Under the pieces are notes generated by a model. That model made no database searches, was not told where the DNA came from, and saw only the letters and a program-made list of their open reading frames with translations. A stretch of DNA of 64,000 nucleotides from an uncultured Spirochaetota bacterium (lineage in GTDB: Bacteria; Spirochaetota; Spirochaetia; SZUA-6; Fen-1364), in contig CAWGAA010000003.1 in NCBI GenBank assembly GCA_963820525.1, positions 992,001 to 1,056,000 on the forward strand, read 5' to 3'. The position numbers were made by a program, and so were the translations under genes. Positions 1 to 64,000 of this stretch are shown piece after piece; positions within the stretch are counted from its first letter, which is position 1, and the number at the start of each line of letters is the position of its first letter.

Positions 1-764
1 TCCACCACGGCCCTGGCGGCCGCGGATGGGGTATTGCCCTCGGTCACGTATATCGCCGAAAGGTCCCGGTACCGCTTGAGCAGATCCAACGCTGTGTCAT
101 AGGTCCGCCGCGGCTCCTCGAAGGTCTCCACGGTCTCGACATCCTTGATGTCGGGATGCTTCTCGCTCAAGTAAGCGAGCACGCCCTTGCGCCTGAGCTC
201 ATGGTTCACGGCCTGGAGGTTTCCGACAATGATGGCGACGCTGCCGCTTCCCTTGAGCAGCTCTCCCAGCGCTTCCCCGCAGGCGCGGCCCTCGGCATAG
301 CTGTCCGAGCCGACGTAACAGAGCCTATTGCACGGCTCGTCGGTGATGCTGTTGAAGCCCATCGCGCTCTCGCGCACGGCGCTTTCAAGCTCGGCCACAA
401 GCCCGGCTATCAAGGAAAGCTCCCCGCCTATCGCGCCTGCCTGCCCATTGGAGGAAAGGGAAATCCTCGCGGCAAGGTCTCCGGTTGCAAGCTTGGCAAG
501 TCCGGCTGAAAGTCCCTCAATCTGCTCCATGGCCCGCTGCCCCAGCTTGAGGAGCTTTCTCGCAGGCCTTCCAAGCGTGAGATAGTATGCCAGCCACCCC
601 GTAACCGCCAGAACGAATCCCGCCCACGAGCTGATCCGCTGAAGAATCCTCATTCCAGGCTCGGGAGCAGGAAAAACGAAAGATAAAACCGAAGCTATCG
701 TCGTGATGCAAATAAGGAGGAAAATGTAGCGGAGCACTTTTTGTGACTTGCGTTGTCGAGTCAC
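1..764 (-). CDS. Membrane signalling protein (2 TM + HAMP-like + sugar-binding/LacI-type fold), possibly a chemoreceptor; runs off the window edge
   Basis: Not in the ORF track. Manual translation from GTG 764 (AGGAGG RBS at 770-775) is open to position 1: MTRQRKSQKVLRYIFLLICITTIASVLSFVF...WAGFVLAVTGWLAYYLTLGR...LAKLATGDLAARI...LCYVGSDSYAEGRACGEALGELLKGSGSVAII...RRKGVLAYLSEKHPDI. Confidence 0.75.
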   Translation of the reverse strand, partial: MTRQRKSQKVLRYIFLLICITTIASVLSFVFPAPEPGMRILQRISSWAGFVLAVTGWLAYYLTLGRPARKLLKLGQRAMEQIEGLSAGLAKLATGDLAARISLSSNGQAGAIGGELSLIAGLVAELESAVRESAMGFNSITDEPCNRLCYVGSDSYAEGRACGEALGELLKGSGSVAIIVGNLQAVNHELRRKGVLAYLSEKHPDIKDVETVETFEEPRRTYDTALDLLKRYRDLSAIYVTEGNTPSAAARAVV

Positions 765-804
765 ATATGCCTCCTGAACAAACGGCTCCTGTCAGCCATC
801 TGCT

Positions 805-813
805 AGTATAGCA
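805..813 (-). promoter_or_regulatory. Extended -10 promoter (TGcTATACT) for the 764 gene
   Basis: Motif lies about 40 nt upstream of the start codon; no well-spaced -35. Confidence 0.45.
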
Positions 814-969
814 TATCATTAACTTTTGTGCGCGCAAGAAATCGCACCGTGCAACGCCGAACGGCCGCAAAGTTGGAACAGCGCGCTCGAATGTCGCCTC
901 GAATTGTCACGCTGTATCTCACGGGCGCGGCCTCATGTGCCGGCTCTTCATCGATGGGAGGGGGCGGAC

Positions 970-1000
970 AAAAGAAACCCGCGGCCGAGGGGTCGCGGGT
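970..1000 (-). terminator. Rho-independent terminator after the repeat lipoprotein
   Basis: Stem ACCCGCGACC-cctc-GGCCGCGGGT followed by TTCTTTT on the minus strand. Confidence 0.75.
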
Positions 1001-1022
1001 GAAGGTCATGTTAGCGGGAGGC

Positions 1023-4000
1023 TCAGGGCCCCGTAGTGAACGTGTAGTAGTCGGCGCTTGCCGCAGTGGGGTAGTTTGGCAGGTCGCTAATCGGTGTAGT
1101 TCCGGAATATCCCACTACATACCAGTCGTATCTCGTGTTGGCAGCAAGGGCCGATGGCACGGTGTAAGAGTTGGTTGCGACAGTAGTGTATGCCCATGAC
1201 CCTTTGGGAACGCGCGTATAGAGACGATAGGTTGTAGCCCCCTTTATGACAGGCCATTGCACTTTTGGCGTCCTTGTCACTCCCGTAGCGCCCCATAGTG
1301 GGAAGATATCCTTCGGTGTAATGTATACTACGAAGTAGCCCATTGCCGACCAGTTGCCTGAGGCTTCCGTCTCCTGGACGTACAAGGTATGGGGACCGAT
1401 CAAAAGGTTGGAGGTTGGCGTGAACGTCAGGGCGGTAGTCTGCACATAGCTTCCGCTATCCAGTTTGTATTGGAAGTTGCCATTGCCGTTGACATGAGTC
1501 CAGTTCCATGTGGGTGTAAAATCTGCCGTGTATGGTGATGGGCCCGTAACCGTCGGTGGCGTCGGCGCAGTCAGGTCGTTGATGAAGGAGACTGTATCGG
1601 TCTTCCCATTACCGGCTTTATCCATCACCGTCAACTTCAATGTATAGGTCCCGTCCAGATCCGCGCGCACCGTGGGATTCAAGATGGTCGCGCTGGTGCT
1701 GTAGGTGACGACGCCGCCCGTCGGGCCGCTCGAAAGGACCCATGTATATGAGGCGATCCCGCTTCCCGCATCGGAGGCTGTTGAGTTCGTGGTCGCGGAT
1801 GGAGCGGCGATGTTCAGGTATGCCGGCAGCGTTCCAGCGTCAGCCGTCGGGGCAACGGTGTCTCTTACAACAACCACATAGTCGTCATTGGAGTTGCCGG
1901 CTACATCGGTAGCAATCAGGTGTATCTCATACGAGCCATCAGCCGAAGCAGACACCGTCGGGTTCAGGACCAGGTTACTCGGAGTGTATGTGATAGTACC
2001 CGTACCTTTTCCCTTCCAGTAGTAGCTGCTGATGCCGCTGGTAGCGTCGGTGGCGGATCCGGATAATGCCAATGTCGTATACTTGATACTGATGTATCCC
2101 CCAGCCCCCGCCTCCACATTGGGCCGCGTGACATCCCTGTTGAAGCTCACCGTATCAGAAGCGGGATTGCCCGCGACGTCGGTCACGGTCAACGTGAGCA
2201 CATAAGCCCCATCCGCGCTCGCGCTGACGGTTGGGGCGAGGATCCCGCTACTCGTGGAGAAGGTGACGGTTCCAGGCCCGGAGGTTTTTACCCAAGCATA
2301 GGTCGCGATGCCGCTGGTCGCATCGGAGGCCGTGGCGTTGGCGGCCCGCGACGGCGATGCAATATTGAGCCACCCCGTCATGGTTCCCGCGTCCACCGTA
2401 GGCGCTATGGTATCTCGGCCCACAGCCACAGTGTCTGATGCCGAGTTGCCTGCATTATCCGTTGCCGTCAGGGTGAGCACATAGGATCCGTCCGCGCTCG
2501 CGCTCACCGACGGGTCCTCAATAGCGGCGTTGCTGAAGGTTATTGTGCCCGGTCCCGAAGTCATGGCCCAGGCATAGCTTCCCACGCCGCTTGTCGCGTC
2601 GGTTACGGTTGCGGCAAGGCTGCGGGATGGCGTTCCAGACGTCAGCCATCCCGGATTTGCGCCCGCGTCAACCGCCGGCGGAGTTGTATCCCGCTTTATG
2701 CCCACGGTATCGGTTGCCGCGTTGCCAGCGTTATCCGTGACGGTCAGAGTCAGGGTGTAGCTTCCATCGGCGTCCGCGCTGACCGTCGGGCTGAGGATGG
2801 AAGCGCTCGGAGTGAAGGTGACAGTGCCCGCCCCCGATGTCTTTGCCCAGGAGTAGCTTGCGATTCCGCTCCCGCCTGCCCCGTCCGAAGCAGTTGCGCT
2901 CAGCGCGCGTGAAGGTGTTCCCGTTGAGAGATACCCAGGGTCGGCACCCGCATCGATTACCGGCAGCGTAGCGTCCCGAGAGAAGGTTACCGTATCCGAA
3001 GATGTGTTGCCAGCTTTATCTGTTACGGTCAGGGCAACGGTGTAGGCTCCATCCGCATCGGCGCTGATCGTTGGGTTGAGGACAGATGCGCTCAAGAAGG
3101 TGACAGTGCCGGGACCCGAAGTCTTGGCCCAGGAGTATGTATCGATTCCACTTGTAGCGTCTGAGGCGGTGGCGCCGGGGGACTTTGAGGGCGTGCCCGC
3201 GGTGAGGTACCCCGATATTGTCCCCGCATCAACTACGGGCGCGATTGTATCCCGCGTTATGTTCACGGTATCGGTTGCCGTGTTGCCCGCGTTATCCGTG
3301 ACGGTCAGAGTCAGGGTGTAGACCCCATCGGCGTCCGCGCTAACGGTCGGGCTGAGGACAGATGTGCTTGAGAAGTTGACAGTGCCTGTGCCCGCAGTCT
3401 TTGCCCAGGAGTAGCTTGCGATTCCGCTCCCGCTCGTCCCGTCCGAAGCGGTTGCGCTCAGTGTAAGTGAAGTTGTCCCTGTTGTGAGGTATCCGCCGGC
3501 AGAGCCCGCATCCACTATTGGTGCCGTCACATCCCTGGTGAAGCCTACAGTGTCGATGGCAGAAAGGCCTGCGTTGTCCGTCACGGTCAGGGTGAGAGTG
3601 TAGGGGCCGTCCGCGTCAGCACTTACCGTTGGATCCAGGACCGCAGCGCTCGAGGAGAAGGTAACGTTGCCTGTCCCGGATGTCTTTGCCCAGGAGTATG
3701 TGGCGATTCCGCTTGTGGCATCTGAAGCGGTTGCGCCAGGTGCCTTGGAGGGCGCGCTCGCGCTGAGGTACCCCCCCGAAATGGTGCCCGCATCCACCGT
3801 CGGGGGCACTGTGTCACGAATGATCGTGTCGTTAACAACTGAAGAGACGCTATGGGTGCTATCAGGAAAATCGTGCCGGAATTGGGCGTAGACGGTTTTC
3901 GCACCTTCTCCTGTCGCCAAAGTGAAAGTATAGGGAGAAGTTGCCATAACCCAGGGCGCGGTATCGTTGTCGATTTCCGTCATGTCAGTGCAGAACCGCA

Positions 4001-4550
4001 TCCTGTCAACCAGAGAGTTATACGTCAGCTTAAGCGTCACATCGTTGTTGTTTGTCACATAAGCAGCACCGTTATTGATTGTCACGGTCCCCACGGGGAT
4101 CGCTCCCGTCGTGAAGGACCAGACGCGCTCATCCTGAAGCTCTCCGCCCTTGGACGCCTTCACTCCCTTGGTGACCCGCACGGTATAGGCCTGTGTCATT
4201 TTCAGGAAGTTTGAATGTGTGACCGTGAGCGTGTAGTTGTCCGCATTATAGGGGAAACTCCACACGAGGGCGGCTCCATTGTCATCCACGTTCGGGGTGA
4301 TGACTACAGTCTGTGCCGTTGCTGTCGCGGGATCGATGGCGCGGTCGAACTGGATCGTGATGTCCGCGTCCGGCGGCACGTTCGTCTTGTTGTCCGTGGG
4401 CGCGAAGTCACTCACCTTCAGGAACATGTTGTTTGCAACCTTCACGTCCGTGACCAGCTTGTCCACGACGTTGACCGGGTTATCGCAGCTTGAAAGGAAG
4501 AGCGCCGCAAACAGCAGCGTATAAACAATCGACTTCATAATCGTTTTCAT
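1023..4550 (-). CDS. Large surface lipoprotein: Big_5-like Ig domain, 8 PKD/Ig-like repeats and a C-terminal Fn3-like domain (adhesin-like)
   Basis: Lipobox LFLSS-C; ITIQFDRAIDPAT and WSFTTG Ig motifs; eight ~92-aa repeats (VDAG..ASDATSGI.TYSW.KTSG.G.VTF..PTVSADADG.Y.LTLTVTD.AGN..DTV). Confidence 0.85.
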   Translation of the reverse strand: MKTIMKSIVYTLLFAALFLSSCDNPVNVVDKLVTDVKVANNMFLKVSDFAPTDNKTNVPPDADITIQFDRAIDPATATAQTVVITPNVDDNGAALVWSFPYNADNYTLTVTHSNFLKMTQAYTVRVTKGVKASKGGELQDERVWSFTTGAIPVGTVTINNGAAYVTNNNDVTLKLTYNSLVDRMRFCTDMTEIDNDTAPWVMATSPYTFTLATGEGAKTVYAQFRHDFPDSTHSVSSVVNDTIIRDTVPPTVDAGTISGGYLSASAPSKAPGATASDATSGIATYSWAKTSGTGNVTFSSSAAVLDPTVSADADGPYTLTLTVTDNAGLSAIDTVGFTRDVTAPIVDAGSAGGYLTTGTTSLTLSATASDGTSGSGIASYSWAKTAGTGTVNFSSTSVLSPTVSADADGVYTLTLTVTDNAGNTATDTVNITRDTIAPVVDAGTISGYLTAGTPSKSPGATASDATSGIDTYSWAKTSGPGTVTFLSASVLNPTISADADGAYTVALTVTDKAGNTSSDTVTFSRDATLPVIDAGADPGYLSTGTPSRALSATASDGAGGSGIASYSWAKTSGAGTVTFTPSASILSPTVSADADGSYTLTLTVTDNAGNAATDTVGIKRDTTPPAVDAGANPGWLTSGTPSRSLAATVTDATSGVGSYAWAMTSGPGTITFSNAAIEDPSVSASADGSYVLTLTATDNAGNSASDTVAVGRDTIAPTVDAGTMTGWLNIASPSRAANATASDATSGIATYAWVKTSGPGTVTFSTSSGILAPTVSASADGAYVLTLTVTDVAGNPASDTVSFNRDVTRPNVEAGAGGYISIKYTTLALSGSATDATSGISSYYWKGKGTGTITYTPSNLVLNPTVSASADGSYEIHLIATDVAGNSNDDYVVVVRDTVAPTADAGTLPAYLNIAAPSATTNSTASDAGSGIASYTWVLSSGPTGGVVTYSTSATILNPTVRADLDGTYTLKLTVMDKAGNGKTDTVSFINDLTAPTPPTVTGPSPYTADFTPTWNWTHVNGNGNFQYKLDSGSYVQTTALTFTPTSNLLIGPHTLYVQETEASGNWSAMGYFVVYITPKDIFPLWGATGVTRTPKVQWPVIKGATTYRLYTRVPKGSWAYTTVATNSYTVPSALAANTRYDWYVVGYSGTTPISDLPNYPTAASADYYTFTTGP
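1580..3812 (-). repeat. Eight tandem ~280-bp coding repeats
   Basis: Repeats visible in the protein; shared DNA such as tctttgcccaggagtagcttgcgattccgctcccgc near 2839 and 3398. Confidence 0.85.
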
Positions 4551-6628
4551 TCTTCATTCCCCCATAATGTCACTTCGCGCTCGGCGGAGGCCGCCCTGCC
4601 CGAGGAGGCGCCTTCGGAGCTCATGTACTCGTACTTCTTCGCGCTTTCCGGGTCCACCTTCTTCAGCGCCTGGTATGTTACGTTCACTGTTTCCTTCTCT
4701 CCCATCTCGTACGCGGAGAGGAGAAGCCCAAGGAGCGCCGGCACGCTGTCCGGAGTCTTCTGCAAGGCCTGACGGAAGTAGCCCAGCGCTTCGGTGTACT
4801 TGCTGGTGAGGTAGGAGATATTCCCGAGGTTCACGAGGATGGATGACGGCACGTCGCTTGTCTTCTTCGTAGCGGCGATGAACTGGTCCTGGGCCTCCTT
4901 CAGCATCCCGAACCGCGCATACAGAACGCCCAACTTGGTCATCAGCTTTATGTTCTCAGGATCGGCCGCCAGCTGCTTCTGCAGGTCTGTAGCGCGCGGT
5001 TTCATATCGGCGGCGACGAATGCGTTAAGCTCCGCGCTGAATGAGGAGAATACCCGCTCCGAGTCCGGTGGAGCGGCGGGGCTCTTCACGACTTTTTCGC
5101 CGACCGGCTCATAGGTCTTCCATGCTTCATGAATGGGGTAGAATAAAGCGCTTCCATTGGCGTTCGCGGTCCGCCACTCCTGCGCCCCTTCCTTCCAGGC
5201 CCTGAGGAAACCATCCTTGACGCGGGTGATCTCCACAGGCACCCAAACCCCATTTTCCTGGATGATGAGATCATCCGGCTTTGAAAACGTTGCGTTGGCT
5301 TCCGAGCCCTTCATCTCCAGGGCGAAGGCCATATAGATATGTCCGGGGATGGTGATGAACGCGGTGGGAATGCCGACGGATTCCAGGAGCGCCGAATACA
5401 GGATGGAGAGGTCGTCGCAGTCCCCCCCCTTGTATGTGAAGGTCTGGGCGGGGAACTGAAGGTAGTCAATCGCCGACTTGTTCTCGGACTGGTTCGCGTA
5501 GGAGGAGTTGGGGTCCGGCGCATAGCCGATCCCGTGCACGCCCATGGCCTGGAATAACGCCATTGCCACACGGAAGTTGGAGTTCGCCGCGGCTGGGTTG
5601 GCTCGCGATTTCGCGTCCGCGGCGGTCTTTTTGGCGAACACCAGAAGATCGGGGTCCTTTGCCGTGACGAAGGCTGCCGCGCTGTTCGTGTTGTCCCATG
5701 TCATAGCGTTTCGGTTGTATACCGTCACGCTGATCGGGATGGGCTGGATAAAATCGTTTCCGAGGTAGCGATAGGAGACCGTGAGCTCTCCGGCTACCTT
5801 TTTCCCTTCGGTAACATCGAAGATGAAGTGATTGAACAGGGCGGTGATGGACGCCTTGATCTCTTCTCCACGCCTCACCTGTCCCACCTGCGTTATCTTG
5901 GCCTGATCCATGAACTCTTTCACGGAGAAGCTGACCGTGAGGTTTTCGATCGGCCCCTGGCCCTCGTTCTTGATGAGGACCGTCCCTACGGGGTTTTTAT
6001 CGTAGAAGGAATAGAACAAGGGAAACACGGGAAGTATCTCAGGGGTGACACGAATCTCGCCCCTGCTGCTCGCGCCCATGTGCCAGCGGGCTCCGAGGCT
6101 CACCCCGATGCCCTGATATGCGATTCCCTGGGGGTAGAAATTGGCCCGGTATTGTATGCCCGCGCCGAGGCTAAGGGCGGGATTGAGGAGGTAGTCGAAG
6201 TCCACAAGCCCCACGGCAAAGGGGTTTCGCACCGTGGCCCCGGTCACCATTCCCATGTAAAGCCCTCCATAGCCGGCCACACGAATGCCGAAGCGCTGGA
6301 TGGGGAAGAACTGAAAACCCAGCTCCGGTCCGAGGGAAAGCGAGATCAGAGACGAGCTGTAGCCGTTCGTCGGGATCCAGTCAGCGTCGAATACGAGACC
6401 CGTGTAGATCATCTGGAAAAAGGGGAGGGTGTATTCGGCCTTGACGGAAACCCCCCCGCCAACGGGGGCGTACAGGGGAACCTGGGAATTGACCCATGGT
6501 CCGAGTGGAATGTTGACAACGGGCTGTCCGACAAGCGAGAAATCGCTCGTCACCTGAGCCGAAAGCAGCCCCGCGGTGCAGAGAAAAACAGCTAAAAGGA
6601 CTAAAGAGAGTATTTGTCGTTTCGACAT
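4547..6628 (-). CDS. Secreted protein: beta-strand-rich N-terminus, Ig-like region, transglutaminase-like Cys-protease domain and TPR repeats
   Basis: Signal peptide; GGDCDDLSILYSALLESVGI...IPGHIY motif; TPR-like helices (KLGVLYARFGMLKEA, VNLGNISYLTSKYTEALGYF); ATGA overlap with the downstream gene; start moved to the ATG after an AGGAGA RBS. Confidence 0.8.
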   Translation of the reverse strand: MSKRQILSLVLLAVFLCTAGLLSAQVTSDFSLVGQPVVNIPLGPWVNSQVPLYAPVGGGVSVKAEYTLPFFQMIYTGLVFDADWIPTNGYSSSLISLSLGPELGFQFFPIQRFGIRVAGYGGLYMGMVTGATVRNPFAVGLVDFDYLLNPALSLGAGIQYRANFYPQGIAYQGIGVSLGARWHMGASSRGEIRVTPEILPVFPLFYSFYDKNPVGTVLIKNEGQGPIENLTVSFSVKEFMDQAKITQVGQVRRGEEIKASITALFNHFIFDVTEGKKVAGELTVSYRYLGNDFIQPIPISVTVYNRNAMTWDNTNSAAAFVTAKDPDLLVFAKKTAADAKSRANPAAANSNFRVAMALFQAMGVHGIGYAPDPNSSYANQSENKSAIDYLQFPAQTFTYKGGDCDDLSILYSALLESVGIPTAFITIPGHIYMAFALEMKGSEANATFSKPDDLIIQENGVWVPVEITRVKDGFLRAWKEGAQEWRTANANGSALFYPIHEAWKTYEPVGEKVVKSPAAPPDSERVFSSFSAELNAFVAADMKPRATDLQKQLAADPENIKLMTKLGVLYARFGMLKEAQDQFIAATKKTSDVPSSILVNLGNISYLTSKYTEALGYFRQALQKTPDSVPALLGLLLSAYEMGEKETVNVTYQALKKVDPESAKKYEYMSSEGASSGRAASAEREVTLWGNEE

Positions 6629-6689
6629 AAGACTTTCTCCTCTTACTGATTTCATGGAGGTTTTATTAGCTCATGCTGCTTCTAATCAC

Positions 6690-6719
6690 ATTCTATCACG
6701 CGCACCTCGGTGTTTTCAA
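6690..6719 (-). promoter_or_regulatory. Sigma70-type promoter for the transglutaminase-like/lipoprotein operon
   Basis: TTGAAA-18 nt-TAGAAT with an extended TG. Confidence 0.55.
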
Positions 6720-7226
6720 TATTATTGAAGATTCCGAAGCTGAAACGAATTCTTTACTATAATAGTCAGCAATAGGATGGTGCTGGGTCAGCGACTCCAC
6801 TTCACCGTGGCGTAGCGGGCGGCAGACGATGAGAATGATCAGAAGCGCGTATAAGCCAACCAAAAAACTTCCCAGCTTTGCCCCCTCCTACCCGGATGGC
6901 TATGACGAAGCCCATAATCGGCAGAAACCCTTGAACAAAGGGAAGCAGAATGCTGAAATACAGCCACTTGGGCGTCAGGCGGGAAATGGCAAGCGCAATG
7001 AAGAACCCCAAGGCCGCGTAAATGAAGAACGCCCGCGGCGGAGTGCTAGCGCGCTATCACGCAGCCCCGGTTTACCCCTTCTTTCTTCTGCGATATTCTC
7101 ATGACCGCGCCTCGGGGTACGGCGCGGTGCGTCACGGATGGTCGCGGCCCGGCACTCGTCGCGGCACCCCGAGGCTCCGCATCCCCGGACTCTTCAGGAC
7201 GGATGACAAGCGGAGGGAGGCGAGCA

Positions 7227-10200
7227 ATGATGGAGAAGGGCAAGTCGAGTGGGCAGCAACCTCTTCTGTTCAACCTGGCATGGCCGTGGCTTCCTCTTTT
7301 CGCGGTTGCAGTAGCCGTTCTGGCCTCGCTGAAGATTCAAGCAGTCTATAATCCGCCGTATCTTCTCACGGTTCTCAACATCCTCTTGCTGACGGTCATT
7401 TCGTTCATCGTGTCGATTCTATCCGCCAGAAGCTACTTGGCGGGGCACACGGGAGCGGTGCTGCTCCTGGGGTGCGGCGCCCTTTCCCTGGGCATCGGCG
7501 CAGCGCTCGCAGGGCTTCCCTTTGGAAAGCTGGATGCCAACTTGATCGTGACGATCTACGCCACCGGGGCATTTTTCTCCGCGGTCTTCAATCTCGCCAG
7601 CGCCATCGCGGCTTCCACGGCGGCAAGACGGCGCGCGAACCCCAGCCTGCCGCTTCTGCTCACCTCATATATCGGGGTCATCGCCATTGTCTCGGCGGCG
7701 GCCTGGGCAGCGGGGAAAGGCCTGCTGCCCGTTTTTTTCATCCAGGGGGTGGGCGCCACGCTCGTTGACGACGTGACCCTCTGGACCGCCGCGGCCATGT
7801 TCGCCTCATCGGCCATACTTCTCGAGGTGACGCAGGGGAGCCTCGGCTCCCCTTTCCACCGCTGGTATGCCTTGGGCATGGCGTTGATCGCGGTGGGCCT
7901 GGTCGGGGCATCGTTTCAGCATAGCATCGGAAGCCCCCTCAACTGGACCGCGCGCGCTTCGCAGTACCTGGGCTGCGTGTACATGCTCATTGCCGTTATC
8001 TCCACGGCAAGACGGAGCGGTTCTTGGGGGATACCATTGGAGAGGGCGCTTCAGGAGAGCCGCGAGCTGTATCGCAGCCTCGTAGAGCTCAGCCCTGACC
8101 CCATCCTTGTGCATTCGGAGGGCATGTATGTGTTTGCGAATCCCGCGGCCGCCCGCATTTTCGCGGCTCGTTCTCCGCAAGAGGTCGTCGGAAAGAACGT
8201 AATGAATCTCATCGCCCCCGAATATCGAGATCTGACCCGCGAGCGGGTTTCCCGCGCCTATGCGGGAGAAGTGACGCCGCTTCGTGAAAGCCGGTTCCTC
8301 CGCCTGGACGGGCGGCCAGTCGACGTGGAAACCACCGGAGCCCGGGTCGAATTCGAGGGAAAGCCCGCCATCCTGGTTCTGGTGCGGGATATCACGGAGC
8401 GGAAACGGGCGGAGGAATCGGTGGCATGGCAGGCATCCTTCCCGCAGCTCAATCCCTATCCCGTGGCTGAAATCGATCTGAAGGGCAACGTCTACTATCT
8501 CAACCCGGCCGCTGAAAAACTCTTCCCCGGCCTCAGGGAAAGGGGACTCGACCACCCCTGGCTTACGGATTGGGCGGCGGTGGCGGACCGCTTTGCCCGG
8601 AACAACGAGGAAAAACTCGTTCGCGAAGTGGAGGCGGACGGCCGCTGGTACCAGCAGATGATGTACTTCGTGCCGCCGACCTCGCGCGTGCGCATCTACT
8701 CCATGGACATAACGGAGCGCGCCGCGGCAGAGAAAGCCCTGGAGGAGAGCGAGAGACGCGAGCGGGCGCGATCAGAGGAGCTGGAGACCGTGCTCAACGC
8801 CGTGCCGGCATCTGTGTGGATAGCCCATGATCCCCACGCGCGGAGGATTACAGGCAACCGTCTCTCCGACGAATGGCTGCGGGTTGCGCCGGGAACCAAT
8901 ATATCCAAGTCCGCTCCCGAGGGTGAAAGGCCGGAGACCTTCCGCGTGTTCAAGAATGGCGTGGAGCTTAAGCCCGACGAAATGCCGGTGCAGAGATCCG
9001 CCGCAGGCGAGGAGGTGCGGGATTTCGAGTTCACGATAGTCTATCCCGAAGGTACGCAGCGCCATATAGTAGGCAACGCCACACCCCTTCGCGACGAGCG
9101 GGGAAATCCCCGCGGCTCGGTTTCGGCTTTCATCGACATCACGGAGCGCAAGGCCAACGAGGCGGCCCTTTTGCAGGCGCGAGGCGACCTGGAAGCCCGC
9201 GTGAGAGACCGCACCGCGGAGCTTTCCCGAACCGTCGAAGCCCTCCGCCGCCAGGCCGATCTTCTTGATCTTGCGGACGACGCCATAATCGTACGCGACG
9301 CGAAGGATCGGATCGCTTTCTGGAACCACGGCGCATACAAGACGTACGGGTGGACCCAGGAAGAAGTCATTGGGAAGGTCCCATTCGAGCTCTTCCAGGC
9401 GCAGTCCGAGATCCCCCTGTCGGAGATGCGGCGGGAGGCGTTGAAGGCCGGGCATTGGGAAGGGGAGCTTCGCCACGCACGGCGCGACGGTTCCCGGATC
9501 ATCGTTGAAAGCCGCTGGGCGGTCCGCCGTCTTCCCGACGGTGCCTGGGAAACCCTGGAGATCAACAGGGATATCACCGAGCGCAAGGGGGCTGAAGCGC
9601 TGACCCGTTCGGCCTCTCTCTACGCCCGCGGCCTGCTGGAAGTCAGCCTTGATCCCCTGGTGACAATCAGCCGTGAAGGAAAGATCACGGACGTGAACAA
9701 GGCCACGGAGGAAGCCACGGGCCTCACCCGCGATCGGTTGATAGGGACCGATTTCTCCACCTATTTCACGCAGCCGGACAAGGCGGATCAGGGCTACCGG
9801 CAGGTTCTTCTGGAGGGCTCCGTCCATGACTACCCGCTCAGCATCCGCCACGTATCGGGGCGGGTCATGGACGTTCTCTACAATGCAACCGTCTACCGGG
9901 GAGAGAACGGGGAGGTGAGAGGGGTCTTCGCCGCGGCCCGCGATATCACGGAGCGGAAGCGCACGGAAGCGGAGCTGGAGAGTTACCGCAGGCACCTCGA
10001 GGACTTGGTGAAGCAGCGGACCGCGGAGCTGGAAGAGGCGGTTGCGGAGCTGGCCAGGTCCAACAAGGACCTGGAGCAGTTCGCCTACGTCGCCTCGCAC
10101 GACCTGAAGGAGCCTCTGCGGATGGTCACCGGATTCCTGGACCTGCTCATGCAGAGCAACCCCAAGGGGCTCGACAAGAAGAGCCGCGAGTACATTGCTT

Positions 10201-10727
10201 TCGCCGTGGACGGCGGACAGCGGATGCAGGTCCTCATCGACGATCTTCTCACCTACTCCCGGGTGGGGAGAAACAAGGTTGCCGAGCCCGCTGATCTCGA
10301 CGATATTCTCAGTAAGGTGCAAAAAAGCCTTCGGGTGAGCTTCGAGGAGTCGGGCGCCACTCTCACGCACGACCCTCTGCCGACAATCTCATGCAACCCG
10401 GTGGAGATGATGCAGGTATTCCAGAACCTGATCGGCAACGCAATCAAGTTCCGGGGCGATAAAACGCCGATGATCCATGTGGGCGCCCGCCGCGAGGAGG
10501 AGGGGTGGCTGTTCTTTGTTCGGGACAATGGGATCGGCATCGATCGGCAGTTCGCTGACAGGATCTTCATGATCTTCCAGCGGCTGCACACGCGGGACAA
10601 GTATCCGGGAACGGGAATAGGCCTCGCCGTCTGCAAGAAGGTGGTCGAGCGCCACGGCGGGCGCATCTGGGTGGAGTCGAAGCCCGGGGAAGGCTCGACG
10701 TTTTACTTCACTATCGTGCACGCATGA
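7227..10727 (+). CDS. Sensor histidine kinase: multi-TM (MASE3-like) region, 5 PAS domains, HisKA and HATPase
   Basis: Hydrophobic N-terminus; repeated PAS/PAC units mostly ending DITER; H-box FAYVASHDLKEPLR; NLIGNAIKF, DNGIGI, GTGIGLAVC; GGAGG RBS before ATG 7227. Confidence 0.92.
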   Translation: MMEKGKSSGQQPLLFNLAWPWLPLFAVAVAVLASLKIQAVYNPPYLLTVLNILLLTVISFIVSILSARSYLAGHTGAVLLLGCGALSLGIGAALAGLPFGKLDANLIVTIYATGAFFSAVFNLASAIAASTAARRRANPSLPLLLTSYIGVIAIVSAAAWAAGKGLLPVFFIQGVGATLVDDVTLWTAAAMFASSAILLEVTQGSLGSPFHRWYALGMALIAVGLVGASFQHSIGSPLNWTARASQYLGCVYMLIAVISTARRSGSWGIPLERALQESRELYRSLVELSPDPILVHSEGMYVFANPAAARIFAARSPQEVVGKNVMNLIAPEYRDLTRERVSRAYAGEVTPLRESRFLRLDGRPVDVETTGARVEFEGKPAILVLVRDITERKRAEESVAWQASFPQLNPYPVAEIDLKGNVYYLNPAAEKLFPGLRERGLDHPWLTDWAAVADRFARNNEEKLVREVEADGRWYQQMMYFVPPTSRVRIYSMDITERAAAEKALEESERRERARSEELETVLNAVPASVWIAHDPHARRITGNRLSDEWLRVAPGTNISKSAPEGERPETFRVFKNGVELKPDEMPVQRSAAGEEVRDFEFTIVYPEGTQRHIVGNATPLRDERGNPRGSVSAFIDITERKANEAALLQARGDLEARVRDRTAELSRTVEALRRQADLLDLADDAIIVRDAKDRIAFWNHGAYKTYGWTQEEVIGKVPFELFQAQSEIPLSEMRREALKAGHWEGELRHARRDGSRIIVESRWAVRRLPDGAWETLEINRDITERKGAEALTRSASLYARGLLEVSLDPLVTISREGKITDVNKATEEATGLTRDRLIGTDFSTYFTQPDKADQGYRQVLLEGSVHDYPLSIRHVSGRVMDVLYNATVYRGENGEVRGVFAAARDITERKRTEAELESYRRHLEDLVKQRTAELEEAVAELARSNKDLEQFAYVASHDLKEPLRMVTGFLDLLMQSNPKGLDKKSREYIAFAVDGGQRMQVLIDDLLTYSRVGRNKVAEPADLDDILSKVQKSLRVSFEESGATLTHDPLPTISCNPVEMMQVFQNLIGNAIKFRGDKTPMIHVGARREEEGWLFFVRDNGIGIDRQFADRIFMIFQRLHTRDKYPGTGIGLAVCKKVVERHGGRIWVESKPGEGSTFYFTIVHA

Positions 10728-10740
10728 GGGGGAAACGGAC

Positions 10741-11163
10741 GTGGGTGCGGTTGAAGTTCTGATCGTGGAAGACAACGAGGGCGACGTCCGGCTGGTCAAG
10801 GAAGCCATGGCGCGGGTGGGGCTTTCCCACCATGTCACCGTGCTTACCGACGGTGTGCAGGCCATGGAGTTTCTCCGCCGCTGCGGCCAATATCGCACGG
10901 CATGCCGCCCGGACCTGATCGTGCTCGACCTGAAGCTCCCCAGGAAGGACGGCAGAGAGGTCCTCGCCGAGATCACGCCGGATCCGGAGCTGGCCCGCAT
11001 ACCGATGGCTGTCCTGAGCAGCTCCCAATCCGAGCTGGAGCGCGCCAAGGCGTATAACTTGCCCCAGGAGTGCTATTTCACGAAGCCCGCGACATTTACG
11101 GGATACATGCAGGTTGTCAAATCCATTGAGGAATATCGATTGAAAACGGCATCGAGGCTCTAG
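10741..11163 (+). CDS. Single-domain response regulator, Rcp1-like
   Basis: VLIVEDNEGDVRLVKEA...PDLIVLDLKLPRKDGREVLAEI...YFTKP. Confidence 0.9.
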   Translation: MGAVEVLIVEDNEGDVRLVKEAMARVGLSHHVTVLTDGVQAMEFLRRCGQYRTACRPDLIVLDLKLPRKDGREVLAEITPDPELARIPMAVLSSSQSELERAKAYNLPQECYFTKPATFTGYMQVVKSIEEYRLKTASRL

Positions 11164-11173
11164 GGCAGCGGCG

Positions 11174-12907
11174 ATGGAGCGCACCGGTAAAAGGGTCCTG
11201 TTGGTCGAGGACGAACGCGACCAGGCGCTGCTTCTCCAGGCCGAGCTCGAGCGCTGCTGCCCGGCTCAATTCGAGCTGGAATGGACTCAATCCCTTCAGG
11301 CCGCCCTCGAGGCGATCCGCCGTGAGCCCTTCGATGCCATCCTGCTGGACCTTTCCCTTCCTGATTCCCTGGGACTTGAGACGGTGGAGAAGGTGAGCGC
11401 CGCATCTCATGTCACGCCCATCGTCGTTCTTTCGGGCCAGAACGACGAACATGTGGCCGTCGAGGCGGTGCGCAAAGGAGCCCAGGATTACCTGATAAAG
11501 GACGAGGCCAACGGCCGCTTCATCGCCCGGGCCATCCGATATTCCATCGAGCGCAAACAGGCCGAGGAGCTTTTGCGCCAAGCGAACGACGAGCTGGAGC
11601 GCCGGGTCCGTGATAGAACGGCGGAGCTGACAAGGATCGTGGAGACCCTGCAGGGGGAGATGAACCGGCGGTCCACTGCGGAACGAGCCCTTCGCGCGCG
11701 CTCTGAGCAGCTGCGTCTCCTTGCCTCGGAATTGACGCTGGCCGAGCAGCGGGAGAGGCAGCGGCTGGCCCTTGTGATCCACGACGGATTGCAGCAACTC
11801 CTTGTGGCCGCCAACTACAGGCTGGGCAGGCTCGAGCGGGCTGAAAACCGCGAGGTCCGGCAGGCGGCCACCGAGGTCGGCCAGCTCATCTCGGACTCCA
11901 TCGAGGCTTCCCGCTCTCTCACCTCGGAGCTCGGCCCGCCCATCCTTCGGGTCGGGAGACTCATCCCCGCGCTGGAATGGCTGGTTCGCTGGATGCAGGA
12001 CAAACATGGGCTCGCCGTGGACATGGAAGCCCATGGAAACGTGGAGCCGGAGGCGGAGGACATGACCGTTCTTCTCTTCCAGGCCACCCGCGAGCTGTTG
12101 TTCAACGTCGTCAAGCACGCTGAGGTGAAAGCCGCCCGCGTCCAGGTTGCCCTCGTGGACGGCCAGGTTCAGATCACGGTTACCGACAAGGGAGTGGGCT
12201 TCGATCCGAGGCAGCTGCGGGCGGAAGGCGCTCCCAGTGGAGGCTTCGGCCTGTTCAGCATCAAAGAGCGCCTTGACCTCATGGGAGGGCGCGTGGAGAT
12301 CGACAGCGCTCCCGGCAGGGGAAGCAGGTTCAAGCTCGTGGCACCCCTTCCCTCGTTGGGGCCGGAAGCGGTTCAGAGGGCAGACCAGCGGCCAAGGGTG
12401 TCCGTGGGGATGGCCGGGGCGCGGGAGATCGGGCGGGTGAGAGCCGAAGGCAGAATCCGCGTCATGCTGGTGGACGACCACGTCGTCATGCGCCAAGGCC
12501 TCGCCGCGCTGCTTCAAGAGGAGCCGGACATCGAGATCGTCGGAGAGGCATCCGATGGGAAATCCGCCGTGGATCTTGCCCGCGAGGTCCGCCCGGATGT
12601 CGTGCTCATGGATGTCAGCATGCCGGGGATGAACGGAATCGAGGCGACGCGGATCATCCATGCCGAGAATCCCCGCGTCCGCGTCATCGGCCTGTCCATG
12701 TTCGAGGAAGCTGACCAGGCGGCCGCGATGCGCCAGGCCGGGGCCGTGGACTACCTCAACAAGACGGGGCCGTCGAACGCCGTGATCATGACCATCAGGG
12801 CCCGCATCGGCCCGCCGGGATCGCAGACCGAAGGGGAGCGGGCCCGCCCCGAGAGCCGGATGGAGGGCGCGGGAAAAGACGCGCAGAGCGACGGCGGCGC
12901 GCTCTGA
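11174..12907 (+). CDS. Hybrid REC-HisKA_3-HATPase-REC protein
   Basis: N-terminal REC (LLDLSLPD); ERQRLALVIHDGLQQ; ELLFNVVKHA, DKGVGF, GFGLFSIKER; C-terminal NarL-type REC (VDDHVVMRQG, MDVSMPGMNG) without an HTH. Confidence 0.9.
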   Translation: MERTGKRVLLVEDERDQALLLQAELERCCPAQFELEWTQSLQAALEAIRREPFDAILLDLSLPDSLGLETVEKVSAASHVTPIVVLSGQNDEHVAVEAVRKGAQDYLIKDEANGRFIARAIRYSIERKQAEELLRQANDELERRVRDRTAELTRIVETLQGEMNRRSTAERALRARSEQLRLLASELTLAEQRERQRLALVIHDGLQQLLVAANYRLGRLERAENREVRQAATEVGQLISDSIEASRSLTSELGPPILRVGRLIPALEWLVRWMQDKHGLAVDMEAHGNVEPEAEDMTVLLFQATRELLFNVVKHAEVKAARVQVALVDGQVQITVTDKGVGFDPRQLRAEGAPSGGFGLFSIKERLDLMGGRVEIDSAPGRGSRFKLVAPLPSLGPEAVQRADQRPRVSVGMAGAREIGRVRAEGRIRVMLVDDHVVMRQGLAALLQEEPDIEIVGEASDGKSAVDLAREVRPDVVLMDVSMPGMNGIEATRIIHAENPRVRVIGLSMFEEADQAAAMRQAGAVDYLNKTGPSNAVIMTIRARIGPPGSQTEGERARPESRMEGAGKDAQSDGGAL

Positions 12908-12917
12908 GGGGGCAGGC

Positions 12918-13524
12918 ATGGGCGGACCGATGGGAGCGATCGCTCGCTCGCCTTTCCTTCAGTCTCTCCTCACGGTTGTAACCTACGCGCTGTATGCCTG
13001 TGTGCTCGGCGCCGGCCTCGCTCCGGCCGCGCTGTTCGTCTCATGGGCGCGATGGACGCTTCTTCCGCCGGGCGGCCCCTTTGCCGCGGGAAGGCTTCTT
13101 CTCTTCTGCCTCTGCCTGGGGGCGGGTTTGTTCGTTTTTCTCTTCTTTGTGCTTGTCCTGATCGCCCTTGTCGTGAGGATGTTTTCAGTCGGCGTGAAAC
13201 CGGGGAGGCATCATCTCGCCTCCGCCGCCGCCTGGGAAGGAACATGTGGCTCACCACGGTTCAGCTCCTCGACCCCTACATGATCAACATCGGGGACGAC
13301 ACCGTGGTGGGGGAGACGCCGTGCTCACGGCCCACCTCTTCGAGAACGACACCCTGTTCATCGCTCCGATTCGGATCGGGAAGAACTGCATGATCGGCGC
13401 GCACGCCATCCTCTGCCCGGGCGCGGTGGTGGGCGACGGGGCAACGGTGGGCATCCGTTCCGTCGTGCGGGTGGGGGGTCGCGTCACCGCGGGGTCGCGG
13501 CTCTCCTCCGGCGCGGGGGAATGA
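12918..13524 (+). pseudogene. Disrupted membrane-anchored hexapeptide-repeat acyltransferase
   Basis: Coding sense passes through three frames: TM part to ~13230, LGRNMWLTTVQLLDPYMINIGDDTVVG to ~13310, then GDAVLTAHLFE..IRIGKNCMIGAHAILCPGAVVGDGATVG. Confidence 0.75.
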
Positions 13525-13894
13525 GCGCAAAGGTAAGAAGAACCACGACGCCGAAGCCGATATAGGCGATGAGGAAAACCCAGGCCGGAAAGTCGTAGAA
13601 GATGACGCTCCGCACCAGCCGGGCGATGAAGGAGATCTGTCCCTCGACGTGCTGGCCGGCAAGCTCCCGCAGCCGGTATTCCCAGACCGTCAAAGGGCAG
13701 AGGGTGCCTGCCATGGCCTCCACGGCCACCAGCACCACCGCGGCCAGGTGAACGATTCTGAAGCTCAGATTGCGGACCCAGGCCCAGCGCAGGAAAGCGC
13801 CCAGGAGGATTGCCGCTTCTCCTCCTACCGTGAAAGCCACGTAGCAGGAGTGGAAGACCACGATGATGTCGGCAAGCAGGGTATAGCGAGCCAC
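13484..13894 (-). CDS. DUF2784-like membrane protein
   Basis: LLADIIVVFH...FRIVHL...CPLTVWEYRLR...SFIARLV pattern. Confidence 0.8.
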   Translation of the reverse strand: MARYTLLADIIVVFHSCYVAFTVGGEAAILLGAFLRWAWVRNLSFRIVHLAAVVLVAVEAMAGTLCPLTVWEYRLRELAGQHVEGQISFIARLVRSVIFYDFPAWVFLIAYIGFGVVVLLTFALIPPRRRRAATPR

Positions 13895-13956
13895 GGGGAG
13901 CCGCCTCTCATCCCAAGCATACGGCTTTCAGGGGCGGCTTTCAAACCCATGCGCGG

Positions 13957-14766
13957 CTACGCTCCGGGCAGTCCCTTGATGGTGTCGCGCTCGATGTCCT
14001 TGAAGTACTTTACCGTGCTCACCTTGAGATCGCCCAGTGAGTCTTCGTCGCAGACGATTATCGTCTTTTTATGGAGCTGGAGCATGGAGACGGTCCACTG
14101 CTGGTTGACCCCCTCCTCCACAAGCTTCTGCAGGGCCCGGGCCTTTGCGTGCCCGCTTACGATGATGAGCGCCTCATCCGCGTCCATCACGGTGCCGACG
14201 CCTACCGTGAGGGCCATCCGGGGGACGGCTTTCATGTCGCCGCCGAAGAAACGGGAGTTGGCCATCCTGGTGTCGTCCGTGAGAGTCTTGACCCGCGTGC
14301 GGGAGCTCAGGGATGAGTACGGCTCGTTGAAGGCGATGTGGCCATCGGGTCCCACGCCGCCGAGAAAAAGCCGGATGCCGCCCAGGGATTCGATCTTCTT
14401 CTCGTAGCGCTCGCACTCGCCCTCCAGGTCCGCGGCCAGGCCGTTGAGGATGTTGATGTTTTCACCGGGGATATCCACGTGGCTGAAGAGGTGCTGCCGC
14501 ATGAAGAAGTGAAAGCTCTGAGGATGATCCTCGGCAAGGCCGACGTACTCGTCCATGTTGAAGGTGACCACGTTGGCAAAGGAGACCCTGCCCTGCCTAT
14601 TCAGCTCCACCAGCTTCTGGTAGGTCCCCAGCGGGGAAGATCCCGTGGGAAGCCCCAGCACGAACGGCCTGTCTCGTGTGGGCTTGAATGCGTTGATCTC
14701 GGCGCAGACGTAGTGGGCCACCCATGCGCTCAGAGCCGCGTAATCGTCATGAATGATGACTCTCAT
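13957..14766 (-). CDS. nagB: Glucosamine-6-phosphate deaminase
   Basis: [48 protein letters not shown]. Confidence 0.97.
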
Positions 14767-14899
14767 GAATGCCCTCCCCTATTCCTTGATTCCCCCCGAT
14801 GTTGATGGTTATGCTCTGCCGCGCCCTTGTCACAAGACGCACGTGCCAACCTTAAAATAAGGAGGATTGGGTTGGAAGCAAAGAAAAACGGAGGCGCAG

Positions 14900-15958
14900 T
14901 CAGCGCTCCGTCATCGGCTCCCTGCGTACGGATTGCCTTTCTACAAGCGATGGTGCGAATGTCTTCGCGAAAAGCGGCCGGCCGGCCGGCCCTCCGCCGG
15001 CGGATTCCGCGGTTTCCGGCCCCTCCATCTGGGCCAGGAGGAACTCCGCCATGGTCTTTCCCATCTCGAAGCAGGGCTGCATCACCGTGGTGAGGGGCGG
15101 GCCGAAGACGGCGGCGAGCTCGATATCGTCCACTCCGATAACGCTGAGATCTTCAGGGATGGAAATGCCCAGCTCCGCTGCCGCCTTATAGACTCCCGCG
15201 GCTACCAGGTCGTTGTAGCACAAGAAGGCAGTGGCTTGAGGCGCGGCTCCTGCCCTCCCCGGGAACAGCCCGGCCGCCGCCTGCCGGCCATCCTTCATGG
15301 TGGCGCCGGCCGGCACGATCATCTCTTCCGTGAAATGCAGTCCGGCCTGGATCACGGCGTCCTTGAAACCCGCGGCCCTCTGTTCCGCGGCGCCCGAGGA
15401 GACGGGACCGCGGAGGTGGACAATCCGTGTATGACCCATCTCCAACAAGTATTCGGCGGCAAGCCTTCCCGCCCCCCGCTCCGAGAACTCAGCCCGGGAA
15501 GTCTCCATGCCCGGGAGGCTTCCCAAGGTAACGAGCGGAGTGCCGCGGGCGATGAGGCTCCAGATGTGCCCAAGGTCGATGCCGATCTGCTGGGGAGTGA
15601 TGATGATCCCGTCAACCTGGTAGCTCAAGGCGGCCCCTACAGCCTGAACCTCCCGCTCATGGTCGTCCTCGGTGCTGAGAAGGAGCGTGCTGTACTTTTT
15701 TGGCGCGAGCACGCTGTTGATCCCCTCCACGATCCTGGAGTTGAAGGGGTTCATGATGTCCTTGAGGATGAGGGCCACGAGGTGGGTGGACCTCCTTCCA
15801 AGCGCGCGGGCAAGCCTGTTCGGCTGATAGTGGTAGCGCGAGACGACCTCCAGCACTTTCCTGCGCGTCGGCTCGGAAACCCAGGGTTTGTCCGAAAGCA
15901 CGGCATGTACCGTGGATCGGGAAGTGCCGCTCAGCCTTGCAATCTCTTCCATCGTCAT
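14900..15958 (-). CDS. LacI-family transcriptional regulator
   Basis: MTMEEIARLSGTSRSTVHAVL HTH; YQPNRLARAL; IPEDLSVIGVDD; LVERQS; start trimmed to ATG 15958. Confidence 0.93.
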   Translation of the reverse strand: MTMEEIARLSGTSRSTVHAVLSDKPWVSEPTRRKVLEVVSRYHYQPNRLARALGRRSTHLVALILKDIMNPFNSRIVEGINSVLAPKKYSTLLLSTEDDHEREVQAVGAALSYQVDGIIITPQQIGIDLGHIWSLIARGTPLVTLGSLPGMETSRAEFSERGAGRLAAEYLLEMGHTRIVHLRGPVSSGAAEQRAAGFKDAVIQAGLHFTEEMIVPAGATMKDGRQAAAGLFPGRAGAAPQATAFLCYNDLVAAGVYKAAAELGISIPEDLSVIGVDDIELAAVFGPPLTTVMQPCFEMGKTMAEFLLAQMEGPETAESAGGGPAGRPLFAKTFAPSLVERQSVRREPMTER

Positions 15959-15963
15959 AGTTT

Positions 15964-15973
15964 TACACGTGTA
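15964..15973. promoter_or_regulatory. Putative LacI-family operator TACACGTGTA
   Basis: Perfect 10-bp palindrome with central CG, overlapping the predicted lacI transcription start. Confidence 0.55.
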
Positions 15974-16000
15974 GTATATCATTTTCCTTTTATTTGTCAA
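15973..16000 (-). promoter_or_regulatory. Sigma70 promoter of the LacI gene
   Basis: TTGACA-16 nt-TATACT with an extended TG. Confidence 0.65.
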
Positions 16001-16058
16001 TATTATTTCTTTCAATATAAATAATTATTCTATTTCCTGACTTTCTAACGATTTATTA

Positions 16059-16087
16059 TTGACATCGTGTATAATGGATGATATCAT
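16059..16087 (+). promoter_or_regulatory. Sigma70 promoter of the epimerase operon
   Basis: TTGACA-17 nt-TATCAT with an extended TG in an AT-rich spacer. Confidence 0.7.
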
Positions 16088-16110
16088 GGATTTGACTTAA
16101 GGAGTTTCAA

Positions 16111-17118
16111 ATGGAAGTGGAGAAAAACAAGCTAATCGTTGTCACGGGCGCCGGCGGCTTTATCGGGGGGTGCCTCGTTTCAGACCTCAGGCGCCAGGGC
16201 TTCAAACGCATACGCGCCGTTGACAGAAAGCCCCTGAACCAGTGGTACCAGGCTTTCGACGATGTTGAAAACCTCGTCCTCGACCTCAAGCTCCTGGAGA
16301 ATTGCACCACGGCGGCGCAGGGGGCATCCGAGATATATAACCTCGCGGCCGACATGGGAGGAATGGGCTTCATCGAGAAGAACAAGGCCCAGTGCATGCT
16401 CTCCGTGCTCATCAGCACGCATATGCTGGAAGCGGCACGGGTAGTCGGCGTGGAGCGGTTCTTCTACTCGTCCTCAGCCTGCGTGTACAATGCCGACAAA
16501 CAAAAAGAGGCCCATGTAACCGCCTTGAAGGAAGAGGACGCTTACCCCGCGCTTGCCGAAGACGGCTACGGCTGGGAGAAGCTGTTCAGCGAGAGGATGT
16601 GCCGCCACTTCCGCGAGGATTTCGGAATGGAAACCCGCGTGGCGCGCTTCCACAACGTGTACGGCCCCTACGGCACCTGGGACGGCGGAAGGGAGAAAGC
16701 GCCGGCCGCGCTCTGCCGCAAGGTAATCGACGCCAAGCACCGGAAAACCGGCCAGATCGAGATCTGGGGCGACGGCGAGCAGACACGGAGCTTCATGTTC
16801 ATTGACGACTGCGTGAAGGGCATCCAGCTCATCGCCCAGAGCGACATCCTGGAACCCATTAACCTGGGATCGAGCGAGCTTGTCTCAATCAATCACCTGG
16901 TGGACATCGTGGAGGAAGTGGCCGGGGTGAAGCTGAAAAGAGAATACGATCTCGACGCCCCCAAGGGCGTGCGGGGGCGGAACAGCGACAACACGGCCAT
17001 CAAGAAGCGGCTGAATTGGGAACCGAAGATCTCCCTGCGCGAGGGGATCGCGAAGACATACGCATGGATCGAGAAGCAGTACGCGGACCGGCTGGCCGGA
17101 AAGCGGACCGTGAGCTGA
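16111..17118 (+). CDS. NAD-dependent epimerase, GDP-mannose 3,5-epimerase-like
   Basis: TGAGGFIG; LAADMGGMGFI; YSSSACVY; YGWEK; RFHNVYGP.GTWDGGREKAPAALCRK; GVRGRNSDN. Confidence 0.88.
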   Translation: MEVEKNKLIVVTGAGGFIGGCLVSDLRRQGFKRIRAVDRKPLNQWYQAFDDVENLVLDLKLLENCTTAAQGASEIYNLAADMGGMGFIEKNKAQCMLSVLISTHMLEAARVVGVERFFYSSSACVYNADKQKEAHVTALKEEDAYPALAEDGYGWEKLFSERMCRHFREDFGMETRVARFHNVYGPYGTWDGGREKAPAALCRKVIDAKHRKTGQIEIWGDGEQTRSFMFIDDCVKGIQLIAQSDILEPINLGSSELVSINHLVDIVEEVAGVKLKREYDLDAPKGVRGRNSDNTAIKKRLNWEPKISLREGIAKTYAWIEKQYADRLAGKRTVS

Positions 17119-17134
17119 ACCGGAGCGCTTGGGC

Positions 17135-17920
17135 ATGTCGGACGTGATCGGAGCCATCCCCTATCGCCTCGCGCTCGCCGGCGGATGGATAGACCAGCCT
17201 TTCGTCTCCCGGCTCAACCCCGATCCGCCCGGCTCCATGGTCGTGGTGGCCGTTCAGCCCGATTTCAGGTGGATGGATCGCTGCGGCATGGCCACGAGCA
17301 CGCGGCAGGCGGCCTCGCGGCTCTGGAACGGCGCGCTGCCCGCCCGGGATCCCGCAGACCTGGTGCGCGAGCTGTACGCGGAGGAGAACAGGGGCAAGGC
17401 GGATCCCTCGGGATCCCAGGACATGGTCGGCCTCATCTACCCCGGCGTCAGCAGGCTGGATTTCGACGCATCCTCGGAAGGAGGCGTGTTCCCCGAGCAC
17501 ATCGAGTCCAACACGGACCCGGCCGTCGCCCGATGGATCGAGGAGGTCGTCCGGGTGTTGCCCATTGCCCCGCGTCCCGAGAACTACAGCCCGCTGGGAG
17601 AGAAGAACCTGGATCCCGGGTGGATCGGCATGCTCGGCAGAACCGGGAAGGACTGCTTCAAGGCCATCGTGGAACGCGACATGCGAGCCCTGGGCCAGTC
17701 CATGAACGAGTGCATGAGATGCTGGGAGGCCATCCTTCCCCAGACGGTGCGGCATCCTTCAATCACCGTGGACCTCGCTGGAATTCTCAAGCAGTACCAG
17801 GAGCGATACGCCGGGGCCATGTACTCCGGCTGCGGCGGCGGCTACCTCTATGTCGTCTCGGACCGGCCGGTTGCGGGCTCGTTCACCGTGCGCGTGCGCA
17901 CCTCTTCCGAATACCTCTAG
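17135..17920 (+). CDS. Divergent GHMP-superfamily sugar kinase-like protein
   Basis: PYRLALAGGWIDQP (motif I), DRCGMATS (degenerate motif II), SGSQD, YSGCGGGYL (motif III). Confidence 0.7.
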   Translation: MSDVIGAIPYRLALAGGWIDQPFVSRLNPDPPGSMVVVAVQPDFRWMDRCGMATSTRQAASRLWNGALPARDPADLVRELYAEENRGKADPSGSQDMVGLIYPGVSRLDFDASSEGGVFPEHIESNTDPAVARWIEEVVRVLPIAPRPENYSPLGEKNLDPGWIGMLGRTGKDCFKAIVERDMRALGQSMNECMRCWEAILPQTVRHPSITVDLAGILKQYQERYAGAMYSGCGGGYLYVVSDRPVAGSFTVRVRTSSEYL

Positions 17921-17922
17921 CC

Positions 17923-18735
17923 ATGCGGCGCGTCGTCGTCTGCGGAAGCTTCGACAACATACGCTCCGGCCGCGTCCGTCTCCTGCAGGAAGCCTCGCGC
18001 CTTGGAGAGGTTTCCGTCGCGCTCTGGTCCGACGAAACCGTACGAAGGATATCGGGAGCGGATCCCAAGTTTTCGGCGGATGAGCGGATGTACCTCATTG
18101 GCGCGCTCAGGTATGTTTCACATGTCTCGATTCACAACATGCCGAAAGGCCCTGATTCGCTTCCGCCGCTCGGGTTTCCCGCTCCGTCAATCTGGGTTGT
18201 CGATGCCAAGGAAGACTGCGCTGAAAAGCGGCACCAGGCCGCCTCCCGCGGCATCGAGTATATGGCTTTTGGGGAGAGGGAACTCGACGGTCTCCCTCTC
18301 GACGCGCCTGATCGCCGCGATGGACGGCGGAAAGTCCTGGTCACGGGCTGCTACGATTGGTTTCACTCCGGCCACGTACGCTTCTTCGAGGAAGTCTCCC
18401 GCCTGGGAGATCTCTCTGTGGTGGTGGGAAGCGACGCGAACGTGCGGATGCTCAAGGGGGAGGGTCATCCCCTGTTCTCCCAGGATGTGCGCCGATACAT
18501 GGCGGGCTCCGTGCGGTATGTCACCGAGGCACTCATCTCGACGGGACAGGGGTGGATGGACGCCGAGCCCGAGATCAGGCGGATCAGGCCCGATATATAC
18601 GCGGTCAACGAGGACGGCGACAAGCCGGAGAAACGTGCGTTCTGCGAGGCGAATGGGATCGAGTACGCGGTTCTGCGCCGCGTACCGCGAGCCGGGCTTC
18701 CCCGCAGGACCAGCACGGACCTTCGGGGGTTTTAG
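17923..18735 (+). CDS. Tandem HIGH-type nucleotidyltransferase (TagD/RfaE-II-like, two domains)
   Basis: Domain 1 VCGSFDNIRSGRVRLLQEA (degenerate); domain 2 VTGCYDWFHSGHVRFFEEV...RRTSTDLR; true start ATG 17923 lies within the 17185 ORF. Confidence 0.85.
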   Translation: MRRVVVCGSFDNIRSGRVRLLQEASRLGEVSVALWSDETVRRISGADPKFSADERMYLIGALRYVSHVSIHNMPKGPDSLPPLGFPAPSIWVVDAKEDCAEKRHQAASRGIEYMAFGERELDGLPLDAPDRRDGRRKVLVTGCYDWFHSGHVRFFEEVSRLGDLSVVVGSDANVRMLKGEGHPLFSQDVRRYMAGSVRYVTEALISTGQGWMDAEPEIRRIRPDIYAVNEDGDKPEKRAFCEANGIEYAVLRRVPRAGLPRRTSTDLRGF

Positions 18736-18810
18736 TCTCAGCGCGGCGCTGCGCGCGGCAGCATGCCGCGCCGAGAGGAGGGGCCGCCCCGAAGAATGCC
18801 GCGCGGCCCC

Positions 18811-19809
18811 TCATTCCACGGGCGCTTCGGCCACCGGGAAAAGAAGCTTCTGGTTTTCGGGCTGGAACATGTTCTGCCGGTTGATGTCTATCGAGCCGGT
18901 GTTTATATAGCGCGGAGACTTTTTCCCGTCGATGAGCTCGCGGGCAACCTTGATCCCCAGGTAGCCCATGTTGAAGGGCTTCTGGATGATGGTGTCTCTG
19001 ATGATTCCCTGCTCCACATACTTGAGCACCCGGAAAGTGTTGTCGAACCCGACGAAAAAGATCTTTGCCGCCTTGCCCGATTCGACGAGCGCCCGCGCGG
19101 CTCCCCGCGCCGTGGGTTCGTTCAACGCCACAATCCCGCGGAGATCCCTCGTGCGCGCGATGAGGATCTTGGCCTGCACGTAGGCCCGGGAAGCGTCCGA
19201 GTTGCTGTACAGGGTGTCGAGCAGCTTCACCTTCCCGTCCAGAAAGTCCCGGACTCCCGCTTCGCGGTCTATGGCGGTTGAGCTTCCCTTCACGTAGCTC
19301 ATGATCGCCACGGTGTCTCCCGGCTTCACGAAGCGCATGAGGGCGGAGCCGCACTTCTGGCCTCCCTCGTAGCTGTTCGTGCCGATCCGCACGTCCGGGT
19401 CGTCCGAGTTGATGAAGGAATCGATGCAGACCAGGGGGATGCCCCGCCGTTTGATCTCCCGGGCCGGGGGAATGAGCAGGTTGTAATCCGCGGCCGCGAG
19501 CACGATCGCGTCGGGCTTTTCCTCCATTGCCTGCTTCACCATTTCGATCTGCTCCGCCACGTCGGTTTCGCTTGCAGGACCCCTGATGGATACATCGATC
19601 GCGAAATCCTTGCCCGCCGACACGATGCCGTCGCGCACGCTGCCCCAGAAAGGGGAGCCCGTGTAGTCGATGGTCTTGAAGATAACGACGGCTTTCCTGG
19701 GCTGCTCGAGGCTGGGGCCGAAAAGATGGCTGCCCCTATACAGGAGGGTGAGCGCGAGCGCGGCGAGGAGGGCCGCCGTAAAGAAGACCAATACCGTGCG
19801 ATCCTTCAC
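18811..19809 (-). CDS. Sugar-binding protein (RbsB-like) associated with the two-component system
   Basis: TM anchor; FWGSVRDG, GPASETD, KPDAIVL, IGTNSYEGG, QKPFNMGYLG; GTGA overlap with the kinase. Confidence 0.9.
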   Translation of the reverse strand: MKDRTVLVFFTAALLAALALTLLYRGSHLFGPSLEQPRKAVVIFKTIDYTGSPFWGSVRDGIVSAGKDFAIDVSIRGPASETDVAEQIEMVKQAMEEKPDAIVLAAADYNLLIPPAREIKRRGIPLVCIDSFINSDDPDVRIGTNSYEGGQKCGSALMRFVKPGDTVAIMSYVKGSSTAIDREAGVRDFLDGKVKLLDTLYSNSDASRAYVQAKILIARTRDLRGIVALNEPTARGAARALVESGKAAKIFFVGFDNTFRVLKYVEQGIIRDTIIQKPFNMGYLGIKVARELIDGKKSPRYINTGSIDINRQNMFQPENQKLLFPVAEAPVE

Positions 19810-21560
19810 GGAGTCTCTCCTTCCGCGATGACGGGGATCCTGATGGTCGCCGTCGTGCCCATTCCCGGCGCGCTCTCGAACTGAACGCCGAACTCGGGAC
19901 CGAAATAAAGCCGGATCCTCTCCTGCACGTTGCGTACCCCAACGCCGCTGCTCTGGCTGGGCTCTATTTTTCCGCCCTGAAGCGCCTCCAGCTGCGCCGC
20001 CGGCATTCCCACCCCGTTGTCGCTTATCCTGATGACCATGGTCTCCCCATCCAGCTCGCCGATGATCCTGATCAGCCCCGGGCCTTCGCTGTTCTTGATC
20101 CCGTGGTAGATCGCGTTTTCCACCAGCGGCTGGATGAGGAGCTTCAGGATCTGGCGGTTGAACAGCTCCGGAGTGAAGGCGAGCTCGTACGAAAGCTTGT
20201 CCTTGTACCGCTCCTTCTGGATGGCCAGGTAGGTCTCGACGTACTCGATCTCGGTCCTCACGCTGATGGTCTCGCTGCCGCGGCTGAGGCCGAGGCGGAA
20301 GAACTTGGCAAGGGAGGAGGTCATGTCGATGGCGCGCTGGCTCTCGCCAAGCTCGATCATCCAAATGATCGAGTCGAGGATGTTGTAGAGGAAGTGGGGG
20401 TTGATCTGCGCCTGCAGGGCCCGAAGCTCGAGCTTCCGCTTCAGCTCCTGCTCCCTGCGGCTCTGTTCGATGAGGTCGCGGACCTTCTTGACCGCGATGT
20501 CGCAGTCCCGTGCGAGCTGGTAGACCTCGTTCGACGAGTTCACCGTGATGTCGATATCGAAGTTCCCGCTTTCCACGGCCTGCATGGAAAGGCGCAGCGA
20601 CTCGATGGGCCGGGAGATGCTTCTCGAAAGAAGAGAGGCGACGCCGATCGCCGCCACGAAGGCAAGGAGCGACAGGAGGAGGAAATAGTATTCAGCCTCG
20701 CGGCTGGCCCCGAAAAGCTCGTCCAGGTAGGAGACGGCGACCACCGTCCATCCCGTCTGTTCGGAGTTCACCGACGTGTACAGGATGGCCCTCCCATCCA
20801 CGACGGCGTTGAGGTAGCCCCCGTTCAGGGCCAGCACGTCTGCGATCCGCTCGGACTTCAGGTTCCCGTAGATGAGCTGCTGGCGGGGGTGATAGACGAT
20901 CTCGCCATTGCGGTTGAGGATGAAGACATAGCCGGACTTGCCCAGCCGGATGTCCCGGCACAGGCTCGCGATGATGTCGTAGTTCAGGTCCACCTGGATG
21001 ATGCCGATGCCCTCGGTTTCGGGGGTTTCCCGCATGTCGCGCACCAGGGAGATGACCCAGGGATAGCGGTTGTCGACGAGGTTTTCGACGTGGGCCGAGG
21101 AGACCGAGGGTCTGCCCGACGCCAATCCCGCCTCCAGCTCTTCGAAGCGCTCCCGGAAGCTCACCGTTGGGTTGAGCCTTCCGCCCGGCGCGGATGCGAT
21201 GGCCCTTCCGTCACGGGTGATGAGGAAGAGCGAATCGATGTCCCTGCGCACCGAACGGATGGCCTCGAAGGACTTGCCTATCGCTGCGCGAAGCTCGGGA
21301 GAGTCGGCGCCGGGGCTCGACATGAAAACACGGACATCCTCGTTGTTCACCGCCACGAGGGCGATGTCGTCCATGTACTTGATGTAGTTCTCGATGACCC
21401 TTTTCATCTGGTTGACGACCTGCGTCGTCGCCTCCTCGGCGTTCTGCACGAGGATCTTTCTGAGGTAATAGACCGAGAGTGCCCCCAGGAGGAGGATGGT
21501 GAAGATGATGAGGGCCGTGAAAGCCCTGATGAGGGTGTTCTGGATGCGGCGGATCTTCAT
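19806..21560 (-). CDS. YesM/LytS-family sensor histidine kinase (dCache-like, HAMP)
   Basis: ELRALQAQINPHFLYNILDSI; LLIQPLVENAIYHG; DNGVGM; GVGVRNVQERI. Confidence 0.93.
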   Translation of the reverse strand: MKIRRIQNTLIRAFTALIIFTILLLGALSVYYLRKILVQNAEEATTQVVNQMKRVIENYIKYMDDIALVAVNNEDVRVFMSSPGADSPELRAAIGKSFEAIRSVRRDIDSLFLITRDGRAIASAPGGRLNPTVSFRERFEELEAGLASGRPSVSSAHVENLVDNRYPWVISLVRDMRETPETEGIGIIQVDLNYDIIASLCRDIRLGKSGYVFILNRNGEIVYHPRQQLIYGNLKSERIADVLALNGGYLNAVVDGRAILYTSVNSEQTGWTVVAVSYLDELFGASREAEYYFLLLSLLAFVAAIGVASLLSRSISRPIESLRLSMQAVESGNFDIDITVNSSNEVYQLARDCDIAVKKVRDLIEQSRREQELKRKLELRALQAQINPHFLYNILDSIIWMIELGESQRAIDMTSSLAKFFRLGLSRGSETISVRTEIEYVETYLAIQKERYKDKLSYELAFTPELFNRQILKLLIQPLVENAIYHGIKNSEGPGLIRIIGELDGETMVIRISDNGVGMPAAQLEALQGGKIEPSQSSGVGVRNVQERIRLYFGPEFGVQFESAPGMGTTATIRIPVIAEGETP

Positions 21561-23167
21561 CTGTCGTCGAGCTTCCCGCGGTTCTGGTTCCTGAACTCGG
21601 AGGGCGTGATGCCCGCGTGCTTCTTGAACAGCGAGCTGAAGTAGCGGGCGTCGGGATACCCGCACGCCTCGGCGATTTCATAGGTCATGAGGTCCGTCGT
21701 CGCCAGGAGCTCCCTGGCCCTCGCGAGACGGAACTCGGTGAGGTAATCCACGAAGCTCTTGTTCAGGTGGCGCTTCACGAGCTTCGACAGGTAGCTCGCG
21801 CTGATGGAGAGGCTGTCGGCGACTTTCTGGATGTGCAGATCCTCCTCCGCGTAGTGTCGCGCGAGGTACTCCTTGAAGTCCAGGACCTTCCACTGGGGGA
21901 GGGGGAGGTTGCGGGAGGCGAGCGCCGTCGCTGCGAAAACGGAAAGCCGGGAAAGGACGGCCTGCACCTCCTCCGCCGTGCGCAGGCGTTCCACGGTCCT
22001 GTAGTAATCGATGCCGAGCTCGCGGGCGACGGTTGCCGAGGAAACCCCAAGGCCGCCGAAGTCGTCGAGGATGGTCGCGAACAGGTCGTCAATTTCGTGC
22101 CGAATCCTCTGCGGGGAGAGGCCCGCGCCGCGCATGGCGCGGAAAAAGGCGTCCGCCTGCGCCCCGGTCTCCGCGGCGTCACCCGACAGCAGGGAACGGC
22201 AGAGCTTTTCGCTTCGCGATCTGAGCTCCGCGATGCAGGCGGGATCGTCCTCCCTGGCTTGCGTGTAACGGAACGCCTTTCCCGCTTCCGTGACCAGGCG
22301 GCAGGCCAGAGCGGCCGTGGCCTCATCATAGGTCCGGGAGGCGTCGACCCAGCTCTCGTAAGCCCTGCCGATCCCGACCGTCGTCTCCGGCCCGGAGGCG
22401 GCGACGGCTTTTACGCCGACGATCTCCGCCTGTCTGTCGCAGCTCTGTGCGTCTGCTTCGAAGACGAGGACGGCCTCGCGGTCCTCCCGCGGTCGGAAAA
22501 CGAGGGCCCTGCGGGCCGAGCCGGCGGCCTGGGCCAGGGGCTGCGGGAGGAGACCATCAGCGGCCCCCGCCCCCTCGCCGGCCTGTCCTTCGGGAATGGA
22601 CGGGGGCCTCTCGGCGACTACTGCTACGCACGCGAGGCCCTTCGGGGAGAAGCCGAACAGGTCACGGAACTTCTCTTCGGAAATGCCCGGCGTTCCCGAG
22701 ACGATGTCCAGGAGGCTGCGCACTTTGAGAAGGCTTTCTCCCCTGTCGGCCCGCTCCTTGAGCATTGTTTCGTCCTCGCGGGAGCGCCGGTCGGCGTCGA
22801 GCTTCGCCTTGAGCTTGACCACGAGGTTGCCGAGCTCACGCGAGGTCACCGGCTTCAGCACGTAGTCGAAGACCTTCGTCCTGATCGCCTTCTGGGCGTA
22901 TTCGAACTCGTCATAGCCGGAGAGGATAACGACAAGGGTGTCGGGGCAGTTTTCGGCCGCGTACGCCGCCACCGCCAGCCCGTCGACGTGGGGCATGTAG
23001 ATGTCGGTCATCACCACGTCGGGATGAAGGCTGTCGATGGCTTCGATTGCCTCCCTGCCGTCGCGGCAGGGCTCCAGGAACTCGAAGCCGAGGCTCTTCC
23101 AGTCGATCTTGTCGGTGAATCCGCGGCGGACGATCTCTTCGTCGTCCACCATCAAAAACCTGTACAT
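21557..23167 (-). CDS. YesN-family response regulator (REC + AraC)
   Basis: MYRFLMVDDEE, TDIYMPHVDG, SGYDEFEYAQKA; C-terminal AraC EIAEACGYPDARYFSSLFKK. Confidence 0.93.
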   Translation of the reverse strand: MYRFLMVDDEEIVRRGFTDKIDWKSLGFEFLEPCRDGREAIEAIDSLHPDVVMTDIYMPHVDGLAVAAYAAENCPDTLVVILSGYDEFEYAQKAIRTKVFDYVLKPVTSRELGNLVVKLKAKLDADRRSREDETMLKERADRGESLLKVRSLLDIVSGTPGISEEKFRDLFGFSPKGLACVAVVAERPPSIPEGQAGEGAGAADGLLPQPLAQAAGSARRALVFRPREDREAVLVFEADAQSCDRQAEIVGVKAVAASGPETTVGIGRAYESWVDASRTYDEATAALACRLVTEAGKAFRYTQAREDDPACIAELRSRSEKLCRSLLSGDAAETGAQADAFFRAMRGAGLSPQRIRHEIDDLFATILDDFGGLGVSSATVARELGIDYYRTVERLRTAEEVQAVLSRLSVFAATALASRNLPLPQWKVLDFKEYLARHYAEEDLHIQKVADSLSISASYLSKLVKRHLNKSFVDYLTEFRLARARELLATTDLMTYEIAEACGYPDARYFSSLFKKHAGITPSEFRNQNRGKLDDR

Positions 23168-23273
23168 TACTGGTGCCGTCCGCTGTGCGTATGTCATCTT
23201 CGCCCGCAATGAACGAGCCATAATAAACCCTCTTGCTCAAGAGATGAAAGCGGCTGACGTGCCCCCTTCCCCG

Positions 23274-23314
23274 AAAAAAAATGGCCGTCCGTCTCTTTCG
23301 ACACGGGCGGCCGT
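23274..23314 (-). terminator. Terminator of the sugar ABC operon
   Basis: GGCCGCCCGT-gtcgaaagag-ACGGACGGCC followed by a T-run on the minus strand; second hairpin CAGGGCGTTCC/GGAACGCCCTG at 23315-23340. Confidence 0.75.
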
Positions 23315-23377
23315 CAGGGCGTTCCCTCGGGAACGCCCTGGGGCAGCATCAGAGAGGTTCAGAGAACCGAGATCGGT

Positions 23378-24337
23378 TTAATACAGGACGTTCTTCGCTG
23401 CGGTGCTGTCGATGTTGTCCTTGGTCACGATAATGAACCCGGTGTCGACCTTTGCCGGGACCTTCTTCTTCGCAATAGCGGCGTCATACGCGGTTTTGAC
23501 CCCGAGATAGCCCATATTGTAGGAGCTCTGCACGGCGATTGCCTGCAAGGTGCCGTCCTTGATGAAGTTCTGCAGGGGCGCATTGCCGTCAAAGCCGATC
23601 GCAACGATCTTTCCGGCGAGCCCTGCCTGCGCGATGGCACGACCCATTCCAACCGCGGTAGGCTCATTGGCGCCAAAGATACCCACGAGGTCCGGGTTCG
23701 CGGCAAGGACGTTGGTGGTCTGGTTGAGCGCGGTGGGCATGTCGGCGTTGGAGTACTGGGTGGTCACGATCTTAAGGTGCGAGTTCTTTGCGATGTAGTC
23801 CTTAAATCCGCCCACGCGGCCGATCTCTGAACCGACGCCTGCAACATAGGACATGACCGCGATATTTCCCGAGTCGCTGCCGGTCGCCGCCTTCACGCGA
23901 TCGATAAGCTCCTTTGCGCATGCCCTTCCGGCCGCGTCATTGTCCGTGGCCAGGAAGGAGACGTAGTTCGACGGATCTCCGGTCAGAAGGGAGTCGATGA
24001 CGACGACCGGGATTCCGGCAGCCTTCGCCTTCTTCACCACGGGGACCAGGGCGGTTACGTCCGAGGGGGCGAGGACAATGCCCTTGACGCCGCGGTCGAT
24101 CGCGCTTTCAACGATGTTGATCTCCTCGGTGATATTGCTCTCGGATTGGGGCCCGAGGAACGTGACCGAGAGCTTCGGGCTCAGCGCCTTGAGCTCTTTC
24201 TGGGCATTGAAACACCCGGTCTGCACATTCTGCCAGAAACTGGAGTTGCCCGTCTTGACGATGACCGCGATCTCCTGGGCCGAAAGCGCCCCGGCGACGA
24301 AGGCCAGCATCATGAGGATGATGAGCAGCTTTTTCAT
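23378..24337 (-). CDS. Monosaccharide ABC transporter substrate-binding protein
   Basis: Signal peptide MKKLLII; IVKTGNSSFWQNV; ATDNDAAG; QSSYNMGYLG; GGAGG RBS. Confidence 0.93.
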   Translation of the reverse strand: MKKLLIILMMLAFVAGALSAQEIAVIVKTGNSSFWQNVQTGCFNAQKELKALSPKLSVTFLGPQSESNITEEINIVESAIDRGVKGIVLAPSDVTALVPVVKKAKAAGIPVVVIDSLLTGDPSNYVSFLATDNDAAGRACAKELIDRVKAATGSDSGNIAVMSYVAGVGSEIGRVGGFKDYIAKNSHLKIVTTQYSNADMPTALNQTTNVLAANPDLVGIFGANEPTAVGMGRAIAQAGLAGKIVAIGFDGNAPLQNFIKDGTLQAIAVQSSYNMGYLGVKTAYDAAIAKKKVPAKVDTGFIIVTKDNIDSTAAKNVLY

Positions 24338-24439
24338 AAAAACCTCCTTCACGAATATCACAGTCCATACGGACTGCGTTTCCCGATGGTATGATGTCCT
24401 GCGCGGACTTCGCCGCTGCGGGACGACAACTCCCTGCCG

Positions 24440-25444
24440 CTACTTCCTCCTGATCTGATCGAAGTATACGGCGAAAATGACGACGAGCCCGATAACGATC
24501 TGCTGCATGAAGTAATTCGCCCCCTGCATCGTGAGACCGACCGTGAGTATGCCGATGATAAAAGACCCGATCACCGTCCCTCCCACCGTGCCCACGCCCC
24601 CCATGAAGCTCGTACCGCCAATGATGGCGGCGGCAATTGCGTTCAGCTCATAGCCCACTGCGCTGTTGGGCTGGGAGGTGACCATCCGCGAGGCGAGGAT
24701 GATGCCGACCAGGCCCGCGAGCAAGGCGCAGAAGATGTAGTTGACGATTTTGACCTGGCCGACCTTGATCCCGGAAAGCCGCGCCGCCTCTTCATTCGAC
24801 CCGACGGCGTAGGTGTACCTCCCGATCCGCGTTTTCTTGAGGATGAAGTGGCAGACGAGGGCTACCACGATCATGATGAGCACCGGGTAGGGTATGCCGG
24901 GGAATTGGGGCCCGATCCCGAAGACGGTGTTGTTGCCCAGCGCGCCGAAGGATTCCGGCGCCGGCTTCGCGTTGGCGTTCGTTATCGTAAGGGCGACCCC
25001 GCGAACGACATCCATCATGCCGAGCGTCGCGATGAAGGGAGGCAGCTTCATCCTGGTGATCAGAAGGCCGTTGACGAGGCCGCAGGCGACTCCGACGAGC
25101 AGACCGATGAGCATGCTGGCCCAGATCGGGACTCCGGCAATCGATGCCATCACGGCGACCGTACCGGTGAGGGCGATGACCGATCCGATGGAGAGATCGA
25201 TGCCGGCCGTGATGATGGTGAAGGTCACGCCGATGCCCATGAGGGTTGTCGTGCTTGTCTGCAGGGCGAGGGAAAGGATGCTTCGCATGGTGAAGAAATT
25301 CTTCGCCGTTATCGAGAAAACGGCAAACAGCACGACAACGGCGCCGAAGGTGATGAACTTGTCCAGGGCCAGCTGGGAACGCCTCTGCACGCCTCCGACC
25401 TCCAGGGCGCGCTCTTCGACGGGTTTCGGTGCGAAATCATTCAT
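24440..25444 (-). CDS. Monosaccharide ABC permease (RbsC-like)
   Basis: GIDLSIGS, LPPFIATLG, GSNEEAARLSGI, YELNAIAAAIIGG. Confidence 0.95.
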   Translation of the reverse strand: MNDFAPKPVEERALEVGGVQRRSQLALDKFITFGAVVVLFAVFSITAKNFFTMRSILSLALQTSTTTLMGIGVTFTIITAGIDLSIGSVIALTGTVAVMASIAGVPIWASMLIGLLVGVACGLVNGLLITRMKLPPFIATLGMMDVVRGVALTITNANAKPAPESFGALGNNTVFGIGPQFPGIPYPVLIMIVVALVCHFILKKTRIGRYTYAVGSNEEAARLSGIKVGQVKIVNYIFCALLAGLVGIILASRMVTSQPNSAVGYELNAIAAAIIGGTSFMGGVGTVGGTVIGSFIIGILTVGLTMQGANYFMQQIVIGLVVIFAVYFDQIRRK

Positions 25445-25459
25445 GACTGTGCCTCTCGT

Positions 25460-26998
25460 TCAGCGGGTTTTGGTGCGGTGCTCGGACCCGCTGCCTGTCG
25501 CCGTGCCAACCCCGGCGGCGAAGTTCAGGATCTCCTCCTGGGTGGTGTCTTTTGTGACCAGCGTCGCTTTGAGACTTCCTTCATGGAGCACCAGGACGCG
25601 GTCCGTCATGCCCAGGATCTCGGAAAGCTCTGCGGAGATCATGATGACCCCGACCCCCCCCCGGGCCAGGCGCTCGATGAGCTCGTAGATCGCGTACTTG
25701 GTGCCGACGTCGATGCCGCGGGTCGGCTCGTCGAAGATTAAAATCTTCGAGTTGCAGAAGAGCCACTTGGCGACGACCACTTTCTGTTGGTTGCCGCCGG
25801 AGAGGTTGTTGACCACCTGGGTGAGACTCGGAGTCTTTATCGTGAGCTCGTCCACGTACTTCTGGCAGGCTTCCAACTCCCGGCTGCGGGAGATCACGCC
25901 GAACCTCTGCGAGACGTGCTTCATGTTGGCCATGGTGACGTTCTCTGCCAGCTGCATCCTCACGGCCAGCCCTTCCAGCTTCCTGTTCTCCGAGAGGTAC
26001 GCAATCCCCGCCTGTATGGAATCCGAGGGCGAGGCCAGGGACAGCCTGCGGCCGTTCATGATCACTTCCCCCGAATCGATGTGATCCGCCCCGAAGATGG
26101 CCCTGGCCAGCTCCGATCTGCCCGCGCCCATGAGGCCCGCAATGCCCAGGATCTCATTCTTGTACAGGTCGAAGGAGATGCCATGAAGGATGCCCTTGCG
26201 GACGATGTTTCGGACCTCGAGGATCTTCTCGCCGGTGGGGATGTTGCGCTTGGGTGGGAACTTGTTCTCCAGCTTGCGTCCCACCATCCGGCTCACGATC
26301 TCCTCAATGCTGATCGCGTTGTACTGGTCGGTGCTGACGTGGTGGCCGTCTCGAAAGATGGATATCCGATCTACGATGTGCTTCAGCTCTTCCAGGCGAT
26401 GTGAGATGTAGATGATTGCCACCCCATGGTCGCGCAGCGTGTGAATGACGTTGAAAAGCTCGTCTATCTCGGATTCCGGGAGCGCGCTGGTCGGTTCGTC
26501 CATGATGAGGACTTCCGACTCGAAGGAGAGGGATTTCGCGATCTCCACCATCTGCTGCTTGGAAATGGGAAGCCGGTTAAGCGTTACGGTGGGATCGATA
26601 TGGAGATTGAGCCGCTCGAGGATAGCCACCGCATCCACGTTCATCTTCTTTTCATTGAGGGTCCCCAACCTCGTCAAGGGTTCCCTGCCGATGAAGATGT
26701 TGGCGGCCACCGAGAGATGGGGAATGAGGTTGAGCTCCTGGTAGATGATGGCGATGCCGGCGTCGCGGGCCTGCGTGGAGTCCTGAAACCGGACCTGCTT
26801 GCCCTTATACGTGATCACACCCTCGTCGGCCTGGTAATCTCCGCAGAGAATCCTCATGAGGGTCGATTTGCCCGCCCCGTTTTCGCCGACCAGGGCGTGG
26901 ACCTCGCCCTTTCGCAGGTCAAACGATACGCGGTCCAGCGCCTTCACTCCGGGAAAGCTCTTGGAAACGTTCTCTACTTCTAGGATGACCTCGGGCAT
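25460..26998 (-). CDS. Monosaccharide ABC ATP-binding protein (RbsA-like)
   Basis: GENGAGKSTL, MDEPTSAL, LSGGNQQKV, FDEPTRGIDVG. Confidence 0.96.
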   Translation of the reverse strand: MPEVILEVENVSKSFPGVKALDRVSFDLRKGEVHALVGENGAGKSTLMRILCGDYQADEGVITYKGKQVRFQDSTQARDAGIAIIYQELNLIPHLSVAANIFIGREPLTRLGTLNEKKMNVDAVAILERLNLHIDPTVTLNRLPISKQQMVEIAKSLSFESEVLIMDEPTSALPESEIDELFNVIHTLRDHGVAIIYISHRLEELKHIVDRISIFRDGHHVSTDQYNAISIEEIVSRMVGRKLENKFPPKRNIPTGEKILEVRNIVRKGILHGISFDLYKNEILGIAGLMGAGRSELARAIFGADHIDSGEVIMNGRRLSLASPSDSIQAGIAYLSENRKLEGLAVRMQLAENVTMANMKHVSQRFGVISRSRELEACQKYVDELTIKTPSLTQVVNNLSGGNQQKVVVAKWLFCNSKILIFDEPTRGIDVGTKYAIYELIERLARGGVGVIMISAELSEILGMTDRVLVLHEGSLKATLVTKDTTQEEILNFAAGVGTATGSGSEHRTKTR

Positions 26999-27125
26999 GC
27001 GCGCGCAATCCTCTCCCCATCAGGTATGCACGCTTTCACCGGGCGCGCAATCGAGAATACGGCACAAAGTGTTGGTTTTTCGGCACTCTCTCCGCACGAC
27101 GCCCGTGCGGCGCCCTTCCGGGCTT

Positions 27126-28217
27126 TCAGTGCACCACTCTTCTCTTGTTCCTGATGTAGTCGGCGAAGAGGAACTCGCCCAGCTTGTCCGCCGAGGCGAA
27201 GTAGGCGCGGCCGTGGTTGATCCTGGTCATCTCCTCGACGAAGTCCTGAAGCTCCGGGTCCGTGGCGAGCATGAAGGTGGTGATCGTGATGTTGGCCCTC
27301 TTGCAGGCGGCGGCCGCCTCCAGGGTCTGGTTCCTGATCTTGGGGTCGAAGCCGTAGGGGTTCCTGTACACCCCGCCGTTCTCCTCGATGGCCGTCGGCT
27401 TTCCGTCGGTGACCATGAAAATCTGCCTGTTCTGCTGCCGTAGGCCCTCGAGGATGGTCTGCGCCATCTCCAGGCCCGCCTTGGTGTTCGTATGGTAGGG
27501 GCCCACCTGGAGGTAGGGGATGTCCTTGATTTCGATCTCCTTGGCCTCGTCGCCGAAGGTCCCCACCCTCAGCGTGTCCTTTGGGTAGCGGGTGAGGATC
27601 AGCTCGGTGAGGGCGAGCGCCACCTGCTTGGCGGGGGTGATCCTGTCTTCCCCATAGAGGATCATGCTGTGGCTGATGTCGATCAGGAGAACCGTGGCCG
27701 ATGAGGAGAGGTGCTCGGTCTCGTAGACTTCAAAGTCCTCCTCGGCAAGGGTGATCTCGTCCACACCCGCGCGTTTGACCGCGTTGGAGATGGTGCCCAG
27801 GGCGTCGATCATGGTCACGGCGTCTCCGAAACGGTAGGGACGCGTCTCGGTGAGCCTCTCGTCTCCATCCCCCGAGCGGGGAACCCGATGCTGGCCGAAT
27901 CCCGACTTCACGAGGTTGGAGAAGATCTGGTTCAGCGAGTCCTTTCGGATCACCTGCTCGCCCTTGGCCGTAAGGGAGTAGCCACCCTCCTTCAGCCGCT
28001 CGATGATCCGCTCCTCCTCCAGGTGCTTTCGAAACTCCTCCAGGTCGAGGTCGGCGCCGATGTTGCCCCGCTCCTGGAGGTACTTCATCCAGCGGAAAAC
28101 CTGATCCACATCCCCCGCCGCCATGAGCATGAGGTAGTTGAAGAGGCTCATGAGGTCCTGAAAGCTCTTCAGGAGGCTCTCGAGCGTTTTGTCCCATTCC
28201 GAATATTCCCACAACAC
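27126..28217 (-). CDS. VWA-domain protein
   Basis: MIDAS DISHSM; TNTKAGL; MVTDGKPT; GTG start after GGAG. Confidence 0.88.
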   Translation of the reverse strand: MLWEYSEWDKTLESLLKSFQDLMSLFNYLMLMAAGDVDQVFRWMKYLQERGNIGADLDLEEFRKHLEEERIIERLKEGGYSLTAKGEQVIRKDSLNQIFSNLVKSGFGQHRVPRSGDGDERLTETRPYRFGDAVTMIDALGTISNAVKRAGVDEITLAEEDFEVYETEHLSSSATVLLIDISHSMILYGEDRITPAKQVALALTELILTRYPKDTLRVGTFGDEAKEIEIKDIPYLQVGPYHTNTKAGLEMAQTILEGLRQQNRQIFMVTDGKPTAIEENGGVYRNPYGFDPKIRNQTLEAAAACKRANITITTFMLATDPELQDFVEEMTRINHGRAYFASADKLGEFLFADYIRNKRRVVH

Positions 28218-28234
28218 GAGTTCGGCTCTCCGTA

Positions 28235-29749
28235 TCAGTCCGCGTCGTCCTTTGCCATGTGGTCGAACATCGCCTTGAGCATGTCGCGGTATGCCGTGCG
28301 CGTCTTGTCCTCCCACTTGGAAACCATGGAGTGCTGGTGCAGCCCCTCCAGCACGAACTCCATTCCCGGGGCCAGGCCGTCGCGCTCCGTGAGGCTCAGG
28401 TACTTCGAGGTCATCTCCTTCAACCCGTCCACCTTCTCCAGGCGCTGGCTGTACTCGCTGAAGGGGATCTCGTCTGAGGTCTCCACCGTGTTGCCCTTGG
28501 AAAACCAGTTGAGGATGGGCTGGAAGGGAGTGGCCTCCTGCCGCGACGAGCGCGACGGCTGCCCCTCCTCAACCTCCCTCTTCTGCTTCTTGGGCACCGG
28601 GTTGGGGAAGTAGCGGCGGAACGACTCCTTGACCGCCTCCCCGATGATCTTTCGCGCCACGATCGCCGCGCCCTGCTGCTCCCCCTCGTAGACGAGCTCC
28701 ACCTTGCCCGTGATGGCCGTGACGGCGGCATGGAGGTCGCTTATCCGGGGATACACCCTCTTCTCTCCATGCAGGAGCCCGCGCCTCTCCATGTTGGAAA
28801 GCACGTTCTCCATGAGGGAGATGCTCATCCGCGCGGAGACCCCCGAGGCCTGGTTGACGTACTCGCTCTTTCTTGCAGCGAAAGCCACCTCCTCGATCAG
28901 CTCGCGGAACCACTGGGGCATCTCCAGCTCGAAGTTGCCGTCCCTCTCGGTCCATGCCTCCTGCGCCGTGATGGCGAGGGCCGCCGCGCGGTCTGTGGGG
29001 TAGTGCGTGATGATCTGCGAATCGATCCTGTCCTTCAGAGGCGTGATGATGTTGCCCCGATTGGTGTAATCCTCGGGGTTCGCCGAGTAGACCATGATGA
29101 TGTCGAGGGACAGCCTGACGGGGAAGCCCCGGATCTGGATGTCCTTCTCTTCCATTATATTGAGAAGGCCCACCTGGATGCGGGGGGGAAGATCGGGCAG
29201 CTCGTTGATGGAGAAGATGCCGCGGTTTGTCCGCGGGATGATTCCGTAATGGATGACTTCCTCGTCCGCGTAGGTGAGCTTGCGCGTCGCCGCCTTGATG
29301 GGGTCGATGTCGCCGATGAGGTCCGCGATGGTCACGTCGGGAGTGGCCAGCTTTTCGCGGTAGCGGTCCTCGCGCGAGAGCCATTCGATGGGAGTCTCGT
29401 CTCCCATGTCCGCCACCGCCGCCCTCCCCTTCTTGCTGATGGGATGGAAGGGGTCGTCGTTGGTCTCGGTGCCCGCGATCACGGGCAGCCGCTCGTCGAG
29501 AAAGCGCACCAGCCCGCGCAGGATGCGCGTCTTGGCCTGGCCGCGGAGGCCGAGGAGGATGAAGTCGTGCCGCGAGAGAATCGCGTTCACCAATCCGGGG
29601 ACAACGGTCTTCTCGAATCCGATGATGCCGGGGAACAGATCCTCCTTGTCCCGAAGCATGCGGATCATGTTTTCGCGCATCTCGTCCTTCACGCTTCGGG
29701 GACGATACCCCGACTTCTTCAATTCACTGAGGGTTCTTGGGAGTTCCAC
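28235..29749 (-). CDS. ChlI/Mg-chelatase-like AAA+ ATPase partnered with the VWA protein
   Basis: GLRGQAKTR; EKLATPDVTIADLIGDIDP; INELPDL; SANPEDYTNRG. Confidence 0.88.
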   Translation of the reverse strand: MELPRTLSELKKSGYRPRSVKDEMRENMIRMLRDKEDLFPGIIGFEKTVVPGLVNAILSRHDFILLGLRGQAKTRILRGLVRFLDERLPVIAGTETNDDPFHPISKKGRAAVADMGDETPIEWLSREDRYREKLATPDVTIADLIGDIDPIKAATRKLTYADEEVIHYGIIPRTNRGIFSINELPDLPPRIQVGLLNIMEEKDIQIRGFPVRLSLDIIMVYSANPEDYTNRGNIITPLKDRIDSQIITHYPTDRAAALAITAQEAWTERDGNFELEMPQWFRELIEEVAFAARKSEYVNQASGVSARMSISLMENVLSNMERRGLLHGEKRVYPRISDLHAAVTAITGKVELVYEGEQQGAAIVARKIIGEAVKESFRRYFPNPVPKKQKREVEEGQPSRSSRQEATPFQPILNWFSKGNTVETSDEIPFSEYSQRLEKVDGLKEMTSKYLSLTERDGLAPGMEFVLEGLHQHSMVSKWEDKTRTAYRDMLKAMFDHMAKDDAD

Positions 29750-29944
29750 ACCTTCCTCCTGGGATACCCTAAAGGTACTGATATTCGAAGCTTCGGGGAA
29801 ATGCCGGGCGGTTCGGGTTGGGGCGGTGCTGGCTGGGGCGTCACGGGTCGGGAACGAACTTGTATCCATGCCGCGGCGACGCCGAGCCTTCCCGTCTGCC
29901 GGGGGAGCTCTGGCAAGGGGTTGGGCACGACCGCCTTGGGCGGA

Positions 29945-31369
29945 TTAAAATTTGCTATCAAATGCTAAATAGACGACTCTGTTCTGCTTCCACGCGCCGA
30001 GGGTCGTCGATGCGGTGCCTTGGAAGATCATGACGCCGAGCTTCAAAGTCATGTTCAGTGAGGGGAGGTACTGGATGTCCAGGCCGCCCATGACACCGTA
30101 ATTGTTGGAGATGTAGCCCCCGATGTCGCTGGAGGAAAAGGCATCGGAGATGTTGTTGACGTTTGCCATCCCCGTCGCGCCGAGCGTGAGCTTGTCCGAA
30201 AGGAGGCTCACCTCGAGCCTGAGCAGGGCGTAATCCTGGAGCCTCTCCGAACCCGTGTTGCCGCGCTCGTTGAAGAAGCCATGATTGTACTGGAGGTTGA
30301 AATAGAAGATTCCCCCGATTTTCTGGCTTATTCCCACGGTATATTTCGCGTAGGGCTGGTCGGAAACCGCCGTGGCGATGGTTTCGTTCAGAAGGGCTTG
30401 CGATGCGTTGTCATATGTCTTGATCGATGTCGTTTGCTTTTCAGGGAAGAACACGCCGACCTCGGCCCATGCCAGGACGACTGCGAAGTCCTTGGCGAGG
30501 TCGAATCCCACCTCCTGCTCGCGGTAATATGCCAGGGTATAGGAATTGCTGTTCAGAGTGAGCGGCGGCAATCCCGGAGTGACGAACAGGTCGACTTCCT
30601 TCACGGAGGGCATGTCGTTGATCCGGGTGACGTAATTGGCGGAGAGATCGAAACCGGCGATCGAAGCCCCCACCTTCGCTCCGAGAGCATAGCTTCGAAA
30701 GTCGTACTGCGGCGCTTGCGCCGTCTCGGATTCCCATCCCGGGATCGCGTCGACGAAGCCGGCGGTAGTGCCGGCGTACAGCTTTTGGGAAAGCGACTGA
30801 ATCATGGCGGGATTGAGCAGCGCCACCTGTGAATAGGGCTCGTAGACCACCTGGATGAAGCTGTCGAGCGCCGGCAGGGTGTAGGTGAGGTTCAAGGCCA
30901 CGGACGGCGTTTTCCTGCCGAAGTCCAACGGATCCGAGAAATCCAAGGGATTGAGCAGGTCTGTGGGGTTGAGCCGATCCGCCGTACCCCAGGCGATCCG
31001 CTGTTTGCCGACGGTAAGATCGAGCCCTGAGAAAATGAAGCCGGTGCAGGTGAGATATGCCTCCTCAAGGTCTATCTCCACCGGATAGACGGAGGAGAGA
31101 ACGCCGAGCTCTCTGGACGTCAGAATGTTGCTCATTGATTGGCTGCCGATGGGATCATTGAAATAGCGGGCATGGAGCTTCACCTTGCAGTAGAGATTGT
31201 CATCGACCTGCTGCTCGAAGGCCAGCCCCGCGTTTTCCTGGTTGAAGAGAAACCTGCCGTCGTCGAGGCTCAGACGCGTTTCAGTGGAAAGCTCTCCGTT
31301 CACGTCGAGGGCCCACCCTCCCGCTGCAATAAAGCAGGCCAAAGCGAGGAGAAGACCTCTCCTTTTCAT
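29945..31369 (-). CDS. Outer-membrane beta-barrel protein (DUF1302-like)
   Basis: Signal peptide; LEEAYL..LTVGKQRIAWGTADRLNPTDLLNP; C-terminal Phe; MMPL operon context. Confidence 0.75.
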   Translation of the reverse strand: MKRRGLLLALACFIAAGGWALDVNGELSTETRLSLDDGRFLFNQENAGLAFEQQVDDNLYCKVKLHARYFNDPIGSQSMSNILTSRELGVLSSVYPVEIDLEEAYLTCTGFIFSGLDLTVGKQRIAWGTADRLNPTDLLNPLDFSDPLDFGRKTPSVALNLTYTLPALDSFIQVVYEPYSQVALLNPAMIQSLSQKLYAGTTAGFVDAIPGWESETAQAPQYDFRSYALGAKVGASIAGFDLSANYVTRINDMPSVKEVDLFVTPGLPPLTLNSNSYTLAYYREQEVGFDLAKDFAVVLAWAEVGVFFPEKQTTSIKTYDNASQALLNETIATAVSDQPYAKYTVGISQKIGGIFYFNLQYNHGFFNERGNTGSERLQDYALLRLEVSLLSDKLTLGATGMANVNNISDAFSSSDIGGYISNNYGVMGGLDIQYLPSLNMTLKLGVMIFQGTASTTLGAWKQNRVVYLAFDSKF

Positions 31370-31418
31370 GACTATCCTCCTCTTCGGGGCGGCCAAAGGC
31401 CGCGCGCAAGTACCGCCT

Positions 31419-32168
31419 CTAGGGCTTCTTCTTCAAGAACCGCTTTGAAAACACGTCCTTGGCTTCGAGGCCCTGATCGAACCTGATATCGCTGATCGTC
31501 ATCTCCGTGTAGTGTTTCTTCTCCCGATTCTCCATCCGCAGCCGCGTGGGCACCATGTATGCGTCGGTCTTCTTCACTTCGAGAATAGACAGAAGCTTCT
31601 GCATTCTCGTGCTTCGATACATCTCGATGGTCCGGGGAACGTAGTCGGCCTTGTCCACCACCATGACGAGCCGGTCGTATGGGCGATCGACCCCGGCCTT
31701 CTTCACGAGCGCCAGGGTCCATGAGGCGTCGTCTTCGGCCGTCACCTCCGCGGCGTAGTCCTTCTTGTAGTCGAAGCTTCCCATTTCGTTATAGGAGAAA
31801 TCTGTTCCCTGGAAGTCATCGTTCTTGCTCCCGCCTTCGATCCTTCTGATCTTGTTCTGTGCCGGAAGGTAGAGGTACATCTCGTCGGAACTCTCCGTGA
31901 GCAGCCCTATGCCTTCGATTCCCGGAGGGGAAACGAACTTGATGACCCTCTTTTCCTTGCCGGAAATCCAGATCCTCAGGGACCTCTGTTCCTTCTGCGT
32001 CCCGTCGGAGTTCGCCAGCACCATCGTGGAAAGCCCCTCATAATCCTTCGGACCGGTAAGAGCCTGCTCGGCCTTCGCGAGAATCTCGTCACCGGTGAGG
32101 CCAAAGGCGCTCCCGCCCGCTCGAAGGGCGAGCATGAATGCCAGACATGTGATGGATGTCTTTCTCAT
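31419..32168 (-). CDS. LolA-like outer-membrane lipoprotein-sorting family protein
   Basis: FVSPPGIEG; YLYLPAQNKIRRI; FQGTDFSYNEM. Confidence 0.85.
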   Translation of the reverse strand: MRKTSITCLAFMLALRAGGSAFGLTGDEILAKAEQALTGPKDYEGLSTMVLANSDGTQKEQRSLRIWISGKEKRVIKFVSPPGIEGIGLLTESSDEMYLYLPAQNKIRRIEGGSKNDDFQGTDFSYNEMGSFDYKKDYAAEVTAEDDASWTLALVKKAGVDRPYDRLVMVVDKADYVPRTIEMYRSTRMQKLLSILEVKKTDAYMVPTRLRMENREKKHYTEMTISDIRFDQGLEAKDVFSKRFLKKKP

Positions 32169-32193
32169 GATCCACCTCCTCATGATGGAATCG

Positions 32194-35043
32194 TCATTTC
32201 CCCTTCCCGAGCGCTTTTTTCTGCACGACCTTCGTGGCCGCGAGCACCGCGGGAAGGAAGGTCATCGCGGAAAGGCTGCTCGTGAGCATCGTGATGGCCA
32301 GAAGCAGCCCCGCGGTTCGCATGGGAATCACATTCGAGCCGAGAAGCACGGCGAACCCGAGGCCGACCGACAGGGCGTTGAAGGCGATCGCCTTCCCCGT
32401 CGTTGCAAGGGTTGCCGCGTATGACGCCTGCACGTCCCCGCCGCTCTTCTTCAGCTCCCGCGTGTAGCGGGTGATGAAATGGATGGTGTAGTCGATGCCC
32501 GTTCCGATGGCGACGCTCGCGATGATCGCGGTGACGAAATCAAGGGGAATGTCAAAGATCCCCATGATTCCGAAATTGACCATGATGGAGAAGACGATCG
32601 CGCACAGGGAAATGACGCCTTCGAGGATCGACCCGAAGGTCAGGCAATTGAGGATGAGAACGGCGCCAAGAGCGACCGCGAGGCTCGACAATTGGTTGAT
32701 GAAAACGCTCTGCCGTATCCTCTCGATCAGATACGCGCTGCCGGTGATTTCAATGTTCTGGATGCGTACCGAGCGGACGAAGCCGGGAGCGCCGGCGGCG
32801 CCCTCTTTCGGGACGGGGATCGTTTTCCATAGGAAAGGCGCAAGGGCATAATTGAGCTCGGATCGAGGCGCATTGGCCAGGGCGGGAAACGCGGTCTCAA
32901 GCTCCCCCGTCATTGCCCGCATCTTCGCCTGGCTGCCTTCTTCCTCCGCCAGGGTGACGATGCTCCGAGCCAGGGCCTCAACATCTGCGTTCTCCACCTC
33001 GCGGGGATCCGCTACTACGGCCAGAATGGCCTTCCGAGCCCCTTGCGGGGTTATCTCGTGCGAACGCGCGAGCATTCGATACAGGGCCCGGGCTTCCGAA
33101 TTCGAAAGGGGGATCTCGGCTTCATCCCCCGTGCAATACCCCACGAGCTTCTCTTCGCTCAACGCCCCTGCGGTTTGCCCGCAGATGCGAACCAGGCGGT
33201 CGACGATCGCGTCCACGCCTGCGGAGGAGGGCGTTGCCCCATGGCTTCTCAAGGAGTTGGAGATCATGATCTTTTCGAGCTCGGCAAGGTATGGATTGCC
33301 GGGAGAGTTCACGATCACCCCGAACTCTCCCCGATATCCGCCGATGAAAGCGTTCAGATACTCGATCAGCCCTCCGACGAACACATTGTCGAAGCTCGGC
33401 AGAAGCACCGTGATGAGCCCTTCGTCCTTTTCCTTCGTCACCAGGGATTCGATGGACTTCTTTCCTTCCACGAAGAACCAGAGCTCCTGCACCTCCTTTT
33501 TCGTTTCCGGGATCGTGTACATTCCCACCATGGCGTTGTTGAGCTCGGAGATGACGTCAGGAATGCCGCTGGGCGGCGAGAGTTGCTTGTAGGCCTTCAT
33601 CCTCTCTTCGAGCATGAGAGCGAGCTTGAGAACGTCCGGATCCTGCATGTCCGCCTTGAGATAAACGGAGAGCGGGCTGAAGCCGCCGAAGTGCGCGTTC
33701 ACGAACCTGCTGGCCACGTTCGGTTCCGCGTCTTTTCCGAAATACCCGAGAATGTCGACCTTGGATGCTATGCGGAAGCTGAAGAGGGAGATCCCGATCC
33801 CGAAAAGACTGAAAGCGGCGATCACGATGTACTTGCGCTGCACGAAGATCCTGGCGAGGGCTCTGCTGATCTTGCCGACTATCGCCTTCTCGGGCTCCTC
33901 CGCTTGGAACGCGCGCTTCCGTTGCGCGGGCACCTTCAGGTGAAGGAGCACCGCCGGAATGAAGAGCAGGGCGATGATCATGGCAAGGGTGACGCCCACG
34001 GCCGTGAAGATCCCGAAGGTCTTGATCACGCTCACGTCGGCCGTGATGTTCGAGATGAACCCCGCTATGGTGGTGAGCCCCGCCATGAGCACGGGAAGTC
34101 CCACCTCGCGAATCCCGAGCCCGACGATGGCCTTTGGGTCCGTTTCCGCCGCGGCGTTTTCATAGTAATTGTTGAGCACATGGATGCCGTAGGCGCTCCC
34201 CACGGCGATGAGGAGAACCGGTACCGCGGAGCTCAATATATTGAGGGGCACGCGCACAGCCGCCATCACCCCCATGGTGAGGGCGGTGGAAAAGAGCACG
34301 GTGACGAGGGGAAGCGCGACGCCCCTGACTGTTCTGAAGGAAAGGAAAAGAACTCCAAGGACGAGGATGCTGACGAGGGGAATGAGGAAGGAGAAATCCG
34401 AGAGCACGATCTGCGCCATCGAGTCGAGGAGATACGGGTTCCCGCTGAAAAAAAGCCGTGTGCCGGCCGGTTCGAAGATCCTCGTGGCAATCGACTTCAC
34501 GTCCCTGCCGACCTGGTCCGACCTCAATCCAAACTTCGGCCGAATGACGACAAGGGCGACGGAGCCGTCCTTGGAAACGATGTTTCCCGCATAGTCCTTC
34601 TGCGCCAGGACCCTCTCTCTCAATCGCGAGAGAAAATCCTTGTCCTCGGGCAGCGGGAAGGGAACGAGCTTCTCGACCTTGATCCCTTCCCCGGTTGCCA
34701 CCACGTCGTCGATGGTGGCCAGTGAGATCTGGTCTTCCACGCTGGGGAGCTTTTCAAGCTCCTGGGCGAACTCGTGGAGCCGGTTCAAGTTTTCCGCGGT
34801 GAATACGTCCGTGCAATCGATGGCAACGAGCAGCGGCGTGTTGCTCCCGAACCGCTCATTGATGTAGTGGGGCATGCGGCCGATGTCGCTCCCCTTGTCC
34901 ACCCAGAAGGTCATATCGTTCTCGAAATGGAGCTGGGAGATGAGAGCCGCGGCGGCCACCGTCACGACGATCACGCTCGCGATAATGGCCCTGGAGAAAT
35001 GGATGATGAACCGCGCGATACCGTCGTATATTTTTTCCAGCAT
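32194..35043 (-). CDS. MMPL/RND-family transporter
   Basis: Two TM repeats; IAVGSAYGIH and IGTGIDYTIHF; GLTTIAGF. Confidence 0.9.
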   Translation of the reverse strand: MLEKIYDGIARFIIHFSRAIIASVIVVTVAAAALISQLHFENDMTFWVDKGSDIGRMPHYINERFGSNTPLLVAIDCTDVFTAENLNRLHEFAQELEKLPSVEDQISLATIDDVVATGEGIKVEKLVPFPLPEDKDFLSRLRERVLAQKDYAGNIVSKDGSVALVVIRPKFGLRSDQVGRDVKSIATRIFEPAGTRLFFSGNPYLLDSMAQIVLSDFSFLIPLVSILVLGVLFLSFRTVRGVALPLVTVLFSTALTMGVMAAVRVPLNILSSAVPVLLIAVGSAYGIHVLNNYYENAAAETDPKAIVGLGIREVGLPVLMAGLTTIAGFISNITADVSVIKTFGIFTAVGVTLAMIIALLFIPAVLLHLKVPAQRKRAFQAEEPEKAIVGKISRALARIFVQRKYIVIAAFSLFGIGISLFSFRIASKVDILGYFGKDAEPNVASRFVNAHFGGFSPLSVYLKADMQDPDVLKLALMLEERMKAYKQLSPPSGIPDVISELNNAMVGMYTIPETKKEVQELWFFVEGKKSIESLVTKEKDEGLITVLLPSFDNVFVGGLIEYLNAFIGGYRGEFGVIVNSPGNPYLAELEKIMISNSLRSHGATPSSAGVDAIVDRLVRICGQTAGALSEEKLVGYCTGDEAEIPLSNSEARALYRMLARSHEITPQGARKAILAVVADPREVENADVEALARSIVTLAEEEGSQAKMRAMTGELETAFPALANAPRSELNYALAPFLWKTIPVPKEGAAGAPGFVRSVRIQNIEITGSAYLIERIRQSVFINQLSSLAVALGAVLILNCLTFGSILEGVISLCAIVFSIMVNFGIMGIFDIPLDFVTAIIASVAIGTGIDYTIHFITRYTRELKKSGGDVQASYAATLATTGKAIAFNALSVGLGFAVLLGSNVIPMRTAGLLLAITMLTSSLSAMTFLPAVLAATKVVQKKALGKGK

Positions 35044-35072
35044 ACCCCTGGTTCCTGATCGCGGCCGGGGCG

Positions 35073-35678
35073 CTATCGGGCTCCGGGCCCGGAGATAAGC
35101 ATCTTGATGATGCCCGTGACGCGCCGTATGTAGAGATTCGTCGCCTCCCGCACGGCGGGTTCATCATGGCCGTCGAGCCTGTTCGCAATCATCACGTAAT
35201 TGATGATGAGGGTGATGCAGAGGAGCTTGTCGATCAGGGAAGCCTCCGGCATGGATGGGAAGCTCTCCCGGAGGGTTCCTTCGATCTTGTCCCACAGCGG
35301 ATTGATGAAATTCACGATGTCGATCTTGGTCTTGGGAGTTTTCAGGAGGGTCTCGTGGTACAGGATCGAGATGATGTTCTTGTTCCGCGACATATAATCT
35401 ACAGCGAGGCTGATCAGCCCCTCGATGAGGGCATTGATCCCCTTCGACTTCCTGATGCGGGCTTTTTCGAACAGCACCTCGAATTCGTTCAGGTGCCTCT
35501 GGATGAGACTTATCAGCAGCCCCTCCTTGCTCGAAAAGTAGTAATAGATCATGGACTTGTTGACCTTCGCTTCCGCGGCAAGCTCGTCAATCGAGATGCC
35601 GTCGAAACCCCTCTCTGCGAAAAGCCGTGTCGAGGCCGTGAGAATTCGCTCCTTGATATTGTTCTTTCGTTCCTTCAT
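35073..35678 (-). CDS. TetR-family regulator
   Basis: ILTASTRLFAERGFDGISIDELAAEAKVNKSMIYYYFSSKEGL. Confidence 0.93.
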   Translation of the reverse strand: MKERKNNIKERILTASTRLFAERGFDGISIDELAAEAKVNKSMIYYYFSSKEGLLISLIQRHLNEFEVLFEKARIRKSKGINALIEGLISLAVDYMSRNKNIISILYHETLLKTPKTKIDIVNFINPLWDKIEGTLRESFPSMPEASLIDKLLCITLIINYVMIANRLDGHDEPAVREATNLYIRRVTGIIKMLISGPGAR

Positions 35679-35708
35679 GAGACACCTTCTTGTTCCTCTT
35701 GATTCAAC

Positions 35709-35755
35709 TGAACGTTCATTCAATGAAGTGTATACCCCTCGGCAAGGAAAATCAA
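35709..35755 (-). promoter_or_regulatory. Promoter and putative TetR operator
   Basis: TTGATT-17 nt-TACACT followed by the imperfect palindrome TGAATGAACGTTCA. Confidence 0.6.
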
Positions 35756-35806
35756 GCACACGAGCCACGGGATTCACGTCACGTCTTCTTGGGCGGATCG
35801 CCTCCG

Positions 35807-35854
35807 GCGCACCGCTCCAAGGCGGGACCGCGGGCGCGCCTTGGAGCGGTGCGC
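35807..35854. repeat. Perfect 18-bp inverted repeat (REP-like)
   Basis: GCGCACCGCTCCAAGGCG-12 nt-CGCCTTGGAGCGGTGCGC. Confidence 0.7.
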
Positions 35855-36017
35855 ATGCCCCAACACCGTCGAACTAATGTTTGTCGGTTAGGGAAAGGCC
35901 ACCCCACTGCTCCGCCGGCGCCACGCGGACGGTTCGGGGAGACGACAACGCCCCGTCGAAGCGCCTCCGCCTGCCTGCACCGTAGAGCGTCGCACAGAAA
36001 AATTTCAGAATGTTCCC

Positions 36018-36046
36018 TTGACAATATCAATTGAAAGAACTATTTT
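36018..36046 (+). promoter_or_regulatory. Sigma70 promoter of the H1-like gene
   Basis: TTGACA-17 nt-TATTTT. Confidence 0.55.
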
Positions 36047-36068
36047 AATGGTCACATCAATCCCCAGG

Positions 36069-36269
36069 ATGAAAGAGGCGAATGTGATTGTAAGAAAAGC
36101 GAAGAAGACGGCGAGCAAGACTCGCAAGCCCGCGGCAAAGAAAACCGCAGGCAAGGCAACCAAGAAAGCGAAGCCGGCCAAGAAGACCGCGGCCAAGAGC
36201 ACTCGTTCGAGCGCCAAACGCTCAACGAAAACGGCGAGCAAGACCCGCCGCGCCGCCGGAAGAAAGTAA
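36069..36269 (+). CDS. Small Lys/Ala-rich histone H1-like basic protein
   Basis: KAKKTASKTRKPAAKKTAGKATKKAKPAKKTAAK; start uncertain (ATG 36069 or GTG 36084). Confidence 0.7.
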   Translation: MKEANVIVRKAKKTASKTRKPAAKKTAGKATKKAKPAKKTAAKSTRSSAKRSTKTASKTRRAAGRK

Positions 36270-36375
36270 GGCTTCCTTTTCGAGGCTGAAGCCCATGGGG
36301 AGGAGATGCTCTTCTCCTCTCCTGTCTCCCCCATCCGTGTCTTCACCGCCGGACAACTGACGCCTGGCGGGAAGC

Positions 36376-36676
36376 TCAAATAGACTTCAACATCTCCTCG
36401 CAGGCGTGCAGCGTCGTCTCGACGCTTATCGCATCGATTCTCCCCTCGGATGACGCAACGATCCGCACCTCGCCGCCGCGCGGAGACCAGACGGCCGGGT
36501 CGGTGGGGCCGCCGGCTGCATCGGGGGCCTCGCCAGTGGTCCCGGCGAACGCCTCCATAATTGAGGAGATTTCGATGCGCATGGGACCGCCACGCGCCCA
36601 GCGCGGGCAGGCGTGTGATGAAATCTCCGAGGGCCCCCGCGTGGTAGACCAGGCAGCCGCGATCTCCCGATATCAT
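36376..36676 (-). pseudogene. Glycosyltransferase family 9 remnant (internal deletion plus frameshift)
   Basis: N-terminal LVYHAGALGDFITRLPAL and, in another frame, C-terminal GPTDPAVWSPRG...IDAISVETTL, all within ~300 bp. Confidence 0.7.
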
Positions 36677-36848
36677 TTAGGATTCCGGTCCGCGGCCGAA
36701 AGCACTCCGCGGGAATGGCAACCCTTCGGCACGAGGGGGAATGGTAGCACAGAAGGACGGTTTTTGATAAGAAAAGGAGCGCGGGAAAACGCGGGCCGGC
36801 CGCCGGCGGCGCACATCGGAGATATCTTTGTGAAAGGAGTATTCGACA

Positions 36849-37232
36849 ATGCCAGATCTTGATTTTTCCAAGCTCGACGGCCTGGTGCCCGCCATAGCCC
36901 AGGATTGGCGGACCGGAGAGATCCTCATGGTCGCCTTCATGAACCAGGAGGCGTGGGACCTCACGCGCACAACCGGGATCATGCACTACTGGAGCAGGTC
37001 ACGGGCCAAACTGTGGAAAAAGGGGGAGAGTTCCGGTAACATCCAGGAGGTGAAGGAGCTGCGCGTCGACTGCGACGCGGATTGCGTGCTCGCCAAGGTC
37101 CGCCAGATCGGGGACGCCGCCTGCCACACCGGCTACAGGAGCTGCTTCTACACCGTCGTGGACGGGGAGGCGACCCGCGTTGACGGCGTGAAGGTGTTCG
37201 ATCCCAAGGACAAATACGGAGAATCCAAATGA
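36849..37232 (+). CDS. hisI: Phosphoribosyl-AMP cyclohydrolase
   Basis: [40 protein letters not shown]. Confidence 0.96.
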
Positions 37233-38125
37233 GCGCACCGGTGATCAAGCTCGGCATCCCCAAGGGCAGCCTGGAGAAAGCCACCATCGAGCTGTTCCAG
37301 AAGGCGGGATGGAAGATCAGCACCTCGGAGAGGTCGTACTTCCCCTCTGTAGACGACGGGGAGATCAAGTGCTCCCTCGTTCGCGCGCAGGAGATGGCAC
37401 GCTACGTCGAGAACGGCGTGCTGGACGTGGGGCTCACCGGCCTGGACTGGGTGCTGGAAAACGGGGCTGATGTGGAGGTGGTGACGGACCTCGTCTACTC
37501 GAAGGTGAGCACGAACAAGGCGCGGTGGGTGCTCGCCGCCCTGGCCTCCTCCACAATCAACTCCGTCGCCGACTGCGCGGGAAAGACGATCGCCACGGAG
37601 CTCGTGAGCTTTACCAAGAAGTACTTCGCGGACCGGGGCATCCCCGTGCACGTGGAGTTTTCCTGGGGGGCAACGGAAGCGAAGGCGGTGGATGGCCTCG
37701 TGGACGCGATCGTGGAGGTCACCGAGACGGGGACCACGCTCCGGGCCAATGGCCTGAAGATCGTGGACACGCTCCTGGAGACCAACACGAAGCTCATCGC
37801 CAACCGCGCCAGCATGAAAGACCCCGTCAAACGGCGCAAGATCCAGGGCATCGCGCTTCTCCTGCGGGGAGCCCTCTCCGCCGAGAACATGGTGGGATTG
37901 AAGATGAACGTGCCGGAGGCGAAGTTCGAGGAAATCGTGAGGCTCCTCCCCAGCCTCACCTCCCCCACCGTTGCGCGCCTGCACAACACGGCGTGGTTCT
38001 CCGTGGAGATCATCGTTCGGGAATCCATCGTGAGGGAGCTGATACCCAGGCTCATCGAACAGGGTGCGGACGGCATCATCGAGTACCCCCTGAACAAGGT
38101 GGTGAACAGGAGCGACGCCCTATGA
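37229..38125 (+). CDS. hisG: ATP phosphoribosyltransferase (long form)
   Basis: [38 protein letters not shown]-terminal SPTV regulatory domain. Confidence 0.96.
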
Positions 38126-40950
38126 GAGACCTCCGGCCGCCTTCGGGGCAGGGCTCCGCCGCCCCGGAAGGGGATTCACGCTCGCCCGTCTGGCACACGA
38201 TGGGCGCCTCGGAAACCGCCTCGGCGCTCGGCTCTCACGGCGCGGGCGGGATTTCTCCCGAGGAGGCTGCCGAACGGCTTGCCCAATGGGGGCCGAACGA
38301 GCTTGAAGAGAAGCCGCAGCCGGGCTTCCTCGCCCTGCTTTTAGATCAGTTCAAGGACTTCCTCGTCATCATCCTGATCGTGGCCGCCCTTGTGTCCATC
38401 TTCCTGGGAGAGCTTGTCGACGCGGGGGCCATCATCCTCATCGTGATTCTCAACGCAGCCCTTGGGGTGATCCAGGAGTCCAAGGCGGAGGAGGCGCTGG
38501 CCGCTCTCCGCAAGATGGCCGCTCCCGACGCCCGGGTGGTTCGGGGGGGTGCAACGCGGGTGGTGGCTTCCCGCGAGCTCGTTCCGGGGGACGTGGTGCT
38601 TCTGGAGGCCGGCGGCTTCGTGCCCGCGGACCTGCGGCTGGCTGAGAGCGTCAACCTCAGGGTCGAGGAAGCGTCCCTCACGGGAGAATCGGTGCCGGTT
38701 GAAAAGGACGCCGGCGCCGCCGTGGCCCGGGAGGCCCCGCTGGGAGACCGCCGTACCATGGCCTACATGGGCACCACGATCAGCTTTGGCAGGGGCAGGG
38801 GGATCGTGGTCGGCACGGGAATGCGCACCCAGATCGGGCTCATCGCTGAGATGATCCAGGAGGAGGACCGCGAAGACACCCCGCTTCAGAAAAAGCTCTC
38901 CCAGATGGGGAGATGGCTGGGGATCGGGGCCCTCGCCATCTGCGCCGTCGTGTTCCTCGCCGGGGTCCTCGAGGGCCGCGACATCCTCACGATGTTCCTC
39001 ACCTCGGTGAGCCTCGCCATTGCCGCGGTTCCCGAGGGCCTTCCCGCCATCGTCACCATCTGCCTGGCCCTTGGAATGCGGGAGATGATCAAGCACCACG
39101 CCCTGATCAGGAAGCTCCCCGCCGTGGAGACCCTGGGAAGCGCAACGGTGATCTGCACGGACAAGACGGGAACGCTCACGCAGAACGAGATGACGGCGGG
39201 GTGGCTCTTTGCCGACGGGGAGCTTCTCTCCGTTACCGGAGAGGGCTATCAGCCCTCGGGAGAGGTCAGGAAGGGAAGCGAGCGGGCGGAGCTTCGAAGC
39301 TACCCCTCCGTGAGGCTCCTCCTGCAGGCCGCGATGCTGGCGAGCGACGCCCACCTCGAGATGGGCGGCGAAGCCGATGAAGGCCGCTGGCGGATGGTGG
39401 GGGATCCCACCGAAGGCGCGCTGGTGGTTGCCGCCGCCAAGGCGGGCCTCGGGCGGGTCTCCGTGGAAAGCTTCTACCCCCGCGTTGGAGAGATCCCTTT
39501 CGATTCGGAGCGCAAGCGGATGACCACGATTCACCGCGTGCCGATCGGAGAAAGCATCCCATCCAAGGAGGCGGCCCCGGTGGGCACGCGCGCTCCCTTC
39601 GTCGCCTTCGTGAAGGGCGCCCCGGATCTCATTTTGGAGCGATGCTCGATGCTTGCGTCGATGGGGGCGGTCCGCCCCCTCGGGCAGTCTGACCGCTCCG
39701 AGATCCTGGCCGTCAATGCCTCCCTCGCCGCAAAGGCGCTTCGCGTCCTGGGCGCTGCCTACAGGCCGCTCGCGGCGCTTCCCTCCTCCCCCGGCGCCGA
39801 AGAGGTGGAGCGGAACCTCGTATTCATCGGCCTCGTGGGAATGATGGACCCGGCGCGGCCGGAAGCGGCCCGGGCCGTTGAGACGGCCCGTGCGGCGGGA
39901 CTCAAGGTGGTCATGGTAACGGGAGACTACAAGGAGACGGCGGCCGCCATCGCCAGGAACATCGGGCTGGTCGGCGACGGCGCCGCCGCGCTCTCCGGGG
40001 CGGAAATCGACAGCAAAGACGACGAGGAGCTGGCCCGGGCATTGGAAACGACGAGCATATTCTCCCGCGTCTCCCCTTCGCACAAGGTGCGCATCGTCGA
40101 CTGCCTGAAGAGCAGGGGCCATGTGGTCGGTATGACGGGAGACGGGGTGAACGATGCCCCGGCTCTCAAGCGGGCCGACATCGGGATCGCGATGGGGATC
40201 ACGGGGACCGACGTCACCAAGGAAACCGCCGACATGGTCCTCACCGACGACAATTTCGCCTCCATCATCTCCGCAGTGGAGCAGGGTCGGATCATCTTCT
40301 CCAACATCAGGAAGTTCGTCTATTACCTGTTGTCCTGCAACCTCGGAGAGATCGGGACGGTGCTCATCGGCACCCTCCTCGGCTGGCCCGTGCCCCTCAC
40401 CGCGATCCAGCTCCTCTGGACCAACCTCATCACGGACGGCGCTCCCGCCCTCGCCCTCGGTCTGGAGAAGGGAGAGCCGGACATCATGGCGCGGCCTCCC
40501 CGCCCCACCGCGGAGCCCATCCTCAACCCTTCCATGCGGCTCTCACTCGCCCTTCAGGCCGTTGCAATCACCTCAGCGTCGCTCCTGGCGTTCTGGCTCG
40601 GACAGCACGTCTTCGCCTCGGTGGACGCGGCCCGCACCATGGCTTTCGTGACCCTGTCGGGCTGCCAGCTGGCGCGGGCGTACACGAACCGCTCGGAGAG
40701 GGCGTCCGTCTTCGCCATCGGGATGTTCTCCAACAGATGGATGCAGTACGCCGTGCTCTCCTCGGTGGCGCTTCTGCTCGCGGTGATCTACATCCCCTTC
40801 ATCAGCACGGTGTTCAACGTCGTTCCCCTCGGGCTCCAGGCCTGGGCATACCTTCTCCCCCTGATCCTCCTTCCCGCCGTGGTGGATGAGATAGCGAAGA
40901 TCTTCCTGCGCCGAAGCGACATGCGGAAGGCGGCTTCCGTCGGGAGGTAA
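38122..40950 (+). CDS. P-type IIA (Ca2+-transporting-like) ATPase
   Basis: [44 protein letters not shown] overlap with hisG. Confidence 0.95.
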
Positions 40951-40952
40951 GC

Positions 40953-41747
40953 ATGGAGCAGTACCTTCAGTTGTGCAGGCGAATTCTCGACAGCGGCGTG
41001 GACAGAGAAGACAGGACCGGAGTGGGAACGCGCAGCGTCTTCGGCCATCAGATGCGCTTCGACCTGGCCAGGGGCTTTCCCCTTCTGACCACCAAGAAGC
41101 TCTTCATCAAGGGGATCATCCACGAGCTTCTCTGGTTCCTCCGGGGAGAGACGAACATCCGCTCCCTGAACGAGGCGGGGGTCCACATCTGGGACCAGTG
41201 GGCGAACGCCGACGGTGAGCTGGGCCCCGTGTACGGGAGGCAGTGGCGGTCGTGGCCCGCCCCCGACGGCAGGTCCATCGACCAGATCGCCCTGCTCATT
41301 GAGGGAATCAGGAAGTTCCCCACTTCGCGGCGGCACATCGTGTGCGCGTGGAACGTGGCGGAGATCGAAAGGATGGCCCTCCCCCCCTGCCACTGCCTCT
41401 TTCAATTCTACGCGGCGGACGAAGGGCTCTCCTGCCAGCTCTATCAGCGGAGCGCGGATGTGTTCCTTGGAGTCCCCTTCAACATCGCTTCCTACAGTTT
41501 GCTCACCCTCATGGTTGCCCAGGTCTGCGGCCTGCGAGCGCGGGAGTTCATCCATACGCTGGGCGACGCGCATATCTACGCGAATCACGTGGACAAGGTG
41601 CGGCTCCAGCTCACCCGCGCGCCGCGCGTCCTTCCCGTGATGAAGCTCAACCCCGCCGTCAGGGAGATCGACGCCTTCCGTTACGAGGATTTCACGCTTG
41701 AAGGCTACGACCCTCATCCCCATATAAAAGGCGATATCGCCGTATAA
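40953..41747 (+). CDS. thyA: Thymidylate synthase
   Basis: [41 protein letters not shown]. Confidence 0.98.
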
Positions 41748-41757
41748 GGAGCGCCCG

Positions 41758-42243
41758 GTGCCCGTTTCGCTTATCGCGGCAGTGGCCGCCAACCGCGTCA
41801 TCGGCCGCGGCGGAATGCTTCCCTGGCGGCTCGCTGCCGACATGGCCTACTTCAAGGGCATCACCATGGGGCATACCCTCGTGATGGGGAGAAAAACCTT
41901 CCAGACCATCGGCAAGCCCATCCCCGGCAGGCGGATCGTCGTTTTGACCCGCGACCCGGCGTTCAGCGCTCCGGGGTGTCTCATCGCCCGCTCCCCGGAC
42001 GAGGCAATGGCGCGGTCCGCCTCGGATGAGCTGTTCGTGGCGGGAGGCGCTGAGATCTTCGCCCTCTTCCTGCCGCTCGCCGAGCGTCTCTACATCACCC
42101 ACGTCGACTCCGCCGTTTCCGGCGACACGCTTTTCCCCGAGATCGATTACCGTCAGTGGCGGGTCGTGTCGGAGAAGCCGGGCGTTGTGGATGAAAAAAA
42201 CCCCCTGCCCCACCGCTTCGTCGTCTACGAAAAGAGGCGGTGA
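41758..42243 (+). CDS. folA: Dihydrofolate reductase
   Basis: IAAVAANRVIG; LPW; MGRKTF; GGAEIF; GDTLFP. Confidence 0.96.
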   Translation: MPVSLIAAVAANRVIGRGGMLPWRLAADMAYFKGITMGHTLVMGRKTFQTIGKPIPGRRIVVLTRDPAFSAPGCLIARSPDEAMARSASDELFVAGGAEIFALFLPLAERLYITHVDSAVSGDTLFPEIDYRQWRVVSEKPGVVDEKNPLPHRFVVYEKRR

Positions 42244-42371
42244 TGAGGGCGGATGAGATTCTGAAGCGCTTGAAGGGGATGTCCAGCCCCGAAGGCGTGA
42301 AGTGGGTGGCCTCCGATGCCCTTCGCGAGCTTACCAGCGCAGCGGTGCGGCGGCGCATCCGCTGCCGATAG
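42243..42371 (+). pseudogene. 42-aa in-frame head+tail remnant of a DNA alkylation repair (AlkD-like) protein
   Basis: MRADEILKRLKGMSSPEGV joined to KWVASDALRELTSAAVRRRI, matching my recollection of the family termini; TGATG coupling to folA. Confidence 0.6.
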
Positions 42372-42443
42372 CCAGGGCCCCGCCGGGGCGGCGCATACGC
42401 TGCCGATAGCCAGGGCCCCGCCGGGGCGCCGCATCCGCTGCCG
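42349..42443. repeat. 38-bp tandem repeat, about 2.5 copies
   Basis: ggcggcgcat(c/a)cgctgccgatagccagggccccgccgg starting at 42349, 42387 and partially at 42425. Confidence 0.9.
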
Positions 42444-42536
42444 GCAAGCCTGGGCGCCGCGGTTCCGCGCCGGGTACAGCTACGCGCCCGCACGCCCGCG
42501 TGACGCCGCGCGCCGACATGTGTTACACTTGATCTG

Positions 42537-43262
42537 ATGGCCGGAGAGACGATTCTCATCGTCGAGGACGAGGCTTCCGTGGCGCGCGGCCTGGAGTACG
42601 GCCTGAAAGCGGAAGGCTTCGCCGTGCTTGCGGCCCCCAATGGCAAAAAGGCGCTCGAGCTGGCCCGGGGCTCCAACCCCCACCTCATTCTCCTGGACAT
42701 CCGGCTTCCCGACATGAGCGGATTCGACGTGTGCCGCACCCTGCGCGAGGAAGGGATGGCTCTTCCCATTCTCATGGTGACGGCCCGCGATGAGGAGGTG
42801 GACAAGGTCCTGGGGCTCGAGCTGGGGGCCGACGACTACATCGTCAAGCCCTTCAGCTTCCGGGAGCTTCTCTCGCGGATCCGCGCGGCGCTGCGGCGGG
42901 CCTACGGGGAACTCTCCTCCTCGAGCGGCGCGGAAAAGGTTTCGTTCGGGGAGATCGTGGTGGACTTACAAAAGCTGCGCGTGGACAAGAAGGGGAGAAA
43001 CGTATACCTCACTCCGACCGAATACCGCCTGCTGCGCCAGCTCGTCACCCACCCCGACCAGGTCTTCAGCAGGGACTCCCTTCTGGAGATCGTCTGGGGA
43101 TACGACAGCTCGGTGGATTCTCACCGAACTGTGGACGTTCACATGCGCCATCTGCGGGAGAAGATCGAGGACGACCCCGCCAACCCCCGCTGGCTGCTCA
43201 CCGTGCGGGGGACGGGCTACATGTTCTCTCCCGTACAGCCTGAAAATGTTAACGAAATTTAA
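42537..43262 (+). CDS. OmpR-family response regulator
   Basis: LLDIRLPD; LGLELGADDYIVKPF; LTPTEYRLL; RTVDVHMRHLREKIE; TVRGTGY. Confidence 0.95.
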   Translation: MAGETILIVEDEASVARGLEYGLKAEGFAVLAAPNGKKALELARGSNPHLILLDIRLPDMSGFDVCRTLREEGMALPILMVTARDEEVDKVLGLELGADDYIVKPFSFRELLSRIRAALRRAYGELSSSSGAEKVSFGEIVVDLQKLRVDKKGRNVYLTPTEYRLLRQLVTHPDQVFSRDSLLEIVWGYDSSVDSHRTVDVHMRHLREKIEDDPANPRWLLTVRGTGYMFSPVQPENVNEI

Positions 43263-43306
43263 CCGCTTCGCAAAACAACGATAACGATGGTGAGGTAGGT
43301 TATACT
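43248..43306 (+). promoter_or_regulatory. Putative OmpR-type direct-repeat site and -10 element of the PDZ gene
   Basis: gTTAAC-gaaa-tTTAAC direct repeat about one helical turn apart, upstream of TATACT (43301-43306). Confidence 0.45.
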
Positions 43307-43322
43307 TCGGAGGTAGACCTTC

Positions 43323-44555
43323 ATGTTGCGAAATTTTTTCAACCTGCCTCGCGCAGGGCTATTGGCCGCGGCCATCCTTACCGCGGGAGCGGCGCTGCTC
43401 TTTGCCCAAACCCCCGTCCCGCGGGGCCCCGGCTCGCCCGCGCCGGACATCGTGAGCGCTCCCGGCGTTCTTGTGGGCGCGGTGTTCAGCGGAAGCCCTG
43501 CCGAAAAAGCGGGAATCTCGCGCGGCGACATCGTTCTGTCCGCCGACGGGAAGGACGTCAATACCGTGCCTGACCTCGTCCGGGCCGTTGAGGCGCACAA
43601 GGCGGGCGACACGCTCTCCCTCAGGATCAAACATGGAGACGCGGAACGAACGCTCAAGCTCGCCCTGGCGGAGAGGGACGCGCGCCCGTACCTCGGCATC
43701 CTTCCCTACGCTCCCCAATTCGTGAGAAACGAAGGGCAGGGATCGCGCGGCGTGCCGCCCCGTAGCGGGGCCTCCGTCGTTCGCGTTCTTCCCGGAAGCC
43801 CGGCGGAGAAGGCCGGCGTGAAGACGGCGGACCTGATCGTCTCGGCGGACGGAGTCACGGTGGGGCCGCAAAACGATCTTTCTGCTCTCATCGCCAAGCA
43901 CAAGGTCGGCGACACGGTGACCCTTTCCGTGGTCACCGCGGGCCAGCCCGCGCGTGACATCACGGTGATCCTGGAAAAGAATCCTCAGAAACCGGACAGC
44001 CCCTATCTGGGAATCGAGTACGGGCGGCCGCGCGGGTTCTCGATGATGCCCGGCTTCTCCCGCGGTATGCTCGGACCCTTCGGACGCGAAGGCTTCGGGC
44101 CCGGCGCTGGCGGAAACATCATCCAGGGAACCATCGTCGATGCGGTCTCGGACAACAGCCCGGCGGCCAAAGCCGGAATCAAGGCTCGGGATATCATCAC
44201 CGCGGTTGACGGCACCGCCGTCATCTCCCCTCGAGGGCTCGTTGACGCGCTCTCCAAGCGCAAGCCGGGGGATGCCGTCACCGTGACGGTGTATCGCTTC
44301 AATGATGACAAGAGCGTCCAGGTCAAGGTGACCCTCGGTCAGGCGCCGCAGGGCTCCGGCTCTCAAGGGAACGCAGCCGCGAGCGGAGCGTTCCTGGGCG
44401 CCACGGTGAGCAGGTTCATGGGGTGGGAAGGTCCCGACGGGGAGCGCACGCTTCCCCTGGCCCCCGGGCCGCGGGAAGCGCTTCCCCCCGGGATGCCGCT
44501 CCTTCGCCTGGACCCGCAGGCCCCGAATCCGCCGGTGCAGGCCTCCGAAGCGTAA
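43323..44555 (+). CDS. Secreted triple-PDZ protein with no protease domain
   Basis: Signal peptide; three SPA(E/A)KAG...DI(V/I)..(A/V)DG PDZ units; no GNSGG motif. Confidence 0.85.
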   Translation: MLRNFFNLPRAGLLAAAILTAGAALLFAQTPVPRGPGSPAPDIVSAPGVLVGAVFSGSPAEKAGISRGDIVLSADGKDVNTVPDLVRAVEAHKAGDTLSLRIKHGDAERTLKLALAERDARPYLGILPYAPQFVRNEGQGSRGVPPRSGASVVRVLPGSPAEKAGVKTADLIVSADGVTVGPQNDLSALIAKHKVGDTVTLSVVTAGQPARDITVILEKNPQKPDSPYLGIEYGRPRGFSMMPGFSRGMLGPFGREGFGPGAGGNIIQGTIVDAVSDNSPAAKAGIKARDIITAVDGTAVISPRGLVDALSKRKPGDAVTVTVYRFNDDKSVQVKVTLGQAPQGSGSQGNAAASGAFLGATVSRFMGWEGPDGERTLPLAPGPREALPPGMPLLRLDPQAPNPPVQASEA

Positions 44556-44570
44556 AGGGGAGGAGAAGCC

Positions 44571-46184
44571 GTGTTTCGAACCATCCGCTGGCGGCTCGTG
44601 GCGAGCTACGCCGCGCTGATCCTGCTCGCCGTGACCCTCATGGGAGGGCTGGCCGTCTCGTTTCTCCAGAGATACGTGGACCGGCAGGAAAGGGATTTTC
44701 TCGACGCCAACGCCGCGGCGGTGGCGCGGCAGGCGCGGCTGTTCCTCGCCCCGCCCATAAGGCGGGTGGCGCTGGAGGAGCTGGCGTACACCTCGGCGTT
44801 CCTCGGCAACGCGCGGGTGCGGGTCCTGGACGGCGACAAATCGGTGCTGGCGGACTCAGGAGATCCCTCGCAGCCGGACGAGTTCATCTGGCTCGTCCCG
44901 TCGGGACTCGCCGAGATCGACCTCGAGCACCACAACACGGCTCCCTTCATCATCACCCTGCCGGCTCCCGGGCGGGCCGGCCGTCCGCAGAGTCTTCGCG
45001 ATATCATGCCCCTCCTTCGCGATCTCCCCCTGGGCACCTCCCGCGTTTACGCGCAGAGGTTCTTCACGCCCTGGGGGAGACGCTTTGAGTTCAGGAGCTC
45101 CGAGGAACCCTCTTCGAACTCCGCCTCCGCGGGGGCGCCCCGGAATTTCCTCACGGTGACCCTGCCCGTCGACCTCCAGGGGGCGCGGCTGGGATACGTG
45201 GAAATGTCCAGCCCCCTGAGTCTCCAGCGGGAGGCGATCGGGACCATGAGCACCGCCCTGGTGTTCTCCGGGCTGGGAGCGCTCGCCGTAGCGGTGGCTG
45301 TGGGGCTTCTCATTGGAAAGACCCTCACGGATCCGCTGCGGAGCCTCGCCTTTGCCGCCAAACGGATGGCAGGCGGCGATCTCACGGCCCGCGCCTCCGG
45401 CGAACGGCGCGACGAAATGGGAGCTCTCGCCCGCCAGTTCAACGGCATGGCGGAAAGCCTCGAGAGGAGCTTCCGGCAGCTTGAGGTGGAGCGGGACTCC
45501 CTGAAGCGTTTCGTGGCCGACGCCTCCCACGAGCTTCGCACCCCGATCACGGCGCTTTCCACCTTCACGGAGCTGCTCCAGGGCCGCGCCGAAGAGGATC
45601 CCAAGGCCCGTGCCGAGTTTCTCCGGGAAAGCATGAAGCAGATCAAGCGGCTGGAGTGGATCACGGGGAACCTCCTCGACCTCTCGCGCCTGGACGCGGG
45701 CATCGCTTCCCTCTCTTTCAATGCGCACGACGCGGCGAATCTTCTGGAGGAGGCAGCCGCGCCGGTGCGCGCCCAGGCACGGGAAAAGGGGATCGCGCTC
45801 GAGGTCACGCCCCCGGGCGCCGGCCTGGAGGTGCGGTGCGATCGTGAGCGTGTGATCATGGCCCTTTCCAACCTCATCGCGAACGCCGTCAAATTCACGC
45901 CCCCCGGAGGCTCGATAGAAGCCTGCGTCTCGCAGGCGGGCGACTTCTCGCGCTTCACCGTCCGGGATACCGGCCGCGGAATCGAGGAGCGGGACGTTCC
46001 TCGCGTCTTTGAGAGGTTCTACCGGGGAAAGAACGACGGCGAGGAAGGCGCGGGGTTGGGCCTCGCAATCGTCAAGAGCGTGGCCGAGGCGCATGGCGGC
46101 TCGGTGGCAATCGAGAGCGCTCCGGGAAAGGGCACTCTCGTCTCCATGGACATCCCTCTCCGCCGAGCCGACCGCTCCGCCTGA
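44571..46184 (+). CDS. HAMP sensor histidine kinase (BaeS/OmpR-partner type)
   Basis: 2 TM; HAMP; FVADASHELRTP; NLIANAVKF; DTGRGI; GAGLGLAIV. Confidence 0.93.
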   Translation: MFRTIRWRLVASYAALILLAVTLMGGLAVSFLQRYVDRQERDFLDANAAAVARQARLFLAPPIRRVALEELAYTSAFLGNARVRVLDGDKSVLADSGDPSQPDEFIWLVPSGLAEIDLEHHNTAPFIITLPAPGRAGRPQSLRDIMPLLRDLPLGTSRVYAQRFFTPWGRRFEFRSSEEPSSNSASAGAPRNFLTVTLPVDLQGARLGYVEMSSPLSLQREAIGTMSTALVFSGLGALAVAVAVGLLIGKTLTDPLRSLAFAAKRMAGGDLTARASGERRDEMGALARQFNGMAESLERSFRQLEVERDSLKRFVADASHELRTPITALSTFTELLQGRAEEDPKARAEFLRESMKQIKRLEWITGNLLDLSRLDAGIASLSFNAHDAANLLEEAAAPVRAQAREKGIALEVTPPGAGLEVRCDRERVIMALSNLIANAVKFTPPGGSIEACVSQAGDFSRFTVRDTGRGIEERDVPRVFERFYRGKNDGEEGAGLGLAIVKSVAEAHGGSVAIESAPGKGTLVSMDIPLRRADRSA

Positions 46185-46256
46185 AATGGCTCGCCGCCGG
46201 ACGCGATTGCCGCTCCGCGGGCGCGCCAGTATTTTCGGTTTACGGGAGGTACACCA

Positions 46257-46904
46257 ATGAAGAAGCCCATTCTCTGCCTTTTATTCTGCGTCCTTGCGGC
46301 GAGCGCGTTCGCGCAGGGGGAGAAATCCCCCCGGGAGGAGCTCAACGACGAGGTCACCGCGATCCTGGACCGGAACGCCTCCACCACGCTGGGGACGATG
46401 AGCCTTGGAGACGCGGAAAAGATCGCGGGAGAGATCTCCGTCGCGTATCAGAAGTACGCCTATATCGAGTCATCGCGGGCCGCGTCCTTCATGCTTCCTG
46501 GGCTTGGCCAGTTCAAAAACGGGGACGCTATGGGGGGAAGCCTCTTTCTCATCGGAGATCTGGCCGTCACCGCCGGCGCCCTGCTGGGCGCATACTACCT
46601 CCTTCCGGCCAACGTGAGGTTCGACTCTCTGGATTATCTCAACACCCCGCTTTCCGCGATCAGGACGACGTGGCAGTCGAACACGGTCATGAACTATCTC
46701 CCCAGCGCCGGGGTGCTCGCGGGGGGAATGCTCGTGAACGGGCTCCTGCGCTGGTTCTCCGCAGAAAACGCCACATCCCTGGCGCGCAAGAACATCGCGG
46801 ACGGCAAAGTCACTTTCCAGCCCAGGTTCGTTCCCCTTTTTGGCCCATTAGCCGGGCCGGACGGCCGGATGGGAATGGGGATGATGATGCGCTTCGGGTA
46901 CTAG
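46257..46904 (+). CDS. Hypothetical secreted/membrane protein
   Basis: GGAGG RBS; signal peptide; SFMLPGLGQFKNG followed by hydrophobic segments. Confidence 0.75.
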   Translation: MKKPILCLLFCVLAASAFAQGEKSPREELNDEVTAILDRNASTTLGTMSLGDAEKIAGEISVAYQKYAYIESSRAASFMLPGLGQFKNGDAMGGSLFLIGDLAVTAGALLGAYYLLPANVRFDSLDYLNTPLSAIRTTWQSNTVMNYLPSAGVLAGGMLVNGLLRWFSAENATSLARKNIADGKVTFQPRFVPLFGPLAGPDGRMGMGMMMRFGY

Positions 46905-47041
46905 CGCGACCCGCTACCTTCAAACGCCGCCGTTTCGCGGCGCGTGAACCCCCGTTCGGCGGCTCATGGTTGATTTCACGGCGCGCGAGCACGCGCCCGG
47001 CAGCTCATGACTCGTTCGCGGGGCGCCCCGGAAGCAACGCT

Positions 47042-50000
47042 CTAGACGCCGGCGCGAAAGGTGAGCCGCTTGTAGTCTTCCACGAAACCGAAGGAGAGGA
47101 GCGCCTCCCTATAGGGGCTCCTCACCGCCGCTTCGTCATTGATCTTCTCGACGTGAAGGGCCGAGAGCGGCCGCAGGTCGCGGCCGACGAGCTCCCGGAT
47201 GAAGCCGAGGTATTCGGAGATCCGCGGATCTTGCGGAGGAAAGCGGAGCTCCAGCTCCCGGCCCTGCCTGCGCGAGACGAGGACCAGAGCGCGGCCGTGG
47301 AAAACCAGGTGCGTCGAGGGCACGCGCGGGGGCAGGATCCCCTTGAAGGCTTCAAGCCCCGTGCCGCACAGCGAGGCGGGGTCCACGGCGTTCATCCAAT
47401 AGACGGCATCCTCCGGCAGCTCACCGCGAAGCTCCTCGAACGCCTGGGGCGAGGCGAACTGGAGCCCCGGGATTCCCTCGAAGAAACGGCCGGAGAGAAC
47501 CTCTCCGGAAAGCTCCATGATCCGAAGGCTTCTGAAGAGCGCGCCCCAGCGAAGGGGGGCAAGCTCGTTCTCCAGGGCCTCCCTGTACACCACTCCGAAG
47601 CGCTGGAGGACCTGGCGGATCCTGTCCCGGTTGCGCTCTTCCTCTTCGAGGGCATCGCGCTCCGCGGCCCGCGGCAGACGGAACCAGTACCCGGCGGCGG
47701 GGCGCGATGCCTGCCAGCGGCTGAAGCTGGGACGGGCCTTCACGCCTGCCCTCCGATGAGCGCCAAAGCCTGTCTCGAGGGCCTGGAATCTGCCGTCGAT
47801 TCCGCGCCTCACCGTCTGGAATGAATCGTTGGACGCCAGGCCTTCCCAGGCGAAGTGCCACAGCCGCTTCGAAAGTTCCTGTGTGGTGAGCCCCGAGCGG
47901 TCGGCAAGCTCCCAGAATCCGTACTTGCCGAATGCTTCGGGAAAGACGGCGTCGAGGGAGCGTTCCTCTGCCGAGGGACCGGTAAAGAGCTCCAGATCCT
48001 CCGCGAAGCAGAATGCGATCCTCTCCCGCCCGCATCCGAACCAGACCAGCCCCGCCTCGGAGAAAAGCGAATCGAGCCATCGACCGCCATAGCCGTGAAG
48101 GCGCGCGGGAAGCACCTCCTCCTCCCATATGCGCGCCGGAAGGCCGAAGCCGAAAAGCTTTTCCCACGCCTCTTTCATGTCATCGGGGCCTGCCCCGCGC
48201 CGCGTGAGGCCCTGGCGCCGGGCCAGATAGAGGGGAAGAAGCTCCGCGGCGAGCGGCGTGAAGGACGGCCGGGCCTGGGAGCGGGCCATGCGGAGGAGCC
48301 GCTCGAGGTTCTCCCTGTCGCAGAGGAAAGCTGCCTCGGACCCCGCAACCAGGCGGTCCACGACGACAAGCTCCTCCTCCACGAGGTCCTCCAGCGCGGC
48401 CTGGAACCGCTCGTCGGTCGGACCGAGCGCGGCCTGGGCAAAGGAGGGCTCCACGGGACCATAGAAGCGGAGCCACTGGGAGAGAAGGGAGGCGAGCGCC
48501 TCGTCGTCCTCCTCCTTCGCCCGCATGATCCGCGTGACGCTCTCACGCGCCGCCACAGCCTCGGCCGGCATGCCGAGGAAAACGATCTTGTCCTCCAGCT
48601 CCGTCATGAGGTCGGCCGCCGGGGTCCCATGATCCCTTTGGCATGCGGCGAGAAGCTCGTCCCACTCCCCCCGCGGAATAAGGACCCTCTCCTTCACCCA
48701 CTCGAGAAGCTCCACGCCTCCCCGCGGAGCGTAGCCCGGCGCCGTCCTCTGGAGCTTGCCCAGAAGCTCGGATGCAGCCGCGGGCTTGATCTGCGGGCGG
48801 AGGGAAGAGGAGAGGACCAGCTCGCGGATGAGGTCTCCCCGAAGGGCGGTCTGTCCTCCGGCTCGCGGGGTGTCGTCCTGGTACATGAAGGTGTTGGTCT
48901 GCTTCCATAAGAGGCCCCCGCAGAACGGCGATGGGGCGGAGGTGACGGCCTCGCTCACGCGGATCTTCCCCGACGCCACCTCCTCCAGCACCAGCCTCAG
49001 GCTCTCCATGTCGAACTCGTCCCTCAGGCAGGTGCGCCACGTCTCCACGATCATGGGGAAGTCGTCGTACTTCGACACCTCGGCGAAGAGGTTCTTGGCC
49101 CGAAGGCGCGTGAACCAGAGGGGCATCCTCCTGTTGGCCGCGGACTTCGGCAGAAGCAGGGCGCGGGATGCGTTCTCCCGGAAGCGCGCCCCGAAAAAGC
49201 CGCTGGACTCCAGCTTTTTCCGCAAGAGCCGCTCGAGGTTCTCGGGGGTGACAAGTGAAACGATCCGCGCGGCCGGCTCGTCCTCGGGCAGGAGCAGGAG
49301 GATCGCATCGTCGTCCTGGATCATCTCCGGCGGGTGCCCGAGCTCCTCCTCCCACGCTGCCGCAAGGGCCAGGGAGTACGGCCTGTTGACCCTCCCGCCC
49401 CACAGGGTATGAAGGACGATCCGCTTCAGGCCGGGAAGCGTGCCGCTCGGGGCCCCCGGCGCGGCATCCCGCGCGGCCGCCGCGCCGAGGGCCGGCTCGA
49501 CGGCGGCGCCGGGGCCGTCTCTGGTATGTTCCACCAGGAGGTGATGCCTGTGGGGCAGGTCGGTCCCGGTGGCCTCTCTCTGCCGCGCGAGGAATCGGAC
49601 GAGCTCCAAAGCGGCAGGCGGCTCGAGGGAGAAATCGCGCTCGAGGAGCGCGGGGAAGGCGGGGTCTTCGAGCCTTCCCGTCCAATCCTCCAGCGCTTCC
49701 GCGATGCGCCGGGATAGATGGAAGCTGCGGTTGCGCTCCTCCGCCTTCCAGAAGGGCGCCATGGCGGTGTTCGACGACGAGGGGGCGACCTCAACGTTCT
49801 GATGGTCTATCTTCTCGATCCGCCATCCCTGCGTGCCGAAGAAAAACGAATCCCCGACGGACCTTTCCCACACGAACTCCTCGTCGAGCTCGCCGATCAG
49901 GGCCTTGCCGCCCGCGGTGCGCATGCTGAAGGAGCCCCGGTCGGGGATTGTGCCGCCGCTGGAGTAGAGGCGCTGGAGCGCGCCGCTTCGCGCCTGCACG

Positions 50001-51535
50001 GTGCCTTCGAGCGCGTCGACGGCGACGAGGGGAGAAAGCTCGCGGAGGCGCGACTCCTCGTACCTGCCGGCCAGCATGGCAATGACCAGATCGAAGTGCT
50101 CGCGGGACAGGGAGTTGAAGGGGAAGCTCGAGCGAAGCGTATCGTAGAGATCGTCGCGCTTCCAGGTTTCCATGGCCGTCATGGAGACGATCACCTGGGC
50201 CAGAACGTCCAGCGGGCAGAGCACCGGAGAGACTTCCTCGATGTCCTGCGCGAGGACGGAGCGGGCCATGACCGCGGCATCCGCCAGGTCCTTTCCGTGA
50301 AGCGCATAGATGACGGCCCTGCTGGGAGAGCCTATCCTGTGCCCCGCGCGGCCGATGCGCTGCACCGCCGAGCTCACGGAAAAGGGGGTCTGGATCAGGA
50401 TGACCCTGTCCAGGACCCCGATATCGATCCCCAGCTCGAGGGAGCTCGTCGCCACGATCGCCTTGAGCTCTCCGTTCTTCAGTCTCTGCTCAACCACGAG
50501 GCGGATCTCCCGGGAGAGAGAGCCGTGGTGCGACCAGGCGAGCTGCCCCTCCGCCCCCTCGTTGATGAACCGGGCCAGCTTCTCCGCATGCCTCCGGGAG
50601 TTGACGAAAAAAAGCGTGGAACGGTTCTCCCGAATGATCCGCCTACACTCGAGTGTCAGGGCGCTCCACAGGGTTTCCTCGGTTTCGGCTGAAAGCTCGG
50701 TCGGGGAAGGCGCCGCGAAGCCCGCGCGGCCGGGCCGCAACGGGGGATTTCCGGGCAGGGGGAACGAGACGGATATCTCGTAGCGTTTGGCCATGGGGCA
50801 GTTGACGATCTCGATGGGCCGCTTTCTGTAAACCGGCTGCCCGCCGCTTCTCTCCAGCGTGAACCCCCCCACCAGGTCCGCCACCGTGGAGAGGGGGCGG
50901 ACCGTGGCAGAAAGGGCGATCCTTTGGAACTCGCCGCTTGTGCGGGCAAGCCGTTCCACGGCGGTCATGAGGTGGGTCCCGCGCTTGGTGGAGGCGACGG
51001 CGTGCACCTCGTCGAGGATGAGGGTGGCGACTCCCGCGAGCATCGCGGATGCGTTCGGCGATGAGAGAATGAGGTTGAGGCTCTCCGGTGTCGTGATGAG
51101 GATCTCGGGAGGTCGGGAAAGCATCCTGCGCCGCTCCCCGGGCGGCGTGTCGCCGCTTCTGGTGAGGACGCGGATGGGCGGAAACTCGCGCCCCGCCTGC
51201 TGAAATAACTGCCTGAGGCCTTCGAGGGGACCGAGGAGGTTCTTCTGGATGTCGTTGTTCAGCGCCTTGAGCGGAGAGACGTAAAGGATCCTCACGCCGC
51301 CCGGCGGCAAGACGCCTCGAACCAGGCGGTCGATGCCCCAGAGGAAAGCGGCCAGCGTCTTTCCCGTTCCGGTGGGCGCGGACACCAGAACGTGAGCGCC
51401 GCGCGCGATCGCCGGCCACGCGCGCGCCTGCACCTCGGTAGGCTCTCCCACCGAGCGGGCAAACCACTGGGCAACGAGCGGGTGGAAGGAGGCAAGGGGG
51501 TCCCCCGCGGGGGCTGCGTCTCGAATGGTATTCAA
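47042..51535 (-). CDS. lhr: Lhr-family ATP-dependent DNA helicase (long form)
   Basis: APTGTGKT; YVSPLKALNNDI; TTPES; DEVH; LSAT; HHGSLS; ATSSLELGIDIG; QRIGRAGH; GELDEEFV; TTG start overlaps the upstream stop. Confidence 0.93.
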   Translation of the reverse strand: MNTIRDAAPAGDPLASFHPLVAQWFARSVGEPTEVQARAWPAIARGAHVLVSAPTGTGKTLAAFLWGIDRLVRGVLPPGGVRILYVSPLKALNNDIQKNLLGPLEGLRQLFQQAGREFPPIRVLTRSGDTPPGERRRMLSRPPEILITTPESLNLILSSPNASAMLAGVATLILDEVHAVASTKRGTHLMTAVERLARTSGEFQRIALSATVRPLSTVADLVGGFTLERSGGQPVYRKRPIEIVNCPMAKRYEISVSFPLPGNPPLRPGRAGFAAPSPTELSAETEETLWSALTLECRRIIRENRSTLFFVNSRRHAEKLARFINEGAEGQLAWSHHGSLSREIRLVVEQRLKNGELKAIVATSSLELGIDIGVLDRVILIQTPFSVSSAVQRIGRAGHRIGSPSRAVIYALHGKDLADAAVMARSVLAQDIEEVSPVLCPLDVLAQVIVSMTAMETWKRDDLYDTLRSSFPFNSLSREHFDLVIAMLAGRYEESRLRELSPLVAVDALEGTVQARSGALQRLYSSGGTIPDRGSFSMRTAGGKALIGELDEEFVWERSVGDSFFFGTQGWRIEKIDHQNVEVAPSSSNTAMAPFWKAEERNRSFHLSRRIAEALEDWTGRLEDPAFPALLERDFSLEPPAALELVRFLARQREATGTDLPHRHHLLVEHTRDGPGAAVEPALGAAAARDAAPGAPSGTLPGLKRIVLHTLWGGRVNRPYSLALAAAWEEELGHPPEMIQDDDAILLLLPEDEPAARIVSLVTPENLERLLRKKLESSGFFGARFRENASRALLLPKSAANRRMPLWFTRLRAKNLFAEVSKYDDFPMIVETWRTCLRDEFDMESLRLVLEEVASGKIRVSEAVTSAPSPFCGGLLWKQTNTFMYQDDTPRAGGQTALRGDLIRELVLSSSLRPQIKPAAASELLGKLQRTAPGYAPRGGVELLEWVKERVLIPRGEWDELLAACQRDHGTPAADLMTELEDKIVFLGMPAEAVAARESVTRIMRAKEEDDEALASLLSQWLRFYGPVEPSFAQAALGPTDERFQAALEDLVEEELVVVDRLVAGSEAAFLCDRENLERLLRMARSQARPSFTPLAAELLPLYLARRQGLTRRGAGPDDMKEAWEKLFGFGLPARIWEEEVLPARLHGYGGRWLDSLFSEAGLVWFGCGRERIAFCFAEDLELFTGPSAEERSLDAVFPEAFGKYGFWELADRSGLTTQELSKRLWHFAWEGLASNDSFQTVRRGIDGRFQALETGFGAHRRAGVKARPSFSRWQASRPAAGYWFRLPRAAERDALEEEERNRDRIRQVLQRFGVVYREALENELAPLRWGALFRSLRIMELSGEVLSGRFFEGIPGLQFASPQAFEELRGELPEDAVYWMNAVDPASLCGTGLEAFKGILPPRVPSTHLVFHGRALVLVSRRQGRELELRFPPQDPRISEYLGFIRELVGRDLRPLSALHVEKINDEAAVRSPYREALLSFGFVEDYKRLTFRAGV

Positions 51536-52365
51536 TTGGCCGGCTCGAGCGCCTTCGGCAAGGCGGCTTCCACCTGCTTCCAATGTACATCGAGCTTTCG
51601 CGGCCGGAAATCGGGGGGCCGCGGCGCCTGGCGCGCCCGCGCTATCCTCTCGTCGACAGCGGAGTGCGGATCCAGGTAGCGCATGATCGCCGGAGGCTCC
51701 TTGTCGCGGCTCTCCTTCAGGCGCGTCATGGCATCCGCGAAGGCGGAGGGGTCGATGCCGGCCTTGGGCAGGATTTGCAGGGCGAAGGCATCCGCCCTGT
51801 CCTCAGCCTCCCGCGAATAGTGCCTGCCGACGAGGGTCGTGATGGCGTCCTGGGCGAGATTCTGGCCGCGCCCTCCCGTGAGCACCGTCATCAGGGCGTT
51901 CATCCCCATCTGCCGCTCCAGAAGCGTGATGGGATCGCGGTTCGCCACGTGGCCGAGCTCGTGCGCGAGGATGGCGGCCATCTCTTCGGGGCTGTCGAGC
52001 CTGCGGATGAGGCCCGAGTACACGACCACGACGCCGCCGGGAAGCGTCACGGCATTGATCACGGGAGAGTCCACCACGATGACCTGGACATCGTAGGGAA
52101 GCTTCCCCAGCGCCGGAAGGAGGCGGGACTCGATGGCGGAGAATGCTGCCGCCACCGGCGGCTTATCCACGATCTTCTCCTCGGAGGCAATCTGCTTGAG
52201 CATGAGGCTCCTGAGAGACTGCTCGAGGGAAAGTGAGATGTCGGGAGCCGGTACCGGATTGGGGAAGAAGAGCTTCTGGATTCCCAGGGCAAGAGTAAAG
52301 AGCAAGGCAGCCGCCGCGATGACGGCGGCCAGCTCCACCAGGAGTCTCCTCTGTCGATTCATCAA
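51532..52365 (-). CDS. M48-family metallopeptidase
   Basis: NAVTLPGG; AHELGHV; YSREAEDRAD. Confidence 0.9.
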   Translation of the reverse strand: MMNRQRRLLVELAAVIAAAALLFTLALGIQKLFFPNPVPAPDISLSLEQSLRSLMLKQIASEEKIVDKPPVAAAFSAIESRLLPALGKLPYDVQVIVVDSPVINAVTLPGGVVVVYSGLIRRLDSPEEMAAILAHELGHVANRDPITLLERQMGMNALMTVLTGGRGQNLAQDAITTLVGRHYSREAEDRADAFALQILPKAGIDPSAFADAMTRLKESRDKEPPAIMRYLDPHSAVDERIARARQAPRPPDFRPRKLDVHWKQVEAALPKALEPAN

Positions 52366-52368
52366 GCC

Positions 52369-52887
52369 CTAGAAACCCTCCGGAGGTCTGTTCGTCCACG
52401 ATTCCTGGCGCTTCTGCCGGCTCTGCGCCCACGGCCCGTAGAAGTGGGCATAGGCGAGGCGGCCGAAGAATGGCATGTAGTAGAACCTGCCCTTGTGCGC
52501 CTGGATGAGGGCAATGATGGAAAAGACGATATACAGAACGTTCACGAGGACGAGGAAGAACAGGTACGCCAGGAAAGGCCCCAGGAGAAAATGGGGGCTT
52601 GTGGCGATGAGCACGATGACCCACGCCACCAGGCCCGCGTTGATCAGGACCACGGGAATATGGGACATCAGGGCCTGGTAGCAGTGGAAGGCCACGAACC
52701 GCGAGGTCTTGCGGTTGACGAGGTAGTAGATCACCGAGGCGATGAGGTTGATCAGGGGAAGGGGCAGGCCGATGGCCCACGAAGCGAACATCATGAGGTA
52801 CGAGCCCATGGCGTCGTCTCTTTCCCTTTCGCTGATCTGGTCCGGCTGGGGAAGCCCGCCGGCGGGATGCTCAGTGCCCGCGTCCAT
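52369..52887 (-). CDS. DUF4870-like membrane protein
   Basis: 3 TM; SRFVAFHCYQAL; AHKGRFYYMP. Confidence 0.75.
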   Translation of the reverse strand: MDAGTEHPAGGLPQPDQISERERDDAMGSYLMMFASWAIGLPLPLINLIASVIYYLVNRKTSRFVAFHCYQALMSHIPVVLINAGLVAWVIVLIATSPHFLLGPFLAYLFFLVLVNVLYIVFSIIALIQAHKGRFYYMPFFGRLAYAHFYGPWAQSRQKRQESWTNRPPEGF

Positions 52888-52898
52888 GGCCTATCATC

Positions 52899-53483
52899 TC
52901 ACTCCTTCCCGGAGAAGGGGGGATACTGGTCGGTGAAGTATCCCAGGTACAAGCCTACACGCGTGATCCAGCGCAGAGTGCCGACGTTGAAGGCGTGCCA
53001 GCGCGCGGGATACCTGCCGGCAAAGAGGACCGCCCACCAGGCCAGGAAAGCCAGAAACTCGGTGGCGATCAGCCGGAAGAACAGGCAGAATCCGTGCGGG
53101 ATGCCCACGTAGAACGCGCCGAAGATAAGACGGAGCAGCACCAGCCCCCTGCTCACCTTCTCTGGCCGGGGGACTTCGAGGGAAACCTTGTCGCTCTTCC
53201 CCTTGGGGAAGAATGCGGGGTATCCGTCCACCAGGTTGAAGAAGGTGGCGTTCAACCTCTGGCCCCAGTTGTTGAAGCCGATCTGGAAGTTGAAGAAGCT
53301 CTCCGGGAACCTGCCGGTGAAGAGGACCACCCAGAAAGTGAGGAACGCGATGACGGCGGACCAGATGGCGACGAAGAAATAGAGAAAGAAATGGGGGATG
53401 CCGATGTAGAGCCATCCGAAAAGGGTGCGCAGGATGAGCTGTCCGCGTGAGTACTTGTCCTGATGGGTAATGGTAAGTTTCAT
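52899..53483 (-). CDS. DUF4389-like membrane protein (internal duplication)
   Basis: Two repeats of SRG...IPH...LF.GR.P...DxYP.F. Confidence 0.8.
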   Translation of the reverse strand: MKLTITHQDKYSRGQLILRTLFGWLYIGIPHFFLYFFVAIWSAVIAFLTFWVVLFTGRFPESFFNFQIGFNNWGQRLNATFFNLVDGYPAFFPKGKSDKVSLEVPRPEKVSRGLVLLRLIFGAFYVGIPHGFCLFFRLIATEFLAFLAWWAVLFAGRYPARWHAFNVGTLRWITRVGLYLGYFTDQYPPFSGKE

Positions 53484-53627
53484 AGCACCTCCTTATTGGC
53501 AAGGATTATAAGCCTGCCGGGGGCGAAATTCAAACTGTTTTTGTCAGCTTCTCGCAAGCGTTCGTCGCCGCCCGACACAAAGCGTGCCAACTTTCGGGGA
53601 AAGGAAGTCGGGCCGTTTCCGGCAAGC

Positions 53628-54731
53628 TCACTCGTCCAGGAGGCCCTCACGGAGGCCCAGGGGCAGGGGCGCCGGCCTCTCGCAGGCGCTCTGCACCTTG
53701 ATATGCTTCTGCAGCCTGGATGCCTCGTAGATGCAGTGCATCAGGTCGAGAACGTGGAAGGCCAGCTCACCGCTTGCCCTGTGCGGCCGGCCGCTCCGCA
53801 GGGCGTAGGCCATGTCCGCCACGCCGATGCTCCGCGCAAGCTCCGCATGGGGATGGGAAAGCGGGATGTCGGTCCAGTCCCTGGCGTCGGCGCGTTTCAC
53901 CCGCGGAGTCCCGCCGGGGAAGTTCGGGTCCGGGACGCTCAGGGTCCCCTCGGATCCGTAGATCTCGATGCGGGGAAGCTCGGCCGCCCAGACGTCGAAG
54001 CTCATGACGATCGTTGCCACGACTCCCGAGGCGAAGTCCATCACCCCGGCGACGTGCGTCGGAACCTCCACGGTGATTTTCTGGCCTCTCTTGGCGGGGC
54101 TGCCGATGATCCTTTCGGCAAAGCTTATCCGGGCGGATCCCGTCACGCGCGCCACGGGCCCCAGAAGCGCAACCAGCGCCGTGAGGTAGTACGGCCCCAT
54201 GTCGAACATCGGGCCGCCCCCTTTTTTGTAGAAGAACTCGGGATTGGGGTGCCATGATTCCGGGCCGTGGCCGGTCATGAACGCCGCGGCGGCCACAGGT
54301 TTTCCGATCCAGCCGTCGTCGATCAGCTTCCGGCAGGTCTGATGGGCGGCGCCCAGGAAGGTGTCGGGGGCGCATCCGACGAGGACCCCCTTCGCCTTGG
54401 CCTCGGCCAGCAGCTTCCTCGCCTCCTCCCGCTCCACGGCCAGCGGCTTCTCGTTCCACACGCTCTTTCCCGCCTTGACGGCCGCCATGGCCACCTCGGA
54501 GTGCGCCCGGGGCACCGTGAGGTTGACCACGATCTCGATTTCGGGATCCGAGAGCAGCTCCTCCACGCTCACGGCGCGCGGGATGCCGAACTCGGCAGCC
54601 CTCGCCTTCGCCTTTTCTCCGACGATGTCGGCAAGTGCAACTGTCTGGAGGACCTCGAACCTCGCGCAGTTCTTCAGGTACATTGCGCTCACGTCCCCGC
54701 AGCCGATGATGCCGATGTGCGTCTTCTTCAC
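53628..54731 (-). CDS. Gfo/Idh/MocA oxidoreductase
   Basis: IGIIGCG; NLTVPRAH; EKPLA; GCAPDTFLG; GPMFDMGPYY; GTG start. Confidence 0.92.
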   Translation of the reverse strand: MKKTHIGIIGCGDVSAMYLKNCARFEVLQTVALADIVGEKAKARAAEFGIPRAVSVEELLSDPEIEIVVNLTVPRAHSEVAMAAVKAGKSVWNEKPLAVEREEARKLLAEAKAKGVLVGCAPDTFLGAAHQTCRKLIDDGWIGKPVAAAAFMTGHGPESWHPNPEFFYKKGGGPMFDMGPYYLTALVALLGPVARVTGSARISFAERIIGSPAKRGQKITVEVPTHVAGVMDFASGVVATIVMSFDVWAAELPRIEIYGSEGTLSVPDPNFPGGTPRVKRADARDWTDIPLSHPHAELARSIGVADMAYALRSGRPHRASGELAFHVLDLMHCIYEASRLQKHIKVQSACERPAPLPLGLREGLLDE

Positions 54732-54843
54732 GCTCGAAGTATACCAGAGCGGCAGGCGAGGAGCAAATCTCAGGACCAGGAAGCGGTGAGCATTCTTGCC
54801 TTTCCGGCGGCCCGCCGATAGATTCTGTCGTACGGAGACATTC

Positions 54844-56142
54844 ATGAGCCCTCGGACGATCCTCGTCCTGTATATCCTCTTCTTCTTTCTGGAGCTGGCG
54901 TGGGAGTCCCTCCTCAGCCTGCTCAACCTTCAGAACGTGCGGCGAAGCGCGGCAAGCGTCCCGCCGGCGTTCGTCGGCGCAATAGAGCCCGAGACATACG
55001 GGAAATCGGTGGCCTACACCCTCACCCACGGCCGCTTCGGCATCCTCGCCTCGCTCGCCTCCTCGGCGATCCTGCTCGCCGTCGTTCTCACCGGCTCGCT
55101 GGGCGTTCTCGACACCCTGGCGCGCTCGCTGCCCATCCACCCCTACCTCCAGGGGATCCTTTTCATCCTCGGGGTTTCGCTCTTCTTCTGGCTGGTCTCC
55201 CTCCCCCTGAGCCTGTATTCCACGTTCGGCATCGAGGCGCGCTTCGGATTCAACAGGATGACCCCGAGGCTGTACGCGCTCGATACCCTGAAGAGCCTGG
55301 CCGTCTCCGCCGTCATCGGGGCGCCCGTGCTGATCGCGCTGTTCTGGTTCATGGACAAGACGGGAAGACTCTGGTGGATCTGGGCGTTCTGCGCCATGAC
55401 GGCCTTCCAGCTCGTCATGGGCATCCTCTACCCGCTCGCGATCGCCCCGCTGTTCAACAAGTTCACCCCCCTGCCGGAGGGATCCCTCAGGAACCGGATC
55501 GTCGAGCTGGCCGAAAGGCTTCGATTCCGCACAAAGGGGATATTCGTCATGGACGGCAGCAGGAGGTCGCGCCACAGCAATGCCTACTTCACGGGGATCG
55601 GCAGATCGAAGCGGATCGTGCTCTTCGACACCCTGGTGAACGCAATGAGCGAGGATGAGATCGTCTCGGTCCTCGCCCATGAGATCGGGCACGAAAAAAA
55701 ACACCATGTGAGGATCGGGCTCGCCGTGTCCCTTGTCATGTCGCTTGCCGGCTTCTGGGTCGTGAGCCTGCTTCTTCCCTTCTTCCCCCTCTACCAGGCC
55801 TTCGGCTTCCAGAAAGCGAGCTACCATGCCATCCTCGTTCTGCTCGCGTTCTGCTCGGGGCCTTTCACCTTCTTCCTCAAGCCCCTGGGCTCGATCTGGT
55901 CGCGCAGGCACGAGTACCAGGCCGACCGCTTCGCCGTGGAAGCCGTGGGAAACGCCGAGGGATTGAAGTCGGCGCTGATGCGGCTGACAAAGGAAAACCT
56001 GGCCAACCTCACTCCGCATCCGCTGTACAGCTTCTACCATTATTCCCATCCCACGATCGCGGAAAGGCTCGCGGCGCTGGACCGCCACCAGGAGAGAATC
56101 CTCGCAGCGCCGAAGGAGGCGGGCGCGGAGACCGCGGGATGA
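54844..56142 (+). CDS. Ste24-type M48 membrane zinc peptidase
   Basis: FGIEARFGFN; DGSRRSRHSNAYFTG; HEIGH; EYQADRFA; YSHP. Confidence 0.93.
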   Translation: MSPRTILVLYILFFFLELAWESLLSLLNLQNVRRSAASVPPAFVGAIEPETYGKSVAYTLTHGRFGILASLASSAILLAVVLTGSLGVLDTLARSLPIHPYLQGILFILGVSLFFWLVSLPLSLYSTFGIEARFGFNRMTPRLYALDTLKSLAVSAVIGAPVLIALFWFMDKTGRLWWIWAFCAMTAFQLVMGILYPLAIAPLFNKFTPLPEGSLRNRIVELAERLRFRTKGIFVMDGSRRSRHSNAYFTGIGRSKRIVLFDTLVNAMSEDEIVSVLAHEIGHEKKHHVRIGLAVSLVMSLAGFWVVSLLLPFFPLYQAFGFQKASYHAILVLLAFCSGPFTFFLKPLGSIWSRRHEYQADRFAVEAVGNAEGLKSALMRLTKENLANLTPHPLYSFYHYSHPTIAERLAALDRHQERILAAPKEAGAETAG

Positions 56143-56163
56143 GCGCGCCCAAGTGAGGAAAAC

Positions 56164-56726
56164 GTGAGCGCAGCCGACGGTGTTGTGTGGGACCTGAAGG
56201 ACCTCTACTCCCCGCCGGCGGACCCCCGCATCGAAACGGACGCCGACGAAGCCGAGCGCCGGGCCGCGGAGGCCAGTTCGCGACGATCTTCCGCCAGGTG
56301 GCCATGAATCGTTTCGAGCATGCCATCCACGGCGCGCGCCGGACCGAGGGCGAGCTCACCACGGAGAGGTTCTCCGCCCTGTGGATGGACACCCAGAGGG
56401 CGATGTTCGCCGACAGCGTGACGTTGGGACGGGACTACGGGATCTGGTGGAGCTATATCCACCATTTCCTTTTCGCTCCCGGTTATGTCTACGCCTACGC
56501 CTTCGGGGAGCTCCTGGTGCGGGCGCTCTACAGCCGCTACCGCGCCTCAGGCGGGGGCTTCCCCGAGAGATACCTGGCCATGCTCGCCGCCGGCGGCTCC
56601 CAGTGGCCGCACCTGATGGTGGCGCCGCTGGGAGTCGACCTCAGGGACCCCGGATTCTGGAAACAAGGCCTGGGTCTTCTCGAAGAAATGGTCGGACGGG
56701 CGGAGGAGCTCGCGGCCGCGCGGTAA
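56164..56726 (+). pseudogene. Oligoendopeptidase F (M3B) remnant with a large internal deletion
   Basis: Head VSAADGVVWDLKDLY..DPRIE joined out of frame at ~56271 to tail FATIFRQ..WSYIHHF..YVYAYAFGELL..MLAAGGS; no HExxH motif. Confidence 0.82.
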
Positions 56727-56852
56727 AAGCCGCCGGGAGTGATTTTCGCCCGCATCTTGCTTTTTTCCGAAAACTCAGTAGGATTATGCGGGGAATGGAT
56801 CCGGCCGGGATTGGCAGGCGCCGGTACACATGCAATTAGAAAGGAGCAGCCC

Positions 56853-57131
56853 ATGGCAAGGAATTATCTGATCTTCTTTTTCGGTCTTGTCATCATTTTC
56901 GCCTTCAGCTTCTTCTTCTGCTTCGAGGGCATCTACGCCCAGAGCCTCATGGCGGGAGTTCTCGCAATCATCGGCTTCGCCGCGGCCCTGATCATCTCCC
57001 TTGTGATCGGAATCGCCAGCCGCGAGGAGGGGGGCTCCCTCTACGTCTGGTTCTTCGCCGTCTCGATCGTCACGGCCATCGTCTTCATCTGGTACCTGAG
57101 CCGGGCCGGGACGCTCCTGCAGATCTGGTGA
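56853..57131 (+). CDS. Small 3-TM hypothetical protein
   Basis: AAGGAG RBS; hydrophobic ORF; followed by a terminator. Confidence 0.75.
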   Translation: MARNYLIFFFGLVIIFAFSFFFCFEGIYAQSLMAGVLAIIGFAAALIISLVIGIASREEGGSLYVWFFAVSIVTAIVFIWYLSRAGTLLQIW

Positions 57132-57147
57132 GATCCTCACTCTGCAA

Positions 57148-57181
57148 GAAAACCCCTGGCCGCTCGCCAGGGGTTTTTTTT
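57148..57181 (+). terminator. Rho-independent terminator
   Basis: AAAACCCCTGGC-cgctc-GCCAGGGG followed by a T-run. Confidence 0.85.
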
Positions 57182-57203
57182 ATCGCCGGGCGGTGAGCAG
57201 CCG

Positions 57204-57587
57204 ATGAAACGAGCGATGAAGGAGCTGGCGCGCTCCATTCCCGTGAGCCTGCTCTCCTTCGGCCTCGATTTCGCCCTCCTCGTGCTTCTCACCGAAGTCT
57301 TTCACGTCCCCTACCTCGTTTCCGCGGCCTTCTCCTTCCTCCTCGGGGTCACGGCGAGCTACGTCCTGAGCATCCTCTGGGTTTTCGGCGCGCGGCGGAT
57401 GCCCTCCCGGGCGGCCGAGTACGGGCTGTTCGTCTTCGTGGGCCTGGTGGGGCTGGGCTTGAACGAAGCGCTCCTGTGGCTGTTCACCGAGCCTCTCGGC
57501 CTGTATTACATGCTGTCCAAGTGCGCCGCCGGCGGCCTGGTCTTCTTCTGGAACTTCGGGACGCGGAAGCTCATCCTCTTTCGCTGA
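57204..57587 (+). CDS. GtrA-family membrane protein
   Basis: 4 TM; LDFALL..SAAFSF..SYVLS.LWVF..WNFGTRK. Confidence 0.85.
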   Translation: MKRAMKELARSIPVSLLSFGLDFALLVLLTEVFHVPYLVSAAFSFLLGVTASYVLSILWVFGARRMPSRAAEYGLFVFVGLVGLGLNEALLWLFTEPLGLYYMLSKCAAGGLVFFWNFGTRKLILFR

Positions 57588-57681
57588 TGCGCCGCGGGAA
57601 TACGGGCCCCGCATATTGAAGTTTCTCGACAACCGCGTCAAAGCCCAGGGGAAGAAGGCGGACAAATAGGCGGCCTGCTCA

Positions 57682-58377
57682 TCAGAACAGGTATCCCATC
57701 CCCATGATGCGGTAGAGCTGGCCGGAAAGCCATCTCGGCGGATGCGGCCCGGGCTCCGCGACGCGCATGGGCGAGTTCACAACCTTCGTTCGGCCCCACT
57801 GCTCCCGCTGGAACGTCCCGGGTTCCAGCAGGTTCATGTACTCGATGACGATTCCCTTTCGAAGGTGGTGATGGACGTAGGATATCGTTCCGTCATTGGC
57901 GATGGACACCACCATCCCCACGTGCGTCAGCGGATCGTCCCACCTTCCGTCGCCGTCCTGGTCGTACGTGTCGTCCCAGAACACGATGTCGCCGGACAGG
58001 GGAGAGCGCGTGTCGTAGAGAAGATTCTCGCTGTCGAGAGACCGAAAGATTCGGGTCACGCCGTTTCCGCCGTACTTTCCGAAATCCCGCGCCAGGTCGA
58101 TCCCCGCGTACCAGTAGATGGCGAGCACGGTCCCCGTGCAATCATACGTGAAGCGTTTGCCCCGCACCACGAGCTCCCGCTTTCCCGCCACGTAGTTGGC
58201 GCCTTCCACCAGCCGGGCGCGCAGGGCGACAACCTCCGGGTCTCGCGAGGCCCTGGCGGGAGTTCTGGAATCGAGCGCCCGAAAGGTAGCGCATGAGCCG
58301 AGCGCCGCGGCGACACCCAGGAGCAGGAGGGCACGATGGGTAGTTCTTGGAGTTTTCCGAGAGACCCCGGCCCCCAT
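57682..58377 (-). CDS. NlpC/P60/CHAP-like lipoprotein
   Basis: Lipobox ALGS-C; YDCTG; GDIVFWD; THVGMV. Confidence 0.8.
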   Translation of the reverse strand: MGAGVSRKTPRTTHRALLLLGVAAALGSCATFRALDSRTPARASRDPEVVALRARLVEGANYVAGKRELVVRGKRFTYDCTGTVLAIYWYAGIDLARDFGKYGGNGVTRIFRSLDSENLLYDTRSPLSGDIVFWDDTYDQDGDGRWDDPLTHVGMVVSIANDGTISYVHHHLRKGIVIEYMNLLEPGTFQREQWGRTKVVNSPMRVAEPGPHPPRWLSGQLYRIMGMGYLF

Positions 58378-58382
58378 GGGGC

Positions 58383-59258
58383 TTAGGGCGAAGCCCCGTC
58401 CGGGGGCGCGGCGGAAGCCGCCACGGGCTCCTTTTCCTTCTTCTTGGGGTGGTACTTGCCCGACACGCTGATGATGGAAGACTGGGGGCACTTCTCCACG
58501 CAGGTTCCGCACTGGGTGCACTTGTCGAAGTCGATCACGGCCAGGTAGTCGATGACGTGGATGGCGTCATCGGGGCAGTTCTTCTCGCAGATCTTGCAGC
58601 CCGTGCAGGCGATGGGGCAGACCTGGCGGGCACGGTTGGCCCGGTCGTGATTCTTGCAGGCCACCAGGACGTCCTGGCTCTTGGGGATCATGGAGATGAG
58701 CCCGCGCGGGCAGGCGGCCACGCACTTCTTGCAGCTCTTGCACTTCAGGCGGTCCACCACGGCCAGGCCTTCCCCGTTGACATGGATGGCGTCGAAGGGA
58801 CAGACCCGCACGCAGCTTCCCAGCCCCAGGCAGCCCCACGCGCAGGCCTTGTCTCCGCCGAACAGGATGTTGGCGGCCTGGCAGGTGTCCACCCCCTCGT
58901 ACTCGAAGTTCATGACGGCGGTGCTGCGCCCCGCGCGGCAGGCGACGAAGGCCACCAGCTCCGTCTGCGGCTCCAGGGAAACGCCGAGGATCTCGGCCAC
59001 CCTCCTGGCCGTGGAGTTTCCGCCGGCCACGCATGCGTCCGCCTCCGCCTTTCCCGAGGCTATGGCCTCGGCCAGGCTCAAGCAGCCCGCGAAGCCGCAG
59101 GCCCCGCAGTTGGACCCCGGCAGGGCCGAAAGAACGCAGTCCACCTTCGGGTCCACCTGAACCGCGAACTTCTTGAAGGAGAAGGCGAGCAGAGTGGCGA
59201 AGGCGGCGCCCAGAAGACCCAGGGCGAGGATGGGTACGAGGAGGATGAGGACGCTCAT
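58383..59258 (-). CDS. rnfB: Rnf complex subunit B
   Basis: LPGSNCGACGFAGC; CLGLGSCVRVCPFDAI; multiple ferredoxin motifs. Confidence 0.95.
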   Translation of the reverse strand: MSVLILLVPILALGLLGAAFATLLAFSFKKFAVQVDPKVDCVLSALPGSNCGACGFAGCLSLAEAIASGKAEADACVAGGNSTARRVAEILGVSLEPQTELVAFVACRAGRSTAVMNFEYEGVDTCQAANILFGGDKACAWGCLGLGSCVRVCPFDAIHVNGEGLAVVDRLKCKSCKKCVAACPRGLISMIPKSQDVLVACKNHDRANRARQVCPIACTGCKICEKNCPDDAIHVIDYLAVIDFDKCTQCGTCVEKCPQSSIISVSGKYHPKKKEKEPVAASAAPPDGASP

Positions 59259-59848
59259 AGGCCGAACAACCCCTTGAAACCGAGGAATGCGAGAGACATC
59301 AGGCTCGCCGTGATGAAGGCGATGGGATATCCCTGGAAGGACTTCGGTATGGGCGCCAGCGCAATCCTGTCCCGGATGGCGGCGAACATCACGATGGAAA
59401 AGAAATAGCCGGCGCCGACGCCGACCGTGTAGACCAGGCTTTTGATGAAGTCCAGGTTGTAGTCGATGATCAGGAAGGCCGCCGCCAGCACCGCGCAGTT
59501 CACCACGATGAGCGGCAGGTAGATTCCCATGGCCCTGTAGAGGGCGGGGAACATCTTCCTGATGAACATCTCCTCGAGCTGGACGAAGGTGGCGATGGTG
59601 AGGATGAACGCCGCCGTCCGCAGGTACAAGAGGTCGAAGGGGATCAGGATGAAGTGGTAGACCACCCAGGAGACGCTGGAGGCCATGACCATGACGAAGA
59701 TGACGGCCATTCCCATCCCGAAGGATGTCTGGATGTTGTTGGAGATCCCGAAGAACGAGCACAGGGCGATGAAGCGGATGAGCAGGATGTTGTTCACGAT
59801 CATCGCGCTCAGGAAGATGAGGAAGAGGCCCATGTCGTTTGATATCAT
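59255..59848 (-). CDS. rnfA: Rnf complex subunit A
   Basis: NNILL; GMGMAV; GIYLPLIVVNCAVL; FQGYPIAFITASLMSLAF. Confidence 0.95.
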   Translation of the reverse strand: MISNDMGLFLIFLSAMIVNNILLIRFIALCSFFGISNNIQTSFGMGMAVIFVMVMASSVSWVVYHFILIPFDLLYLRTAAFILTIATFVQLEEMFIRKMFPALYRAMGIYLPLIVVNCAVLAAAFLIIDYNLDFIKSLVYTVGVGAGYFFSIVMFAAIRDRIALAPIPKSFQGYPIAFITASLMSLAFLGFKGLFGL

Positions 59849-59861
59849 CGCTTTCCAGCTC

Positions 59862-60467
59862 CTACTTGCCCGCGATCCGCTTCTGCAGCGCTATGAGGAA
59901 CCCGATCACCAGGAACGCCCCCGGGGGCAGGACCATGATGAGGAACTGGGGGTACCAGGCTCCCAGCACGGGGAAGTTGAATAGCGCGCCGGTGCCCAGA
60001 AGCTCGCGGATCGCCCCGATCAGCGTTATCACCACGGTGAACCCGATGCTCATGCCGATTCCATCCATCAGGGAGGCGGCCGTCCCGTTCTTGCTGGCGA
60101 ACGCCTCCGCCCTTCCCATCACGATGCAGTTCACCACGATCAGGGGGACGAACACGCCGAGGGATCGCGAGAGGGAAGGCGTGTAGGCCTTCATGGCGTA
60201 GTCCACGATGGTGACAAAGGTTGAAATGACCGTGATGAACACGGGGATGCGGATCTGGTTCGGCGTGATCTTTCGAATAAGGGAGATGACGATATTGGAG
60301 CCGATCATCACGAAGGTGAAGGCGGCTCCCATTCCCAGGGCGTCGGTCGCGTTCGTGGAGCATGCGAGGGTTGCGCAGAGGCCGAGCATGATGATGAGGA
60401 TGGGGTTCTCCCTGAAGAGGCCCTTGGTGAGCTCCTGGAAGAGCGGGGTTTTTTGCTTCATCTCCAT
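59862..60467 (-). CDS. rnfE: Rnf complex subunit E
   Basis: ENP..LGLCATLA; PLIVVNCIVMGRAE; IRELLG; LPPGAF. Confidence 0.95.
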   Translation of the reverse strand: MEMKQKTPLFQELTKGLFRENPILIIMLGLCATLACSTNATDALGMGAAFTFVMIGSNIVISLIRKITPNQIRIPVFITVISTFVTIVDYAMKAYTPSLSRSLGVFVPLIVVNCIVMGRAEAFASKNGTAASLMDGIGMSIGFTVVITLIGAIRELLGTGALFNFPVLGAWYPQFLIMVLPPGAFLVIGFLIALQKRIAGK

Positions 60468-60468
60468 G

Positions 60469-61002
60469 TCAGTTGCCTCCCGGGACGGCGGCCGAGTCCA
60501 TCGCGGCGCGGATGGCCTTGGTCACGGCGCGCGAGGAAATAGTGGCCGCTGAAATGGCGTCGATCGCGCCATTGGAGGGGTCGTCCTTTTTCAGGGCAAC
60601 CTGAGCGCGCGCCTTCCCCTTGTATTGATCGAGGAACTTGTCCGTCGTGATCTTGGCGCCGAGCCCGGGGGTCTCCGTGTGGGAAAGCACCTGGACCCCG
60701 GTCAGAACGCCCTGCGCGTCCATTCCGAAGATGATCTCGATCGGGCCGGAATAGCCCTGGATGGTGGTCAGGAAGACCGACCCGATCTTCCCTCCCGCCT
60801 TCACGGCATCCCAGGTCTTGCCCGGCGTGGTCTCCGCAAAGCTCTCCGCCTCCGGAAACACCCGTTTGAGCGCCTCCATTTTTTCGATTCGCGCGAACTC
60901 TGCAATCCGATCCCTGGTGCCCGCGTTCACGAAGGCAAGGCTTCCCGCCGCGATACCGCACACCAGGAAAAGGATCAGCACCAGCTTCAAAGCGTCCTTC
61001 AC
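60469..61002 (-). CDS. rnfG: Rnf complex subunit G
   Basis: GYSGPI; HTETPGLG; flavinylation motif variant ISAATISS. Confidence 0.93.
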   Translation of the reverse strand: MKDALKLVLILFLVCGIAAGSLAFVNAGTRDRIAEFARIEKMEALKRVFPEAESFAETTPGKTWDAVKAGGKIGSVFLTTIQGYSGPIEIIFGMDAQGVLTGVQVLSHTETPGLGAKITTDKFLDQYKGKARAQVALKKDDPSNGAIDAISAATISSRAVTKAIRAAMDSAAVPGGN

Positions 61003-61973
61003 TTTGCGCCCCCTTTGATCGCGCCGGAAACGCCGAAGCGCCGGGGGCGCACGTAGCTTTCGATCAGGGGCGTGAGGCAGTTCATGAAGAGGATGGCGTA
61101 GCACACACCCTCGGGAAAGCCGCCGTAAAGCCGGATGAGGAACGTGATTATTCCGCACCCCGCCCCGAAGATCAGCCTCCCGTTTGCCGTGGTGGGGGAG
61201 GTCACGTAGTCGGTGGCCATGAAGAAGGCTCCAAGGATCAGGCCGCCGGAGAGCACTTCGAACAGGGGATCCCGACCCACAATGAAGGAGAGAAGCGCCA
61301 TGGTAGCGATGAATGTGGTTGGAATTCTCCAGTTGACGATGCCGCGAATCAAAAGGAATGCGGCGCCGAGGAGGAGCGCGATCTTGCAGGTCTCTCCCAG
61401 GGAGCCGGGAACGGTGCCCAAGAGCAGGTCCAGGTATTTGTAGGGAACGTGCGCGGCGATACCGCTTCGCGCCGCTTCCTTGACGATTCCAAGGGCGGAG
61501 GCCGCGCTCACCGCGTCGGCTCCGCCGAAGGAGAGCACGGGGCTCGCCCAGGCCGTCATGGCCACGGGAAAGGAGGAGAGAAGGATCGCGCGCGCAGCCA
61601 GGGCGGGATTGAAGATGTTGTATCCCAGTCCGCCGAAGAGCTGTTTGACCAGGAACACGGCGAGGAAGGCGCCCAGGCCGATCATCCACAGCGGGGTTTG
61701 AGGCGGGACCGTGAAGGCCAGGAGCACGCCCGTGATCACCGCGCTCCCGTCTCCAATCGTGATCTCCCGCTTGAACACGAGCTGGCTCAGGACCTCCGTC
61801 AGAAGGGAGACCGCCATGGAGACCGCGATCACCAGCGCCGCTCTCCATCCGAAGAGGAAGACGGCCGCGATCGCGGCGGGAAGCAGGGCGAGGTTGACCT
61901 CCCACATCACCTTGGCGGCGTTCTCCCGCACGCGAAGGTGGGGCGATACGGACACGATGAGCTTGTTGCGCAT
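60999..61973 (-). CDS. rnfD: Rnf complex subunit D
   Basis: SPH; KQLFGGLGYNIFNPAL; DAVSAAS; GSLGET; FFMATDYVTSP; GFPEG. Confidence 0.95.
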   Translation of the reverse strand: MRNKLIVSVSPHLRVRENAAKVMWEVNLALLPAAIAAVFLFGWRAALVIAVSMAVSLLTEVLSQLVFKREITIGDGSAVITGVLLAFTVPPQTPLWMIGLGAFLAVFLVKQLFGGLGYNIFNPALAARAILLSSFPVAMTAWASPVLSFGGADAVSAASALGIVKEAARSGIAAHVPYKYLDLLLGTVPGSLGETCKIALLLGAAFLLIRGIVNWRIPTTFIATMALLSFIVGRDPLFEVLSGGLILGAFFMATDYVTSPTTANGRLIFGAGCGIITFLIRLYGGFPEGVCYAILFMNCLTPLIESYVRPRRFGVSGAIKGGAK

Positions 61974-61987
61974 GGAGGTCGCCCTTC

Positions 61988-63340
61988 CTATTTCTTCTTC
62001 TTGGCGAGGTTGAGCTTGGCGTATTTCACCAGGTGGACGATGGGCCGCTTGACGTCGCACACATACGTGCAGGCGCCGCACTCCATGCAATCCTTCACCC
62101 CGTACGCCTCGGCCTGGGCGAAGTTGTCTTTTGAGGCGTAATCCGCGATGCGGTTGGGCATGAGGTACATGGGGCAGACCTCGACGCACTTGCCGCATTT
62201 GATGCAGGTCGTTTCCCTCTCCCCGCGGGCCTCCCGGGACAAAACGAGGATGCCGCTTGTGCCCTTGACCACGGGCACATCGAGATTGTACTGGGCAAGC
62301 CCCATCATGGGCCCTCCCATGACAACCTTTCGATGCCCGTCCCCGGGGTCTCCCTCCGGGATCCCGCCGCAGAAGCCGATGACCTCGGAAAAGGGGGTGC
62401 CGATCCGCACCTTCAGGTTCTTCGCTTCCGTGATGCCGTCTCCGCTTACCGTGAGGATCCTCTCGATGAGAGGCTTGCCCCGTGCCACGGCTTCGAAGAT
62501 CGCATAGGCGGTTCCCACGTTCTGGACGATCACGCCCACGTCGAAGGGAAGCCCGCCGCTGGGCACCTCGCGGCCCAGGACGGCCTTGATGAGCTGCTTT
62601 TCGGAGCCCTGGGGGTACTTCACCTTCAGGGGCACCACCTCGATGGGCGCCCCGAGCGCCCTGCACATCTCCCCCATATGGGCGATGGCGTCGGGCTTGT
62701 TCATCTCTATCGCGAGGTGCGCCTTGGGGAGGCCGAGGATCTTCAGGATGATCCGCACCCCCTCGATGATTCCCTCGGCGCACTCGATCATCAGCCGGTG
62801 ATCCGCGGTCAGGAATGGCTCGCATTCCACCCCGTTGATGAGGAGGCTGTCCACCTTCTTTGCGGGAGGAGGGCTGAGCTTCACGTGCGTGGGGAAGGCG
62901 GCGCCGCCCAGCCCCACGATTCCGGCGTCCTTGATCAGGACCCTGATCTCATCCGCGCTGAGCGCGCTCCAGTCCTTGCCCTTCGGCCACGATTCCCGGT
63001 CCGCAAGACCGCTTTGCCCGCCGGCGGCTTCGGGCGCCTCAATGACTATGGAACGGACCGGGTTGGGGACTGCGGGATGGACAAAGGGGGCTATGGCCGT
63101 CACTTTGCCCGAGATGCTCGCGTGGACGGGCACGGATACGAACCCGGTGCTCTCTCCGATCTTCTGGCCGGCCTTCACCTCATCCCCCTCCTTTACCAAC
63201 GGCTCGCAGGGGGATCCGGTATGTTGGAGAAGGGGGATGATGACCTTGCGCGGCAGCGGCATGGCCTCTACGGGCTTCTGCTCCGTGCGATGCTTGTTTT
63301 CCGGAGGATGAACTCCTCCCTTGAATGTTCGTGCTCTCAT
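61988..63340 (-). CDS. rnfC: Rnf complex subunit C
   Basis: FKGGVHP; GLGGAAFPTHVK; NGVECEP; YPQGSEKQL; GGPMMG; two 4Fe-4S motifs. Confidence 0.96.
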   Translation of the reverse strand: MRARTFKGGVHPPENKHRTEQKPVEAMPLPRKVIIPLLQHTGSPCEPLVKEGDEVKAGQKIGESTGFVSVPVHASISGKVTAIAPFVHPAVPNPVRSIVIEAPEAAGGQSGLADRESWPKGKDWSALSADEIRVLIKDAGIVGLGGAAFPTHVKLSPPPAKKVDSLLINGVECEPFLTADHRLMIECAEGIIEGVRIILKILGLPKAHLAIEMNKPDAIAHMGEMCRALGAPIEVVPLKVKYPQGSEKQLIKAVLGREVPSGGLPFDVGVIVQNVGTAYAIFEAVARGKPLIERILTVSGDGITEAKNLKVRIGTPFSEVIGFCGGIPEGDPGDGHRKVVMGGPMMGLAQYNLDVPVVKGTSGILVLSREARGERETTCIKCGKCVEVCPMYLMPNRIADYASKDNFAQAEAYGVKDCMECGACTYVCDVKRPIVHLVKYAKLNLAKKKK

Positions 63341-63439
63341 GGATTTTCGCCCCGTATTGTACTCCGCCTCGAGTTTCCGTCAACATAGAAAACCAGGAAC
63401 GCCGGAAACCCATTATCTACGATATCTCGTATCTTCCCG

Positions 63440-63464
63440 GTAGTTGACTATTTTTGTCAAGTAT
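63440..63464. promoter_or_regulatory. Putative IscR/Rrf2 type-1 binding site
   Basis: GTAGTTGACTATTTTTGTCAAGTAT matches the recalled consensus ATASYYGACTRWWWYAGTCRRSTAT at 23 of 25 positions by hand count. Confidence 0.6.
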
Positions 63465-63516
63465 CGATTTTCCACGATACATGACACACCCCATCAATTC
63501 AGCTATTCTCCCCGTC

Positions 63517-63921
63517 ATGGAAGTAAACATCGAGCGCGATTCGTTCTGCTTCTGCTGCGGAAAAGACAATGAGCGGGGGCTCCATCTCTCCTTCACGTAT
63601 CCGCGGAATGGAGAGGCTGAAACCAGCCTCTCCATTCCAGACTATTTCCAGGGCTGGAGAAAAGTGACCCATGGGGGGTTCCTCTCGACGATACTCGATG
63701 AAGTCATGGCTCATGCCTGCCTCGGCATGGCCCAGACCGCGGTGACCGCGGAAATCTCCGTGAAATTCAAAAAGCCGGTGGAGACGGGCAGCCGGATCAA
63801 AGCTGTGGGTACGGCAGTCGATATGAAAGGGCGCGTCATCAACACGAAAGGAACAATCTCCAACGAATCGGGAGAACATGTGGCAGAAGCCACCGCCCGA
63901 TTCGTTATAATCAAGAAATAG
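63517..63921 (+). CDS. PaaI-family hotdog thioesterase
   Basis: CFCCGKDNERGL; QGW..VTHGGFLSTILDEVM; VTAEISVKFKKPV. Confidence 0.88.
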   Translation: MEVNIERDSFCFCCGKDNERGLHLSFTYPRNGEAETSLSIPDYFQGWRKVTHGGFLSTILDEVMAHACLGMAQTAVTAEISVKFKKPVETGSRIKAVGTAVDMKGRVINTKGTISNESGEHVAEATARFVIIKK

Positions 63922-64000
63922 GGAACGGCCCCTCGAGGGAAGCCGGCCAAAGTTTTCTTGACAACGGCCGGATTTGGCCGTATTCTTTTGCGGACAAAGA

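Follow-up and report, generated by a model that had tools for sequence, protein, structure and literature searches.

The locus described here, from a wetland spirochaete and part of a window of 64,000 nucleotides (the whole stretch of DNA analysed), raises the question of what a cell would do with an epimerase, a kinase and a nucleotidyltransferase encoded together opposite a LacI gene: activate a sugar for glycans, or assimilate one. The gene content and gene order, the folds, the conserved catalytic and sugar-binding residues, the neighbours and the gene fusions, all of them observed, point with a probability of roughly 0.6 to a Leloir-like assimilation route, of the pyrophosphorylase or 'Isselbacher' type, for a hexose with the shape of L-fucose, most likely L-galactose. 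Import, activation and epimerisation of an L-hexose in the catabolic direction had been proposed in the initial annotation; the support that this reading receives here is comparative, every computational test proposed with it having come out favourably.

Layout and control region

The epimerase, kinase and nucleotidyltransferase operon opposite a LacI gene was found with every element previously described:

14900..15958, minus strand: LacI-family regulator gene, divergent from the three-gene operon
15959..16110: control region of 152 bp, 25% G+C, between the LacI gene and the operon
16111..17118, plus strand: GDP-mannose 3,5-epimerase (GME) homologue, 335 aa, first gene of the operon
17135..17920, plus strand: Kin, a minimal GHMP-fold kinase, 261 aa, second gene
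17923..18735, plus strand: NT2, a two-domain cytidylyltransferase-fold protein, 270 aa, third gene

The operon genes are tightly packed, and two starts had to be corrected: that of Kin is the ATG at 17135, with GGAG ten bases upstream and an identical database protein of 261 aa, and that of NT2, earlier set at 17185, is the ATG at 17923, two bases past the Kin stop. The LacI reading frame covers 14900-16015 on the opposite strand, with M20 (15958) as the likely start, given that the Pfam LacI HTH spans residues 21-66 (Peripla_BP_3 and Peripla_BP_1 being further domains); the protein remains under all NCBIfam equivalog cut-offs, RbsR being the best (187.7 bits vs 382).

A sigma-70-type scan confirmed the near-consensus operon promoter, TTGACA-17-TATCAT (plus strand, 16059-16087), and identified TTGACA-16-TATACT on the LacI side (minus strand, 16000-15973), each with 11 of 12 consensus matches; promoter-like sites in 14700-19000 numbered 4, vs 1.0 ± 1.0 in shuffles. 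Also within the control region are three perfect 10-bp palindromes, TACACGTGTA at 15964-15973, AATAATTATT at 16020-16029 and ATGATATCAT at 16078-16087, the last covering the -10 of the operon promoter (shuffle mean 0.33; three or more in 0.54% of 5000 shuffles). The palindromes of the LacI operator claimed earlier are thus present, while the operator role is that of a candidate, for TACACGTGTA and ATGATATCAT. The window LacI shares just 30-34% identity with LacI genes at related loci, and close relatives carry a XylR-like regulator in its place, LacI not being the usual regulator of the operon. The NagB gene, next after LacI here, occurs at none of the 80 related loci, which counts against L-galactose assimilation; the target of LacI may therefore be nagB no less than the operon.

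The three enzymes and their relatives

The epimerase is an SDR protein that matches Arabidopsis GME best among PDB entries (2c59, E 3.7e-99; 8sg0 at 2.8e-98), and its assignment as GME-type held in the alignment to 2c59, where S143, C145, Y174, K178, N203, K217, R243 and R306, the eight catalytic residues whose roles in plant GME are listed in a review (PMC8787198), are all conserved.

Kin has no Pfam match at E ≤ 0.01, and hence none to a Pfam GHMP model; its sole direct profile match is a weak one to NCBIfam FKP (E 0.0019), and its homologues, more than 7000, are without exception named 'hypothetical'. The GHMP fold proposed earlier is nevertheless recovered by the AF2 model (pLDDT 94.7), for which the top Foldseek matches are all GHMP kinases, and by the family profile, which places FKP, the bifunctional L-fucokinase/GDP-L-fucose pyrophosphorylase of Bacteroides fragilis (5yys, 9iip, 9iit), first in the PDB (9iip 2.1e-14, 5yys 3e-13) through its fucokinase domain, followed by heptose kinases. 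In the family profile alignment, Kin R13, W20, D22, G95, Q97 and D98 correspond to FKP R592, W599, D601, G759, Q761 and D762, in columns invariant or at least 90% conserved among 37 sequences. The FKP study (PMC11982464) describes these residues as binding fucose through its hydroxyls at C2, C3 and C4 and as stacking on C4-C6, with D762 as the general base, and gives L-galactose and D-arabinose as further substrates, L-fucose being preferred ~100-fold over L-galactose; the shared residues therefore cannot separate the two sugars. Kin is predicted to be an L-galactose/L-fucose-type β-1-kinase of an unnamed GHMP family. It differs from FKP in its length (261 aa vs ~420 for FKP-CTD) and in its partners: NT2 is unrelated to the FKP pyrophosphorylase domain, and FKP is a salvage enzyme without an epimerase partner, although kinase and transferase are also fused among Kin relatives, as the initial annotation had suggested might be found (a cytidylyltransferase domain in 9 of the 12 N-terminally extended distant relatives scanned).

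NT2 matches PF01467 (CTP_transf_like) in two stretches (52.6 bits vs a cut-off of 21) and falls under every NCBIfam equivalog cut-off, including that of its best profile, rfaE_dom_II (83 bits), which is also the top match of the C-terminal domain. The 'tandem HIGH' motifs reported earlier are half right: the HxGH of the C-terminal domain is intact and conserved (HSGH), whereas the N-terminal one is degenerate, RSGR here and RSRH in the consensus of a 30-sequence family alignment. The family also has invariant columns. The AF2 model (pLDDT 91.7) matches human CTP:phosphoethanolamine cytidylyltransferase (ECT, 3elb/4xsv) over its full length (TMq 0.76-0.77; profile vs PDB 3.3e-22), in agreement with an ECT-like double cytidylyltransferase fold, and shares with ECT the two-domain pseudo-dimer. 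HldC and RfaE domain II, heptose-1-P adenylyltransferases, act on a sugar-1-phosphate; NT2 differs from ECT and from these in having its degenerate domain at the N-terminus and in its expected substrate and nucleotide. The solved relatives use CTP (ECT, GCT, CCT) or ATP (HldC/RfaE type), which counts against GTP, and we know of no guanylyltransferase of this fold; NT2 is predicted to be a β-L-Gal-1-P nucleotidylyltransferase, possibly a guanylyltransferase.

Neighbours here and at related loci

Beyond the operon, Pfam matches bear out the sugar sensor and the monosaccharide ABC importer already noted there:

18811..19800, minus strand: membrane-anchored sugar-binding-protein-like sensor (start approximate; Peripla_BP_4 at 1.1e-53)
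19806..21665, minus strand: dCache/HAMP/His_kinase sensor kinase (start approximate; Pfam)
21557..23221, minus strand: response regulator with AraC-type output domain (start approximate; Response_reg and HTH_18)
23378..24361, minus strand: CUT2-type monosaccharide ABC substrate-binding protein (Peripla_BP_4 at 9.4e-59)
24440..25444, minus strand: ABC permease (BPD_transp_2)
25460..26998, minus strand: double ABC ATPase (ABC_tran, two stretches)

Copies of the sensor binding protein 71-73% identical to it adjoin the same operon in relatives, and the sensor kinase has 72-76% identity to its counterparts at related loci. Beside the trio, copies of the ABC binding protein with 75-97% identity occur at 8 of 80 loci, some of them from Anaerolineales, and 5 of 7 same-family relatives have one as well; 4 of the 7 relatives carry the trio and this importer co-directionally in one block (in L096 as GME-Kin without NT2). 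At two loci from Anaerolineales, L006 and L077, FucU comes after the binding-protein gene. The closest solved structure of this binding protein is 4wut (5e-100), which a preprint (10.64898/2026.07.18.739369) places among PDB entries containing D-fucose, not an L-sugar; this counts against L-sugar import.

The order GME-Kin-NT2 is conserved across the 80 related loci surveyed, from at least 8 phyla. Where the flank sufficed, GME lies immediately upstream of Kin at 58 of 75 loci and NT2 immediately downstream at 50 of 71; the absence of GME from the remaining 17 and of an adjoining NT2 from the other 21 count against the assimilation reading. Three loci without NT2 (L040, L041, L069) have an FKP-N-type fucose-1-P guanylyltransferase ahead of GME-Kin. 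The recurrent neighbours are LacI-, AraC- or XylR-type sugar regulators (34/80), fucose-type genes (23/80; GH29 α-L-fucosidases in 14, FucU in 6 at 192 vs a cut-off of 141, FucP in 4 at 443 bits vs 280, FucI-like genes in 3), importers (12/80), among them the same ABC importer, and mannose-phosphate genes (15/80). At least one of these markers is present at 52 of 80 loci and none at 28, the latter counting against assimilation. A ManC-type (GDP-mannose pyrophosphorylase) gene occurs at 15 loci, in 12 of them within ~100 bases after NT2 on the same strand; a phosphomannomutase gene comes next after ManC in L031 and L034, and in L059 a gene between NT2 and ManC encodes a type I phosphomannose isomerase.

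In this genome the only ManC gene (C3:701841-702920) adjoins a fused phosphomannomutase-isomerase. Its product shares 62.5% identity with the ManC linked to the operon at a verrucomicrobial locus; among 300 genomes sampled from the same phylum as this one, no ManC exceeds 40%. The genome also encodes a canonical FKP (987 aa), separate from the operon, and FucI, which means that enzymes for L-fucose are present already. A search of the genome for GH29 with the one query used gave no match, which counts against the assimilation reading.

Direction, substrate and the proposed route

PMI, PMM, ManC and GME make up the plant route to GDP-L-Gal, so gene content alone leaves the direction unfixed. 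It is accordingly conceivable, if rather unlikely, that the operon and ManA/B/C supply an activated L-sugar for glycans, GDP-L-galactose (or GDP-L-gulose) being made de novo through GME while Kin and NT2 salvage L-galactose or L-fucose, in parallel to Bacteroides FKP, for glycosyltransferases encoded elsewhere. The exact biosynthetic order of plants is in its favour, the fucosidases and FucP fit salvage equally well, the one characterised bacterial GME, from Methylacidiphilum, has a glycosyltransferase as its neighbour and was given a role in LPS synthesis (PMC6678494), and the distant Kin relatives P0193 and P0223 are fused to glycosyltransferases (GT2, DXD-type), which counts against assimilation. 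Nevertheless, neither of two batches of further neighbour ORFs, of 107 and 119 (226 together), contained any glycosyltransferase family more than once, and, as first noted, the window shows no glycosyltransferase or flippase nearby, with 25 ORFs from 1023 to 41843 scanned; related trios lie not in LPS/capsule clusters but beside regulators of catabolic type, fucose-type, importer and mannose genes, with importers co-directional with the operon. GME-Kin is the most conserved pair, yet salvage to GDP-L-Gal needs no epimerase, and NT2 and ManC in one operon fit one nucleotidyltransferase on each side of it.

The remaining alternatives concern the substrate. That it is L-fucose (or D-arabinose), with Kin and NT2 as a non-orthologous FKP making GDP-L-fucose and the GME homologue leading on to a different GDP-sugar of the 6-deoxy kind, for example GDP-D-rhamnose, agrees with the conserved fucose-binding residues, with the preference of FKP for L-fucose and with neighbours named for fucose (GH29, FucP, FucU, FucI); it is improbable in view of ManC, PMM and PMI in the operons of related loci, where they would have no role for a 6-deoxy sugar, of the canonical FKP and FucI, and of the lack of an onward GDP-D-rhamnose route encoded nearby. 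Very improbable is a CDP- or ADP-sugar made by NT2 from an imported sugar shaped like D-fucose, D-galactose or L-arabinose, to which the epimerase has drifted: the cytidylyl- and adenylyltransferases related to NT2 and the D-fucose reported for 4wut speak for it, but the GME signature residues are all conserved in the epimerase, Kin aligns to β-L-fucose kinase and not GalK, GDP-forming enzymes (ManC, FKP-N type) accompany the operon, and the two Anaerolineales loci have FucU after the binding-protein gene.

We therefore favour L-galactose assimilation, inferring both the catabolic direction and the choice of L-galactose over L-fucose. The free sugar would be imported by the adjoining CUT2 ABC importer, induced via its own binding-protein/kinase/regulator sensor; Kin would place a phosphate on C1, giving β-L-Gal-1-P, to which the C-terminal domain of NT2 would join a nucleotide, probably from GTP; the GME homologue would epimerise the resulting GDP-L-Gal at C3 and C5 to GDP-D-mannose, and a dedicated GDP-mannose pyrophosphorylase, in this genome the ManC at C3:701841-702920, would free Man-1-P and regenerate GTP, Man-1-P passing through Man-6-P to Fru-6-P. 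LacI, acting at the AT-rich control region, would keep the operon off as long as neither the sugar nor an intermediate is present.

No published description of an L-galactose to GDP-mannose route or operon was found in a literature search. In Bacteroides vulgatus free L-galactose is oxidised, through L-galactonate to tagaturonate and KDG. The lgu genes of Luteolibacter LG18 serve growth on the substrate proposed here by an oxidation of free L-galactose that passes through L-galactonate and then tagaturonate to KDG, and the paper on them nowhere mentions GDP (PMC12632266). The plant Smirnoff-Wheeler pathway (PMI, PMM, GDP-mannose pyrophosphorylase, GME) has the same intermediates and a closely related GME but runs oppositely, from fructose-6-P to L-galactose and ascorbate, and cuts GDP-L-Gal with a HIT-family phosphorylase, without a kinase or a cytidylyltransferase-fold enzyme. 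With the Leloir/Isselbacher pathways (GalM, GalK, GalT or UDP-sugar pyrophosphorylase, GalE) no operon enzyme is orthologous, and NT2 is unrelated to GalT or the usual sugar-1-P nucleotidyltransferases; UDP would be replaced by GDP, and the 4-epimerisation of D-galactose by a 3,5-double epimerisation of L-galactose to D-mannose. The logic would nonetheless be common to both, with a mutarotase, a GHMP anomeric kinase, nucleotidyl transfer, an SDR epimerase and the release of a common hexose-1-phosphate, and the cell may convert L-galactose to Man-1-P, by way of β-L-Gal-1-P, GDP-L-Gal and GDP-Man, at the same net cost of one ATP.

Genes and control region of the operon

The three close-packed genes for the GME homologue, the minimal GHMP-fold sugar kinase (Kin) and the two-domain cytidylyltransferase-fold protein (NT2), together with their neighbours, are laid out as follows.

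13957-14766 (-): nagB (TIGR00502, 400 bits against a cut-off of 237)
14900-15958 (-): LacI-family regulator (PF00356 at 8.6e-11, PF13377 at 3.3e-33)
16111-17118 (+): GME homologue, first gene of the trio
17135-17920 (+): Kin, 261 aa, without Pfam match
17923-18735 (+): NT2, 270 aa, double cytidylyltransferase fold
18811-23221 (-): sugar-binding-protein-like sensor, dCache histidine kinase and AraC-output response regulator, convergent with the trio
beyond the sensor genes, region ending at 26998: CUT2-type ABC importer (binding protein, permease, double ATPase)

Kin begins 16 bases on from the GME stop (17118) with a GGAG ahead of it, and NT2 follows two bases past the Kin stop. In the LacI protein, both the N-terminal HTH and the periplasmic-binding-protein-like effector domain that LacI/GalR repressors require are detected with Pfam. 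The 152-bp spacer between LacI and GME, with 25% G+C in a surrounding region of about 61%, holds two divergent promoter-like sites of 11/12 matches each in the promoter scan, in agreement with the near-consensus operon promoter of the initial annotation, and three perfect 10-bp palindromes against 0.33 expected; one of them, ATGATATCAT, overlaps the operon promoter at its -10 element. The palindromes of LacI-linked Chloroflexota loci bear no resemblance to those of the window (e.g., ATGGTAACGGTACCAT at related locus L005 and TTGTTATCGGTAACAA at L017), and this comparison gives the candidate operator no support. The terminator scan returned no intrinsic terminator 3' of NT2; a GC-rich 8-bp inverted repeat lies past the gene (18780-18787/18803-18810). 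A scan of 25 ORFs between 1023 and 41843 of the window turned up no glycosyltransferase, which bears out the earlier claim that none lies nearby.

The three-part sugar sensor beside the importer, which we take to resemble the XylFII-LytS-YesN type (sensor, dCache/His_kinase, receiver-AraC), is kept with the operon in the window's family. Farther off, 1023-4550 (-) encodes a protein of 1175 aa that carries seven K319L-like PKD repeats alongside further Ig-like domains, and then comes a 702-aa TPR protein.

Predicted functions of the three enzymes

Enzymes of the GME family interconvert GDP-D-mannose and GDP-L-galactose and are specific for the guanine nucleotide. The epimerase of the window matches Arabidopsis GME structures at E 3.7e-99, against 7.5e-27 for the runner-up family, GDP-fucose synthase. 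In the alignment to 2c59 (chain numbering offset +2), the Ser/Tyr/Lys triad S143, Y174 and K178 is identical, the C145/K217 acid-base pair and the acidifying R306 are kept, with SSSACVY, GGREKAPAA and VRGRNSDN aligned to the plant motifs, and so are the diphosphate-binding R243 and the conserved N203. The available portions of a GME review (PMC8787198) name these eight residues as GME-defining, the Cys/Lys/Arg set separating GME from GalE and from the epimerase-reductase GMER (His, Lys), and assign bacterial GME to LPS and antibiotic synthesis; they list no guanine-contact residues. The GME-like assignment was therefore upheld, and by residue criteria the protein is a predicted GDP-mannose 3,5-epimerase (extended SDR, CEP1). 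A heptose-nucleotide pathway (HddA/HldE-like), raised by rfaE_dom_II and heptokinase matches, was rejected, as the epimerase is GME-type (heptose_epim 76 bits, cut-off 275) and the neighbours are fucose/mannose-type.

Canonical GHMP motifs comprise a glycine-rich phosphate loop and a C-terminal GGG. Neither GHMP_kinases_N nor GHMP_kinases_C of Pfam matches the window Kin at E<=0.01, the latter being seen only in distant fused relatives among 12 scanned (P0245, 1.3e-6; P0213, 3.7e-7), and the direct match of Kin is a weak one to the FKP C-terminus. The AF2 model (pLDDT 94.7, from a 37-sequence alignment) has a two-domain GHMP fold as predicted, and its Foldseek matches are all GHMP-family proteins, namely WcbL heptokinase, mevalonate kinase, the FKP fucokinase domain, an HddA-type kinase and galactokinases (E 1.7e-8 to 5e-6, TMq 0.56-0.66), and mevalonate diphosphate decarboxylases, so that the earlier description as a divergent GHMP kinase holds for the modelled fold while the Pfam GHMP models fail to match. 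Homologues are numerous (of 7999 candidates scored in a word-index search, 7190 reach E<=0.001; an exhaustive search of 50%-identity representatives gives 676 at that threshold and 112 at E<=1e-30), and the 120 listed, 68-100% identical, carry no Pfam domain and are unnamed or called 'hypothetical protein'.

The Kin family profile finds FKP first among structures (9iip, 2.1e-14; 5yys, 3e-13) and heptose kinase 3k85 next (1.2e-7). In the profile alignment to 5yys, Kin R13, W20, D22, Q23, G95, Q97 and D98 correspond to FKP R592, W599, D601, T602, G759, Q761 and D762, six of these seven sugar-contact or catalytic residues being kept (T602 becomes Q23); across 37 Kin sequences, D22, G95 and D98 never vary, and R13, W20 and Q97 reach at least 90% conservation. 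A variant phosphate loop, RCGMATSTR, contains the invariant G53 and R59, and SGCGGGY (G234, G236-238; at least 90% conserved) aligns to FKP GAGGGGY. According to the accessible text of PMC11982464, the C2-C4 hydroxyls of beta-L-fucose-1-P are bound by FKP D601, T602, Q761 and D762, and W599 stacks against C4-C6; D762 serves as general base and R592 as transition-state stabiliser, and the enzyme also takes L-galactose and D-arabinose and rejects D-mannose and D-glucose phosphates. Since the FKP sugar-binding columns are kept across the family, Kin is best read as a predicted minimal anomeric kinase for an L-fuco/L-galacto-configured sugar. The Fucose_pyrophosphorylase domain of Pfam is absent from both Kin and NT2.

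NT2 matches PF01467 in two stretches (52.6 bits, gathering score 21), and its model (pLDDT 91.7) superposes over the whole length on human ECT (TMq 0.76-0.77) and by single domains on RfaE-like, HldC, Fom1 and GCT structures, with which the profile search agrees. H148, G150 and H151 of the C-domain motif FDWFHSGH are invariant in 28-30 family members, and the N-domain motif is degenerate (RSGR in the window, RSRH in the family consensus). The 'tandem HIGH' motif described at first is consequently intact in the C-domain and fails HxGH in the N-domain, so one active site is expected. As to the donor nucleotide, gene context argues for GTP and homology for CTP or ATP. The trio would work like the Leloir pathway (GalK, GalT, GalE), but it is not a member, because orthology fails at each step: the family profile places Kin closer to FKP than to GalK, NT2 is of another fold than GalT (Foldseek), and the epimerase scores 75 bits against a galE equivalog cut-off of 262.

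Related loci and the genome of the window

A one-genome-per-species scan gave at least 582 confirmed relatives, and the 80 loci kept span Spirochaetota, Chloroflexota, Acidobacteriota, Planctomycetota, Verrucomicrobiota, Lentisphaerae, Hydrogenedentota and a gammaproteobacterial MAG. By tblastn, 58 of the 75 loci whose flank reaches 1.1 kb or more have GME immediately upstream of Kin, and 50 of the 71 with 1.2 kb or more have NT2 immediately downstream. Neighbouring ORFs (at least 90 aa, up to 6.5 kb from Kin, selected greedily on GC3-weighted length) were clustered, and recurrent clusters were named by Pfam and NCBIfam and recounted by tblastn with one representative each.

Table. Recurrent neighbours of Kin in the 80 related loci
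ManC-type GDP-mannose pyrophosphorylase: 15/80; in 12 after NT2, within ~100 bases
LacI-type regulator: 15/80
GH29 alpha-L-fucosidase: 14/80
AraC-type regulator: 12/80
XylR-like regulator: 9/80
ABC binding protein of the window, at least 60% identity: 8/80
FucU: 6/80 (192 bits vs 141; RbsD just 38 vs 93)
FucP: 4/80 (443 bits vs 280)
FucI-like: 3/80
FKP-N-type fucose pyrophosphorylase: 3/80 (L040, L041, L069), separate gene

At least one marker neighbour occurs in 52 of the 80 loci and none in 28. A phosphomannomutase follows ManC in L031 and L034, and a class I phosphomannose isomerase stands between NT2 and ManC in L059. The three loci with an FKP-type guanylyltransferase (L040, L041, L069) belong to the 21 without NT2, which looks like transferase displacement and points to GDP. 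Among 226 of the 273 further ORFs (at least 150 aa, within 4.5 kb; Pfam, two batches, the 47 in L068-L080 left out), no glycosyltransferase family has two or more members within either batch, the commonest families being MFS_1 (4) and PGM_PMM (3). The neighbourhood survey suggested in the initial annotation thus returned regulators (34/80, all types combined), GH29 (14/80) and ManC (15/80), and no glycosyltransferase family recurrent within either batch scanned.

Variant arrangements were also observed. In four Thermoguttaceae loci (L058, L063, L065, L073), Kin-NT2 without adjacent GME comes after GH43 and DUF480 genes, in some with a cytidylate-kinase-like gene before Kin-NT2. An RmlD-like reductase (RmlD_sub_bind) adjoins the GME or NT2 gene in L049 (5634-6491), L060 and L080, and may act on a 4-keto GDP-sugar intermediate. 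In L036 (3409-9641; Chloroflexia), two paralogous systems lie in tandem, beginning with a LacI gene, followed by a 386-aa cytidylyltransferase-Kin fusion with 30% identity to Kin, another GME-like gene (45%) and the standard GME-Kin-NT2; they may serve two different sugars.

Kin stands behind an N-terminal extension in many of the 150 representatives listed. The kinase-transferase fusion that had been sought was found in nine of the 12 extended relatives scanned, which carry a cytidylyltransferase domain and suggest that kinase and transferase act together; two others have glycosyltransferase domains and one a weak GT-like match. Four fused forms (P0183, P0245, P0193, P0223) are distant Kin relatives, the architectures being L-rhamnose mutarotase or PNP_UDP_1 phosphorylase with cytidylyltransferase and Kin (one of the nine each), GT2 with Kin, and DXD-type glycosyltransferase with Kin. 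The wider Kin superfamily is predicted to serve biosynthesis too.

In the genome of the window the trio is single-copy. The only ManC (contig C3, 701841-702920) lies 290 kb off, convergent with a single ORF of 1006 aa (C3:698019-701039, +) that joins PGM_PMM domains I-III to a type I phosphomannose isomerase; we know of no described fusion of phosphomannomutase with phosphomannose isomerase. This ManC shares 62.5% identity with the operon-linked one at the verrucomicrobial locus L032, whereas the ManC proteins found at E<=1e-40 in 216 of 301 sampled genomes of the phylum are at best only 39-40% identical to it, which marks it as the operon-linked type. A canonical FKP-like protein of 987 aa (contig C1, 3128600-3131563, +; Fucose_pyrophosphorylase and GHMP_kinases_N), with a UbiA prenyltransferase gene next, is also encoded, so that, counting Kin, the genome would hold two unrelated fucose-type kinase systems; a strong FucI is present as well, and one GH29 query found no match in this genome.

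Kin occurs in 2 of the 301 sampled genomes of the phylum, the second copy being a 37%-identical fused form; within the window's family, 17 of 18 further genomes carry it. Its identity is 64-74% inside the family and 57-73% across phyla, a flatness that, judged from these sequences, fits a hard constraint floor or repeated transfer. Four of seven family relatives share, in one direction, a XylR-like regulator, GME-Kin-NT2, ATPase, permease, binding protein, regulator, kinase and sensor, although one of them, L096, has GME-Kin without NT2; in a fifth, L092, the importer genes are arranged otherwise. By this order, the window appears to be a rearranged version with LacI and nagB in the place of the regulator. 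LacI and nagB share a strand, with nagB 133 bases downstream; NagB was ruled out as a system component, being present in 0/80 related loci (tblastn), and the LacI-nagB pair accordingly looks like a local insertion replacing the usual XylR-like regulator. Near-identical DNA is present in wetland and freshwater-sediment metagenomes (six runs with at least half of the sampled words).

Probable L-galactose assimilation and its alternatives

In the proposed route, a fucose-shaped sugar would be imported, phosphorylated at C1 and nucleotidylated; the nucleotide sugar would be 3,5-epimerised and the product passed to GDP-mannose pyrophosphorylase, phosphomannomutase and isomerase. At equilibrium GME favours GDP-mannose, and FucP of E. 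coli also carries L-galactose. Of L-galactose and L-fucose, only the former would yield GDP-D-mannose usable downstream, which points to L-galactose as the substrate, and the net cost would be one ATP because GTP and PPi are recycled. On these sequence-based grounds, assimilation of L-galactose via a GDP-sugar into mannose phosphate is probable (about 0.6).

Several observations nevertheless count against this reading. The plant route to GDP-L-galactose uses the same gene set in the opposite direction, and the sole characterised bacterial GME adjoins a glycosyltransferase, as stated in the available part of PMC6678494; both would suit a trio that supplies a GDP-L-sugar, which is unlikely given that glycosyltransferase families are not recurrent within either batch of the 226 neighbour ORFs. 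L-Fucose, which FKP prefers according to the accessible text of PMC11982464, is an improbable substrate, as it would give a 6-deoxy product that the pyrophosphorylase, phosphomannomutase and isomerase cannot use. Another nucleotide or sugar appears less probable still, although NT2's relatives use CTP or ATP, and 4wut, the solved structure closest to the binding protein (5e-100), is among the few PDB entries with D-fucose in the part of a preprint available to us (10.64898/2026.07.18.739369).

Beyond L-galactose assimilation in the window itself, and at slightly less than even odds, the trio may form a widespread cassette, shared by horizontal transfer, that would let members of at least eight phyla grow on L-galactose released from plant, algal or invertebrate glycans; in it the 'vitamin C' epimerase would be reversed, two uncharacterised families would act (a 260-aa GHMP anomeric kinase and the first HIGH-fold sugar-1-phosphate guanylyltransferase) and its own GDP-mannose pyrophosphorylase would recover GTP. 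The full-text literature searched, which covers few subscription journals, holds no bacterial kinase/nucleotidyltransferase/GME route for L-galactose; the L-galactose catabolism of Luteolibacter LG18 is oxidative, and the accessible portion of its description does not mention GDP (PMC12632266). GDP-L-galactose-type L-sugar nucleotides are costly and scarcely available, according to the part at hand of a 2019 paper (PMC6678494), and the trio enzymes, if the reading is true, would offer a way to produce GDP-L-galactose and related L-sugar nucleotides. L-Galactose assimilation by the trio would then be a third and mechanistically different route for this sugar, the known ones being oxidative, would place a GDP-mannose 3,5-epimerase in assimilation instead of biosynthesis, and would assign functions to a two-domain nucleotidyltransferase family and to a kinase-like one with more than 7000 database entries; it would also explain the fate of fucosidase-released L-galactose in many polysaccharide degraders of soil, peat and freshwater.
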